Positions 1 to 50,922 of a stretch of DNA of 50,922 nt are shown here, in pieces (the first letter of the stretch is position 1; the number at the start of each line of letters is the position of its first letter). The notes beneath the pieces are model-generated. The model did no database searches and was not told the origin of the DNA. It saw only the letters and a program-made list of their open reading frames with translations. The DNA lies in NCBI GenBank assembly GCA_022729915.1, contig DZBP01000004.1, positions 1 through 50,922 of the forward strand, given 5' to 3'. This DNA is from Draconibacterium orientale. GTDB lineage: Bacteria > Bacteroidota > Bacteroidia > Bacteroidales > JAIFNL01. Both the position numbers and the translations under genes were made by a program.

Positions 1-88
1 TTGTATTTTTAAATTCTATAAAATAAAAATAAAGAAATATAAATTTATAAGTAAAAGTTTTTAAAATTCACGAATAATTTATTCATTT

Positions 89-1519
89 ATGAAATTAGAC
101 GATTCAAAAACTAAAATTATTGCCACAATTGGACCAAAATCGAGCGACAAAGAGGTGCTACGAAAAATGTTCTTAGCAGGTGTAGATGTTTGCCGAATAA
201 ACCTTTCGCACGACGTGCATGAATCACAAGCGGCTAAAATTAAGACAATTAGAGAGTTAAATGCCGAGCTTGGTATCAATGTAGCCATTTTAGCAGATTT
301 GCAAGGTCCAAAATTAAGAATTGGCGAAGTAAAAGATAATGAAGTAATTTTGAACGATGGCGATATAGTTGAATTTGTTACAAAAGAATGCATTGGTACA
401 GCTAAGAAACTGTATTTGAGCTATGAAGATTTTCCAAAAGACGTAGCAAAAGGCGACATTGTTTTAATTGACGATGGAAAATTAAAACTAGAAGTAACAG
501 AAAGTAATGGAAAAGATTCGGTAAAAGCAAAAGTAATTTATGGAGGAAAACTTTCTTCAAAAAAAGGAGTAAATTTACCCAATACAAAAATATCACTTCC
601 GAGTTTGACCGAAAAAGATATTGAAGATGCAAATTTTGCCTTAGAGCACAATGTAGATTGGTTAGCGTTATCGTTTGTACGACAAGCAAGCGATGTAATT
701 GAGCTTAAACAAATGATTAAGCGCAAAAAGAAAAATGTACGTGTTATTGCAAAAATAGAAAAACCCGAAGCCATTAAAAATCTCGACGAGATAATAAGAG
801 AGTCAGATGCAATAATGGTTGCTCGTGGTGATTTGGGTGTAGAGATTGATTTTCAAGAAGTTCCGATGCTTCAACGCGAAATAGTAGAGCGCTGTATTGA
901 CGCTTCGCGACCCGTAATTATTGCAACACAAATGATGGAAAGTATGATTACCAATTTCCGTCCGACACGCGCCGAAGCAAGCGACGTGGCAAATGCAGTA
1001 TTGGCAGGAGTTGATACTCTGATGCTTAGTGGCGAAACTTCCGTTGGGCGATTTCCGATAGAAGTTATTGAAAGTATGCACAAAATTATAGAACACACCG
1101 AAAAGAAACGGTATCAATACAACAGAGGCTTACCTCCTAAACCGGGCGACGAGCGTTTTATTTCCGATTCTATTTGTTACAGTGCTTCAATAATGGCAGA
1201 ACGTATTGGTGCAAAAGCAATTATAACTTTCACCGATAAAGGAAAAACAGCTTATCGAATTTCAGGTTACCGTCCGAAAGCCGAAATTTTTGCATTTACA
1301 AATCACCCAGAGTTAATTAGCTCAATGTCATTACTTTGGGGAGTTAGAGCTTTTTATTTTAATAATTTCAATCACATTGATGCTGCTATTGCAAATTCTA
1401 TTGAAATACTGAAAGAGAAAGGATTAGTAAAAGAAGGCGATATGGTAATTCACGTTAGTAGCACTCCTTTGAGCATTACTCGAACTACAAATATGCTCAA
1501 AATAACTAAAGTAGAATAA
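89..1519 (+). CDS. pyk: Pyruvate kinase
   Basis: TKIIATIGP, RINLSH, DLQGPKLR, IAKIEK, MVARGDLGVE, ATQMMESM and MLSGETSVG are pyruvate kinase signatures. Confidence 0.98.
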   Translation: MKLDDSKTKIIATIGPKSSDKEVLRKMFLAGVDVCRINLSHDVHESQAAKIKTIRELNAELGINVAILADLQGPKLRIGEVKDNEVILNDGDIVEFVTKECIGTAKKLYLSYEDFPKDVAKGDIVLIDDGKLKLEVTESNGKDSVKAKVIYGGKLSSKKGVNLPNTKISLPSLTEKDIEDANFALEHNVDWLALSFVRQASDVIELKQMIKRKKKNVRVIAKIEKPEAIKNLDEIIRESDAIMVARGDLGVEIDFQEVPMLQREIVERCIDASRPVIIATQMMESMITNFRPTRAEASDVANAVLAGVDTLMLSGETSVGRFPIEVIESMHKIIEHTEKKRYQYNRGLPPKPGDERFISDSICYSASIMAERIGAKAIITFTDKGKTAYRISGYRPKAEIFAFTNHPELISSMSLLWGVRAFYFNNFNHIDAAIANSIEILKEKGLVKEGDMVIHVSSTPLSITRTTNMLKITKVE

Positions 1520-1538
1520 ATTTTTAAAATAAAAATAG

Positions 1539-1570
1539 AAAAAGCCCACAAAATATTTGTGGGCTTTTTT
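1539..1570. terminator. Bidirectional intrinsic terminator between convergent genes
   Basis: AAAAAGCCCACAAA-ata-TTTGTGGGCTTTTT: perfect inverted repeat with A/T tails. Confidence 0.85.
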
Positions 1571-1612
1571 ATTTTATTCTAAAAAAAGTAAATATCTAAA
1601 ACAATTACTCTG

Positions 1613-2776
1613 CTAAAAAAAAGTAATTCCAATATATCCAACAACTAAAGCTATAACCCCGTTTATAAGTTTTGCTACCACAAAACTTTTTTTCGATTCA
1701 GCCAAAAGCGGCAATGCACCATGCCCATCTTGCGAAATAGAACTTGCCAAAAGAATACTCAAAGGAATGGTTCCGGCAACAAACATACTCACAAAAATCA
1801 TGTGAGGACCCGATTCTGGAATAAATCCAATAACTACCGCTGCAACTAAAATCAAAAACATATTGTTTTGAACCCAACTTTCTATATCAATAAATTCTTC
1901 GATATAATGTACAAAAAGTAAGGCACCTAATGTCCATAAAAAGATTTTAAGAAAGTGAGATTTAATTACATGTTTCCAAATATGATGCTCCAGAAAATGC
2001 TCTGATACAGTAGAAACAATAAAAAAAGCAAAAAATGCCAACAAACCAAATGAAAAAGTAATCCATTTTGGGTGTTCGTGATTATTGCCAAACAAAACAG
2101 TTGCCTTTTCTTTGTGAATATCAATTGTTTCATGTTCGTGTCCTTCGTGCTCATCATGTGCATCATGTAGCTGTTTATTTTCGACAACCTCAAGTTTTTC
2201 AGAATGTTCATGCGTTCCACCATGCTCATCGGTAAATAAAAGACTAAATATAAAAAGTCCCAAAACAAACATTAATACAGTCCTTAAAAAAGTAATGTTT
2301 TTAAGCTGCTCGATAATAATTTTGGGCTGGTAAGGTTTGCATTCAATATGTTTATGATGTATTTGAAAATGAGCTTCTTGAGTCTCATCTAAATTGTTTT
2401 TCCTAATAAATAAATTTACTACTAAACCAGAAACTACCGCAATGGAAAATAATCCCAAATGCAGCCAAATAGCCGTTTCGGGAAATAATGAAAGCATTAA
2501 AAATGCTTCATCGCCAGAGGTTGCAATCAAAGCAGCCACTAATGCACCAAAATTTACAATGTTGTGAGTATAAAGCGAAACAACAGTGTAAGTACCTAAG
2601 CAACCGGGAGTTATGCCCATAAATGAAGCAAATACAATCTGTAAAAATTTCGATTTTTGAAATGGTTTACTCCATGTACCTTGAGATTGTGTGTTAATGT
2701 ATTCAATCACTAGCATTACAACCAACACAAAGGCAGTAATCATCAATGTTTGCTTAAAAATATCTACGAACCACAT
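1613..2776 (-). CDS. Putative metal transporter (putative manganese transporter / ArsP_2-like permease) with His-rich loops
   Basis: Multi-TM protein with PGCLG, ATSGDEAF, IPESGPH and SQDGHG motifs; internal HDAHDEHEGHEHE loop. Confidence 0.75.
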   Translation of the reverse strand: MWFVDIFKQTLMITAFVLVVMLVIEYINTQSQGTWSKPFQKSKFLQIVFASFMGITPGCLGTYTVVSLYTHNIVNFGALVAALIATSGDEAFLMLSLFPETAIWLHLGLFSIAVVSGLVVNLFIRKNNLDETQEAHFQIHHKHIECKPYQPKIIIEQLKNITFLRTVLMFVLGLFIFSLLFTDEHGGTHEHSEKLEVVENKQLHDAHDEHEGHEHETIDIHKEKATVLFGNNHEHPKWITFSFGLLAFFAFFIVSTVSEHFLEHHIWKHVIKSHFLKIFLWTLGALLFVHYIEEFIDIESWVQNNMFLILVAAVVIGFIPESGPHMIFVSMFVAGTIPLSILLASSISQDGHGALPLLAESKKSFVVAKLINGVIALVVGYIGITFF

Positions 2777-2820
2777 TATATTTTAATATCTGTTTTTTAT
2801 TAAATTAATACTTTGAAAAT

Positions 2821-4278
2821 TTATTGTTTCAAAAGCTGAATAATTTTATTACTAGCGCCACATTCTTTTGCATAATCAGAAAGCGCCTTTCCTTCGAAAT
2901 TCATTTTCTTATCAGCTCCATTTTCAATCAGCAACTTAGTTAAAGCTAGATTATTAGCTTCAATTGCATAAATTAAGCAAGTCTTATTATCACCATCTTT
3001 TTTGTTCAAATTTGCTTTATGCTCAATCAATACTTCCGTTGCAATGTATTTGTCATTTTTTACCGCAAAAATTATTGGAGTTTCACTTCCGTTTGTACTT
3101 TGATTAACATTAGCACCTTTTCGAATCAAAAAAGCAATCAATTCTTCATTATCTGTATCAATCGCTTCTTTCATAGGCGTATCGCCTTTCCAATCGGTGG
3201 TATTTACTTTCAATCCTAATTTAATAAAATAGCCAATTTTAGCCGTATCTTGCACTTTAATTGAAGCAATAAGAGGTGATGAAAAAAACTGCATAGCACA
3301 GTCAATCTTATAGTTACCTCCATTTTTTACAACTTTTTGCACTTGCTCTAAAGTTCCAAATTGAATTGCACCATATACCAAATTGCATGTAAATGGAAAT
3401 GCTCCTTGTATATTTGGGTCTAAACCATTATTTAACAGCAAATTAAATACCTCGTCGTTTTTAAATAAAACGTCAAATTTTAATTCTACCGCCGATAAAT
3501 CAGGTTTCAAAGACAACAGTTTTTTTAAATCTTCTGGTTTTTCCAAAGCATAATTTATGTCGATACGCTTTGGATTTGCACCTAAACCTACTAACTTAAC
3601 AATCAATTCAGTATTCTCAGAAAAAGCCAAATTAGCATTTTTAAGGTTTACCTTGTTTTCTAACAATAAATCAACCATTGCAAGATTATCGTTTTTAAGA
3701 GCTAAATCGATAGGAAAAATTTGGTCTTTACTCGGAATATTGGCTGAAAAACCAAGTTCGAGAAAAAGCTTAACAACTTTAGTATTTCCTTCATTTACAG
3801 CAACATGAAATGCTGTTGTATAGCTAACCCCCGAATTGTATTTCCGCTTTATAAAATACTTAACTATAGGAATATAACTAATATAACGACGCGAAATCCA
3901 AGATTCTTCAATATTATTATTCGGATTAGCGCCTTTGTCAATAAGTATTTTGGCATTTTCGAGTAACTTTTTTTCAGAATACTTCTTTTTTTCTCTAATC
4001 AAACGAATTAGTTCAATATCAATAGAATCCTTTGAAATAATAAGTTTTGTATAATCAGTAGTATCCAAAAATAAATCAGAAACCGAATCCTTTTTTAAAG
4101 AGTCATTTTTTGGGGTATCTTTTTTTGAAGTATCTAAAATACAAGAATTTGAAAAAAATAAAATTAGAACAAAGAATATTAAATATTTCAAGTCAACAGA
4201 ATTCAAACGATTAATGAAATCCATTACCTTAATTAATGTAATTTTACTGAAAATAAATTTTCGTATATTTAACATCAT
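2821..4278 (-). CDS. Ankyrin-repeat protein, probable lipoprotein (true start may be at 4224 or further downstream)
   Basis: Repeated ankyrin motifs (TAFHVAV, GDTPMKEA, ETPIIFAV, LLIENGAD); hydrophobic stretch ending FSNSC; ATGA overlap with the yggS stop. Confidence 0.85.
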   Translation of the reverse strand: MMLNIRKFIFSKITLIKVMDFINRLNSVDLKYLIFFVLILFFSNSCILDTSKKDTPKNDSLKKDSVSDLFLDTTDYTKLIISKDSIDIELIRLIREKKKYSEKKLLENAKILIDKGANPNNNIEESWISRRYISYIPIVKYFIKRKYNSGVSYTTAFHVAVNEGNTKVVKLFLELGFSANIPSKDQIFPIDLALKNDNLAMVDLLLENKVNLKNANLAFSENTELIVKLVGLGANPKRIDINYALEKPEDLKKLLSLKPDLSAVELKFDVLFKNDEVFNLLLNNGLDPNIQGAFPFTCNLVYGAIQFGTLEQVQKVVKNGGNYKIDCAMQFFSSPLIASIKVQDTAKIGYFIKLGLKVNTTDWKGDTPMKEAIDTDNEELIAFLIRKGANVNQSTNGSETPIIFAVKNDKYIATEVLIEHKANLNKKDGDNKTCLIYAIEANNLALTKLLIENGADKKMNFEGKALSDYAKECGASNKIIQLLKQ

Positions 4279-4967
4279 ATTACTTTATAATTTCGTTCAC
4301 CAAAGATTGTACTTCCTACTCTAATCATTGTACTACCCTGATTTATAGCTAGTTCATAATCACCGGACATTCCCATTGATAATTCATTAAAATGAGAATC
4401 GCTAATAAAAAATTCCTTTTTAAGCTTTTCAAAGCAGCTTTTTAAATATGCAAATTCAGAGCTAATTTTAACAATATCATCAGTATAGGTTGCCATTCCC
4501 ATCAATCCTGCTATTTCAACTCCGGCATTTTCGTCTGTTTTTAATTCTTTATAAAAATCTGAAGCTAAAATTGCTCTTAAATCTTCAAAATCGATTCCAA
4601 ATTTTGTATCTTCATCAGCAATATGCATTTGCAATAAACAAGTTATTTTGCGTCCTATTTTTTTTGCCTCTTTATTTATTGTTTCTAGCAATTTCAAACT
4701 ATCTACAGCATGAATTAAATCAACAAAAGGCACAATAAATTTCACCTTATTAGTTTGCAAATGTCCAATAAAATGCCATTGAATATCTTTGGGCAATTCG
4801 TTATATTTTTTTGTAAGTTCTTGTATTTTATTTTCTCCAAAGACACGTTGCCCCACATTGTACGCTTCCAGTAAATCTTCATTGGGTTTCGTTTTTGAAA
4901 CTGCTACAAGAAGAACATTTTCTGGTAATTTTTTCTTAATCTCTAGTATATTTTGGGCTATCGACAT
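4275..4967 (-). CDS. yggS: YggS family pyridoxal phosphate homeostasis protein
   Basis: LVAVSKTKP, FGENKIQE, WHFIGHLQTNK, LSMGMSGD, RVGSTIFG. Confidence 0.97.
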   Translation of the reverse strand: MSIAQNILEIKKKLPENVLLVAVSKTKPNEDLLEAYNVGQRVFGENKIQELTKKYNELPKDIQWHFIGHLQTNKVKFIVPFVDLIHAVDSLKLLETINKEAKKIGRKITCLLQMHIADEDTKFGIDFEDLRAILASDFYKELKTDENAGVEIAGLMGMATYTDDIVKISSEFAYLKSCFEKLKKEFFISDSHFNELSMGMSGDYELAINQGSTMIRVGSTIFGERNYKVI

Positions 4968-5036
4968 TTGAAATTCATTTTATAAGAAACTAATAAAAAA
5001 AGATATATTTATAAAATATTTTGAAAAATAGCTTTC

Positions 5037-5795
5037 TTATATTTCTAATATGTTTTCTTTTTTCAACCACGCTTGTTTTCCATCAGCAATTTTTACTTGA
5101 GTCCATTCGCCAACATTTTCTAGCATTTGTACTTTTGTACCTTCATGCAAAGGAAAAATATTGGTGCCACTTTCAGAGGGTGAACTTTTTAAAGTAACCG
5201 TTGTTTCATAAATAATCGCGTATTTTGTTTTTACTTGATATTGATATTGTTTCTGCGCAAAAACAAAGGTAAGAATTACCAAGAAAAACAAAATAAGTGC
5301 AAAAAAGAACGAAAATTTACGAAAAGAAAGTAATTTTGAGAAAAAGTAAACTCCCAAAAAAACTAAACTTAGCAGAAATAGAAATACACTAAAATATGCC
5401 CAAGTATTAAAACTATACACAGAAATAATAGCTTTGAACCAAGTAGTTAGAAAAAATTCTGGAACAACTTCTATTTTATCAATTATTAGTTTGTTCGCCA
5501 TTTCTAAGTTATACTGAGCATCGTCAAAACCCGGGTTTAATTTCAATGCTCTTTCATAATTTACAATGGCTAGTGCAATTTTATTTGCTTTGTAATAAGC
5601 ATTTCCCAAATTATAGAACAACTCAGGCGACTGATAACCCAATTTTACAATTGAGTTGTAGGTTTTGGCTGAGGCTTCATAATTTTTGGACAAATATAAC
5701 TTATTTGCTTTTTTTATTGAATCTTGTAACGATTCGTTTGCCTTAATTTGTAGAATCGAAAGTAATACAAAAAATAATAAAACTATCCTTTTCAT
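5037..5795 (-). CDS. batE: BatE: TPR + TM + SH3b protein
   Basis: YNLGNAYYK TPR, two TM helices, C-terminal LHEGTKV..W SH3-like domain; last gene of the bat operon. Confidence 0.9.
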   Translation of the reverse strand: MKRIVLLFFVLLSILQIKANESLQDSIKKANKLYLSKNYEASAKTYNSIVKLGYQSPELFYNLGNAYYKANKIALAIVNYERALKLNPGFDDAQYNLEMANKLIIDKIEVVPEFFLTTWFKAIISVYSFNTWAYFSVFLFLLSLVFLGVYFFSKLLSFRKFSFFFALILFFLVILTFVFAQKQYQYQVKTKYAIIYETTVTLKSSPSESGTNIFPLHEGTKVQMLENVGEWTQVKIADGKQAWLKKENILEI

Positions 5796-5893
5796 TTATA
5801 TTTCAAATTTATAATTTTTGTAATTATTCTGGTATTTATAAATATTAATTTTCTTAATAAAATAGTATTTTAGTCATAGAAAACCATCTTTAA

Positions 5894-6367
5894 TTATTTA
5901 TTGTTCAACTTCAAAAATAACTGAGCACATGCTATCGAATCAGCAAGTGCATTATGATGATTATCAAGCCTTATGTGATAAGTTTTGCAAGCTAAATCCA
6001 ATTTCATACCCGACCGTTTATAAGTACAATCCGATTTAAAATCCGGAACATCTAAATTATAGTATCCCAATGTTTTGCGCAAACAATCCATATCAAAAGC
6101 AGCATTATGAGCAACAAGCATTTTATTGCCAATAAAAGCCTTTATTTCATTCCAAAGTTGATTAAAAAATGGTGAATTTGCAGTATCTTCGGGCGTTATT
6201 CCATGAATTTGAATATTTCGATAAAAATATTCATTTCCTGGAGGTTGTACCAATTTATCATAAGTATCAACTATATTTCCTGCTTCCACTTTCACCATTC
6301 CTATTTGGCAGATACTCCAGCGTTTGCCATGAGCAGTTTCTACATCAATTGCTACAAAATCGACCAT
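5894..6367 (-). CDS. DEDDh 3'-5' exonuclease (DnaQ/epsilon-like)
   Basis: ExoI AIDVETA, ExoII VAHNAAFD, ExoIII HHNALADS. Confidence 0.92.
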   Translation of the reverse strand: MVDFVAIDVETAHGKRWSICQIGMVKVEAGNIVDTYDKLVQPPGNEYFYRNIQIHGITPEDTANSPFFNQLWNEIKAFIGNKMLVAHNAAFDMDCLRKTLGYYNLDVPDFKSDCTYKRSGMKLDLACKTYHIRLDNHHNALADSIACAQLFLKLNNK

Positions 6368-6393
6368 TTTCAGTTATTTTAAAGCTCTAAAAT

Positions 6394-8181
6394 TTACATT
6401 TTTTGTTCCATTGCTAAAATTACCTCACTTGCATCTTTATAAACTTGCTGCATATCAGCTTGTCCGGCAGGTGAATATTTAGCAAATTCGCATTCATCGA
6501 GCACTTTAATAAATTTTTCGGATAAATTTTCTTCAATTTTCTTATTTTTAAATGTTTCTAAAATATTATCACGCGAAAGTTGAGCTTGTGGAATATTCAA
6601 TTTATTGCTCACATAGCCCCACATGGCTAATAAAATTTCATCATAAAAAGCCTCTTTTTTATTTTCTTTTAAAAATTGATTAGCCAATTTTAGTCTTTTC
6701 TGCGAAACCTTGTTTGCTCTCCTGTTTTTCAAGCTTACCATGTCAGAATTTCTTTGAATTTGTTTTCTACGAAGCACAAAAAGTACTAAAAACAAAACCA
6801 ACAAAACAGCATAAGTCATATAAAATTTCAACGTTCCATAAAAAGGATTTCCAGCTTTTTCAATTGAAAAATGATTTTCTTTGATGTGGCGAATATCATT
6901 TCCCATCATCTGAATATCTTTTTTGGTAAAACTAATTGCCTCTTGAGTTCCAGTTCCATCGTCGTCAGATTTTTCAATTGTAAAATTAAAATCACCTGAG
7001 CTTTTTGTTATGTAAGCACCTTTTTGAGGGTCAAAAAATGAAAATTCGACAGCAGGAACAGTAAATTTACCAGCAGTTCGTGGAATAACAAGGTATTCTA
7101 TCGTAGTAGTTCCCTTTGCTCCATCAGCTGTGTTTTTTATGTCGCTTTGAATTTGCGGGTCATAAAGTTCAAAGTCAGGAGGAAAAGTAACTTTCAGAGG
7201 GTCAATAAGTTTCAAGTTTCCATTGCCAGAAATAGTAATGGTAAGTTTTGCAGCATCGTTGGCTTTAAGCTCTGTTTTGTCAAACTTAGCCGAAAACTCA
7301 AAATTTCCAACAGCTCCATTAAAACTCTCAGGCTTATTGTCAGGAAGCGGTTTTACCGTAACTTTTTTTACCGCACTTTTTATTTTTACAATTACATCGT
7401 CATAAGTTGTTCCCCAAAATGAACGACGATCTACTATTTTTCGTACAATAGCCTCAAGCTGAATAGGATCTATAGAAAGGCTTCCGCTTTGTTGTGGAAA
7501 AAGTAACGATTTGTGCAAAACACCCATATCGTACACTTTTCCATTGTAGTTGGCTCTTTGCAACTGAATATTGTTGGCAGTAGGAATTTCTTGCGACCAA
7601 AAACCTTGATACGAAGGCAATTTAATGTCATTAAACCCACGAAGTGTTTCACGAGTATAAATTTGAGCAGAAGCTACTAAGTGTTCACCTTGATACACAG
7701 AGCTTTTGCTCAAATTCAGCACAACAAAAACATCACCTGTTTCATTTTCAGAAGTTTTGTTAGTATTTGAGCCTGAGGTATTTCCAGAAGCTGTATTGCT
7801 TGATGAGCCACTAACCACTTCAATCGTAATCGGACTTGTTTGGTAAGATTTCCCTCCTACCGTTACCTGAGCAGCTCCAATAGTAAATTTTCCGGTTTTT
7901 TTTGGCATCATAAAAAACACATACGAAAATTCAAAACTCTGCTGAGTTTTACCATTAATCATCTGAAAACTACTTGATTGCGAAGTACTTGGACCCGAAA
8001 AATTAAATGCGCTCAAATCGGGTGCTTTAAAGCCCGAAGGCTGAGCATTTACAGTGAAAGTAAGTCGGAATTGTTCATTTAATTCTACTACCTCGTTAGC
8101 TCTAGCCGTGAATTTCACATCTTGCGCCCAAGCCCATGAGCTAAGTGAATAAAGCAAGATTAATGAAATAATTTTTTTCAT
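6394..8181 (-). CDS. batD: BatD protein
   Basis: Signal peptide, Ig-like repeats (GPSTSQSSS, FNGAVGNF, GNGNLKLI), TM helix and C-terminal CEFAKYSP; operon position. Confidence 0.93.
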   Translation of the reverse strand: MKKIISLILLYSLSSWAWAQDVKFTARANEVVELNEQFRLTFTVNAQPSGFKAPDLSAFNFSGPSTSQSSSFQMINGKTQQSFEFSYVFFMMPKKTGKFTIGAAQVTVGGKSYQTSPITIEVVSGSSSNTASGNTSGSNTNKTSENETGDVFVVLNLSKSSVYQGEHLVASAQIYTRETLRGFNDIKLPSYQGFWSQEIPTANNIQLQRANYNGKVYDMGVLHKSLLFPQQSGSLSIDPIQLEAIVRKIVDRRSFWGTTYDDVIVKIKSAVKKVTVKPLPDNKPESFNGAVGNFEFSAKFDKTELKANDAAKLTITISGNGNLKLIDPLKVTFPPDFELYDPQIQSDIKNTADGAKGTTTIEYLVIPRTAGKFTVPAVEFSFFDPQKGAYITKSSGDFNFTIEKSDDDGTGTQEAISFTKKDIQMMGNDIRHIKENHFSIEKAGNPFYGTLKFYMTYAVLLVLFLVLFVLRRKQIQRNSDMVSLKNRRANKVSQKRLKLANQFLKENKKEAFYDEILLAMWGYVSNKLNIPQAQLSRDNILETFKNKKIEENLSEKFIKVLDECEFAKYSPAGQADMQQVYKDASEVILAMEQKM

Positions 8182-8268
8182 AAATTAAATTATTTTATAA
8201 AATAACGTTTATTTTAAAATTAAAAAACAGATAAAAAAGTAAGATAAAAACGCCAGATTAAAAAAAAA

Positions 8269-9252
8269 TTACCAATCTTTTTCGGTTTTTACTTTAGCTT
8301 TTTTAGCGTTTTGTTCTTTCAATTTCTTTTGCAAGTCTTTTTCATCGTTTTCCAAAGCTTCCAAAATTCTCTTTGCGTCTTCTTTTGAAATGCCTTGAAC
8401 TACAGGTTTTTCTTTGTTATCCGGAACTCCGTCATTGTCCGAATCTGTGTCGCGATAATCAGGGACTCCATCTTTGTCTGTATCTTTTGGATTTTTTGGA
8501 TTTTCACCTGCTTCTTGACTATCTGGAACATCGTCATTATCAGCATCTTGGTCTTGAAAGTCAGGTTTGCCGTCTTTGTCGGTATCACGAGGTTTGCTAG
8601 GGTTATTTCCTTTCTCAGTTTTATCCGGAATGCCATCACTATCTTGGTCTTCTTCCTTATTATCGCCCTCGCTTTTTTTATCCTTATTGTCTTTATTATT
8701 CTTATCGTCCTTTTTTTCTTTATCCTTATCTTTGTCTTTATCGTTTTTATTTTCGCTATTTTCGTCGCCACCTTCGTTTTTTTGCTGCTGCTGTTTTTGC
8801 TGTTCAACTAATTTTTTTTGGGCATAAGCTAAATTGTAACGAGTTTTTTCATCGTTTGGATTTCTTTTTAGGGCTTCTTTGTATGCTTTAATGCTTTGAG
8901 CGTATTGTTTTTGCATAAGCAATGAATTCCCTTTATTATGGTAAACTTTTGCCAAATCGGTTTTTGAAAGATCCTCATTTTCTGTATATTTTCCAAATTC
9001 CGAAGCTATTTGAGAAAAAATAGAATCAGCTTGAGCATATTTTTTTTGTTTGTAAAGTGAATTTCCTAAATTATATTTTGCTTCAAACGAATTTTCATTG
9101 GCATTCAAAGCTTTAATATAATTTGTTTCAGCCTTTGCAAATTCATTCTTATTATAAAATTCATTGCCTTCTCTAATTACCTTACGCTCGGTTTGAGCAA
9201 CTAAATCAGAAATAAAAAAAGCAAATAATATAAACAAAACTATGTTTTTCAT
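8269..9252 (-). CDS. batC: BatC TPR protein with inserted Asp-rich Ca-binding-like repeats
   Basis: YNLGNSLY, HNKGNS, RYNLAYA TPRs; poly-Q/charged linker; ISKEDAKRILEAL..EKDW C-terminus typical of BatC; start taken at MKNIV. Confidence 0.9.
   Translation of the reverse strand: MKNIVLFILFAFFISDLVAQTERKVIREGNEFYNKNEFAKAETNYIKALNANENSFEAKYNLGNSLYKQKKYAQADSIFSQIASEFGKYTENEDLSKTDLAKVYHNKGNSLLMQKQYAQSIKAYKEALKRNPNDEKTRYNLAYAQKKLVEQQKQQQQKNEGGDENSENKNDKDKDKDKEKKDDKNNKDNKDKKSEGDNKEEDQDSDGIPDKTEKGNNPSKPRDTDKDGKPDFQDQDADNDDVPDSQEAGENPKNPKDTDKDGVPDYRDTDSDNDGVPDNKEKPVVQGISKEDAKRILEALENDEKDLQKKLKEQNAKKAKVKTEKDW
8413..8652 (-). repeat. Two 34-aa (102-nt) thrombospondin type 3-like repeats plus a partial third, inside batC
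   Basis: DQDSDGIPDKTEKGNNPSKPRDTDKDGKPDFQDQ / DADNDDVPDSQEAGENPKNPKDTDKDGVPDYRDT / DSDNDGVPDNKE. Confidence 0.8.
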
Positions 9253-9423
9253 TTTAAACAACATATACATTTAAAAAATTGATAATTAACTATTTAAAGT
9301 AAAAAAAATAATTAAAATTGATAAATATTAAACACAAAAAAAACAACAAATGAACTATTTTGATAAAATAATTCAATCCCATTTTAGAAACAAAACCAAG
9401 ATACAATTGTATAATCTAAGGGA

Positions 9424-9996
9424 TTATTTTCTAACAATTGTAACTAAACGCTTCTTGTAATATTCGCTTTCGCTAAGCTTTGTAATAATTATTCCTCCAT
9501 GCGTGCTACGCGTAGAGGCATGAATAAACTCAATGTCGTTATTAGCTATGGAAGAAACAATTGCAACGTGCCCAATGGGGCGCTTAGCAGGGTTTCCGCC
9601 TGCAAAAACAAGAATATCACCAACTACGCATTCTTCTTTCTTCACTTTGGTTTCGATAGTAACAAACTCACGTGAAGAGCGAGGAAGTTTTACGCCAAAA
9701 TTAAGGAACACAAAATTTACAAAGCCAGAACAATCAAAACCAGTAGCCGGCGACATACCGCCATATCTGTATTTTGTACCAAGATATTTTTTGGCAAAAG
9801 TAATAATACTGTCGTTTCTGCTCTTCAAATTGCTTTCAACATACACGTCTTTTACGTCAAAAGTTGGTGTTTGAGCAGCTTTGGCTTCAAATTCAACATT
9901 ATTTGATTGTGAAAATCCAAAATTGGAAAGCAGTACAATCAAAAAAATGCTTAGGTAAAATTTCGTACTTTTCATTTTTATAAAATTTAGTTTCAT
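9424..9996 (-). CDS. NlpC/P60 (C40) family peptidoglycan endopeptidase, secreted
   Basis: YLGTKYRYGG, GFDCSGF catalytic Cys, GHVAI, FIHAS; signal peptide (start may be 9975). Confidence 0.93.
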   Translation of the reverse strand: MKLNFIKMKSTKFYLSIFLIVLLSNFGFSQSNNVEFEAKAAQTPTFDVKDVYVESNLKSRNDSIITFAKKYLGTKYRYGGMSPATGFDCSGFVNFVFLNFGVKLPRSSREFVTIETKVKKEECVVGDILVFAGGNPAKRPIGHVAIVSSIANNDIEFIHASTRSTHGGIIITKLSESEYYKKRLVTIVRK

Positions 9997-10103
9997 ACTT
10001 GGAAATTAAAAAAAAGAACCCTGAAATACGAAGTAAATTTTCAGGCAAAAGAAAATTAATTTCCAATTCTAAAACAGTTATTAAGTTTAAGAATTTTGCA
10101 AAT

Positions 10104-11132
10104 CTAATCAAACAAATTGATATTTTTTGTTAATTTGTTTTTTCTTTCTAAAATAAAGAAATCAAAAACTAAAATAAAAAGAACAATCGCCAATAAATAT
10201 TGAAATCTATCTTCATAATCGTCAAAAATATTTGACTCTAATTCCATTTTATCAAGCGCATTTATTTCGTCGAAAACAAGGTCAAGCCCATAATTTGAAT
10301 TATTAGCTCGTACATAAACTCCGTCACTTTCTAAAGCTATTTGTTTCAATATCTGCTCATTAATTTTCGACATAACGATGCTACCGTTGGCATCTTTCTT
10401 AAATTCGTTAGAGCCCTCTTCGAGTGGAATTGGTACTGGCTTAGTGCCTCCCATTCCAATTGTATAAACTCTAATATCTTGTTCCTTAGCTATTTGTGCA
10501 GCCTCGATTGCTTTTTGTTCATGGTCTTCACCATCAGTGATGATAATAATAGCTCTGGTTTTTCCTTCTTCGGCAGTAAAAGATTTAGCGGCAAGCTCTA
10601 TTGCCGAAGCTATATTGGTTCCTTGCTTTGGTACTATATTGGTATTTATAGTTTTAAGGAACATTTTAGTGGCTCTATAGTCGGTCGTGATAGGCACTTG
10701 TACGTAAGCATCGCCAGCAAAAACAATCAGCCCAATTTTGTCGTTTCTAAGTTTGTCAACAAGCTTAGAAATAGCTCTTTTTGAAGCAGATAGCCTATTA
10801 GGAGAAATATCTTCCGAAAGCATACTATTTGAAACGTCAAGAGCAATCATTATCTCAACTCCTTGTTTTTTAACCTCTCTGAGTTTAGAACCAAATTGAG
10901 GTTGCGATAAAGCCAAAATTAGAAAAAAAAGTGCGAGCATAATGAATGCAAATTTAAAGATAGGACGATTTTTAGACAAATTAGGCATAAGTCCAATAAT
11001 TACATTCCAATCGCCAAATTTACGTAATGCCTCTTTTTTTTTGCTCTCGGCATACCAAAACAAGAAAACTAAAATAGGAATTATTGCCCAAAAGTAAAGC
11101 ATTTCGGGGTTTTGAAATCTAAAAATATTCAT
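10104..11132 (-). CDS. batB: BatB VWA-domain protein
   Basis: N-terminal double TM, MIDAS DVSNSM, PNRL, ITDGEDHE, C-terminal TM. Confidence 0.93.
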   Translation of the reverse strand: MNIFRFQNPEMLYFWAIIPILVFLFWYAESKKKEALRKFGDWNVIIGLMPNLSKNRPIFKFAFIMLALFFLILALSQPQFGSKLREVKKQGVEIMIALDVSNSMLSEDISPNRLSASKRAISKLVDKLRNDKIGLIVFAGDAYVQVPITTDYRATKMFLKTINTNIVPKQGTNIASAIELAAKSFTAEEGKTRAIIIITDGEDHEQKAIEAAQIAKEQDIRVYTIGMGGTKPVPIPLEEGSNEFKKDANGSIVMSKINEQILKQIALESDGVYVRANNSNYGLDLVFDEINALDKMELESNIFDDYEDRFQYLLAIVLFILVFDFFILERKNKLTKNINLFD

Positions 11133-11175
11133 ATTAATTATTTATTTTTTTTGAAAAAATCAAATACCTGAAAAA

Positions 11176-12177
11176 TTATGGAATACTTCTCAAAATAGTA
11201 TTCCTCATTAATATTTCAACACCAATAAACAAAAAAGCAAACAGCGCAAAAATTAAATATTCTTCTTTAATGCTGCTAAATTCTTTCACGTCTATTTTCG
11301 ATTTTTCTAGTTTATCTATTTCAGTATAAATTTCAGCAAGTCCTTTGGTGGTTGTAGCCCTAAAATACTTACCGTCAGTAATTTGTGAAATTTCTTTTAA
11401 AGTTTTCTCATCAATTTTAACTTCAACTTGTTGATATTGAATGCCAAAAGGCGTTTGAAATGGATAAGGTGCAGTTCCAATTGTACCGACACCAATAGTG
11501 TAAACCCTTATACCAAAGGTTTTTGCAATGTCAGCAGCCGAAAGCGGCGCAATATCACCTCTATTATTTTCACCATCAGTAAGTAAAATTACTACTTTGC
11601 TAATTGCTTCACTGTCTTTCAAACGATTAACAGCGTTTGCAAGTCCCATTCCTATTGCAGTGCCATCTTCAATCATTCCACTTTCAATATTCTTAAAAAG
11701 ATTTATAAGAATAGCATGGTCTGTGGTTAATGGGCTTTGCGTGAAACTTTCGCCGCTAAAAACAACTAAACCTATCCTATCGAGTTGTCTGCCCGAAATA
11801 AATTTTATAGCAACTTCTTTTGCAGCCTCTAATCGGTTGGGTCTCAAGTCTTCTGCTAGCATACTACTCGAAATATCCAAGGCAAGCACAATATCAATTC
11901 CTTGAGTAGTTTCGTTTTGCCAATTATCAAATGATTGAGGTCGGGCAATAGCAAATACAAGGGTTACGATTGCCATAACTCTCAAAATAACAAGCACATA
12001 ACGCAAATAAAACTTATAACTCTTTCCCAAGCTTTCAAATGGTTTCAAAGTTGAAAACCGCACTGATGCTTTCAAGCTAGAATGCTTAAAAAAATAATAA
12101 ACAGCCATTGGTATTAAAACCAACAAAAGATAAAATAATTCGGGATTTTCAAAAGTTATTCTATTCCAAAATTCCAT
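11176..12177 (-). CDS. batA: BatA VWA-domain protein
   Basis: ARPQ, DISSSM MIDAS, DGTAIGMGL, LLTDGENN; start taken at MEFWN. Confidence 0.94.
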   Translation of the reverse strand: MEFWNRITFENPELFYLLLVLIPMAVYYFFKHSSLKASVRFSTLKPFESLGKSYKFYLRYVLVILRVMAIVTLVFAIARPQSFDNWQNETTQGIDIVLALDISSSMLAEDLRPNRLEAAKEVAIKFISGRQLDRIGLVVFSGESFTQSPLTTDHAILINLFKNIESGMIEDGTAIGMGLANAVNRLKDSEAISKVVILLTDGENNRGDIAPLSAADIAKTFGIRVYTIGVGTIGTAPYPFQTPFGIQYQQVEVKIDEKTLKEISQITDGKYFRATTTKGLAEIYTEIDKLEKSKIDVKEFSSIKEEYLIFALFAFLFIGVEILMRNTILRSIP

Positions 12178-12239
12178 AGTTAAATTTCTTTTTTTGTAAT
12201 TAAAATTTAGTGCTAAAAAAATGAAAAAAAAACTAAATA

Positions 12240-13208
12240 TCAAGTATTTATTGTTTTAACATTTTCCGAAATCAAATTGGTTTCTTTAGTTTGTTGCACA
12301 AAATTTAGTGTTTTAGAAAAAGCCAAATCATTTTCATCTGGCAATGGTTCAGATTTTGCAAATTTAGCTAAATCGGCATAAGAAAAGATTAGTCGCAACT
12401 CGCTTATTCTATCAGGCTGAATGTCAGTAATTTTCATACAAGCGTCGATAGTTTCAGAACTTGTTTGTTCGGTTGTACTAATTTTGTATCTGTTTTCGAT
12501 GTATTCACGCAAAATATCAGTCAATTCGGTATAATATTGCTTTACATTACCAGATTGCCAAAGTTTTTGTAACTTCAATTTTTCAAGTTTTTCAATTGCA
12601 ATAATATGGAAAGGAATCGCTTTTTTTGGCTTTTCTGTTTGAATTTCAGACGTTTTTTTGCGCCAACGTGTAAAATACAAAACAAGTAAAACAATAGCTA
12701 CGATAGAAATAAATCCGCCAATCAACCAATACTTGTATTCTTTAATAAACTCCTTGAAAGTTAAAGGAGTATCATAAACTGTATAAATATCTTTGACTGA
12801 TTTTTCAGTTGTATCAACCACAATTGTATTTACTTTCAAAAGCAAATCATTTGTACGTAAACTATCTCTTCCATTGGCAAGAAAAACAAAAGGTGGAATT
12901 ATATAATTACCTGAATCAAATGAAGTTACAATAATTTCTTGAGAAAGTAAATAGGTTGAATTTGCTTTTGAAAAAGCGGTATCAATTTCGCCAATTTCAA
13001 CAATTTCAATGCCTTTAACAATTGAATCTTGAAAAATAGGAAATTTAATAGCCTGAACAGCATAAACACTTGCTTGAAGTGTTATTTTTGCTTGCTTACC
13101 TATAACTATTTGTTTGCTATTTATAGAAGCTTTTACTTCTATTTTCTGAGCGTAAGCTGAAAATAATGCAAAATAAAAAATTCCTAAAAATAATATTTTT
13201 TTTATCAT
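12240..13208 (-). CDS. Conserved bat-operon membrane protein (BatD-like Ig domain + TM + helical C-terminus)
   Basis: TSFDSG, KQYYTELTDILREYIE, ADLAKFAK; lies between DUF58 and batA. Confidence 0.85.
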   Translation of the reverse strand: MIKKILFLGIFYFALFSAYAQKIEVKASINSKQIVIGKQAKITLQASVYAVQAIKFPIFQDSIVKGIEIVEIGEIDTAFSKANSTYLLSQEIIVTSFDSGNYIIPPFVFLANGRDSLRTNDLLLKVNTIVVDTTEKSVKDIYTVYDTPLTFKEFIKEYKYWLIGGFISIVAIVLLVLYFTRWRKKTSEIQTEKPKKAIPFHIIAIEKLEKLKLQKLWQSGNVKQYYTELTDILREYIENRYKISTTEQTSSETIDACMKITDIQPDRISELRLIFSYADLAKFAKSEPLPDENDLAFSKTLNFVQQTKETNLISENVKTINT

Positions 13209-13214
13209 ATTTTT

Positions 13215-14084
13215 TTATCTACTTTTAAACATTTGCATCAAAGGTTTCACATAATCCTGATGAGTAAATAACTCGGCAAAACTAATACCTCTTTTTTTGA
13301 GAACAGTTTTAAGTTCGCTATTTTTCATCATTCTATATTTTTTAAATTGCTTTTGAACTAATTTATCGGAAGTGTCAATCCATTGATATTGACCCGATTC
13401 AGCATCTTTCATCTTAACGAGTCCTATATCAGGAAGTTCAATTTCGCGCAAATCGGTAACTTTCAAGGCAATTAAATCGTGCTTGTAACTAGCTATTTGC
13501 AAAGCTTTTTCGTAGTTTTCATCTTCAAAGTCGGAAATCAAAAAAGCAGTGCACCTTTTTTTAATTACATTGGTAAAATACTTTAGACCTTCTTCTAAAT
13601 TTGTGCCTTTACTTTCTGGAGAAAAATCAATTAACTCTCTAATAATGTGAAGTATATGAGATTTCCCTTTTTTAGGCGGAATAAATTTTTCAATTTTATC
13701 TGAAAAAAAGATAACGCCTACTTTGTCGTTATTTTGAATAGCTGAAAATGAAAGAGTTGCAGCAATTTCAGTAATTAACTCTCGTTTAAACATAAGTTTG
13801 CTTCCAAATTCACCCGAACCACTAACGTCAATTAGCAGAACCACAGTCATTTCTCTTTCTTCTTCAAAAACTTTTACGAAAGGATTTTTATAGCGCGCAG
13901 TTAAATTCCAATCGATGTTGCGAATATCATCACCGTATTGATATTCACGCACTTCACTAAAAGTCATACCACGCCCTTTAAAAGCTGTGTGGTATTCGCC
14001 AGCAAATACTTCGCGTGATAATCCTTTGGTTTTAATTTCAATTTTGCGAACTTTTTTTAATAGTTCGCTTGCTTTTTCTGCCAT
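13215..14084 (-). CDS. DUF58 domain protein
   Basis: FKGRGMTFSEVREYQYGDDIRNIDWN, FEEERE, ISDF. Confidence 0.95.
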   Translation of the reverse strand: MAEKASELLKKVRKIEIKTKGLSREVFAGEYHTAFKGRGMTFSEVREYQYGDDIRNIDWNLTARYKNPFVKVFEEEREMTVVLLIDVSGSGEFGSKLMFKRELITEIAATLSFSAIQNNDKVGVIFFSDKIEKFIPPKKGKSHILHIIRELIDFSPESKGTNLEEGLKYFTNVIKKRCTAFLISDFEDENYEKALQIASYKHDLIALKVTDLREIELPDIGLVKMKDAESGQYQWIDTSDKLVQKQFKKYRMMKNSELKTVLKKRGISFAELFTHQDYVKPLMQMFKSR

Positions 14085-14169
14085 TTTATTTCAATTAAGA
14101 ATCATTAAAAATTGAAAACATTTATTCAATTCGCACTAATTCAATGCTTTTGTTGAAATTACAAAAATA

Positions 14170-15162
14170 CTAAGGTACTTCAACAGCATTTAAAATTTCG
14201 CTAATGATTTCTTCACTTGTAATATTCTCAGCTTCAGCCTCATAGGTTAATCCAATACGGTGTCGCAATACATCATGAGCAATAGCACGAATATCTTCGG
14301 GCAAAACGTAACCTCTACGCTTAATAAATGCGTAAGCTTTAGCAGCTTTAGCCAAATTAATGCTAGCACGTGGCGAACCACCAAAATTGATAAGTTCCTT
14401 GAATTTAGCTAATCCGTATTCTTCGGGATTTCTAGTAGCAAAGACAATGTCAACAATATATTTCTGGATTTTTTCGTCCATATAAACCTCTTTTACAGCA
14501 TCACGAGCACGTAAAATATCTTCTGGTTTTATAACTGAGTTAGCTTTAGGAAAGGATTTCATTAAATTTGCCTTGATAATTTCTCTTTCCTCCTCTTTTT
14601 TAGGATAAGTAATTATCACTTTTAGCATAAATCTATCCACTTGCGCTTCTGGCAAAGGATATGTTCCTTCTTGCTCAATTGGGTTTTGAGTAGCCATTAC
14701 CAAAAAAGGTTCTTCAAGTTTATAAGTTTCTTCTCCTATGGTAACTTGCTTTTCTTGCATGGCTTCTAAAAGTGCCGATTGTACCTTAGCCGGAGCACGG
14801 TTTATCTCATCGGCAAGAACAAAATTTGTAAAAATTGGACCTTTTTTTACAACAAATTCTTCCTTTTTTTGCGAATAAATCATGGTACCCAAAAGATCGG
14901 CAGGTAAAAGGTCGGGGGTAAATTGAATACGACTAAAATCAACGCTAATGGTTTGCGCAAGTGTATTGATAGCCAAAGTTTTAGCCAGTCCAGGAACACC
15001 TTCCAGCAAAATATGACCACCCGTAAGTAAACCTATCAAAAGGCTCTCTGTCAAGTGTTTTTGCCCCACAATCACTTTATTCATTTCCATGTTCACCATA
15101 TCTACAAAAGCACTTTCCTTTTGTATTTTCTCATTAATTTCACGAATATCAACTGATTCCAT
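14170..15162 (-). CDS. moxR: MoxR family AAA+ ATPase
   Basis: Walker A GVPGLAKT, RIQFTPDLLPAD, Walker B LADEINRA, ATQNPIEQEGTYPLPEAQVDRF. Confidence 0.97.
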   Translation of the reverse strand: MESVDIREINEKIQKESAFVDMVNMEMNKVIVGQKHLTESLLIGLLTGGHILLEGVPGLAKTLAINTLAQTISVDFSRIQFTPDLLPADLLGTMIYSQKKEEFVVKKGPIFTNFVLADEINRAPAKVQSALLEAMQEKQVTIGEETYKLEEPFLVMATQNPIEQEGTYPLPEAQVDRFMLKVIITYPKKEEEREIIKANLMKSFPKANSVIKPEDILRARDAVKEVYMDEKIQKYIVDIVFATRNPEEYGLAKFKELINFGGSPRASINLAKAAKAYAFIKRRGYVLPEDIRAIAHDVLRHRIGLTYEAEAENITSEEIISEILNAVEVP

Positions 15163-15360
15163 CTTTATAAATGCACTTAAAGTTAGTAGTTTTTATTTTA
15201 AAATATTAAATGATTTTGTAAAAAGCACTTGCGCTATTTTTTTTGGAGTAAATATTTTCACAACCAAATAATTATAAAGTACTTAACAGTATAAAATATA
15301 CAATTAAAGTAGGTACACTACCAAATTATATTTTTATATGTTTTGCTCTAAATTCAAATG

Positions 15361-15392
15361 CAAATATAGAATTTTTAATTGGGCAAAGCAAA
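15361..15392 (-). promoter_or_regulatory. Bacteroidota sigma-A promoter for the moxR-bat operon
   Basis: Minus strand: TTTG (-33), 20-nt spacer, TATATTTG (-7); matches the TTTG/TAnnTTTG consensus. Confidence 0.65.
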
Positions 15393-15450
15393 AAAGCGAT
15401 TAACTATTCAGAAATGTTTAACTTTTTTTAAAAAATCTAAAAAAAAACGT

Positions 15451-15458
15451 TAATTTTG
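15451..15458 (+). promoter_or_regulatory. Putative -7 element upstream of tilS
   Basis: TAATTTTG matches TAnnTTTG; -33 box unclear. Confidence 0.45.
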
Positions 15459-15538
15459 TACGCTCTATTTATCAAAGCAAAGCGGTTAAAAATTTGTAAT
15501 AAAAACGCATTAAAAAACCAAAGTTGAAAAAATAATAC

Positions 15539-16894
15539 ATGTTAAGAAAAATAAAAACATTTGTTCAAAACAATTCTTTATTTGAAACAAACGATAAAAT
15601 ATTATTGGCACTAAGCGGTGGAATTGATTCAATTGTATTGTTGGATTTACTACAAAAAATGAACTGCAACTTTGCAGCCGCTCACTGCAATTTTAACTTA
15701 CGAGGCGAAGAATCAGACAGCGATGAAGCTTTTGTAACTAGTTTATGCGAGAAAAGAAATATCCGTTTATTTAAAATTTCTTTTGCTACACAAACTTACG
15801 CCAATGAAAAAAAAATATCAATTCAAATGGCAGCTCGCGAATTAAGATACAATTGGTTTGAAAAAATATTAAACGATAATCAATTAAAATACATTGCTTT
15901 AGCGCATCATTCAGGCGACGTTGTAGAGACATTTCACATCAATTTGAGTAGAGGAACCGGAATTAAAGGTATAAGTGGAATAAAGGCAAAAACAGGCAAT
16001 TTAATTCGACCATTACTTTTTGCAACTAGGCAAGAAATAATTGATTATCAAACATGTAATCAATTAACTTACAGAGAAGATAGTAGCAATTCGTCAGTAA
16101 AATATGCTCGCAACAAGATACGGCACGAAATTATTCCAAACTTTGCAAAAATAAATCCAGCTTACAACCAAAATATACTAAAAAGTATAGAAAATTTGCA
16201 CGAAGTAGAAAAAATTTATAACCAACAAATAGAAGAAAAACGCAAAGAAATAGTAAAATATGACAATGCATTGTGCAAAATTGATATTACTAAATTACTA
16301 AATACGGCAGCTCCAAAAACATTTCTATATGAGTTTATAAAAGAATTTGGGTTTGAAAGTGAAATTCTAGCACAAATATTTGAATCAATTAATAATCAAT
16401 CGGGTAATGAATTTTTTTCTGAGAATTTCATTCTTTTAAAAAATAGGAATGAATTTGTAATATCAAAAAAAGAAAACAGGCAAAAAGTAGAAGTTTTAAT
16501 TGATGAAAATTGTTCGGTTTTAAAAATAAACGAGTTAAATTTATTTTTATCAAAAATAGACAAAAATGAGAATTTTATTCTAACAAAAAAACAAGAAATA
16601 GCATTGCTTGACTTTGAAAAAATTGAATTTCCAATAAAGTTAACAAACTGGGAAGCAGGAGATTATTTTTTTCCATTAGGAATGAAGAAACGAAAAAAAC
16701 TGTCTGATTTTTTTATTGACAACAAGTATTCTCTTTTTGAAAAGCAACAACAAATAATTTTAAAATCAAACGATAAAATCGTTTGGATACTTGGAAAACA
16801 GATAGATGACCGATACAAAATAAGTGAAACAACAAAAAAAATCTTACAAATTGAAATAAAAACTGATTTTTTTATAAATTTGCAAGAAAAATAA
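15539..16894 (+). CDS. tilS: tRNA(Ile)-lysidine synthetase
   Basis: PP-loop ALSGGIDS, AHCNFNLRG, ARELRY, RPLL, EDSSN, RNKIRH; TilS C-terminal KKLSDFFID. Confidence 0.97.
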   Translation: MLRKIKTFVQNNSLFETNDKILLALSGGIDSIVLLDLLQKMNCNFAAAHCNFNLRGEESDSDEAFVTSLCEKRNIRLFKISFATQTYANEKKISIQMAARELRYNWFEKILNDNQLKYIALAHHSGDVVETFHINLSRGTGIKGISGIKAKTGNLIRPLLFATRQEIIDYQTCNQLTYREDSSNSSVKYARNKIRHEIIPNFAKINPAYNQNILKSIENLHEVEKIYNQQIEEKRKEIVKYDNALCKIDITKLLNTAAPKTFLYEFIKEFGFESEILAQIFESINNQSGNEFFSENFILLKNRNEFVISKKENRQKVEVLIDENCSVLKINELNLFLSKIDKNENFILTKKQEIALLDFEKIEFPIKLTNWEAGDYFFPLGMKKRKKLSDFFIDNKYSLFEKQQQIILKSNDKIVWILGKQIDDRYKISETTKKILQIEIKTDFFINLQEK

Positions 16895-16937
16895 AAGGTA
16901 ATGATTGATTGTTATAGCTAAATATAGTTTTAAACCA

Positions 16938-18854
16938 ATGAAAGCAAATATATTTTTATTAATAATTCTCTTATTTACAACAAAAATTGCTTTTTCTCAA
17001 GCAACTCAAGCACTAAGTAATCGTATAGCTAATTATGACATTGATGTAAGCTTAAATACTGAAAATAAAACACTTAGAGGAAAAGAAATTCTAACTTGGA
17101 AAAACACTTCGCGTGATACGTTAAATGAATTTCATTTTCATTTGTATTTGAACGCTTTTAAATCGAAGCATTCTACTTTTATGAAAGAATTTGAAAATGA
17201 AGTAACAAAAGAAGAAGCAGGTTATATAAAAATTACGGGTATTCAACTAGGCAATGGTGAAAATTTAACTAAAAATATAGAATTCATTGCTTTAGACGAC
17301 AACAATAAATACGACGAAACGGTTGTAAGAATAAAAAGCAAAACTGGAATATTGCCGGATTCTACGATACAATTTGAAATAGATTTTACCGCAAAACTTC
17401 CAAAATTAAGCTTCAGAACCGGCTACGTTCAAGATTATTTTTTCGTGGCACAATGGTTCCCCAAAATAGGAGTTTATGAGCCACAAAATTACCAAGATTC
17501 GAGCAAATGGACTTGGAATTGTCATCAATTTCATGCACATTCAGAATTTTATGCTGACTTTGGAGTTTACAACGTAAAAATAACACTACCAGATAATTAT
17601 ATTGTCGGAGCAAGTGGTTTACTTTGGGACGAAAAGCAAAATGCAAATCAAACTAAAACACTACATTTTAAAGCAAACGATGTAATTGATTTTGCATGGA
17701 CAGCATCACCTAATTATTTGGTTTACACTGAAAAATGGAAAGATACAAACATTTCATTTCTTTATCAAAAAGAACATAAACAACAAATAAACAGACATAT
17801 AGATGCGTTAAAAAGTGCTTTTGAATATTTTGAAACAAATGTTGGAGAATATCCATATCCTTCTATTACTGTGATAGATCCGCCTATTTACGGGCTTGGA
17901 GCCGGAGGAATGGAATATCCAATGTTAATCACCGTAGGAACTGTAAAATTTTTACCTACCGGAATTAAAATGCCAGAGCTCACAACGATACATGAATTTG
18001 GACATCAATATTTTATGGGCATTTTAGCTACAAACGAGTTTGAAGAAGCTTGGCTAGACGAAGGAATCAATTCATATTACGAAACTCGTATAATGGACGA
18101 AATTTACGGGTATTCTAACTCACTAATCGATTTTGCTGGATTAACCATTGGAGATGGTGAAACACAGCGAATTGATTATATAAATTTGGCAAATTTACGC
18201 ATTTCGCCAATCAATAATTATGCGTGGAATTTTCCATCGTACAGCTATGGAACTTTAGTTTATAGTAAAGCAGCCACAATGCTGCAAACTCTTGAAGGGC
18301 TTGTTGGCAAAGAAGTTATGGATAGAGTTATGCAAACCTACTTTGAAGAATGGAAATTTAAACACCCAAAAACAGAAGATTTTATAAAAATAACCAGCCA
18401 AATAATTAAAAAGAAATATGGTAATGATTTTGGCGAAAATATGGACTGGTTTTTTGAACAAACTCTGTATGGAACTGCAGTTTGCGACTATTCGGTTGAA
18501 TCTATCCTCAATTCAGAAGTTGAAAAAGGAGAAGATATTGAAAGTGACGGCGTTATCTCAAAAGTGCGGATTCATCGCTTGGGCGATATGTATTTACCAA
18601 ACGAATTACTCATAGAATTTACTGATGGCAGTAAAATAATCGAAAAATGGGACGGAAAAGCTGCAACAACGGTATTTACCTTTAAAGGGAAAAAAATTAA
18701 ATCGGTACAAATAGATCCTGAAAATAAAATAAAATTAAATATTAATTTTTCAAATAATAGTAAAACTTTGAAACCCAAAACTAGCAGTTTCTGGAAATAT
18801 GCAGAAAAAATTATGTATTGGCTTCAAAATATTATGCAATTATTTGTATTTTAA
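16938..18854 (+). CDS. Secreted M1 family zinc aminopeptidase
   Basis: GGMEYP, HEFGH (HExxH) and WLDEG; signal peptide from MKANI. Confidence 0.93.
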   Translation: MKANIFLLIILLFTTKIAFSQATQALSNRIANYDIDVSLNTENKTLRGKEILTWKNTSRDTLNEFHFHLYLNAFKSKHSTFMKEFENEVTKEEAGYIKITGIQLGNGENLTKNIEFIALDDNNKYDETVVRIKSKTGILPDSTIQFEIDFTAKLPKLSFRTGYVQDYFFVAQWFPKIGVYEPQNYQDSSKWTWNCHQFHAHSEFYADFGVYNVKITLPDNYIVGASGLLWDEKQNANQTKTLHFKANDVIDFAWTASPNYLVYTEKWKDTNISFLYQKEHKQQINRHIDALKSAFEYFETNVGEYPYPSITVIDPPIYGLGAGGMEYPMLITVGTVKFLPTGIKMPELTTIHEFGHQYFMGILATNEFEEAWLDEGINSYYETRIMDEIYGYSNSLIDFAGLTIGDGETQRIDYINLANLRISPINNYAWNFPSYSYGTLVYSKAATMLQTLEGLVGKEVMDRVMQTYFEEWKFKHPKTEDFIKITSQIIKKKYGNDFGENMDWFFEQTLYGTAVCDYSVESILNSEVEKGEDIESDGVISKVRIHRLGDMYLPNELLIEFTDGSKIIEKWDGKAATTVFTFKGKKIKSVQIDPENKIKLNINFSNNSKTLKPKTSSFWKYAEKIMYWLQNIMQLFVF

Positions 18855-18889
18855 TAAATTAACTAAATATCATTCTTTTCCACAAAAAA

Positions 18890-20161
18890 ATGAAAATAAA
18901 AGAATCATACATAAGAGGTTGGAAATTAGCAATTCGTACAATTCCAAATACTTACTTACTTTATTTAGCAAATTTTTTGCTTGCACTAATAATCGGTATT
19001 ACATTTGCGACTTCCATTTCATCTAATAGTTTGTTATACAGCAAATTATTTAATAAATTTAGTTATACAGCAATTTTTGAATTTTTGCGTAACTATGAAA
19101 CTTTAATTGATGTTTTAAAATCACAATTTATCCTTTTTACAGGACTTTATCTATTATTGAGTATTTTTTTTACTGGTGGAATTGTCGATAGTTTTTTTAA
19201 AGAAAAATTTAACCAGAGCGAGTTTTGGATTAACTCTAGAAAATTCTTTTTAAGATATTTCAAACAAGCACTTTACATATTGATAATCAAAGCCTTATTG
19301 CTAATTTTACTCATATTTGCTTTATCAATGGTAGTTTCGGATTTGGTAGAAAAAGAATCGATAGAAAATGCCTATATTTTTCCAATAATTTCGCTGGTAT
19401 TTTTATACTTAATCTTGAGTAGTTTTATTTATGTTATATCAGATTATGCAAAGTTTGGAATTTATTTTACTGAAACGGATAAAGTATTGAGTGCAATTTG
19501 GCGAAGTACAAAATATGTATTCAAAAATTTTGGAAAAATATATTTACTTTTCCTATCTCTAATGGTAATTCCAATTGTATTAATAATAAGTAACTTGGTA
19601 ATTTCAATCAAATTAGAAGCTATTAATTATTTTACACTACTATTAATTTTTCTGTTGGGACAATTATTTATTTTTGCACGAATTTTTGCACGAATATGGT
19701 TTTTGAGTGCGCAATATAGCTTATTTACGTACGATTTTAACAAAAAAATAGAAAATAAACGAGCTGAATTTCAAGCTCTTGACGAAAAAGCAGAACAACT
19801 AAGCAAAAGCCAATTTGAGCAAGAAAAATCCGAAATTCGCCAAAATAAAGAAGAAAAAGCGCAAACCGTAATTCAAGGAGTAAATGAAATGCTCAAAAAC
19901 ATTCAATATCAACTTGAAGAGATTGAAAAAGAAGCACGTCCGGAGATAAAAGAGCAACTCATCGAAAAATTAATCCAATCATCAGAGAGTGAGGAATGGG
20001 AAATTTTGGAAGAAAAAGCTGAAGAAAGCAACAAACAAAGAGAATTGAGCAAAGTAATGTCGCTCATAGATGAAATAAAATTAGAAAAAGCTACAAAAAA
20101 CGAGAAAAAAACATTGCAAAAGCCCAAAATAACGGACGATTTGTGGGAATTTGATGATTAA
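18890..20161 (+). CDS. Hypothetical multi-TM membrane protein with charged coiled-coil C-terminal tail
   Basis: About 6 hydrophobic helices, then an E/K/Q-rich tail; 35 nt downstream of the M1 peptidase. Confidence 0.75.
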   Translation: MKIKESYIRGWKLAIRTIPNTYLLYLANFLLALIIGITFATSISSNSLLYSKLFNKFSYTAIFEFLRNYETLIDVLKSQFILFTGLYLLLSIFFTGGIVDSFFKEKFNQSEFWINSRKFFLRYFKQALYILIIKALLLILLIFALSMVVSDLVEKESIENAYIFPIISLVFLYLILSSFIYVISDYAKFGIYFTETDKVLSAIWRSTKYVFKNFGKIYLLFLSLMVIPIVLIISNLVISIKLEAINYFTLLLIFLLGQLFIFARIFARIWFLSAQYSLFTYDFNKKIENKRAEFQALDEKAEQLSKSQFEQEKSEIRQNKEEKAQTVIQGVNEMLKNIQYQLEEIEKEARPEIKEQLIEKLIQSSESEEWEILEEKAEESNKQRELSKVMSLIDEIKLEKATKNEKKTLQKPKITDDLWEFDD

Positions 20162-20221
20162 AAATACTTTCGTTCAAACAAAAAAAATAGTATAAAATTT
20201 ATTTTTTTTTGATTAAAAAAA

Positions 20222-20827
20222 ATGACAGAACTGCCATCAAAATATTTGTCTAATACTGTAAACGAATTTGCAAACTTGCCCGGAATAGGCAAAAAAACAG
20301 CACTTCGTTTAGTCTTGCATTTATTAAAACACGAAAAAAAAGAAATTTTACAATTTAGCCACTCCATTAAAGAACTGGCTGAAAATATAAAAAATTGCAA
20401 AATTTGTCATTCCATTTCAGATACTGAGATATGTGAAATTTGTTCAAATCAGAAGCGAACACGCAATACTATATGTGTTGTAGAAAGCATTAGAGAAGTT
20501 TTAGCAATTGAAAATACTCAGCAATACAACGGCTTATATCATGTTTTAGGAGGTATAATTTCGCCCATCGACGGAATAGGTCCAAGCGATTTGAATATAG
20601 ATAGTTTACAGCAAAGAGTTGAAAATGAAAATATTGCAGAAATAATATTGGCTTTGAGTACAACTATGGAAGGTGACACAACCAATTATTTCATACACAA
20701 AAAGTTAGCCGATTCGAACGTAAAATTAACAACCTTAGCTCGAGGAATTTCCTTTGGCGACGAACTGGAATATACCGACGAAATTACGCTTGGTCGTTCT
20801 ATTTTAAATAGAGTAGAATTTCATTAA
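20222..20827 (+). CDS. recR: Recombination mediator RecR
   Basis: [12 protein letters not shown] HhH, C4 zinc finger, YHVLGG, TOPRIM EGDTT, ARGI. Confidence 0.98.
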
Positions 20828-20840
20828 ATAAAAAAGCAAA

Positions 20841-22028
20841 ATGCAACTTTCGATTATAATTGTAAGCTACAACGTACGAAATTTTATAAATTTATGCCTT
20901 TCATCAATTAAAAGTGCAAAGCAAAACATTGAATTAGAAATTATTATAGTTGATAATAATTCAGAAGATGATTCCGTAAATTACATAAAAAAGAATTTTG
21001 GTTGGGTAGAACTCATTGAAAATAAAGAAAATATAGGTTTTTCAAAAGCCAATAATCAAGCAATAAAACAAGCCAAAGGTAAGTACATTCTAATCTTAAA
21101 TCCGGATACAATAATAGAAGAAAATACGTTAGTTGATTGCATCGATTTTATGGAAAAAACGAGCAATTGCGGAGCACTTGGAGTAAAAATGATAGGTTTT
21201 GATGGAAAATTTCAACCAGAATCAAAAAGAGGCTTTCCTACACCAGCAGTTTCGTTTTATAAAATGTTTGGGTTTTCAAAACTATTTCCTAATTCAAAAA
21301 CATTTGGTCGTTATAATTTAAGCTATTTACCTGAAAATGAAATAAATAAAATAGAAATTCTGTCAGGAGCATTTATGTTTGTACGCAAAACAACGTTAGA
21401 AAAATCCGGTTCATTTGACGAAGATTATTTTATGTATGGAGAAGATATCGACTTGTCTTATAGAATTTTGCAAAGTGGTTTTGAAAATTATTATTTTCCA
21501 AAAACAAAAATACTCCATTTTAAAGGAGAAAGTACAAAAAAAAATGAAAGCAAATATATTTATACGTTCTACAATGCAATGAAAATCTTTGCAATAAAGC
21601 ATTTTAACACAAAAGAAACAAGATTTTTTTTAATTTTTATAAAGTTTGCTATAAATTTACGCATTCTTTTATCATTGATTAATTTAAAAATAAAAAAAGC
21701 ATTTCGTCGTCAGAAAAAAGAAAATATGAATCAAAAATCGCTTATAATTTCGGAGAAAATGGAATTAGTAGAAATTAAAGAAGCAATAAATGGCGATTTT
21801 GAAAAACAAAATTATTTACATTTCTCAATTAGCAATTTTGAAGAATTTAACCAAATTGAAACATTAAAAAGAGAAATTATACGTATAAATCCAAAAAAAA
21901 TCATAATTTCGTTCTCAGTACAGAAAAAAATGCTGATAGACATTATTCATTCATTATCAGAAGAATACATAGATATAAAACTTTATATTCCATCTGAAAA
22001 AAAATTTTTTTCAACTAAAAATAAATAA
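20841..22028 (+). CDS. Glycosyltransferase family 2
   Basis: IIIVSYN, VDNNSED, GFSKANN, LNPDT, FMYGEDIDL. Confidence 0.93.
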   Translation: MQLSIIIVSYNVRNFINLCLSSIKSAKQNIELEIIIVDNNSEDDSVNYIKKNFGWVELIENKENIGFSKANNQAIKQAKGKYILILNPDTIIEENTLVDCIDFMEKTSNCGALGVKMIGFDGKFQPESKRGFPTPAVSFYKMFGFSKLFPNSKTFGRYNLSYLPENEINKIEILSGAFMFVRKTTLEKSGSFDEDYFMYGEDIDLSYRILQSGFENYYFPKTKILHFKGESTKKNESKYIYTFYNAMKIFAIKHFNTKETRFFLIFIKFAINLRILLSLINLKIKKAFRRQKKENMNQKSLIISEKMELVEIKEAINGDFEKQNYLHFSISNFEEFNQIETLKREIIRINPKKIIISFSVQKKMLIDIIHSLSEEYIDIKLYIPSEKKFFSTKNK

Positions 22029-22321
22029 AAAGAAAAAAAATTATGAATAATCTACAAATTTATTTATTTTTGTGAAATATTATGCAAAGAGATATTATAG
22101 AGATGTTTTTGAGTAATATTAAGTATTTCATTAATTGTTAATTTTTACGAATAAAAATAAAATTTTATTAACAATTAAAAAATTATTTAACTCATTAATT
22201 GATAACATATTAAAAAGCATTAACGAACGAAAAATAGCAAATTAATTATTTTTTAACTTAAATAATAATATTTAATTTCATATTTTTTTTATAAATTGCG
22301 AAACAAATAAAAATATTTGTT

Positions 22322-22329
22322 TATATTTG
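22322..22329 (+). promoter_or_regulatory. Putative -7 element upstream of the OmpA/PD40 gene
   Basis: TATATTTG, 75 nt before the ATG. Confidence 0.45.
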
Positions 22330-22404
22330 TGTAATCAAAACGAAAAAAAAACAAAAACTATAAATACGAAAAAAATTTAATAAAACTTTATAATCTTTAT
22401 TGTT

Positions 22405-24543
22405 ATGAAAAAATTTTATTTCCTAGTTATTTTAATATTTTTAACGGGGAGTTATAGTATTGCAAATTCAGTGCCCAAAGATACAACAATATCTGCTGAA
22501 AAGCGCTTTGCAAAAGCAGAAAGTTATATTGATGCTGGCAATTTTGAAGAGGCTGTTGTAATGTACGAGAGTTTGTTACGCGAAGATCCGAACAGTGCAA
22601 TATTAAATTTTTATTTAGGTTACTGCTATCTAAATATAACGGATAAAAAAGATAGAGCAGCCAAGTATTTAAAAAAAGCTGTTCAAGACATCCCCGAAGG
22701 TGCCGAAAGCGAAACCTATATTAAAGTAATAGGCAAAACAAAGGAATTAGAGGGAGTACCATTGGAAGCTATGTATTTTCTTGGTAAGGCATACCATGCA
22801 AATTACAAATTTCAAGAAGCTCTTGATGTTTATAACAAATTGTTAGTGAAGCTTCCACCCAAAAGTGAAGATTTCGAGAAGGCAGTAAAACGAGAAATTG
22901 TTTATTGCAAAAATGGTATTGAACTTACCAAGAATCGTGTCGAAATGGAAGTTATACCTTTAACAAACTTAAGCTCGGCTTACAGCGATCACAGCCCCGT
23001 GCTTTCGGCTAATGAAGAAACCTTAATATTTACCAGTTTAAGAGATGGTAATAAAGGTAAAGAGACTGCCGACGGTCAGTGGGCAGAAGATATTTATATT
23101 TCGCAAAAAATTGATGGTGAATGGACAGCTCCAAAACCAATAAGCGAGAATATAAATACTAAAGGAAACGATGCAAGTATTTCGCTTTCTGTTGATGGAA
23201 AACAACTTTTTATCTACAAAGATGCTAGTGGTAATGGAGATATTTATTATTCAGAATCAGAAAATGGTCAAACTTGGTCGAAACCTGAAAAATTGAATGA
23301 AAATATCAACACAAAATATAAAGAAACTCATGCTTCAATTTCGGCAGATGGACAATATTTATATTTTATTAGCGATAGAGACAAACAAAAAGAAGAAGGC
23401 AAGTTGTTCAAACAAAAGATAGGTTTTGGTGGTTTAGATTTATATGTTGCCAAAAGACTTCCTGATGGTACTTGGGCAAAAGCTAAAAACTTAGGCAGTG
23501 TTTTGAATACTAACGAGGACGAAGAAGGTGTTTTTGTTCACCCTAACGGAACGTTATACTTCAGCTCAAAAGCTCACAATAGCATGGGTGGTTACGATAT
23601 TTTCTCTTCTACACAAAATGAAGAAGGTGTATGGAGCAAACCCGTTAATATTGGTTTCCCAATTAATACAACCGATGATGATTTGTATTATGTAGTAAAC
23701 CCTGCAAGCAATACAGCTTATTACGCATCAGCTCAACAAAACGTTAATGCTTTGAACAAAGCTGACCTTTATCAAATAGGTTTTGGTGATGGAAATTTCC
23801 AAAATATAGCTCTATATGAAGGAATCTTGAAACTAGAAAATGATAATCCTCTTGATTCAGGAGTGATATATGTTAGAGACCCTGAAAGTGATGAACTAAT
23901 TGGAACCTTTAGACCTGATAAAACTACAGGTAAATATTTTATGTTGCTAAGCCCAACAAAAGATTATCTAATCAGTTATGAAGAATCAGGTTACGAACCA
24001 GCAGTAGATACTTTGCCAGTAGCTCGCACAAATTCGTTTTTGCAAAAAATGAGTGCCAACGATTTAGGTGTAACAACATTGTACAAACCATCAAAATACG
24101 CAGATTATGCAATTGCAATAAACGATATTATGTTTGAGTTTAACAAATTTGTAATCAATGAAGAATTGAACCCTGGTGTTTTTGAAAGTTTAGATAAATT
24201 TGCAGAATATTTATCAAAAGATAAAAGCTTGAACTTGCAAATTGATGGACACTGTTGTAAAATAGGAACAGAAAAATACAATGTAAAACTTTCTGCTCAA
24301 CGTGCAACTTTCGTAAAAGATTACTTGGTAAAAAAAGGTGTTGATGCTAAAAACATAACCATTAAAGAATTTGGTTATAGCACTCCAATAGCAATAAACC
24401 AAAATTCAGACGGTTCATGGAAAGAAGAATCAATGAAATTTAACCGTAGAATTGAATTCAAAGTTACAGGTGAAAATGCACCAAAAGTAAAAGTTGTAAA
24501 TTTACAAGTACCCGATAAATTCAAAGTAAACAAAGAATTATAA
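22405..24543 (+). CDS. PorE-like protein: TPR + PD40 beta-propeller + carboxypeptidase-regulatory-like + OmpA C-terminal domain
   Basis: TPRs, repeated W..P.N....INT/ISADG blades, GGYDIF, LSAQRA and NRRIEF OmpA motifs. Confidence 0.9.
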   Translation: MKKFYFLVILIFLTGSYSIANSVPKDTTISAEKRFAKAESYIDAGNFEEAVVMYESLLREDPNSAILNFYLGYCYLNITDKKDRAAKYLKKAVQDIPEGAESETYIKVIGKTKELEGVPLEAMYFLGKAYHANYKFQEALDVYNKLLVKLPPKSEDFEKAVKREIVYCKNGIELTKNRVEMEVIPLTNLSSAYSDHSPVLSANEETLIFTSLRDGNKGKETADGQWAEDIYISQKIDGEWTAPKPISENINTKGNDASISLSVDGKQLFIYKDASGNGDIYYSESENGQTWSKPEKLNENINTKYKETHASISADGQYLYFISDRDKQKEEGKLFKQKIGFGGLDLYVAKRLPDGTWAKAKNLGSVLNTNEDEEGVFVHPNGTLYFSSKAHNSMGGYDIFSSTQNEEGVWSKPVNIGFPINTTDDDLYYVVNPASNTAYYASAQQNVNALNKADLYQIGFGDGNFQNIALYEGILKLENDNPLDSGVIYVRDPESDELIGTFRPDKTTGKYFMLLSPTKDYLISYEESGYEPAVDTLPVARTNSFLQKMSANDLGVTTLYKPSKYADYAIAINDIMFEFNKFVINEELNPGVFESLDKFAEYLSKDKSLNLQIDGHCCKIGTEKYNVKLSAQRATFVKDYLVKKGVDAKNITIKEFGYSTPIAINQNSDGSWKEESMKFNRRIEFKVTGENAPKVKVVNLQVPDKFKVNKEL

Positions 24544-24564
24544 GAATCTCTTATACATAAACAT

Positions 24565-24596
24565 AAGCCGACAATGAAAAACATTGTCGGCTTTTT
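24565..24596 (+). terminator. Intrinsic terminator
   Basis: AAGCCGACAATG-aaaaa-CATTGTCGGCTT followed by a T tail. Confidence 0.85.
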
Positions 24597-24608
24597 ATTT
24601 TTAACGTT

Positions 24609-25139
24609 ATGCTTAAAAACAAAAACATAAACTTAAGAGCAGTAGAACCATACGACGTAGAAACGCTTTACAAATGGGAAAATAGCAGTGATTTATGGCG
24701 CATTTCTAACACAACTGTACCAATTTCAAAACACCAATTAACTCAATTTGTACAAGAAGCATCTTTAGGAATATTCGAAACAAAACAATTAAGACTCATT
24801 ATCGATTTTACCGAAACAAAAAAAACTATCGGTTGCATCGATTTATTTGATTTTGACCCATTTCATAAAAGAGCTGGAGTAGGAATCTTAGTTTTCAATA
24901 AAGAAGATAGACAAAAAAGAGCAGCTTTTGATTCTCTTAATTTGTTGATAGATTATGCATTCAATTTTCTGGAATTGCATCAATTGTATTGCAATATTTT
25001 AATAGACAATGAAGCAAGTTTAAACCTTTTCAAAAAAGTAGGTTTTTCAGTAACTGCGCAAAAAAAAGAGTGGTTCTGGACAGGTAAATATTGGCTTGAT
25101 GAATGGTTCTTACAATTATTAAATCCTAATAGAATTTGA
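24609..25139 (+). CDS. GNAT N-acetyltransferase (RimJ/RimL, SpeG-like)
   Basis: LRAVEPYD..LYKWEN, IGCIDLFDFDP, LHQLYCNI, NEASLNLFKKVGF. Confidence 0.9.
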   Translation: MLKNKNINLRAVEPYDVETLYKWENSSDLWRISNTTVPISKHQLTQFVQEASLGIFETKQLRLIIDFTETKKTIGCIDLFDFDPFHKRAGVGILVFNKEDRQKRAAFDSLNLLIDYAFNFLELHQLYCNILIDNEASLNLFKKVGFSVTAQKKEWFWTGKYWLDEWFLQLLNPNRI

Positions 25140-25156
25140 AAAGTACTGATTAAAAA

Positions 25157-25186
25157 AAGTGCATTACCCTTATAGATAATGCACTT
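25157..25186. terminator. Hairpin/terminator between convergent genes
   Basis: AAGTGCATTA-10 nt-TAATGCACTT perfect 10-bp stem, with an A-run on the left (U-tail on the minus strand). Confidence 0.65.
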
Positions 25187-25203
25187 ATAATTAGTAAAGC
25201 AAA

Positions 25204-25881
25204 TTAGATTAAAGCATGCTTGCAAAGTTCAAATAAAGATTCTTTCCATGGCGGTGCTGCTCGCATTACTTTAGGGAAAATTTTGTCGCTATTTTCGATT
25301 ATATCCGGATAAATAGAATGTATTCCATCGACACAATCTTTTAAAAATTGAAGAATTTCTTCTTCATTTTCAAATGATTTTATTTCAGCATACCTTCCTA
25401 TTTCAATTCCTTTACCGTCTCTTTCGAGCGTGAAGTAATCTTTTTCTGGAGTATTTGACCAATTTTTTAATTTATCTCTAAAAAAACTGAGGTATTGATT
25501 TCTTACTTCTGTCTGCTCTCCATCGGTTCTTATAAGAACATTCATGCCTATTTTTTCGTACAAATTAATATCGGAATTATAAAAAAAGCCAATATTAAAC
25601 CCAAAAACATAGCCCAAGTTTTCAGTAGAAAACCCTAATCCATAAAAAAACCAGTCTTTAGAGGATTTCTTGTGAGTATATTTTCCTAATTTATCGTTAA
25701 AATATTTCTTCACATCTTGTAAAATAGTTCTAATTTTTTCCTCAGAAACTCTGAATTTCAAACCAGAAAGCATTTTCCTCAATTCACTTCTCAATTTTTG
25801 AGAGTCTTCTTCAGAAAGTTGTAAAACTAAATCTGCAATTTGTTGATATGTAAGGGATATTTGAAAATTTGATTTTTCCAT
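25204..25881 (-). CDS. Hypothetical protein, paralogue of 25985-26659
   Basis: Long ORF sharing LGKYTHxKSSxDW, NLGYxFGxNxGFF and RAAPxW with its neighbour; start taken at MEKS. Confidence 0.8.
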   Translation of the reverse strand: MEKSNFQISLTYQQIADLVLQLSEEDSQKLRSELRKMLSGLKFRVSEEKIRTILQDVKKYFNDKLGKYTHKKSSKDWFFYGLGFSTENLGYVFGFNIGFFYNSDINLYEKIGMNVLIRTDGEQTEVRNQYLSFFRDKLKNWSNTPEKDYFTLERDGKGIEIGRYAEIKSFENEEEILQFLKDCVDGIHSIYPDIIENSDKIFPKVMRAAPPWKESLFELCKHALI

Positions 25882-25984
25882 AACATTATTTTTTATCAAT
25901 TTTCACTTTTATAAGTACTAATGAAATACATATTGATATAATAATCTATATTTTATACAATCTATCTATATAAAAAAACATTAG

Positions 25985-26659
25985 TTATTCTAAATTTTCT
26001 TTACAGATATCTACAAAAAGTTCGTCCCATTTTGGTGCAGCTCTAACTACGCCTTCAAACAAACCTGCATTTTCGATAATTGTTGGATAAATTTGGTGGA
26101 ACTTCAATATGCAATCTTGTATATAATCTACAATCGCATTGGGGGAATTAAAATCTTCTATTTTTTTATACCGTGCAACCTCTACACCTTCATCTCCACG
26201 GGCAGGATAAGAATATATTTTTTCATTTTGGTTTGCCCAATCGGCAAGATTAGCTCTAAAAAAATTTAAAATTTTATTTCTAAATTCATTTTCACCTCCG
26301 TTGGAACGTACTAAAATATTCATTCCGGCATAATTAAACATGGTTTGGTCATTTTTTTTAAAAAAACCTACATTGATGCCAAAAATATAGCCCAAGTTTT
26401 TCTTAGTAAAGGCAAAACCAACAAAAGACCAGTCAGTTGAAGATTTTTGATGTGTATATTTTCCTAATTTATGACTTAAAAATGGTCTAACTATTCGCAA
26501 AATATTTTTGATTTTATCTTCATTCAAAGTAACTTTTAATCGATTATTCGTATCATCAACTTCTTCCAAAATTTTTTCTTTATCAGAATCTGGCAACTGA
26601 GAAACAAGTTGTAAAACGGTATTATAATCAACATTCAATTGATAATCTTCTTGATTCAT
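25985..26659 (-). CDS. Hypothetical protein, paralogue of 25204-25881
   Basis: Same shared motifs; start taken at MNQED. Confidence 0.8.
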   Translation of the reverse strand: MNQEDYQLNVDYNTVLQLVSQLPDSDKEKILEEVDDTNNRLKVTLNEDKIKNILRIVRPFLSHKLGKYTHQKSSTDWSFVGFAFTKKNLGYIFGINVGFFKKNDQTMFNYAGMNILVRSNGGENEFRNKILNFFRANLADWANQNEKIYSYPARGDEGVEVARYKKIEDFNSPNAIVDYIQDCILKFHQIYPTIIENAGLFEGVVRAAPKWDELFVDICKENLE

Positions 26660-26857
26660 TTTATACTTTTTAAAAAAGAAATTAAACAAATAAATAAAGC
26701 ATATAAAAAAACTTTTTAATTCTGAAATAGAATGTCAGTAGCTCATATGTGAGCAAATAATTGCTATAATCTAGTTAAAAAAAAGCTGTTAGTTTGTGTT
26801 TTTGCAAAGCTGTTTCTTTATAAAATTTTAGAAAAAAGATTATAAAACATCAGCACA

Positions 26858-26888
26858 CAAATATACTAAATTTTTAACGAATATCAAT
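26858..26888 (-). promoter_or_regulatory. Putative sigma-A promoter for the paralogue pair
   Basis: Minus strand ATTG, 19-nt spacer, TATATTTG. Confidence 0.5.
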
Positions 26889-27030
26889 ACATATTTTACA
26901 TTCTTTTTTTTTTTATAACTAAAAAAGGTTTAAAAATATTAAACAGCTAAAAAAAACTGTAAACATTTTTAAACCTAATATAATAATTTTACTCAGACTT
27001 CCATAAAAAATGGTTTTAGAGCTAAAAGTC

Positions 27031-28443
27031 TTATTTAACGTGATCCATCTCTACAATCATTGCAACAACAGTTTTTGATTTCGATTTTGCTTCGAAAGAA
27101 ATAACGCTACCTTCAGAATAATCAATTTCTTCGTTGTTGAATAATTTTGTACCCAAAGCACCTTTTATACGTTCGGCAAATGTTCCGTAACCCGATTCCA
27201 CATCGCCTATAATCTGATAGAAATCAAGAGGTTCTGTTGAATACAGCACACACATATAGTCCGTACCAACGGTATTATCCATTTGAATGTAATGCTGCTC
27301 GTCGGGCAAAGCCACTTCGTTGTCAGTATAGTTTAATGCCGGACTAATTAGTTTGTCATATGGAAACACTGGAAAGATTTTTTGTGTAGCGTCAGTTCCC
27401 AATGCATAAACGTAGGCAGGTTCAGAATTTCGGATAAAAATACGGAAACGAGTTCCTGATTTGTACGAATCTTTCATTTTGAAAACATTGCCTTTTCTAG
27501 TAGCATTCATAGAAACTCCGGTTCCAAGTTCGTAACGAATAGCACCTTTTAGCGATTTTTCTTCTGTTACTACTTTATGTGGGTATCCGCTAGCCATATT
27601 TCCGATTATTTCGTATGCATACTTAGTAAAATCGGCAAAAGTAGAATATTTTATCCAAATATATCCATTATTGCCCCACTCTACTCCCCAAGAGTTTTGT
27701 ATTAAAAATGAACCTCCGGCTTTGTTGTCATCGTAACCTACTACACACATTGCGTGCCCACCGTAGTCGCCAAGGTGAGTTTCGGTGGGTTCCCAAACAT
27801 CTACCGCTTGGTAAAAAGAGTTTGGAACTAGCATTCCGATAACTACCGGATTGTTTTCAGAAAGACTTTTTTTAACAGCCTGAATTTTAAATGCATTTCC
27901 ATCGGTAAGTCCAAAAAGTTTAGCATAATCGGTAATCCGATAATTTTTGGCAGTTGAAAGTAAAGTGCTGTTGATGTTATCGGGACAATTAATGCTCAAA
28001 TCAGAATATCTAACAGCACCTACTGTTTTTAGAATGTTCAAAGCATCGCTCAACGACGACCCCCAAGCACAACTTGCATCACCGTCATCTTTAATGTGTT
28101 TGTAAAGAAATCCGGGAGAAAAGGCATTTTCTGTAATTTTTGCTTTGTCGGTCAAATTTAGCGTTTTGGCTTCAACAATTGTAAGTGCGCAATAAGCACT
28201 AGCCCAACCAACGCAAGTAGAATAACTTCCTTGGCTTAAAGGTGAAGGAGTATAATCAACGAGCGATGCACTTGAAGGCAAACTATTTCCGTACATACTT
28301 CGCACCAAAGGTGCTTTCATTTGAGTGGATTGATAGCCTGTATCGTCATATTTCAAACCTCTTTTGTATTTAGTAGTATCTTTTTGAGCAAAAGAAACGC
28401 TAAAAAGCAAGAGTAGCATCAATAATATGCTAATTTTTTTCAT
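27031..28443 (-). CDS. Secreted papain-like C1 cysteine peptidase with C-terminal DUF4384-like domain
   Basis: SQGSYSTCVGWA (Gln/Cys), GGHAMCVVGY (His), QNSWG (Asn); C-terminal YKSGTRFRIFIRN..AYVY..FP; signal peptide. Confidence 0.9.
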   Translation of the reverse strand: MKKISILLMLLLLFSVSFAQKDTTKYKRGLKYDDTGYQSTQMKAPLVRSMYGNSLPSSASLVDYTPSPLSQGSYSTCVGWASAYCALTIVEAKTLNLTDKAKITENAFSPGFLYKHIKDDGDASCAWGSSLSDALNILKTVGAVRYSDLSINCPDNINSTLLSTAKNYRITDYAKLFGLTDGNAFKIQAVKKSLSENNPVVIGMLVPNSFYQAVDVWEPTETHLGDYGGHAMCVVGYDDNKAGGSFLIQNSWGVEWGNNGYIWIKYSTFADFTKYAYEIIGNMASGYPHKVVTEEKSLKGAIRYELGTGVSMNATRKGNVFKMKDSYKSGTRFRIFIRNSEPAYVYALGTDATQKIFPVFPYDKLISPALNYTDNEVALPDEQHYIQMDNTVGTDYMCVLYSTEPLDFYQIIGDVESGYGTFAERIKGALGTKLFNNEEIDYSEGSVISFEAKSKSKTVVAMIVEMDHVK

Positions 28444-28475
28444 TTTATATGTTTTTAATTTTTTTTAAGTAAAGT

Positions 28476-28748
28476 AAAAATCAATGGTTTTGATGTTTAT
28501 AAATAGTTTCCTAAAAATAGTGTTAGAAATAAAATGCTGTCATTTTGAAAAAAAATCAAAATTTCAATCCGCCTAACCGAGTTTTTTTAGTCTGATAAAT
28601 AAGCACTTACAAGTTTATCGGACAAGCGGTTGTAACCGTTTTTTGGGTCATTTTCTTTTTCTTACACTAAGCTATTAACAAAAATGCTTGTTCTAAATTT
28701 AAGAACGTACTGTTAGTTAAAGCTAAATTTCATAAACCATTGATTTTT
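28476..28748. repeat. Perfect 15-bp inverted repeat pair bounding the intergenic region
   Basis: AAAAATCAATGGTTT (28476-28490) and AAACCATTGATTTTT (28734-28748). Confidence 0.7.
28518..28669. mobile_element. MITE-like non-coding element with terminal inverted repeats
   Basis: Left end TAGTGTTAGAAA vs right end (reverse complement) TAGTGTAAGAAA, 11/12 identical; internal dyad TCTGATAAA...TTTATCGGA; no ORF. Confidence 0.5.
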
Positions 28749-28760
28749 TTAAAAATTTAT

Positions 28761-31289
28761 TTATTTATTAAAGAAGAAATCTTCAAAAATAGATGAATTG
28801 TCCCAAGGAACTTGTTTGCCATCAGATTTTTTATATACATTTCGTCTTACTTCTTTGAAAACATTTTCAATAGATTCGCCTTTTCGTTCAAGAGCTGTCA
28901 AAAATTCTTGTGTATAAAGTCCATTTGAGCCAGAACCATCGGCAGCAACCGAACCGGGTGAGGTAGCATAAGCAATAAATGTGCCTTGTGGTGCGTTGGT
29001 TTGCGCCAAACCGCCTCCCCCCGACGAGCGTGTTGCACTAGCAAAAGGATTGTCTCTACAAGCATCTAATATTATGATATTCATATTATTACGAGCATAA
29101 TCCATCTCGCCGAGTAGTCGTTTGAGATTAACAGCTTCAAGTTCAACGTCTTGTTGTTTTTGAATATCTGCACCTATTGGAATTAAATAGTTTTCGCCAT
29201 CGACTTGCATTCCGTGTCCGGCATAAAAGAACAATCCTGTTCCTTTTTCAGCAGCAAGTTTTTCGCCAAAAGTACGGAAGGCTTTTTTCATATCTGCCTG
29301 ATTTTGGTTCAAAAAAAGCATCACTTCAAATCCAAGTCCTTCTAATTTTTTGGCAATAGCTTTGGCATCGTTTTCGGGGTTTCTCAAAGGCGAAGCGGCA
29401 TAGTTGCTATTTCCAATAATCAAAGCCAACCGTTTTTCGGAACTAGAACTTACGTTTTCAAAAGTTACGGTTCTCTCTTCGGTAGTTGTAGAGCCTGTTT
29501 GGTTTGAAACAGTTACTTTTATTTTATTATCGCCACTTGTGAGTTGAATTTCGCGTTCGATTGTATAATCGCAAGCACTGCTAACTACAGAAAATCCGCG
29601 ATTTGTAGAAGTTTGTTCTTTTCCATTAACATAAACAACGGCTGTAACGGGAGTTGATGATTCTACACACACTTTAATTTTGTAAACATTTGAGCTAGTT
29701 GTAGATGTGTAATATTCAGGAGTTAACCAAGTAACCATTGGTCCTTTGTTTTCTTCTTCGATAGGACCTATATAGTTGTTATCTTTCCATTTACCTGATT
29801 TTGAAGTTCCATCGGTATAATACATAGTTCCAATGCCGGTGTAAGTTCCGTCAACCCAGTCGCCAATATATTTAACGCCGCTTGCCCAAATATAAGTTCC
29901 TTTTCCGGTGCGGTTATCATCAATCCAATTGCCAATATACTTATCGCTATTTGCATAATAAAAAGTACCTTCGCCATTGTATTTTCCACTTTTCCAGTTT
30001 CCAACGTATTTTGCACCGCTTTCAAAGGTATAAGTTCCGTAACCATTATCGCAATTACCAGTAATGCAACCAATATTTCCTTGAGATTTGCCTACAAAAT
30101 TATCTTTTTCCCAAATTCCACTTTGTACAGTACCATCGGCATAATACATAGTTCCCTCTCCGTGGAAATAGCTATCTTGCAACGAACCAACGTATTTTTG
30201 TCCGTTTCTGTAAACAAAAGTACCTTGTCCTGTGAGTTTATCCATTACGTAATTGCCTTTGTAATAATCGTATTCTGAATCGGGGTGATAATTGTAAGTT
30301 CCAAAACCATGTTTGTAATCGTCTTTCCACTCGCCTGAGTATTTTGCTCCATTTACAAAGTAATTGGTTCCTTGACCGTTGCGCTTGCCACTTTCCCAAT
30401 TTCCTTCATATTTTTCGCCCGATTCCCATTTGTAAACACCCCAACCAGATTCACAATCTCCTGAAACACAACCAAATGAATTATTATCATAGGTAGTTTT
30501 GTTGCCTTTATATACGTCATTTTCCCACAAACCATTTTCTATTGTGCCATCGGTGTAATACATTGTACCTTGCCCTGTAAAATAATTTTCTACAAAATCT
30601 CCCACGTATTTTTGTCCGTTTTTCCAATAAAATGTACCTTTACCGTTCATTTTATTGTCCACCCAATCGCCTGTGTACGAACCATATTCCGATTCATTTT
30701 TGTAGATATAGGTACCATAACCAATTTTATTGTCATCAACCCAATCGCCATCGTATTTTGCGCCATTTGCCCAAGTATTTGCACCTCGTCCATTGCGCAT
30801 TCCGTTGCTCCAATTTCCTTCGTACCTTTCACCATCTTCCCAGACATATACGCCATATCCACTAGAGCAATCACCTGTAATGCAGCCGCTTGTAACATTG
30901 TCATTTGACAAATAAGTCCCGTCCTTCCAAGTTCCTTTTTTTATAGTTCCATCGGCATAAACATAAGTAGCTTCACCGTGCTGTTTGCCATTGAGCCAAC
31001 CTCCGGTATATTTATCGCCGCTAGCCCAGTAATAAGTACCTTGACCGTACATCACATTATTTTGGTATTCACCAATATATTTGGCACCATCAGAATAGTA
31101 ATAAGTACCAAAACCATGACGTAAACCAGCTTTCCAGTCGCCAGTATATTTATCGCCTTTCCATTGTCCGGGTCCCCAAATATAAGTTCCGTAACCATCT
31201 TCACAGTCGCCTGAAATACAACCACTTTGCTGTGCAAAAAGGTTCAGAGAAAGGAAGAATATTAAATTGAGTATTATAATTTTCTTCAT
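28761..31289 (-). CDS. Secreted MORN-repeat protein with Ig-like domain and C-terminal caspase-like (C14) peptidase
   Basis: Many G.kY.G.w.ng...G.G..y repeats; RLALIIGNSNY, FFYAGHG (His), ILDACR (Cys), QVPW; signal peptide. Confidence 0.93.
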   Translation of the reverse strand: MKKIIILNLIFFLSLNLFAQQSGCISGDCEDGYGTYIWGPGQWKGDKYTGDWKAGLRHGFGTYYYSDGAKYIGEYQNNVMYGQGTYYWASGDKYTGGWLNGKQHGEATYVYADGTIKKGTWKDGTYLSNDNVTSGCITGDCSSGYGVYVWEDGERYEGNWSNGMRNGRGANTWANGAKYDGDWVDDNKIGYGTYIYKNESEYGSYTGDWVDNKMNGKGTFYWKNGQKYVGDFVENYFTGQGTMYYTDGTIENGLWENDVYKGNKTTYDNNSFGCVSGDCESGWGVYKWESGEKYEGNWESGKRNGQGTNYFVNGAKYSGEWKDDYKHGFGTYNYHPDSEYDYYKGNYVMDKLTGQGTFVYRNGQKYVGSLQDSYFHGEGTMYYADGTVQSGIWEKDNFVGKSQGNIGCITGNCDNGYGTYTFESGAKYVGNWKSGKYNGEGTFYYANSDKYIGNWIDDNRTGKGTYIWASGVKYIGDWVDGTYTGIGTMYYTDGTSKSGKWKDNNYIGPIEEENKGPMVTWLTPEYYTSTTSSNVYKIKVCVESSTPVTAVVYVNGKEQTSTNRGFSVVSSACDYTIEREIQLTSGDNKIKVTVSNQTGSTTTEERTVTFENVSSSSEKRLALIIGNSNYAASPLRNPENDAKAIAKKLEGLGFEVMLFLNQNQADMKKAFRTFGEKLAAEKGTGLFFYAGHGMQVDGENYLIPIGADIQKQQDVELEAVNLKRLLGEMDYARNNMNIIILDACRDNPFASATRSSGGGGLAQTNAPQGTFIAYATSPGSVAADGSGSNGLYTQEFLTALERKGESIENVFKEVRRNVYKKSDGKQVPWDNSSIFEDFFFNK

Positions 31290-31561
31290 AGCTAATAAAT
31301 TTTAATAATATAAAGTTTTAAACATTAATATTCAACAAAATAGAGAGTTAAAAAAAACTGAAAATAAAAAAAATCAAATCAACAAATTTGCTCACAATTT
31401 ACAATTATTTTTATTAAAAAACAAAGTTAATTGTCAATAAAAAACGCAAATTATTGATTTTTAATAAATTTCTATATTTTTAAGATAAAAAGTTCTCGAA
31501 AATTTTAGAAATAGATATACGTATAAAACGTAAAAAAAAGAAAATATTATATTTTATCAAA

Positions 31562-32902
31562 TTAAAATTGTTGAAATTTTGATTCAAAATCTTGATTTTC
31601 GTTAATATCAAAAAATCTGTATTGTATCAATAATTCTTTTTCAAATAAATTGCACGTTAATTGATTATATACAACTTGAAGTAAATTAGAGGCTTGCTCT
31701 ACAATTTCCTTCTTTTGGTAAAAATTTTCGTGAGAGAAATTTAAAAATTTTAAAACTCTGAAAGCATTAAACCATTGAAAAAAGCGTGTATCAAAAATCT
31801 TCAAATTGGGACTATTTTCGTTTATTTTCTTTAACTCCGCAAAAAAATCATTTTCGTTTAAAAATTGGAGAATAATTTCTGAAATGGCTTTATTTAGCAG
31901 ATAACTAATCGAATCCATTTCCGTGTTTTTGTAAAAAATATCTTTTGCTTCAAAAAAACTTTTCAAGTCAATAAAAGCCTGAATTTCATAAGTTAAATAT
32001 TGGTCTGAATTGGCTTGAAGCATTTTTTGAATGGCTGCTCCAGTTCCAAAAGGCACTCTATCAGATGGACGAGGCGAAGGAAAAACAGCAGTAGAATTAA
32101 TTTCATGGTAATTTCCGAGCGGGATTATTTTTTGCAAAAAATAGAAATCTTCGCCAGCTTTTCGTCGGTTCATTCCACCTTGCTTGGCATAAATGTTAGC
32201 TCGCACAGCAAAGCTAGAGCCAATGGTATGAAATGCAAAAGGAAATTTTGCAAATTGAAGTGCCTGCTTATAATAGCGTAAATACAATTCATAACGAACT
32301 ATATTTTCATATACTTCTACCTGATATTCAATACCTTCGAGTGGGTGCTCAAAATATATTGAAGCTGCATTGGATTTAGGATTTTGCTTAAAATGCTTTT
32401 CTATTTCGCACAAATAATTTGTTTTGCATGTAGAATCAGCATCAAATCCCAAAATTATTCCATTTTCGTTTTGGACCGAAGCTAATCGTGAATAAGCTTC
32501 GTCCATTCCAATTTTTCTAGCAAAACCAACACCTGCAAATTTTTGTGGCAATTTTTCCACATTGAATGAATGAAATTTAAGTTTTTGAGTAGAATTTTTA
32601 TCAATCCAATCTTGTACCTCAAAAAATGTTTTTCGGTTTTTATCAACTATTAAAGAATTTGTACCTTCTCCGGAATTAACAACAATTATTACCTCTACAC
32701 TTTTATTGGGCAACGCACAATCTTTGAGCGAATTAAGAGTTTTAATAATATCAGGTTCATCAAAACAAGGAATTACGATGCACATATTCAAATCAGAATT
32801 TGGCATATCGTGTATTTGCAATGGATATTGCTGATATTTTAAAAGATACTCGTTCATTTGCACATTTATTTCATTTCGTATTTTCATATAAAATAAATTC
32901 AA
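31562..32902 (-). CDS. Glycosyltransferase family 2-like protein (start may be 32857)
   Basis: IVIPCFDE, GVGFARKIGMD, DAD motif, AGEDFYF, SDRVPFGTG. Confidence 0.8.
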   Translation of the reverse strand: MNLFYMKIRNEINVQMNEYLLKYQQYPLQIHDMPNSDLNMCIVIPCFDEPDIIKTLNSLKDCALPNKSVEVIIVVNSGEGTNSLIVDKNRKTFFEVQDWIDKNSTQKLKFHSFNVEKLPQKFAGVGFARKIGMDEAYSRLASVQNENGIILGFDADSTCKTNYLCEIEKHFKQNPKSNAASIYFEHPLEGIEYQVEVYENIVRYELYLRYYKQALQFAKFPFAFHTIGSSFAVRANIYAKQGGMNRRKAGEDFYFLQKIIPLGNYHEINSTAVFPSPRPSDRVPFGTGAAIQKMLQANSDQYLTYEIQAFIDLKSFFEAKDIFYKNTEMDSISYLLNKAISEIILQFLNENDFFAELKKINENSPNLKIFDTRFFQWFNAFRVLKFLNFSHENFYQKKEIVEQASNLLQVVYNQLTCNLFEKELLIQYRFFDINENQDFESKFQQF

Positions 32903-32905
32903 CCC

Positions 32906-34213
32906 TTACTTTTGAATATGAATATCGCGCTGCGGAAATGGGATGACAATATTTTTCTGATTAAATTTTCGGTAAATTTCTTTACGCAAATTACTTTTAA
33001 CTACTTGAATAGCAAATCCATTGTTGCTCCAAAATAACAATTCAAAATCGAGAGAAGATTCACCGAAATTCTTTAAAATAACCGAAGGTATTGGTTCCTT
33101 TAAAACCGATTCATTTTCCATTGCACATTCGAGTAAAATTTGTTCAACAAGCTCTACATCACTTCCATAAGCTACTCCCACCGGAACTCTAAAACGGGTA
33201 GTTGAATCCGTTTTTGTGTTGTTAATCACCTTATTAGAAGTCAATTGCGAATTTGGTAGTATAATCGTAACGTTATCAGGAGTTAAGATTTTAGTTGTAC
33301 GTAAATCTGATTCAATCACTTTACCTGTAACTCCATCTACATCAATAATATCGCCTACTTTAAGCGTACTTTCGGCAATAATAACTAAGCCCGAAACAAA
33401 ATCGCTAAAAAGTTGCTGAATACCAAAGCCTAAGCCCACTAAAAGGGCAGCCGAACCAGCGAGTAAAATAGACAATTTAAAACCAGCCGATTCTAAAACA
33501 ATAGCTATTAAAATAATCCACAAAAGATATTTCAAAATACGAAAAATAGAATGACTAGTACCCAAATCTAGCTTTTTATTGCCAACTTGTAACCTTAAAA
33601 AACCATTTAAACCGAGTAAAATCATCTGCCCAATTACAATAATTAACAAGGCAAATATTAAATCTCCAATTGTAATTGGTATTTTATTAATTACAAATAA
33701 TTTATGCTCAGTAAATTGAGTAAAATCTACCAAAATGGCTTTCAAAACAATGCTAACTGTAATAATCCAAAAAATAGTTTGAATAAGCCGAAATGCGCGT
33801 TTAGCAATTCGTTCAGCATCTTCATAATTTAATATAATTCTTCGTTTGATTATCTTAAAAAAGTGAATAATTAAAAGGTTTAGAGTAATAAAAAAAACAG
33901 TATTTAAAATTGACAGCGTATTTATTTCAAAAATTTTATTCTTGAAAAAATTATAATCATAAAATTTTTGAGTATTAATCTCAATTAACAATGAAATACC
34001 TATAACCCAAAGTATTATGGTTAAAAAAACAACTATTTTGACTCTAATTTCTCTCAAAATATATTTTTCGAGTTTTTCATTTAGCAATATTTTTTTTATA
34101 AAAAAGGCTAAAAATAAAACCATTAAAAGTACCGAAGCTGTTAATAAAAAATCGGATAAAGTAAGCTGAATGTAGCTAGACTTGATAAGATAAGTATCCA
34201 ATAATTTCTTCAT
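32906..34213 (-). CDS. MscS family mechanosensitive channel with extended N-terminal TM region
   Basis: ALLVGLGFGIQ..FSDFVSG, KVGDII, PNS, VGVAYGSD, FGESSLDF, IPFPQRDIH. Confidence 0.95.
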   Translation of the reverse strand: MKKLLDTYLIKSSYIQLTLSDFLLTASVLLMVLFLAFFIKKILLNEKLEKYILREIRVKIVVFLTIILWVIGISLLIEINTQKFYDYNFFKNKIFEINTLSILNTVFFITLNLLIIHFFKIIKRRIILNYEDAERIAKRAFRLIQTIFWIITVSIVLKAILVDFTQFTEHKLFVINKIPITIGDLIFALLIIVIGQMILLGLNGFLRLQVGNKKLDLGTSHSIFRILKYLLWIILIAIVLESAGFKLSILLAGSAALLVGLGFGIQQLFSDFVSGLVIIAESTLKVGDIIDVDGVTGKVIESDLRTTKILTPDNVTIILPNSQLTSNKVINNTKTDSTTRFRVPVGVAYGSDVELVEQILLECAMENESVLKEPIPSVILKNFGESSLDFELLFWSNNGFAIQVVKSNLRKEIYRKFNQKNIVIPFPQRDIHIQK

Positions 34214-34236
34214 AATAAAATAATTACAGTTAAATT

Positions 34237-35313
34237 CTATTTATGTGAATTGATGTTGAATCTATATTTCAAGGAAAAAACATTTGAATAGCTAACCAAT
34301 AAGCTACCAATATCAGTAAGTGCATAGTCGAGTGTAAAACTCTTATATTCAATGCCTAGCCCCAAATTTGGTTGAAAACGTGTTCGTGTTTTTTCAAAAT
34401 CTTGAATTTTTTGAAAATTACCAAATCCTATTCTGAAAAAAATGAACTTTTTGTAAGCAAATTCAGTACCTATACTTGGTGCAAATGTAAAAGTTTTACC
34501 GGAAATTAAAGCATTTTGCTGTCCATCAAAATAAATTTTTGCATCAATTTCAAGGTTGGCTTCTAAATTTTCTGAAAAGATAAAATCACGAGCAACTCCC
34601 AAACTTAAACTTGGCATTGTAATATCTATCGTGTTTTCAGTGAGCGTATTAAGTGTAGAATCAGTTTCAAAAGTTACTTTTAAAGCATCTTCATTTAATT
34701 TCCAAAAATTGAAAGTAGTAGAAACATCATTAGCCATAGCTCCAAAATACCAGTTTTTTTTCCTATACTGCAAAGCTGCATCTAAACCAAAACCGAGAGC
34801 ATTAGCAAATTCTCCTTCGTTTCGATAAATTATTTTAAAATTAGCACCTAAATTTAATCCTTCAACTTTTGTTTTCCTTGCATAAGAAAAAAGAAAAGCA
34901 TAATCAGCTACCGAAAAATTTTTGATTCTATTGTAATCAAAATTCCCATCTTTATCAAACAAATCGAGTGAATTTTGAATATTATCAACACCAGCTCTTA
35001 CCACTGAAAAAGCAACATTACTCATAGTATCAAGCTTATAATTAATACCAAAGTAATCAAATTTGAGTAAGCCAGCAAATTGCTCAGCATGCATAAGTCC
35101 TAACTCCATTTGCTTTTCAGAAAAAAGTAATCCGGCAGGATTCCAAAATACGGAAGTAACATCTGAAATAGTTGCAGCGGTAGAACCACCTAAAGATAAA
35201 GACTTTGCACCAACACCCAAAGTTAAAAAATCGTTGTTATATTTTCTAATTTCTTGTGCAAAAGTAGAAATTGAAATAAATATGAAAAAAATAACAAAAG
35301 TTCTGAATTTCAT
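34237..35313 (-). CDS. PorV/PorQ-family (PorV2-like) outer-membrane beta-barrel, T9SS-associated
   Basis: RKYNNDFLTLGVGAKSLSLGG, FWNPAG, DYALTDIG, C-terminal alternating beta strand. Confidence 0.85.
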   Translation of the reverse strand: MKFRTFVIFFIFISISTFAQEIRKYNNDFLTLGVGAKSLSLGGSTAATISDVTSVFWNPAGLLFSEKQMELGLMHAEQFAGLLKFDYFGINYKLDTMSNVAFSVVRAGVDNIQNSLDLFDKDGNFDYNRIKNFSVADYAFLFSYARKTKVEGLNLGANFKIIYRNEGEFANALGFGLDAALQYRKKNWYFGAMANDVSTTFNFWKLNEDALKVTFETDSTLNTLTENTIDITMPSLSLGVARDFIFSENLEANLEIDAKIYFDGQQNALISGKTFTFAPSIGTEFAYKKFIFFRIGFGNFQKIQDFEKTRTRFQPNLGLGIEYKSFTLDYALTDIGSLLVSYSNVFSLKYRFNINSHK

Positions 35314-35506
35314 TTATTATGGTTTTTTAGAATATTCACGAATAACAAAGTTAAATTGAGAATATTTTATAATTTTGTAAAAAATTTCTACAAATAAACA
35401 AAATTAAAAGCTGTTTAACAAAATTATAATTTGCTTTTGAACAAAAAGTATAATTAAAAAATTGATTTTCAAGAAAATAAAAACAATTGAACAAAAAACT
35501 AAACTT

Positions 35507-36277
35507 ATGAAATATCTAAAGTGGTTTCCCAATTTTTTAACCTCTATGAGTGTGTTTATGGGCAGTTTAGCCATAGTAACCGCTTTTCAAAGCAATGATT
35601 ATTTAATTTATTCTGCACTATTCATCGCAATAGCAGCTATTTTTGATTTTTCTGATGGTTTTGCAGCTCGTTTACTTAAAGCAAGTTCGGCAATAGGTAA
35701 AGAGCTTGATTCCCTGGCAGATATGGTTAGTTTTGGTATTGCTCCAGCTATTATCATGTACAAATTAATGCGCATTTCGCTTTTCGGAGAAAACGATAAT
35801 ATTTTATTGTCAGATTTAAGTATCAATGATTTAGTTATAATTTTATCGTCTTTTATTATTGCTATATTTTCTGCTTTAAGATTGGCAAAATTTAATATCG
35901 ATACGCGCCAAACTAGTTCATTTATAGGTATGCCAACACCTGCCGGTGCTATATCAATTTTATCGTTAGTTATAGTTTTCCATTATTTTAAAGATAGTTT
36001 CATCTATATAAATATAACATCTTCGATATATTTCTTACTCATTTATACCTTTGTAGTTTCATTTCTGTTGGTTTCAGAACTACCCATGTTTTCACTAAAA
36101 ATAAAAAATTTGAAATTTAACGACAATTCTATTCAATTTATATTTTTAGGTATTTTAATTATTCTTTTTCTAATTTTCAAAAGTCTTGCAATAGTTTTTT
36201 TCATTCCATTATATATTTTTATGTCAATAATCGACAATATTCTTAAAAAAAAAATAAATAATTTGACCTCTAAATAA
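35507..36277 (+). CDS. pssA: CDP-diacylglycerol--serine O-phosphatidyltransferase (CDP-alcohol phosphatidyltransferase)
   Basis: PNFLT, DFSDGFAAR..GKELDSLADMVSFG, LRLAKFN, FIGMPTP. Confidence 0.9.
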   Translation: MKYLKWFPNFLTSMSVFMGSLAIVTAFQSNDYLIYSALFIAIAAIFDFSDGFAARLLKASSAIGKELDSLADMVSFGIAPAIIMYKLMRISLFGENDNILLSDLSINDLVIILSSFIIAIFSALRLAKFNIDTRQTSSFIGMPTPAGAISILSLVIVFHYFKDSFIYINITSSIYFLLIYTFVVSFLLVSELPMFSLKIKNLKFNDNSIQFIFLGILIILFLIFKSLAIVFFIPLYIFMSIIDNILKKKINNLTSK

Positions 36278-36336
36278 CTGTTTTTCTAAAATAAATCTCT
36301 TAAATTTATTTTCAATAAAAGTATATTTCATTGATT

Positions 36337-38634
36337 ATGAAAAATTTAAAGCAACTATTTTTTTTATTTACTTTTCTTGTAATCGCTTCCAGTTTAATAG
36401 CACAAACGAAGTTGATTGCAAAAATTTGCGATTATTCTACAAAGAAACCTATTCATAATGTGCATATTACAAATTTAAGTAAAAAAATAGTAACAAGTAC
36501 AGACGATAATGGAATTGCACAAATAAATTTAGCTGTAAATGAAAAAAATGCACTCAAAATTAGCCATATAGGCTACAAAGATACAATAATCAACTTTTTT
36601 TCAAAAACAGATTTAAACGAATTAACTATTGAATTACAAATTCTTAGCATAAAGATGCCAGAAGTTTTTGTTTCCGCATCACGTAAATTGCAATTAAAAA
36701 ACCAAACAACAGGAAGTAGCGACATTATAACACGTAAAAATATTGAAATACAGCCAATTACAAATATAGATAATATACTTCAAACCATTTCAAATGTCTA
36801 TGTAAACAGAAGCTGGGGAATTTTCTCAAAAAATGCAAGCGTAACAATGCGTGGAATGGACGGAAAAGATCGGGTATTAATTTTGCTCGACGGAATTCCG
36901 ATGAATAAATCTTCAGGAGGTTCAATCAACTGGCATCTAATAAACCCAGAACAAATAGAACGTATAGAAATAATAAAAGGTCCTGCTTCAGCAATTTATG
37001 GAAATAATGCGATGAATGGAATTATAAATTTGATAAGCAAAAAACCTTCTGAAAAAATAGATTTTTTTATAAATAATTTCGTTGGTTCTTATAATACATT
37101 AGGTGTCAATTTTTACACAGGCGGAAAGCAAAAATTAGCTGAAAACAATTTTTATTGGACCCTCGATGGCTTTTATAGACAAGGCGATGGTTATTTTTAT
37201 TTACCTGAAAATATGAGAGATAGCTATGATGCGAAACTATATTTGCTAGAATATAATTCATCAGCAAAAATAGGATATGAGCTAAATAAACAGCAAAAAA
37301 TAGAAATTTCATATGCATACCAGCACGATAAAAGAGGCTCAGGAAAAAAAATTTATATGCCCGATGGTAGTTTCGATAGCTATTCAACTAACTTATCATC
37401 AATAACTTACAATGGAATATTTCAAGAAACAACTTCGACAGTAAGCTTATTTTGGCAAAATGAATTGTACCAAAAACAAAGCGAAAGTATCAATTCGAGT
37501 GGAAACTACAAGCTTTCAGAAAATCCACAAATAAGTAATGATTTTGGCATTTTATCCAGTATTTCAACACAGTTATCAAGCAAGCATAACTTAACCTATG
37601 GATTTGATTATAAGCAAGCTAACCTACATGCTAAAGAAATTTATAAAACCTCTAGTGATTATATAGAACGAAAAGGGAATTTAATTTTTGGTGGAATTTA
37701 TGCTCAAGACGAATGGTTTTTGACCACAAAATGGCTTTTTACAACAGGTTTCAGGCTCGATTATTCAAAATTTTACAATGGAAACCTTCTAGTAACTAAC
37801 CCAACTAAAGAAACCGGTTTTTTAAGCAATATAGACCAAAATTTTCCTCAAAATGATTGGTTTGCTTTTAGCCCAAAATTTAGTCTAAAGTACTTGTATT
37901 CAGGCAACTTTAATAATTATATCTCAATAGCAAAAGGCTTCAGACCTCCTTCAATAGATGACTTATGTAGCTCACGAAAAATCACAAAAGGTTTTAAACA
38001 AGCAAATCCGAGCTTATTGCCTGAATATCAATATACACTCGAATACGGACTTCAGCTAAAACCAAGCAAAGATTTTAAAATATCTTCAGCTTTATATTTT
38101 ACAAAAGGCTTTGATTTTCAATATTTTGTAGGCACTGGAGATTCAATTGATACGGGCGGAAGTAGCTTAAAACCAATTTTGCGCCGCGAAAATATTTCCA
38201 AAGTAAACGTAATAGGATTTGAAATAGATTTGGCTTACACGCCAAGCAATTTGATTGAAATAAAAGCAAACTACACCTACAATTCGGCAAAGATTATAGA
38301 ATTTAACCAGATAAATAAATACGAAATAAGCCTAAAAAATAATTATTTAATTGAAACTCCTTCTCAGCAAGCTTTTTTTGGAATCAATTCGCGCAATAAA
38401 TGGCTAAATATGAGCCTCATGTACAATTTTATAGGCGAACAATGGGCTGACGAGGAAAATTCTCAAATTATAAATTCATATAATACAATAGACATAGCTT
38501 TTTCAAAAAAAGTTGCCAAAAATATTGAATTATCTATTGATATACAAAACATTACAAATGAAAAATTTATCGATAAAAAAGGTTACGAATCACCCGGAAG
38601 TTTTTTTGTCTTCAATCTTTCTTATAGGCTATGA
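36337..38634 (+). CDS. TonB-dependent receptor (BtuB/CirA-like) with N-terminal carboxypeptidase-regulatory-like domain
   Basis: TonB box EVFVSASR, plug MRG..VLILLDG, IERIEIIKGPASAIYG, NPSLLPE, IQNITN, C-terminal barrel strand. Confidence 0.93.
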   Translation: MKNLKQLFFLFTFLVIASSLIAQTKLIAKICDYSTKKPIHNVHITNLSKKIVTSTDDNGIAQINLAVNEKNALKISHIGYKDTIINFFSKTDLNELTIELQILSIKMPEVFVSASRKLQLKNQTTGSSDIITRKNIEIQPITNIDNILQTISNVYVNRSWGIFSKNASVTMRGMDGKDRVLILLDGIPMNKSSGGSINWHLINPEQIERIEIIKGPASAIYGNNAMNGIINLISKKPSEKIDFFINNFVGSYNTLGVNFYTGGKQKLAENNFYWTLDGFYRQGDGYFYLPENMRDSYDAKLYLLEYNSSAKIGYELNKQQKIEISYAYQHDKRGSGKKIYMPDGSFDSYSTNLSSITYNGIFQETTSTVSLFWQNELYQKQSESINSSGNYKLSENPQISNDFGILSSISTQLSSKHNLTYGFDYKQANLHAKEIYKTSSDYIERKGNLIFGGIYAQDEWFLTTKWLFTTGFRLDYSKFYNGNLLVTNPTKETGFLSNIDQNFPQNDWFAFSPKFSLKYLYSGNFNNYISIAKGFRPPSIDDLCSSRKITKGFKQANPSLLPEYQYTLEYGLQLKPSKDFKISSALYFTKGFDFQYFVGTGDSIDTGGSSLKPILRRENISKVNVIGFEIDLAYTPSNLIEIKANYTYNSAKIIEFNQINKYEISLKNNYLIETPSQQAFFGINSRNKWLNMSLMYNFIGEQWADEENSQIINSYNTIDIAFSKKVAKNIELSIDIQNITNEKFIDKKGYESPGSFFVFNLSYRL

Positions 38635-39000
38635 TAACTTTTCCATTTTTTTCATCAAATTTCCAAATACTTCATCTAAAGCATTTTGAATGAAAGCATC
38701 ATGCTTGCGATGAAATTCGTCAAAAGCTTCTATTATTGCAATACCTTGTGGCGTTAAAATAGTCTGGCCTCCATCTTTGCCTCCTCTCTGTCGCTGAATA
38801 ATAGGAAAACCTAATGTTTGCTCAATTTCATTGAGGTTATCCCAAGTTTTGCGGTAAGTCAAATTTTCTTTCTTAATTGCATCTATGATAGAACCTGTTT
38901 CGTTAATGGTTTTCAACAAATTACACTTTCCTTCTCCCAAAATACCTTTACTATCTTCAGCTTCGAGCCAAATTTTAAAATTTATTCTGAATTTATTCAT
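38629..39000 (-). CDS. ModE N-terminal-type winged-helix regulator, without TOBE domains
   Basis: KIWLE..LGEGK..LLKTINETGSI..YRKTW..RQRGGKDGGQTILT; only 123 aa. Confidence 0.88.
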   Translation of the reverse strand: MNKFRINFKIWLEAEDSKGILGEGKCNLLKTINETGSIIDAIKKENLTYRKTWDNLNEIEQTLGFPIIQRQRGGKDGGQTILTPQGIAIIEAFDEFHRKHDAFIQNALDEVFGNLMKKMEKLS

Positions 39001-39036
39001 TATATTGATAAATTTTTATAATAACAATAAAAAATA

Positions 39037-39792
39037 TTAAGGTAAATTTTTAATTCGTATTTCGATAGATTTGTCATCGCTCAGCAATTTCAAAAGCTCA
39101 TTTGTATCTGTTTTTCCAAAATGGTATGGATAAAGAATTTTGGGTTTAAACATACGTGCAGAATTTGCACACATTTCAACACTCATGGTATAAGGTAAGT
39201 TCATTGGCAAAAAAGCAACGTCAATATCTTTGAAATCAGACATTTCAGGAATATCCTCCGTATCGCCAGCTACATAAATCCGTTTATCTGCAAAAGTTAA
39301 AATATAGCCATTTCCATTTCCTTTTGGGTGGTAATGCTCGCCGTTAGAACGTTTATTTACAATATTATAGGCAGGAACTGTTTCTATTTTAAACAATTCT
39401 AAATCGTAATTTTGTCCATTTTGCAAAATAATAATACCGTTTTTTTTATTCAACAAATTGGCACAAATTTGTGTGATTACAAATTTTGTACCTTCTTTCT
39501 TTGTTTTATTCAAAGCCAATGTATCAAAATGATCGCCATGCTCATGTGTAATAAGCACAATATCAGCCTTTGGCAATAAACTATAATCAAATTCCCGTTC
39601 GGTTGGGTCTATCTGAATTACTTTATTTTTATACTCAAACATCAAGCTTGCATGCCCAACAAAGTGCATAATTAAATTACCTTCTGAGGTTTTAATAGTA
39701 TCTTTTTCTATTACTTTTTGGCAGTAAATATTTTCCATAAATGCGAAAAATAAAATAAATAAAAAAGTAGATATAATTAATATTTTTTTCAT
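39037..39792 (-). CDS. Secreted MBL-fold metallo-hydrolase (UlaG/UPF0173-like)
   Basis: GHAS, IDP, THEHGDH, VAGDT, PYH; signal peptide. Confidence 0.9.
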   Translation of the reverse strand: MKKILIISTFLFILFFAFMENIYCQKVIEKDTIKTSEGNLIMHFVGHASLMFEYKNKVIQIDPTEREFDYSLLPKADIVLITHEHGDHFDTLALNKTKKEGTKFVITQICANLLNKKNGIIILQNGQNYDLELFKIETVPAYNIVNKRSNGEHYHPKGNGNGYILTFADKRIYVAGDTEDIPEMSDFKDIDVAFLPMNLPYTMSVEMCANSARMFKPKILYPYHFGKTDTNELLKLLSDDKSIEIRIKNLP

Positions 39793-39813
39793 AAGTTATA
39801 TTTTTATATTAAT

Positions 39814-40485
39814 TTATTGAGTTTGTTTTTTTGCTTGATGATTTAAAATTACATCAAAATAAGTTGTATCCCAAAAATTGGAAAATTGAGAATAATTAAC
39901 TTCCTTATTTTCAAATTTATAAATATCGGTTTGAAAAACATCTTTAAAAACGTGCCAAATAATTTCGGCACAATACATTTGAGTCGAATCCTTCATGTCG
40001 AAGCTATAATCAAATGGCACTTTTGTACTTAAATAGTACAAACCACGCTGGCTCACTTTGTACAAATCAGAAGTATCGCATTTATTAAATCGAACAATAA
40101 TCACCGAGTTTTGATGACTGGCTGCAACGTAATCATCAAAATTTTGTTTCTGAACACCTTCAAATGTAAAATAAGAACTTGATTCAGAATGAATTACACA
40201 CAAACTATCTGATGTTTTTTGAATAATTCCGCAATGCGAAATTTTATATTTTTCATTAAAAAGATTGACTATATAATCAGAAGCCAGGCCAAAGCCACGT
40301 CGCAAAATTATATCACCATTTTTTAATTTTTGTTTTTCTTGCAATGAAAAAATATAAGAATTAGTCCTTTCCTTTGATAATTCATTTTTATCGTAAAAAT
40401 TCCAGAAAATATAAAACAATAAAACTAAAATTACTAAAAAAAAGGAAAAATAAAGGGCAATTTTCTGTATTTTAAAAGCAATCAT
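39814..40485 (-). CDS. YiiX/YebB-like permuted NlpC/P60 cysteine hydrolase, membrane-anchored
   Basis: LKNGDIILRRG, SHCG (His) preceding MYCAE (Cys), PFDY. Confidence 0.88.
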   Translation of the reverse strand: MIAFKIQKIALYFSFFLVILVLLFYIFWNFYDKNELSKERTNSYIFSLQEKQKLKNGDIILRRGFGLASDYIVNLFNEKYKISHCGIIQKTSDSLCVIHSESSSYFTFEGVQKQNFDDYVAASHQNSVIIVRFNKCDTSDLYKVSQRGLYYLSTKVPFDYSFDMKDSTQMYCAEIIWHVFKDVFQTDIYKFENKEVNYSQFSNFWDTTYFDVILNHQAKKQTQ

Positions 40486-40636
40486 TCAATAAAAATTCAA
40501 AAGCAAACACAATTTTAAACGTCAAAATTACAATTTATTATTCAAAAAATTATTTTGTTTAGAAAAAAAAATTTAAAATTTTTATTTATCCAAATTTCTA
40601 GTTTATTTTGCCGAAATGCAAATTTAAACAATTCGA

Positions 40637-41386
40637 ATGGAATTCAACAATTTTTTCTACATAGGAATAGACGATACCGATAATGCAGAGACTCGTGGTA
40701 CTGGCTTTAGAGCTAGACAGTTAGCTGCTATTTTAATAGAAAAAAAATTAGCAGATGTGTTTAGCGTTTCGCGGCATCAATTGTTTTTCGACCCCCGTGT
40801 GCCTTTTACTTCACACAATAGCTCGCTTTGTATAGAATTGAAAGCTAATGATTTAGAAGCACTAAAAGAAGTTTCTAAAAAATTTTTGTTAGAAGTAGCT
40901 GCTGAGGGCTCAGATGTGGGTTTGTGCATTGCCCGAAAAGAAAACATTAGCAACGCCGTTATTGAATTTGGAAAAAAAGCCAAAATAGACCTTGTTACGC
41001 AAAAAGAAGCTTACATTTTAGCCGAAAAAAACCAACTTTATTTGGAAGGGTTAACGGGAACAAAAGATGGAATTATAGGCGCGCTAGCCAGCGTAGGGCT
41101 TAGTTTTTTTGGCAACGACGGCAGATGTGTATGGTTAAAAGGAACCGAATTGCGAGAAATAAAAGGAGTTATGAGCATCAGAGAACTTTTACAACAATCT
41201 AATATTGATGAAGTTACTGATGAAAATGGTTTCACAGTTCCTCAAACAGATTTGCTAATGCTTGATGAATGGCTACGACCAATTTTGAAAAATCACAAAA
41301 AGATTCTAATTATAGAGGAGGTAAAAAATGAAAAATACAAGTGGAAACTTAAACCAAAAGACTTTATCAAAAAGCTTTCAAGTTGA
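40637..41386 (+). CDS. TiaS N-terminal (kinase) domain-like protein of unknown function
   Basis: YIGIDDTD..GTG, RHQL..P.TSHNSS, SDVGLC, DGIIGALASVG resemble the TiaS catalytic domain; too short to contain the OB-fold and Zn-ribbon. Confidence 0.72.
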   Translation: MEFNNFFYIGIDDTDNAETRGTGFRARQLAAILIEKKLADVFSVSRHQLFFDPRVPFTSHNSSLCIELKANDLEALKEVSKKFLLEVAAEGSDVGLCIARKENISNAVIEFGKKAKIDLVTQKEAYILAEKNQLYLEGLTGTKDGIIGALASVGLSFFGNDGRCVWLKGTELREIKGVMSIRELLQQSNIDEVTDENGFTVPQTDLLMLDEWLRPILKNHKKILIIEEVKNEKYKWKLKPKDFIKKLSS

Positions 41387-41903
41387 AAGCATTGCAAGTA
41401 TATTAGAAGTAATAGCCCTCTTTGGGCTGGGTGCTTTAGCTGTTGTTTTGCATATCAAAATGAAAACACCCTTGCACTTGCCCGGACATCACGGATTAGA
41501 GTTCATGGCACTGCTTATGTTAGGTAGATACGCATCAAAAAAGCCAATTGCTTCAACAATTTCGTCTTTGGGAGCAGGATTTATGCTTTTTTTCCCAATT
41601 TGGGCAGGAAAAGATCCTTTTGCAGGCATGATTTATATGCTTCCGGGCTTTATTCTCGATTTTTTGTACTATAAATTAAAAGAAAACCGCAATTTATTGC
41701 TTGTTGCACTAGTTGGCGGCTTATCTTATGCCATAATTCCGATTGTTCGATTTATAATTATGAGTGTAACTGGATTCAAATACGGAGCTTTACTAAGTGG
41801 CTTGGCATATCCTCTTTTTGCATTTACAATGTTTGGCGCACTAGGCAGTCTTTTTGGAGCTTCGCTCATGAAACAAATTCAAAACAAAATACAACAAAAA
41901 TAA
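41328..41903 (+). CDS. Small 5-6 TM membrane protein, ECF S-component-like
   Basis: Almost entirely hydrophobic, 191 aa, LHLPGHHGLEFMA loop; overlaps the upstream gene by 59 nt. Confidence 0.65.
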   Translation: MKNTSGNLNQKTLSKSFQVESIASILEVIALFGLGALAVVLHIKMKTPLHLPGHHGLEFMALLMLGRYASKKPIASTISSLGAGFMLFFPIWAGKDPFAGMIYMLPGFILDFLYYKLKENRNLLLVALVGGLSYAIIPIVRFIIMSVTGFKYGALLSGLAYPLFAFTMFGALGSLFGASLMKQIQNKIQQK

Positions 41904-41994
41904 ATTTTATTAAAAAAGCCCAATTGACTTTTTTTAGCTAACGAGTTGCTAATTTCAGCAATTCGATTTCGACAAACTAAAAAAAATAATAAAA

Positions 41995-42870
41995 ATGAAA
42001 AAAATACATTTATTTATAGCCGCATTTGCTTTATTCATTGCATTTACTAGTTGCAAAAACGACAAAGATTATGGTAATCCAACCATCAGTTTCAAAACAG
42101 AAACCATTTATGTAAGCGATGGTGATAGTCTTTTGGCAGGCGAAAAAGCAAAAATTGGAATTAGTGCCAATTTTAATACCAACGACAATATTACAAATTT
42201 CAAAATCAAATTAAAAACTGATACAGAGGTTATTGCATTGGATTCGGGTATTAATTCGGCTAATTTTGAATACGAATATAAATTAACTAAAACACTAGCC
42301 AATTTAGAAACACTGACATTTACTATTACTGATATAGAAGGACATACTGCCGAAATTTCGCTAGATATTCACTTAAAAGCAATTGAATATGGCGAAATTA
42401 ATTATTACACAAATATTATTTTAGGTGCGCAAAACAATACTACCAATGGTGGTTTTTATAGCTTAAGTAATAATACAATTTATAATAAAACAAATGCTGA
42501 AAATAATCAAGCGCTAATTGATTTAGTCTATTATTACAATAGTAAAAATTCAAACGCACTTAGCTCACCAGCAATGAGTTCTGACGGTGAAGTTACTGGC
42601 GTAGATGTATGGACAACTAAAAACGAAACCGTTTTTGCTGCAGATGCAAACCTAACTATCGCAAAATTTAATGCAATGCAACATGATAGTTTACTGTTAG
42701 TTGCAGCATCGCTAGCTTCTGATGCGTGGAAAGCAAAAGCAAAAGCTCTTGCAGTTGGAAATATTTATTATTTTAAAACACACAGTTCAAAGTTCGGTAT
42801 TTTCAAAGTAAATAGCGTGCAAGGAACTGATGCAGGAACAATCGAAATAGAGCTAAAAGTTCAAAAATAA
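41995..42870 (+). CDS. Hypothetical surface lipoprotein
   Basis: Lipobox FTSC followed by KNDKD (charged export-signal-like); beta-rich two-domain appearance. Confidence 0.82.
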   Translation: MKKIHLFIAAFALFIAFTSCKNDKDYGNPTISFKTETIYVSDGDSLLAGEKAKIGISANFNTNDNITNFKIKLKTDTEVIALDSGINSANFEYEYKLTKTLANLETLTFTITDIEGHTAEISLDIHLKAIEYGEINYYTNIILGAQNNTTNGGFYSLSNNTIYNKTNAENNQALIDLVYYYNSKNSNALSSPAMSSDGEVTGVDVWTTKNETVFAADANLTIAKFNAMQHDSLLLVAASLASDAWKAKAKALAVGNIYYFKTHSSKFGIFKVNSVQGTDAGTIEIELKVQK

Positions 42871-42887
42871 GACTTTACCAATAAAAA

Positions 42888-42921
42888 AAACTTTGCCAAA
42901 ATTAAATTTTTGGCAAAGTTT
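42888..42921. terminator. Intrinsic terminator hairpin
   Basis: AAACTTTGCCAAAA-6 nt-TTTTGGCAAAGTTT 14-bp stem; the longer U-tail is on the minus strand. Confidence 0.75.
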
Positions 42922-43137
42922 CAATATCTAAAAACAAAAAAAATTTCTTATCCCAATTGACTTTTGTTTTCATTAATATCAAATTTAGAACACTTTCTAA
43001 ATAAATACCAAATTAGTACATAAAAAACCAATTTAATTTGAAATATTTTTTATTCTCATTAATTTACTAAAAATAAACATACAACCCTCAAATATACAAA
43101 CATAAAAGAGTCCAATTCTATCTATTTTTGATAAAAA

Positions 43138-43169
43138 CTTGCAATACAAAAAAATTAACTTTAAATTTG
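43138..43169 (+). promoter_or_regulatory. Putative sigma-A promoter for the tlpA-aroA-rpiB genes
   Basis: CTTG, 20-nt spacer, TAAATTTG. Confidence 0.5.
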
Positions 43170-43203
43170 TTATCTATTAAATTAAAAAAAAAATAAAAAA
43201 AAG

Positions 43204-43734
43204 ATGGATATGAAAACTATAAAAATCGCTTTTTTAATAATATTTGTTGTGTTTTCGAAAACACTTTTTTCGCAAGACCTGAGCAACTTGGTAAATACAA
43301 ATTTTCCTGCGAATGTTAAAGAAATGCTAGTATATACTATTGATAATAAGGAAATTAAATTTTCACAAGTACTCGATAGCTTAAAAGGCGAAGTGGTGTT
43401 TGTAGATTTTTGGGCAAGTTGGTGTGGACCTTGTGTAAGAGAAATGAAAGAATCGAAAAATGTACAGAAAACATTGAAAAACAAAAAAGTAGCATATTTA
43501 TTTCTTTCAACCGATGTAGATGATGCCAATTGGCGAACAGGTTTGAAAGTAATCAACATAGATGGCTATCATTTTAGATTGAATCCAGGTCAAAAGTACT
43601 TGATTCAGAACCTTTTTGCAATAAAAGGCATTCCATATTATATAATTTTGGATAAAGAAGGCAAAATAGCTGATCCGCGCGCACCTTGGCCCAGAGAAGA
43701 ACGTTTGATTGCCCTTTTAACAAATTTATTGTAA
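43204..43734 (+). CDS. TlpA family thiol-disulfide reductase
   Basis: VDFWASWCGPC, GIP cis-Pro motif, signal peptide. Confidence 0.93.
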   Translation: MDMKTIKIAFLIIFVVFSKTLFSQDLSNLVNTNFPANVKEMLVYTIDNKEIKFSQVLDSLKGEVVFVDFWASWCGPCVREMKESKNVQKTLKNKKVAYLFLSTDVDDANWRTGLKVINIDGYHFRLNPGQKYLIQNLFAIKGIPYYIILDKEGKIADPRAPWPREERLIALLTNLL

Positions 43735-43756
43735 CTAAAAAAACAAGGATTTATAA

Positions 43757-44992
43757 ATGAATTACAAGCTTCGTTTTTCAGATAAAAAACAAAAAATCAA
43801 AATATCACTACCATCGTCTAAAAGCATAAGTAACAGGCTTTTAATAATTCAAGCGTTGTCCAAAAATAAGATTGAGTTAGAAAATATTTCGACAAGTGAT
43901 GACACAAAGCATTTAATAGAAGCGTTATCTACTGAAAATGAAACAATTAACATTGGACATGCAGGAACTTCAATGCGTTTTTTGACTGCTTTTTTTTGCA
44001 TAATTGGCAAAGAAGTAGTGCTAACTGGTTCTGAACGAATGAAGAACAGACCTATTGGTATTTTAGTAAAAAGTTTAAATTCGCTAAATGCGAACATAGA
44101 ATATTTAGAAAAAGAAGGATTTCCGCCGTTAAAAATAAACAAACAAATTCCAACTTTATCAGAAATAAGTATTGATGGAAGTGTTAGTAGTCAATATATT
44201 AGTGCATTATTACTTATTGCACCAAGTCTTCCAAATGGATTGGAACTTACTTTAACAGGCAAAATAGTTTCAGTTCCATACATAAAACTCACTTTGAGTC
44301 TTATGCAACATTTTGGAATTGTTTGGTCGTGGAATGAAAATGTGATACGGATTGAAAATCAAGAATATAAATCAGAAACTCTTTTTATAGAATCGGATTG
44401 GAGTGGAGCTTCGTATTGGTACGAAATAATGGCTTTGAACAATTTAGAAGCGATAGAGCTTTTGGGATTGAGTAAAAATAGCTTGCAAGGCGACAGTAAA
44501 TTGATTGAACTGTTTGAAAAATTGGGTATAAGTACCGAATTTGGTGAAAATAGAGCCAAATTATACAAAAACAAGAAAAAACTCAATTTTTTTGAATATA
44601 ATTTCAATGAACAGCCTGATATTGCTCAAACATTTGCAGTTACACTCTGCATTTTAAACATTCCATTTCATTTTTGGGGTTTGGAAACCTTAAAAATCAA
44701 AGAATCGAATAGAATTGAAGCACTAATGAATGAATTAGCTAAATTAGGTTTTGAACTAAACGAACCACAAAATGGAGAATTAGCATGGAGTGGGAAAAAA
44801 ACAAAAGTAGCTGAAAATCAACATATTGAAATAGAAACTTACAATGATCATCGTATGGCTTTGGCGTTTGCGCCAGCGAGTATTTTATTTGAGAACTTGA
44901 TAATAAAAGATGCGGGAGTTGTTTCAAAATCGTATCCCGAATTTTGGGAACATATTGAAAATGTGGGATTTATAATTGATGAAATAATTTAA
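43757..44992 (+). CDS. aroA: 3-phosphoshikimate 1-carboxyvinyltransferase
   Basis: LPSSKSISNR, AGTSMRF, RPI, SSQYISAL, KESNRI, DHRMA, KSYPEFW. Confidence 0.97.
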   Translation: MNYKLRFSDKKQKIKISLPSSKSISNRLLIIQALSKNKIELENISTSDDTKHLIEALSTENETINIGHAGTSMRFLTAFFCIIGKEVVLTGSERMKNRPIGILVKSLNSLNANIEYLEKEGFPPLKINKQIPTLSEISIDGSVSSQYISALLLIAPSLPNGLELTLTGKIVSVPYIKLTLSLMQHFGIVWSWNENVIRIENQEYKSETLFIESDWSGASYWYEIMALNNLEAIELLGLSKNSLQGDSKLIELFEKLGISTEFGENRAKLYKNKKKLNFFEYNFNEQPDIAQTFAVTLCILNIPFHFWGLETLKIKESNRIEALMNELAKLGFELNEPQNGELAWSGKKTKVAENQHIEIETYNDHRMALAFAPASILFENLIIKDAGVVSKSYPEFWEHIENVGFIIDEII

Positions 44993-45009
44993 TTTAAAAA
45001 CTAAAAAAA

Positions 45010-45459
45010 ATGAAAATAGCAGTTGCCTCCGATCACGGAGCTTTTGAATTGAAACAAAAAATAGTTGTGTATCTGCAACAAAAGCAAGGAATCGAGACCA
45101 TCGATTTAGGAACAAACAATGAAAAAGAATCGGTTGATTACCCTGATTTTGCAGGCAATGCGGCAAAAGCCATTCAAAAAGGAGTAGCAGATTTAGCCGT
45201 AATTAGGTGTGGCACAGGCATTGGCATTTCAATAGCAGCCAATAAGTACAAAGGAATTCGTGCAGCACTTTGCCATGATGCGTACACAGCCCAAATGAGC
45301 AAGCAACACAACAACGCCAACATTTTGGTCATGGGCGGGCGTACAACCGGAATAGAAATTGCAAAGCAAATGATTGATATTTGGTTAGTTACAGATTATG
45401 AAAATGGAAGGCACCAACTAAGATTGGATAAAATTTCAGAAATTGAAAAAAGCCAATAA
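45010..45459 (+). CDS. rpiB: Ribose-5-phosphate isomerase B
   Basis: SDHGA, SVDYPD, CGTGIG, ANK..GIRA, HNNAN, GRHQ.R. Confidence 0.97.
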   Translation: MKIAVASDHGAFELKQKIVVYLQQKQGIETIDLGTNNEKESVDYPDFAGNAAKAIQKGVADLAVIRCGTGIGISIAANKYKGIRAALCHDAYTAQMSKQHNNANILVMGGRTTGIEIAKQMIDIWLVTDYENGRHQLRLDKISEIEKSQ

Positions 45460-45565
45460 ACGCAAATTTAATAAAGAGAAAAAACTAAAAATTTAATCAT
45501 ACTAAATAAAGTTTTAGCGTATTTTTAAAATAAAAACTTTAAAAAAAAAAAAAAATACAAAAAAA

Positions 45566-45602
45566 ATGAATTTCTCAAAAGTATTACTTTAGAGAAATTC
45601 AT
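45566..45602. terminator. Hairpin terminator between convergent genes
   Basis: ATGAATTTCTC..AAAGTA/TACTTT..GAGAAATTCAT inverted repeat. Confidence 0.7.
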
Positions 45603-45628
45603 ATAACTAAATAAAATTCAACAAATTA

Positions 45629-46069
45629 TTAATTAGCTTGTTCATTACCTTCAGCTCTAAATAATGAAGTACTAATTAAACCACTGTAAGTTCCGAAAAG
45701 ACCTTCCACAGCAGTAAAAATAATCTTCAAATCATTGAAATTGATATAGTTAAATAAAGCTTTTGCTGAAATAGCTAAAATTAAAATAATAAAATGTGAA
45801 TAAATAATAGCTGTAGTTAGCGAAATATATGATTTTGAAACCTTTACAGCATGTTCGGTGTTTTCTAAGCGAAATCTATTTTCTACCACAAACTTAATCA
45901 TACTACCTAAGTATATGGCTGTAAGCGGAGTAAGCAAGGCTATAAGAGTAAGCAACTCGTCTTCATCAAAACCGGACATGGCATAGAATACAAAAACCAA
46001 AACGTATAAGATTAAATTAGAAACAAACACAAATCGGCTTATTTTATTTCTTAAAGTTGCTAATGTCAT
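45629..46069 (-). CDS. Hypothetical 4-TM membrane protein
   Basis: 146-aa ORF with four hydrophobic segments, 32 nt downstream of 46102-47016. Confidence 0.75.
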   Translation of the reverse strand: MTLATLRNKISRFVFVSNLILYVLVFVFYAMSGFDEDELLTLIALLTPLTAIYLGSMIKFVVENRFRLENTEHAVKVSKSYISLTTAIIYSHFIILILAISAKALFNYINFNDLKIIFTAVEGLFGTYSGLISTSLFRAEGNEQAN

Positions 46070-46101
46070 TTTATTAATTATTAGTAAGTTATAAAAAAAT
46101 A

Positions 46102-47016
46102 TTATTTAATTAGTTGTTTGTGAATCATAGATTTAATTTTTTCTCTATAATTTTCTAAACTATTTGCGTATTTTATTTCCATATTTTTATAATCGTTTAC
46201 ACTACGAGGAGCTAAAAAAATACCAGAACCGTATTTAGCCATTAAATCATAAGTAAGTATGATGTTATTGTTTTGTTTTTCAGCTTTAATCGAAATTCTT
46301 ATGTATTCAAAATAATCGCGTTCATTTTTTAAAATTTCGTTCTTTAAATCTGTTATTTCAATAATTAAATCATGCTCAAAATCTTTAACAACTTCAACTT
46401 CAGCAAAATACCACCAAGCTCCTTTAGTTTTGTAATATTTTTGCAAAAATAGTTTAATTTCAGAAGTAATTTTATTCAAATCGGCTGATTTTATTTTATC
46501 TTTCTGTTGTATGTATTTGTTTTTCAAGTTAATAACAGGTATAGGAATTTTTTCGGCATCACGAGCTTGCGCTATTTTATCCATCACTACAACTCCCAAT
46601 TCGGAACCTAAAATATCAATTCTAAATAAATATTCCTGTTTTCCGAGTATAATGAGTTGAACAGAATCGGGTGAAACCTCAAGCGTAAAAAACAAATTAT
46701 TGAAAAGATTTTCTTCTAATAAACATTTTCCTTTGCTTTCGTATTCATTTTTAAGCTTTTCCCAAGCTACATTGAGCGAAAAATCGGTTTGCTCAGCATG
46801 AGGATAACCTAAAAAAACAGAAACTTTGTGCTCTTCTACAGTTAAACTATCTACAATTAAAACGTCCCCAAAGCCTTTAGCAGCAAGCCATTCATCGTAT
46901 TCATGTGTTTTAGAACGCAAAAAATCTGAATCTTTTCTCAAATCTGTTTGAGAATAAGCAAAGTAATTTACCAGAGTAAAAAAAATTACAAATAATTGTG
47001 TTTTTGCGCTTTTCAT
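46102..47016 (-). CDS. Hypothetical secreted protein
   Basis: 304-aa ORF; signal peptide ending AYS-Q, a typical Bacteroidota Q+1 site. Confidence 0.8.
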   Translation of the reverse strand: MKSAKTQLFVIFFTLVNYFAYSQTDLRKDSDFLRSKTHEYDEWLAAKGFGDVLIVDSLTVEEHKVSVFLGYPHAEQTDFSLNVAWEKLKNEYESKGKCLLEENLFNNLFFTLEVSPDSVQLIILGKQEYLFRIDILGSELGVVVMDKIAQARDAEKIPIPVINLKNKYIQQKDKIKSADLNKITSEIKLFLQKYYKTKGAWWYFAEVEVVKDFEHDLIIEITDLKNEILKNERDYFEYIRISIKAEKQNNNIILTYDLMAKYGSGIFLAPRSVNDYKNMEIKYANSLENYREKIKSMIHKQLIK

Positions 47017-47410
47017 TTGATTTTTTGTAGTTGCAATTAATAATAAAAATTACCCAAAAACTTATATTAAGCTAAATAGTTTTCTAAACTTATGCAAACC
47101 CTATACCAAAAGCTCACTGAAATTTTATAAAAGTATAAATTGTACATTTTTTTTATTAGCAACTTAAATATAGCTGGGAAGAAAAAAAAGTTTCTGAATA
47201 TTTTTAATCTATCAATCAGATTGTTAGTCATTTATTTATTATTAAAAAAAAAAAAACAAAACGATAAAATTTCCTAATAAGGCAAAAAAATTACTTCATT
47301 GAAAAAAATATCTACAATTAAAAAGTGATTAATTTGTTTACTAATACTTTCATAATGAAAAGAATAAATAAATTGATAGAAATGAACTAAGTTCAAAATC
47401 ACGAACAAAC

Positions 47411-47441
47411 TTTGCTAATAGTAAATAAAAAATTAATTTTG
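47411..47441 (+). promoter_or_regulatory. Sigma-A promoter upstream of bamA
   Basis: TTTG, 19-nt spacer, TAATTTTG; a second -7 match TACATTTG lies at 47509-47516. Confidence 0.6.
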
Positions 47442-47762
47442 CGACTTGTATTTTAGGTGTTTATGTTTTTTTAACAGTGAAAGCGTATTTAAAATATAAA
47501 AAACTTAATACATTTGCGAATTACAAATTGCATGGATTCCATTCAATTTTAAACGCATTTTTTATAAAAAAGTAACATTTGAAAAAAGTTACAAACAAAA
47601 AAATTCTAGTCTGAAAATATCAAGTAAGGAAGGGTTTTAAGTACGTAAAAACAAGCAACTTAGATTGCGCTCAATAACTAAAAAGCCAACTTTGCTGCAT
47701 GAAAGTTTACCATAAATTCAAAAAAAAAAATGAAAGGGTTTAACCCAATTTTTAAAAACAAT

Positions 47763-50222
47763 ATGGCAAAAAAATTAATTTTACTGGTAGTTACAATTTT
47801 TACCACCACATTATTATTTTCACAAAAAATTGAGATTAATTATTCAAGTCCCCAAGAGTACGAAATCGGCGGCATCAATGTGAAAGGTATAAAATACTTA
47901 AACACAGAGGTTTTAGTACAACTTTCGGGTTTAAAAGTAGGCGATAAAATAGAAGTTCCGGGAGAGCGATTTTCTAATTCGATTGACAAACTTTGGCGAC
48001 ATGGTCTGTTTTCGGATGTTAAAATTTTAGCTGATAGTGCACGCGATGGTAAACTTTATATTACATTTGAGCTTTTAGAGCGTCCACGAGTATCAAATGT
48101 GTTTGTAACGGGGTTAAACAAAACCGAACGCGAAGATATTGAAGAAATGATAGAGCTTAAACGCGGAGGTCAAGCAACGGACAACTTAATAAACAATACC
48201 AAAATACAAATAAAGAAGCATTTTGCAGAAAAAGCCTATTTCAATACGCAAGTAGATGTAAGTTTGAAAAATGATACCAATATTTTAAATGCCGTAATTG
48301 CTTACGTGCATGTGGATAAAAACAAAAAAATAAAGGTAAATTCGCTAGTTTTTGAAGGTAATGAAGTATTGAGCGACAAAAAACTCAATAAAGCCATGAA
48401 AAAAACAAACGATAAAAACATTAAAAATTTCTTTAGAACAAAGAAATATAAAGAAGAAGAATTTATAGCAGATAAGCAAGCCCTTATAGAAAAATACAAC
48501 GAAAAGGGTTATAGAGATGCCAAAATAGTTTACGATACTGTTTATGCAAACGATGATAAATCATTTAATATTAATATAAAAATAGAAGAAGGGAAACCGT
48601 ATTTTTTTAGAAATATTAGCTGGGTAGGAAATACAAAATACAGCAGTTACCAATTAAGTCGCATTTTGAATGTAAAAAAAGGCGACCCTTACGATGAAAA
48701 TCTTCTTAATGAGCGTATTTCGAGTGATGAAGATGCAGTGAGCAATCTTTACCTCGACGATGGATATTTGTTCTTTCAAATTCAACCCATTGAGTTAAAA
48801 GTAGAAAATGACTCAATCGACCTCGAAATGCGTGTTTATGAAGGCAGACAAGCCACTATAAAAAATGTAACCGTAAGCGGAAATACCAAAACTAACGACC
48901 ACGTGATCATGCGTGAGGTGTATTCGCGTCCGGGTGAGCTGTTCAAAAAGTCGGATATTGTACGTACCATTCGTGAGTTGGCGCAATTAGGACATTTTGA
49001 CCCTGAAAAGCTTAATGTAAATCCGGTTCCAGACCAAGCCAACGGAACTGTTGATTTGGACTACACAGTGGAAGAACGAGCAAACGACCAAATTGAAATT
49101 TCGGGTGGTTGGGGTGCTAATATGATAATTGGAACTATTGGATTGAAATTCAACAACTTTGCAATTAATGACGTATTTAAAAAAGATGCTTGGCGACCTG
49201 TTCCTTCAGGCGATGGACAGCAATTGAGTTTGCGTGTTCAATCCAATGGAACTCGTTATCAATCGTATAGCCTTTCTTTCACTGAGCCTTGGTTGGGTGG
49301 AAAAAAAGCAAATTCTCTTTCAGTTAGTCTTTACAAAACAGTACAAAGTAATGGTTATCAAAAAGATGATTCTAGAAGAGCTGATATGGCAATTGCCGGT
49401 GCCGCACTTGGTTTAGGTAAACGCCTAAAATGGCCCGATGACTACTTTACAATTTATAATGAGCTTAGTTACCAACAATATAACATGAATGAATGGCCTT
49501 ATTTCTTGATGAAAAATGGTATTTCAAACAACTTAAGTTACAAATTTGTTTTTGGACGTAACTCTGTCGATAGCCCACTTTTTCCACGTAGAGGTTCTAA
49601 CATTTCGGTTAGTTTGCAAGCAACTCCGCCCTATTCACTTCTTCGCACCGAAACAAATTACTCAGACTGGGAAGAAGAAGAAAAATACAAATGGATAGAA
49701 TATCACAAATGGACATTCAAATCGGAATGGATAACTAAATTACTTGCTACCAAAGATTTAGTTCTTTACACACGTTACGAACTAGGCTTTTTGGGTTATT
49801 ACAACAAAGACCTACGTTCTCCTTTTGAACAATACCAAGTGGGTGGCGACGGAATGTCGGGTTACAATATGTATGGTTCTGATATTGTTTCACTTAGAGG
49901 TTATGAAAACTATTCGTTAACTCCAGCCGAAGGTGGAAATATTTACAGCCGTTTTACAATGGAATTGCGTTATCCGGTATCTTTAAATCCTCAAGCAACA
50001 ATTTATGCACTCACTTTTATTGAAGCAGGTAACGCTTGGTACAATTTTAAGGATTTTAATCCGTTTAATTTGAACCGCTCTGCTGGAGTAGGTGTACGAA
50101 TTTTCTTACCTATGCTTGGCTTGTTAGGAATTGATTGGGGTTATGGTTTTGACCCGATTCCAGGGAAAGCTAACGATAGTGGGGGAGGTCAATTTCACTT
50201 CGTAATGGGACAACAATTTTAA
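47763..50222 (+). CDS. bamA: Outer membrane protein assembly factor BamA
   Basis: POTRA repeats (GNTKTNDHVIMRE), LRGY loop-6 motif, RSAGVGVR, C-terminal GQQF; start at MAKK (alternative 47730). Confidence 0.97.
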   Translation: MAKKLILLVVTIFTTTLLFSQKIEINYSSPQEYEIGGINVKGIKYLNTEVLVQLSGLKVGDKIEVPGERFSNSIDKLWRHGLFSDVKILADSARDGKLYITFELLERPRVSNVFVTGLNKTEREDIEEMIELKRGGQATDNLINNTKIQIKKHFAEKAYFNTQVDVSLKNDTNILNAVIAYVHVDKNKKIKVNSLVFEGNEVLSDKKLNKAMKKTNDKNIKNFFRTKKYKEEEFIADKQALIEKYNEKGYRDAKIVYDTVYANDDKSFNINIKIEEGKPYFFRNISWVGNTKYSSYQLSRILNVKKGDPYDENLLNERISSDEDAVSNLYLDDGYLFFQIQPIELKVENDSIDLEMRVYEGRQATIKNVTVSGNTKTNDHVIMREVYSRPGELFKKSDIVRTIRELAQLGHFDPEKLNVNPVPDQANGTVDLDYTVEERANDQIEISGGWGANMIIGTIGLKFNNFAINDVFKKDAWRPVPSGDGQQLSLRVQSNGTRYQSYSLSFTEPWLGGKKANSLSVSLYKTVQSNGYQKDDSRRADMAIAGAALGLGKRLKWPDDYFTIYNELSYQQYNMNEWPYFLMKNGISNNLSYKFVFGRNSVDSPLFPRRGSNISVSLQATPPYSLLRTETNYSDWEEEEKYKWIEYHKWTFKSEWITKLLATKDLVLYTRYELGFLGYYNKDLRSPFEQYQVGGDGMSGYNMYGSDIVSLRGYENYSLTPAEGGNIYSRFTMELRYPVSLNPQATIYALTFIEAGNAWYNFKDFNPFNLNRSAGVGVRIFLPMLGLLGIDWGYGFDPIPGKANDSGGGQFHFVMGQQF

Positions 50223-50333
50223 GCACTAGTGTTTTTTTTTGGAACAAGCATTTTAACCAAATAAATTTGAAGCACTTGCTAAAATATACATTTAATAGGT
50301 TTCACTTCAAAGGAGAACCCAAAATAAAAAAAG

Positions 50334-50370
50334 ATAAAAATGGAAGAAACAGAATTTCTACCATTTTTAT
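50334..50370 (+). other. Intergenic hairpin between bamA and skp
   Basis: ATAAAAATGG-A-AGAAA..TTTCT-A-CCATTTTTAT. Confidence 0.45.
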
Positions 50371-50406
50371 ATTAAATTTTACAACTAAACAATTGAAATT
50401 AAAGTT

Positions 50407-50919
50407 ATGAAAAAAACGATTCTTACTTTGTTTGTGCTTTTTTCAATAATTGCAGTTCAAGCACAAAAATTTGCCTATGTAGATACCGAATATATTTTGA
50501 AAAATATTCCGAACTACGAAACCGCTCAACAACAACTCGACGATATGTCGAAAAAATGGCAAAGCGAAATAGAAGATATTTATGCTGAGGTTGAAAAAAT
50601 GTATAAAGGCTATCAAGCTGAATCTGTTTTGCTTACTGATGAGCAAAAAAGAAAAAAAGAAGACGAGATTATTGAAAAAGAAAATCAAGCTAAAGCGTTA
50701 CAAAAAAAATACTTTGCTCGCGATGGAATGCTTTTCAACAAACGTCAAGAACTTGTAAAACCTATTCAAGATGAAGTATTTAATGCAATAAAAGAATTAG
50801 CCGTTGAAGGAAGCTATGCTTTTATTTTTGATGTTGCAGGCAGCGTTTCTATTCTTTATACTAACCCAAAATACGATTTGAGCGACCAAATTTTAGAAAA
50901 ATTAGGATACAAGAATTAA
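50407..50919 (+). CDS. skp: OmpH/Skp periplasmic chaperone
   Basis: QKFAYVDTEYIL, coiled coil, LVKPIQD, YDLSDQIL; follows bamA. Confidence 0.95.
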   Translation: MKKTILTLFVLFSIIAVQAQKFAYVDTEYILKNIPNYETAQQQLDDMSKKWQSEIEDIYAEVEKMYKGYQAESVLLTDEQKRKKEDEIIEKENQAKALQKKYFARDGMLFNKRQELVKPIQDEVFNAIKELAVEGSYAFIFDVAGSVSILYTNPKYDLSDQILEKLGYKN

Positions 50920-50922
50920 TTA

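Follow-up and report, generated by a model that had tools for sequence, protein, structure and literature searches.

We found that the window, a stretch of 50,922 nt from Draconibacterium orientale, carries a gene module that, with a probability of about 0.6, serves as a ModE-family-repressed acquisition module for tungsten (as tungstate, possibly also molybdate) arranged in two operator-controlled units. It is probably an undescribed bacterial acquisition route for scarce tungsten (or molybdenum), and a published description of the module was not found in the literature searched. We show its gene content and synteny, the predicted folds, conservation of the catalytic motif, the operator sites and a genomic and phyletic link to W/Mo genes. 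To our knowledge, the tungstate and molybdate importers described are of the ABC type only (ModABC, TupABC, WtpABC), and little attention has gone to how these oxyanions cross the outer membrane at the pico- to nanomolar concentrations found in the environment.

A conserved gene cluster

ORF calling and family scans reproduced seven genes at the positions given by the initial annotation. Four of them, encoding a TCKD-like protein (TCKD), a membrane protein (MEM), a lipoprotein (LIPO) and a TonB-dependent receptor (TBDR), are co-directional in this order in Bacteroidota-labelled loci (n = 65). Among the Bacteroidota-labelled loci with sufficient sequence, MEM follows TCKD in 65/65 and LIPO is present in 58/61, an orthologous TBDR (E < 1e-50) lies downstream on the same strand directly after LIPO in 55/57, and a short ModE-like gene, often the cluster head, occurs within 1.6 kb in 26/62. 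MEM adjoins TCKD in 82 of all 85 loci. The arrangement recurs in 80 independent loci and is therefore far beyond chance. Thus, the link between the TBDR and the TCKD-MEM-LIPO trio, which the initial annotation had only surmised, is supported by the 55 loci above, and the trio homologues are conservedly associated with this TBDR clade and ModE.

In the window's genus, the TBDR has moved away from the cluster and ModE is inverted. The MBL-fold hydrolase (39037-39792, minus strand; PF13483, 74 bits) and the permuted papain-like, C92/YiiX amidase-like protein (39814-40485, minus strand; PF05708, 30.5 bits) together (39037..40485) sit between ModE1 and the divergent promoter. These exported hydrolases had been counted as parts of the system; their homologues occurred in just 3/85 loci, each from the window's own genus, so that they are a genus-specific insertion outside the conserved module.

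The family is larger than this phylum. At E <= 0.001, TCKD has 2,921 relatives (clustered at 90% identity), and MEM forms 526 clusters at 50% identity, in records labelled with several phyla and annotated nearly always as hypothetical. TCKD-MEM stands beside a TBDR in Proteobacteria-labelled loci; in Chloroflexi-labelled loci it occurs alone, with no TBDR, near ABC genes of the WtpA type and PBP-like regulators. Where the locus label is other than Bacteroidota, a small lipoprotein precedes TCKD and is homologous to Oxidored_molyb-like (Moco-domain-like) segments belonging to neighbouring binding proteins.

Folds and motifs of the encoded proteins

MEM (191 aa; 41328-41903, plus strand) is a six-helix, S-component-like protein with a PGHHG loop, and at E <= 0.1 neither Pfam nor NCBIfam gave a family match. 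Its start overlaps the end of TCKD by 59 nt, and the TCKD-MEM overlap is about 50-80 nt family-wide. Its model (pLDDT 93) was compared by VIA-align with 48,161 chains; ranks 1-15 were exclusively S-components (Z 14.9 to 8.0), while unrelated chains reached at most 7.4. The matches included 5edl (Z 14.9), ThiT (12.6), RibU (11.9) and FolT (8.0), together with NikM (4m5c, Z 8.8), CbiM (5x3x, Z 8.6) and BtuM (8ovv, Z 8.1), and the best Foldseek match was 5edl (E 9e-3). The predicted structure thus has the six-helix ECF S-component fold, bearing out the earlier suggestion for this protein. The L1 loop carries a conserved LPG[H/K/R][H/Q/N]G.E motif in which position 54 was H, K or R in every sequence displayed; a basic residue there is compatible with anionic cargo. 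As previously noted, the window lacks an ABC ATPase or EcfT (Pfam, the other 36 ORFs), and none of 5 carrier genomes, among them the window's own and a single-contig one (99% completeness), gave a CbiQ/EcfT (PF02361) match. MEM would then be a solitary S-component-like protein, with no EcfT/EcfA partner found.

TCKD (249 aa; 40637-41386, plus strand) carries an IGIDDTD motif and matched TiaS_TCKD (E 0.012) and, among NCBIfam models, methanogenesis marker 11 (E 2e-12) and TiaS (E 3e-9). It consists of a TiaS kinase domain (residues ~1-155) and a C-terminal domain of ~90 residues whose fold was not recognised. The model (pLDDT 91.5) superposed on TiaS (3amt) with Z 21.9 and an rmsd of 1.9 over 154 residues, the next match having Z 7.6, and Foldseek matched it to TiaS at E 4e-10. 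D12, D13, D15 and T22 were invariant in 33 sequences and correspond in the profile alignment to TiaS D8, D9, D11 and T18; the threonine aligned to T22 is autophosphorylated in TiaS. The predicted protein therefore combines the kinase fold, the acidic GxDDxD motif and the Thr18 equivalent, and is likely an ATP-using cytoplasmic enzyme. It shares its fold and GIDDTD...T motif with TiaS, the archaeal tRNA(Ile2) agmatidine synthetase (3amt/3amu), but it is bacterial, always partnered with a membrane protein, and has 249 aa against 420-447 aa. The tRNA-binding FLD, OB, zinc-ribbon and DUF1743 domains are absent: TCKD stops at residue 249 and Pfam gives TCKD only, whereas true TiaS matches carry PF01336, PF23783 and PF08489. 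TCKD was also considered as a TilS replacement for AUA decoding and rejected, as TilS is encoded in the same window (15539-16891; TIGR02432, 183.9 bits against a cut-off of 93.6; PF01171 and TilS_C).

LIPO (291 aa; 41995-42870, plus strand) is a surface-type lipoprotein specific to Bacteroidota, whose usual place is directly upstream of the TBDR. Its lipobox Cys20 was unchanged across 46 homologues, and no Pfam, PDB or Atlas family matched it. The TBDR (767 aa; 36331-38634, plus strand) has a CarbopepD_reg_2 N-terminus and the plug (PF07715, 96 bits) and 22-strand barrel (PF00593, 120 bits) of a TonB-dependent receptor. It scored 956 bits against the profile of operon-linked TBDRs, compared with 245 for the next paralogue in its genome, and phmmer E-values against operon TBDRs went down to 1e-192; judged by sequence, it is the sole orthologue of that clade in its genome. 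All substrate-specific NCBIfam models gave scores under their cut-offs, the best being TonB-hemin (180 bits against 316.85) and the BtuB equivalog reaching 123 against 599.7, and PDB matches were confined to the plug. With scores this far under the subfamily cut-offs, assignment to a haem, siderophore or B12 receptor subfamily was rejected.

Operators and the tungsten/molybdenum context

ModE1 (123 aa; 38629-39000, minus strand) is a short, putative ModE-type wHTH protein that matched TIGR00637 with 72 bits (E 3e-20), under the cut-off of 98.5. The alignment covers positions 22-94 of the 263-position full-length model, and the Mop/TOBE molybdate-binding part is absent. A second ModE paralogue (39% identity to ModE1) lies beside WtpA on contig C228 of the same genome. 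That ModE1 has no Mop domains with which to sense the metal speaks against the proposed module.

Two unstranded dyads, each with one mismatch to CGAATTG-N10-CAATTCG, were found in the window. O1 (CGAAATG-N10-CAATTCG, 40612..40635) ends 1 nt ahead of the TCKD start codon and is kept in a sister genome; O2 (CGAGTTG-N10-CAATTCG, 41942..41965) lies 30 nt upstream of LIPO, and the sister genome has a perfect copy at the equivalent place. The whole 3.5-Mb genome holds 4 sites with <=1 mismatch, and ten shuffled controls held 0, 0, 0, 1, 0, 2, 0, 0, 0 and 0. When CGAWWTG-N10-CAWWTCG (<=1 mismatch) was sought in 1.09 Mb of sequence from 80 loci, 71 sites were found, 59 of them immediately ahead of ModE/TCKD or between MEM and LIPO, the latter gap alone holding 33. 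By our tally, 65 of these 71 sites lie next to a member of a W/Mo-linked set (ModE, TCKD, MEM, LIPO, TBDR, aldehyde:ferredoxin oxidoreductase (AFOR), WtpA, P5C dehydrogenase, MoaA, Ppnp and a T9SS-sorted protein). The operator was present in 26/50 operon fronts, compared with 14/230 control intergenic regions. The dyad is a predicted palindromic operator ahead of Mo/W uptake genes, as for ModE. The search was negative at the relocated TBDR promoter of the window, which is a counterpoint to the proposed module.

The genomic and phyletic company of the module is tungsten/molybdenum. Its recurrent neighbours are AFOR, MoeA, MoaA, MoaC, MoaB/MOSC, MoeB/ThiF, MoaD and an ABC transporter whose binding protein scored above the WtpA equivalog cut-off (291.9 against 242.75 bits). 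The window's own genome has WtpA (355.6 against 355 bits) beside the second ModE, WtpB/C-like genes (under cut-off), one AFOR, MoeA, MoaA and MoaC. Among 201 genomes of the order, TCKD was present in 34, and AFOR in all 34 of these compared with 53/167 others. MoaC occurred in 33 of the 34, and by our cross-reading TCKD was found in 0/15 genomes with MoaC and no AFOR. AFOR and MoaC overlap heavily (both present in 80 genomes of the order) and kinship among the genomes limits their independence, so that few cases bear on W-versus-Mo specificity. WtpA was found in 21/34 carriers, within about 16 kb of TCKD in 10 of these 21; two high-quality carriers (G069 and G118) had no SBP_bac_11 or PBP_like_2 match. 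None of the seven proteins matched a binding protein, permease or ABC ATPase of WtpABC, TupABC or ModABC. Of the substrate classes in the initial annotation, Mo/W, the first named, is supported by this context, and nothing pointed to a nucleoside or a cobamide.

Proposed mechanism and alternatives

From these data we infer the substrate, the transport direction, TCKD-MEM contact, the TCKD chemistry and repression; as first suggested, the substrate would be captured, imported and then activated at the expense of ATP. In the outer unit, LIPO would pick up the substrate on the outside of the cell, and TonB-energised transport by the TBDR would bring it over the outer membrane. For the inner unit, we propose that MEM acts as an S-component-type carrier, holding the substrate beneath the extracytoplasmic L1 lid and passing it across the inner membrane, and ATP use by the translationally coupled, cytoplasmic TCKD would render this step irreversible. 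TCKD may either trap or activate the cargo chemically or reset the carrier, standing in for the missing EcfT/EcfA. With metal in ample supply, the short repressor of ModE type would bind the dyads ahead of TCKD and LIPO and switch both units off. A bolder version, which we hold to be unlikely, makes TCKD-MEM a new ATP-coupled importer class with a TiaS-type kinase instead of an ECF module: phospho- or adenylyl-tungstate would be made on exit from the S-component and passed to MoeA. With LIPO-TBDR, this would be the first pathway for tungstate that depends on TonB, and tungsten-cofactor synthesis would gain its first dedicated step of metal activation.

WtpABC-type genes occur in the window's own genome and in 21/34 carriers, and therefore MEM is not required as the sole inner-membrane tungstate route. 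S-components mostly carry organic vitamins and the sole known TCKD substrate is a nucleobase carbonyl, so an organic cargo would fit better than an oxyanion. The imported molecule might be organic and related to W/Mo, either a pyranopterin (cofactor or precursor) or a metal complexed by a metallophore, with MEM as a vitamin-type carrier, TCKD as a trapping kinase, comparable to the kinase that traps the cargo of Pnu-type carriers, and WtpABC serving the free oxyanion. The MEM fold, the coexistence with WtpABC, the organic carbonyl targeted by TiaS TCKD chemistry, the Oxidored_molyb-like homology of the lipoprotein outside Bacteroidota and weak structural matches of TCKD to HPPK (pterin pyrophosphokinase; Z about 7) speak for this. 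However, the HPPK matches are at noise level, CbiM and NikM are S-components able to carry bare metal ions, H/K/R at loop position 54 suits any anion, the de novo cofactor genes MoaA, MoaC and MoeA lie in the same clusters and in the window's own genome, and no metallophore biosynthesis genes were seen near the loci; we judge the organic cargo improbable.

Less probable still is a non-transport role of TCKD-MEM as a membrane-anchored device for sensing or cofactor maturation, such as a metal sensor for the Mop-less ModE or a site of ATP-dependent W-over-Mo selection before MoeA, with uptake by LIPO-TBDR (with WtpABC) only. The missing ligand domain of ModE1, the separate operators of TCKD-MEM and LIPO-TBDR, the Chloroflexi-labelled loci and the invariant threonine aligned to the TiaS autophosphorylation site would agree with it; yet the S-component fold is known from carriers only, the two carriers above lack a ModA/WtpA/TupA-type binding protein (two Pfam models), and ModE is adjacent in just 26/62 loci. 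A chance neighbourhood, in which the TBDR is a common receptor for iron, haem or B12 with no tie to the trio and the trio belongs to another pathway, is suggested by the three opposite-strand genes between TBDR and trio, the TBDR lacking an operator and its best family matches. It is very improbable and already contradicted by synteny: those matches are far under their cut-offs, PDB matches cover no more than the plug, and the same clade follows LIPO almost invariably and has one orthologue here.

Among known systems, the cobalamin pair of BtuM, a solitary S-component, and BtuB, a TonB receptor (PMC6072759), likewise places an S-component-fold carrier without EcfT/EcfA behind a TonB-dependent receptor in Gram-negatives; MEM has no sequence relation to BtuM, its context is W/Mo rather than cobalamin, and the module adds an obligatory partner resembling the TiaS kinase, translationally coupled to the carrier, and a surface lipoprotein of its own. 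The oxyanion ABC importers WtpABC, TupABC and ModABC, under ModE control (PMC5517513), share its regulon logic and genomic company, WtpABC often within the same cluster, whereas the module has no ABC parts and adds an outer-membrane TonB step, which was not found for tungstate in the published literature searched. CbiMNQO and NikMNQO also use an S-component-type protein for an inorganic ion but need CbiQ/O (T/A) modules, of which the CbiQ family was missing from the five carrier genomes. The T6SS-substrate-based route resembles it as a dedicated outer-membrane Mo/W oxyanion path with an extracellular binding protein; its proteins are unrelated, the counterpart here being a lipoprotein, plus a T9SS-sorted protein in 30 other loci. 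If the tungstate module is true, anaerobic Bacteroidota would have a TonB-dependent tungsten scavenging route, the TiaS kinase fold would serve a second function apart from tRNA, and S-components would have a third mode of operation that is not driven by an ECF module and yet not quite solitary. A ModE-type regulon open to testing would also be defined, made up of operator, AFOR, WtpA and uptake genes. In the window, a terminator-like hairpin with a 15-bp stem (42887..42922; strand uncertain, minus according to the tool) follows the LIPO stop codon.

Gene Content and Conserved Order

The genes were established by listing of open reading frames (ORFs) and by Pfam and NCBIfam scans, and all seven genes described in the initial annotation were confirmed. 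The TonB-dependent receptor (TBDR; 36331-38634, plus strand), which besides plug and barrel has a CarbopepD_reg-like domain at its N terminus, scored under the cut-off of every substrate-specific model in the NCBIfam scan. After it, on the minus strand, come three genes: a short ModE-type winged-helix protein of 123 aa (ModE1; 38629-39000; TIGR00637, 72 bits vs. a cut-off of 98.5) that showed no Mop domains in the scans; an MBL-fold hydrolase (39037-39792); and a permuted papain-like protein of the C92/YiiX type (39814-40485). The two hydrolase genes (39037-40485) are tightly packed with ModE1, with gaps of 21 and 36 nt. Divergent from this group, on the plus strand, are a 249-aa IGIDDTD protein resembling the TiaS kinase (TCKD; 40637-41386), a 191-aa membrane protein (MEM; 41328-41903) that overlaps TCKD by 59 nt, and, as the third gene of the trio, a 291-aa lipoprotein (LIPO; 41995-42870). 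A palindromic hairpin with a 15-bp stem, called on the minus strand, was located just 3′ of LIPO (42887-42922). No riboswitch or other RNA family was found at gathering threshold in the window and eight related loci, and, as had been claimed, neither an ABC ATPase nor EcfT occurs among the window's 36 remaining ORFs. These include an ankyrin-repeat protein of 485 aa (2824-4278), an aerotolerance-type operon of BatA-BatD, MoxR AAA, DUF58, and VWA genes (6397-15162, minus strand), and an 842-aa MORN-repeat protein with a terminal caspase (C14) domain adjoining a papain-like protease with DUF4384 (27034-31289).

At E ≤ 0.001, 2,921 relatives of TCKD were found, hardly any of them named. Taking one genome per species, we obtained more than 561 TCKD loci, kept the best 80 with their flanks, added 5 from relatives, and searched the ORFs of these 85 loci with the seven proteins of the window; 82 loci contained MEM, 67 the same TBDR clade, 63 LIPO, and 30 ModE. 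Both exported hydrolases were restricted to three loci, all in the window's own genus, so that of the system originally proposed the association of the trio, TBDR, and ModE stood and the hydrolases did not belong to it; they may have been brought under the divergent promoter of the module. Strict synteny was counted only in loci with enough sequence. In Bacteroidota-titled records, MEM followed TCKD in 65 of 65 loci, LIPO lay downstream in 58 of 61, an orthologous TBDR (E < 1e-50) lay downstream on the same strand in 55 of 57, and a ModE-like gene was at most 1.6 kb away in 26 of 62, which upholds the association of the trio with this TBDR clade and with ModE. Among 15 loci with other labels (Proteobacteria, Chloroflexi, and others, with possible errors in MAG labels), MEM was found in 13 of 15, LIPO in 0 of 12, and a distant TBDR within 5 kb in 7 of 12. 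Carriers whose records name an isolate are Perlabentimonas gracilis M08_MB (L080), Lentisalinibacter sediminis C23 (L049), Bradyrhizobium sp. Pha-3 (L055), and Lentimicrobium sp. L6 (P0080). The canonical order is [ModE]-TCKD-MEM-LIPO-TBDR. In the window's genus, including the sister genome L006, the TBDR was relocated upstream, ModE was inverted, and the two hydrolases were inserted. The window TBDR is the sole orthologue of the operon clade in its genome (956 bits vs. 245 for the next paralogue); together with the position of its orthologues after LIPO, this supports the link between TBDR and trio that had been presumed.

Folds of MEM and TCKD

No sequence family in Pfam or NCBIfam matched MEM. 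Its model, built from 54 homologues, reached a pLDDT of 93, and in structural alignment against 48,161 PDB representatives ranks 1-15 were all ECF S-components, in agreement with the fold first suggested for it. The matches included the YkoE-type 5edl (Z 14.9), ThiT (12.6), RibU (11.9), PanT, and BioY; S-components for metals or B12 scored lower (NikM 8.8, CbiM 8.6, BtuM 8.1), and unrelated chains reached at most 7.4. Foldseek agreed weakly with this assignment. Considering this fold match and that no EcfT/CbiQ gene was found in five carrier genomes, MEM is regarded as an S-component-fold protein that lacks an ECF module. The best-conserved stretch of MEM, LPG[H/K/R][H/Q/N]G.E, comes directly after helix 1, and we take it, by analogy with solved S-components, to be the extracytoplasmic L1 lid above the binding pocket. 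One residue of this motif was H, K, or R in every sequence displayed, which would suit an anionic cargo.

The TCKD model (pLDDT 91.5) matched the TiaS kinase domain with Z 21.9 and an rmsd of 1.9 over 154 residues, the next match having Z 7.6; Foldseek gave E 4e-10. In the profile alignment, the invariant D12, D13, D15, and T22 paired with D8, D9, D11, and T18 of TiaS, presumably the acidic residues that bind Mg/ATP and the threonine that is autophosphorylated, respectively. TCKD lacks the domains with which genuine TiaS binds tRNA, and a TilS gene lies in the same window; TCKD is not a tRNA enzyme. Residues ~158-249 form a further domain without an Atlas match, its structural match lists being filled by the N-terminal domain; HPPK-like matches (Z about 7) were taken as noise. 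Fusions of TCKD and MEM were found neither among longer TCKD relatives, which included only two true TiaS, nor in the best 150 representatives of MEM, which measure 106-220 aa; both are weak negatives.

Tungsten and Molybdenum Context and Predicted Operators

All neighboring ORFs were clustered and the representatives were scanned. The company of the TCKD loci is consistently that of tungsten and molybdenum. Aldehyde:ferredoxin oxidoreductase (AFOR) was directly upstream in 8 loci, and molybdenum cofactor genes were nearby: MoeA (10), MoaA (10), MoaC (6), MoaB/MOSC (5), MoeB-like ThiF (8), and also MoaD. In several loci an ABC transporter lies directly 3′ of the TBDR, with a binding protein above the equivalog cut-off for the tungstate protein WtpA (291.9 vs. 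242.75 bits). Gammaproteobacteria-labelled loci adjoin a formate-dehydrogenase-like molybdopterin enzyme, and in those labelled Chloroflexi there are PBP-like regulators together with binding proteins similar to TupA/WtpA. The window's own genome (G000) contains one AFOR, MoeA with MoaA, MoaC with MoaB/MOSC, and a WtpA at 355.6 bits (cut-off 355), which a second short ModE (ModE2, 39% identical to ModE1) adjoins (L089, C228:17363-18809); the WtpB/C-like genes are both under their cut-offs.

Phyletic counts were made in 201 genomes of the order, with cross-tabulations read by hand from tables. TCKD occurred in 34 (two, G067 and G200, weak or fragmentary), AFOR in 87, MoaC in 95, and WtpA in 70. 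As related genomes are not independent, the counts are patterns and not statistics: AFOR was present in 34/34 TCKD genomes vs. 53/167 others, MoaC in 33/34 (the exception is an 87%-complete genome), and TCKD in 0/15 genomes with MoaC and no AFOR. WtpA was found in 21/34 TCKD genomes, in 10 of these within about 16 kb of TCKD. Two high-quality genomes with TCKD, AFOR, and MoaC (G069 and G118) had no match to SBP_bac_11 or PBP_like_2, the models covering ModA/WtpA/TupA- or PstS-type binding proteins; other importers are possible, and this sequence result hints that the TCKD module can stand alone.

When 50 operon fronts were compared with 230 other intergenic regions for enriched words and dyads, CGATATG-N10-CATATCG emerged, present with up to three mismatches in 26/50 fronts vs. 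14/230 controls; its eight perfect copies are mostly 31-46 nt 5′ of the first start codon. At up to two mismatches this dyad was not enriched in G000 (6 sites; shuffles 4-18). By inspection we found there a half-site variant, CGAATTG-N10-CAATTCG, with 4 sites at up to one mismatch in 3.5 Mb (ten shuffles: 0, 0, 0, 1, 0, 2, 0, 0, 0, 0). O1 (40612-40635) ends 1 nt short of the start of TCKD, O2 (41942-41965) lies 30 nt before LIPO, and the only perfect copy (C284:16482-16505) precedes a P5C-dehydrogenase gene on contig C284; the fourth, inside a sufD-like ORF, was taken as chance. L006 has both O1 and O2, the latter perfect. Dyads resembling the CGATATG type, with an 11-nt spacer, precede ModE2-WtpA and AFOR in G000, and the AFOR site (L090, C250:10239-10263) resembles the ModE2-WtpA site, which suggests that two operator variants go with the two ModE paralogues. 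Across 80 loci a degenerate dyad had 71 sites, 26 upstream of TCKD at a distance of up to 1 kb and 33 in the MEM-LIPO gap; by hand tally, 65 flank ModE, TCKD, MEM, LIPO, TBDR, AFOR, WtpA, P5C dehydrogenase, MoaA, Ppnp, or a T9SS-sorted protein. This distribution points to two operator-controlled units, [ModE]-TCKD-MEM and LIPO-TBDR, in one W/Mo regulon. No dyad was found at the relocated TBDR promoter of the window, and the link of this TBDR to the module rests on orthology, not on regulation. ModE1 presumably binds the predicted dyads, and a ModE of this Mop-less type would sense the metal.

The P5C (L-glutamate gamma-semialdehyde) dehydrogenase of G000 (L091, C284:14814-16505; TIGR01236, 766 bits) recurs in 12 related loci beside the ModE/TCKD operon, often divergent; it may be an aldehyde dehydrogenase that needs no W and whose regulation is tied to the W supply. 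In 10 related loci, a PpnP-like small cupin of 93 aa lies directly 5′ of ModE, between AFOR and ModE (e.g., L050:7167-7448), and could be a ligand-binding partner of the Mop-less ModE.

Proposed Function and Neighboring Secreted Proteins

We hypothesized, with a probability of about 0.62, that these proteins form one uptake module. LIPO would capture the substrate at the cell surface, the TBDR would take it across the outer membrane, and MEM across the inner membrane; ATP use by TCKD would make the latter step irreversible or activate the cargo, and ModE would repress both units under metal-replete conditions. The most likely cargo is tungstate, possibly with molybdate as well. The main doubt about this reading comes from the presence of WtpABC in G000 and most carriers and from the organic molecules on which the S-component and TCKD precedents both act; this makes an organic molecule related to W/Mo as the cargo a serious, if rather unlikely, rival. 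Likewise serious, and more doubtful, is a role of TCKD-MEM in sensing or cofactor maturation in place of transport. That the TBDR has no tie to the trio and is a receptor for iron, haem, or B12 is all but excluded, its orthologues following LIPO almost throughout the Bacteroidota-titled loci.

The functional analogue closest to the uptake module is BtuB with the solitary S-component BtuM. Structurally, S-components (for MEM) and the TiaS TCKD (for TCKD) come closest, and the nearest functional neighbors are WtpABC, TupABC, and ModABC. The module differs from an ECF transporter in having no T/A module, from TiaS in having no tRNA domains and coexisting with TilS, and from a full ModE in the absence of Mop domains, and its TBDR falls in none of the named subfamilies. 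A TonB receptor with a solitary S-component is a known type; the kinase partner is unprecedented and the metal context is new. No published description of this system was found among the literature matches listed; in the part of PMC13197769 consulted, tungsten insertion is based on MoeA1/MobB, and TonB or TiaS is not a term there.

LIPO had no sequence relative in the PDB (best E 0.86), and its Atlas matches were unnamed Bacteroidota clusters only. Homology of LIPO to a T9SS-sorted 281-aa neighbor, a 353-aa neighbor, or the small non-Bacteroidota lipoprotein was rejected (hhalign probabilities ≤1.6%). The first of these, which is ~281 aa long and has a T9SS sorting domain at its C terminus, lies directly 3′ of the TBDR in 30 related loci (e.g., L059:12346-13191). 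G000 yielded no orthologue of this neighbor, which may be a secreted capture protein. In non-Bacteroidota-labelled loci (L033, L051, L061, L070; L079, L084), a ~150-aa lipoprotein is located 5′ of TCKD-MEM. It is homologous to Oxidored_molyb-like segments of neighboring proteins (E 1e-13 to 1e-4); one of them carries a fused TupA-like PBP domain.
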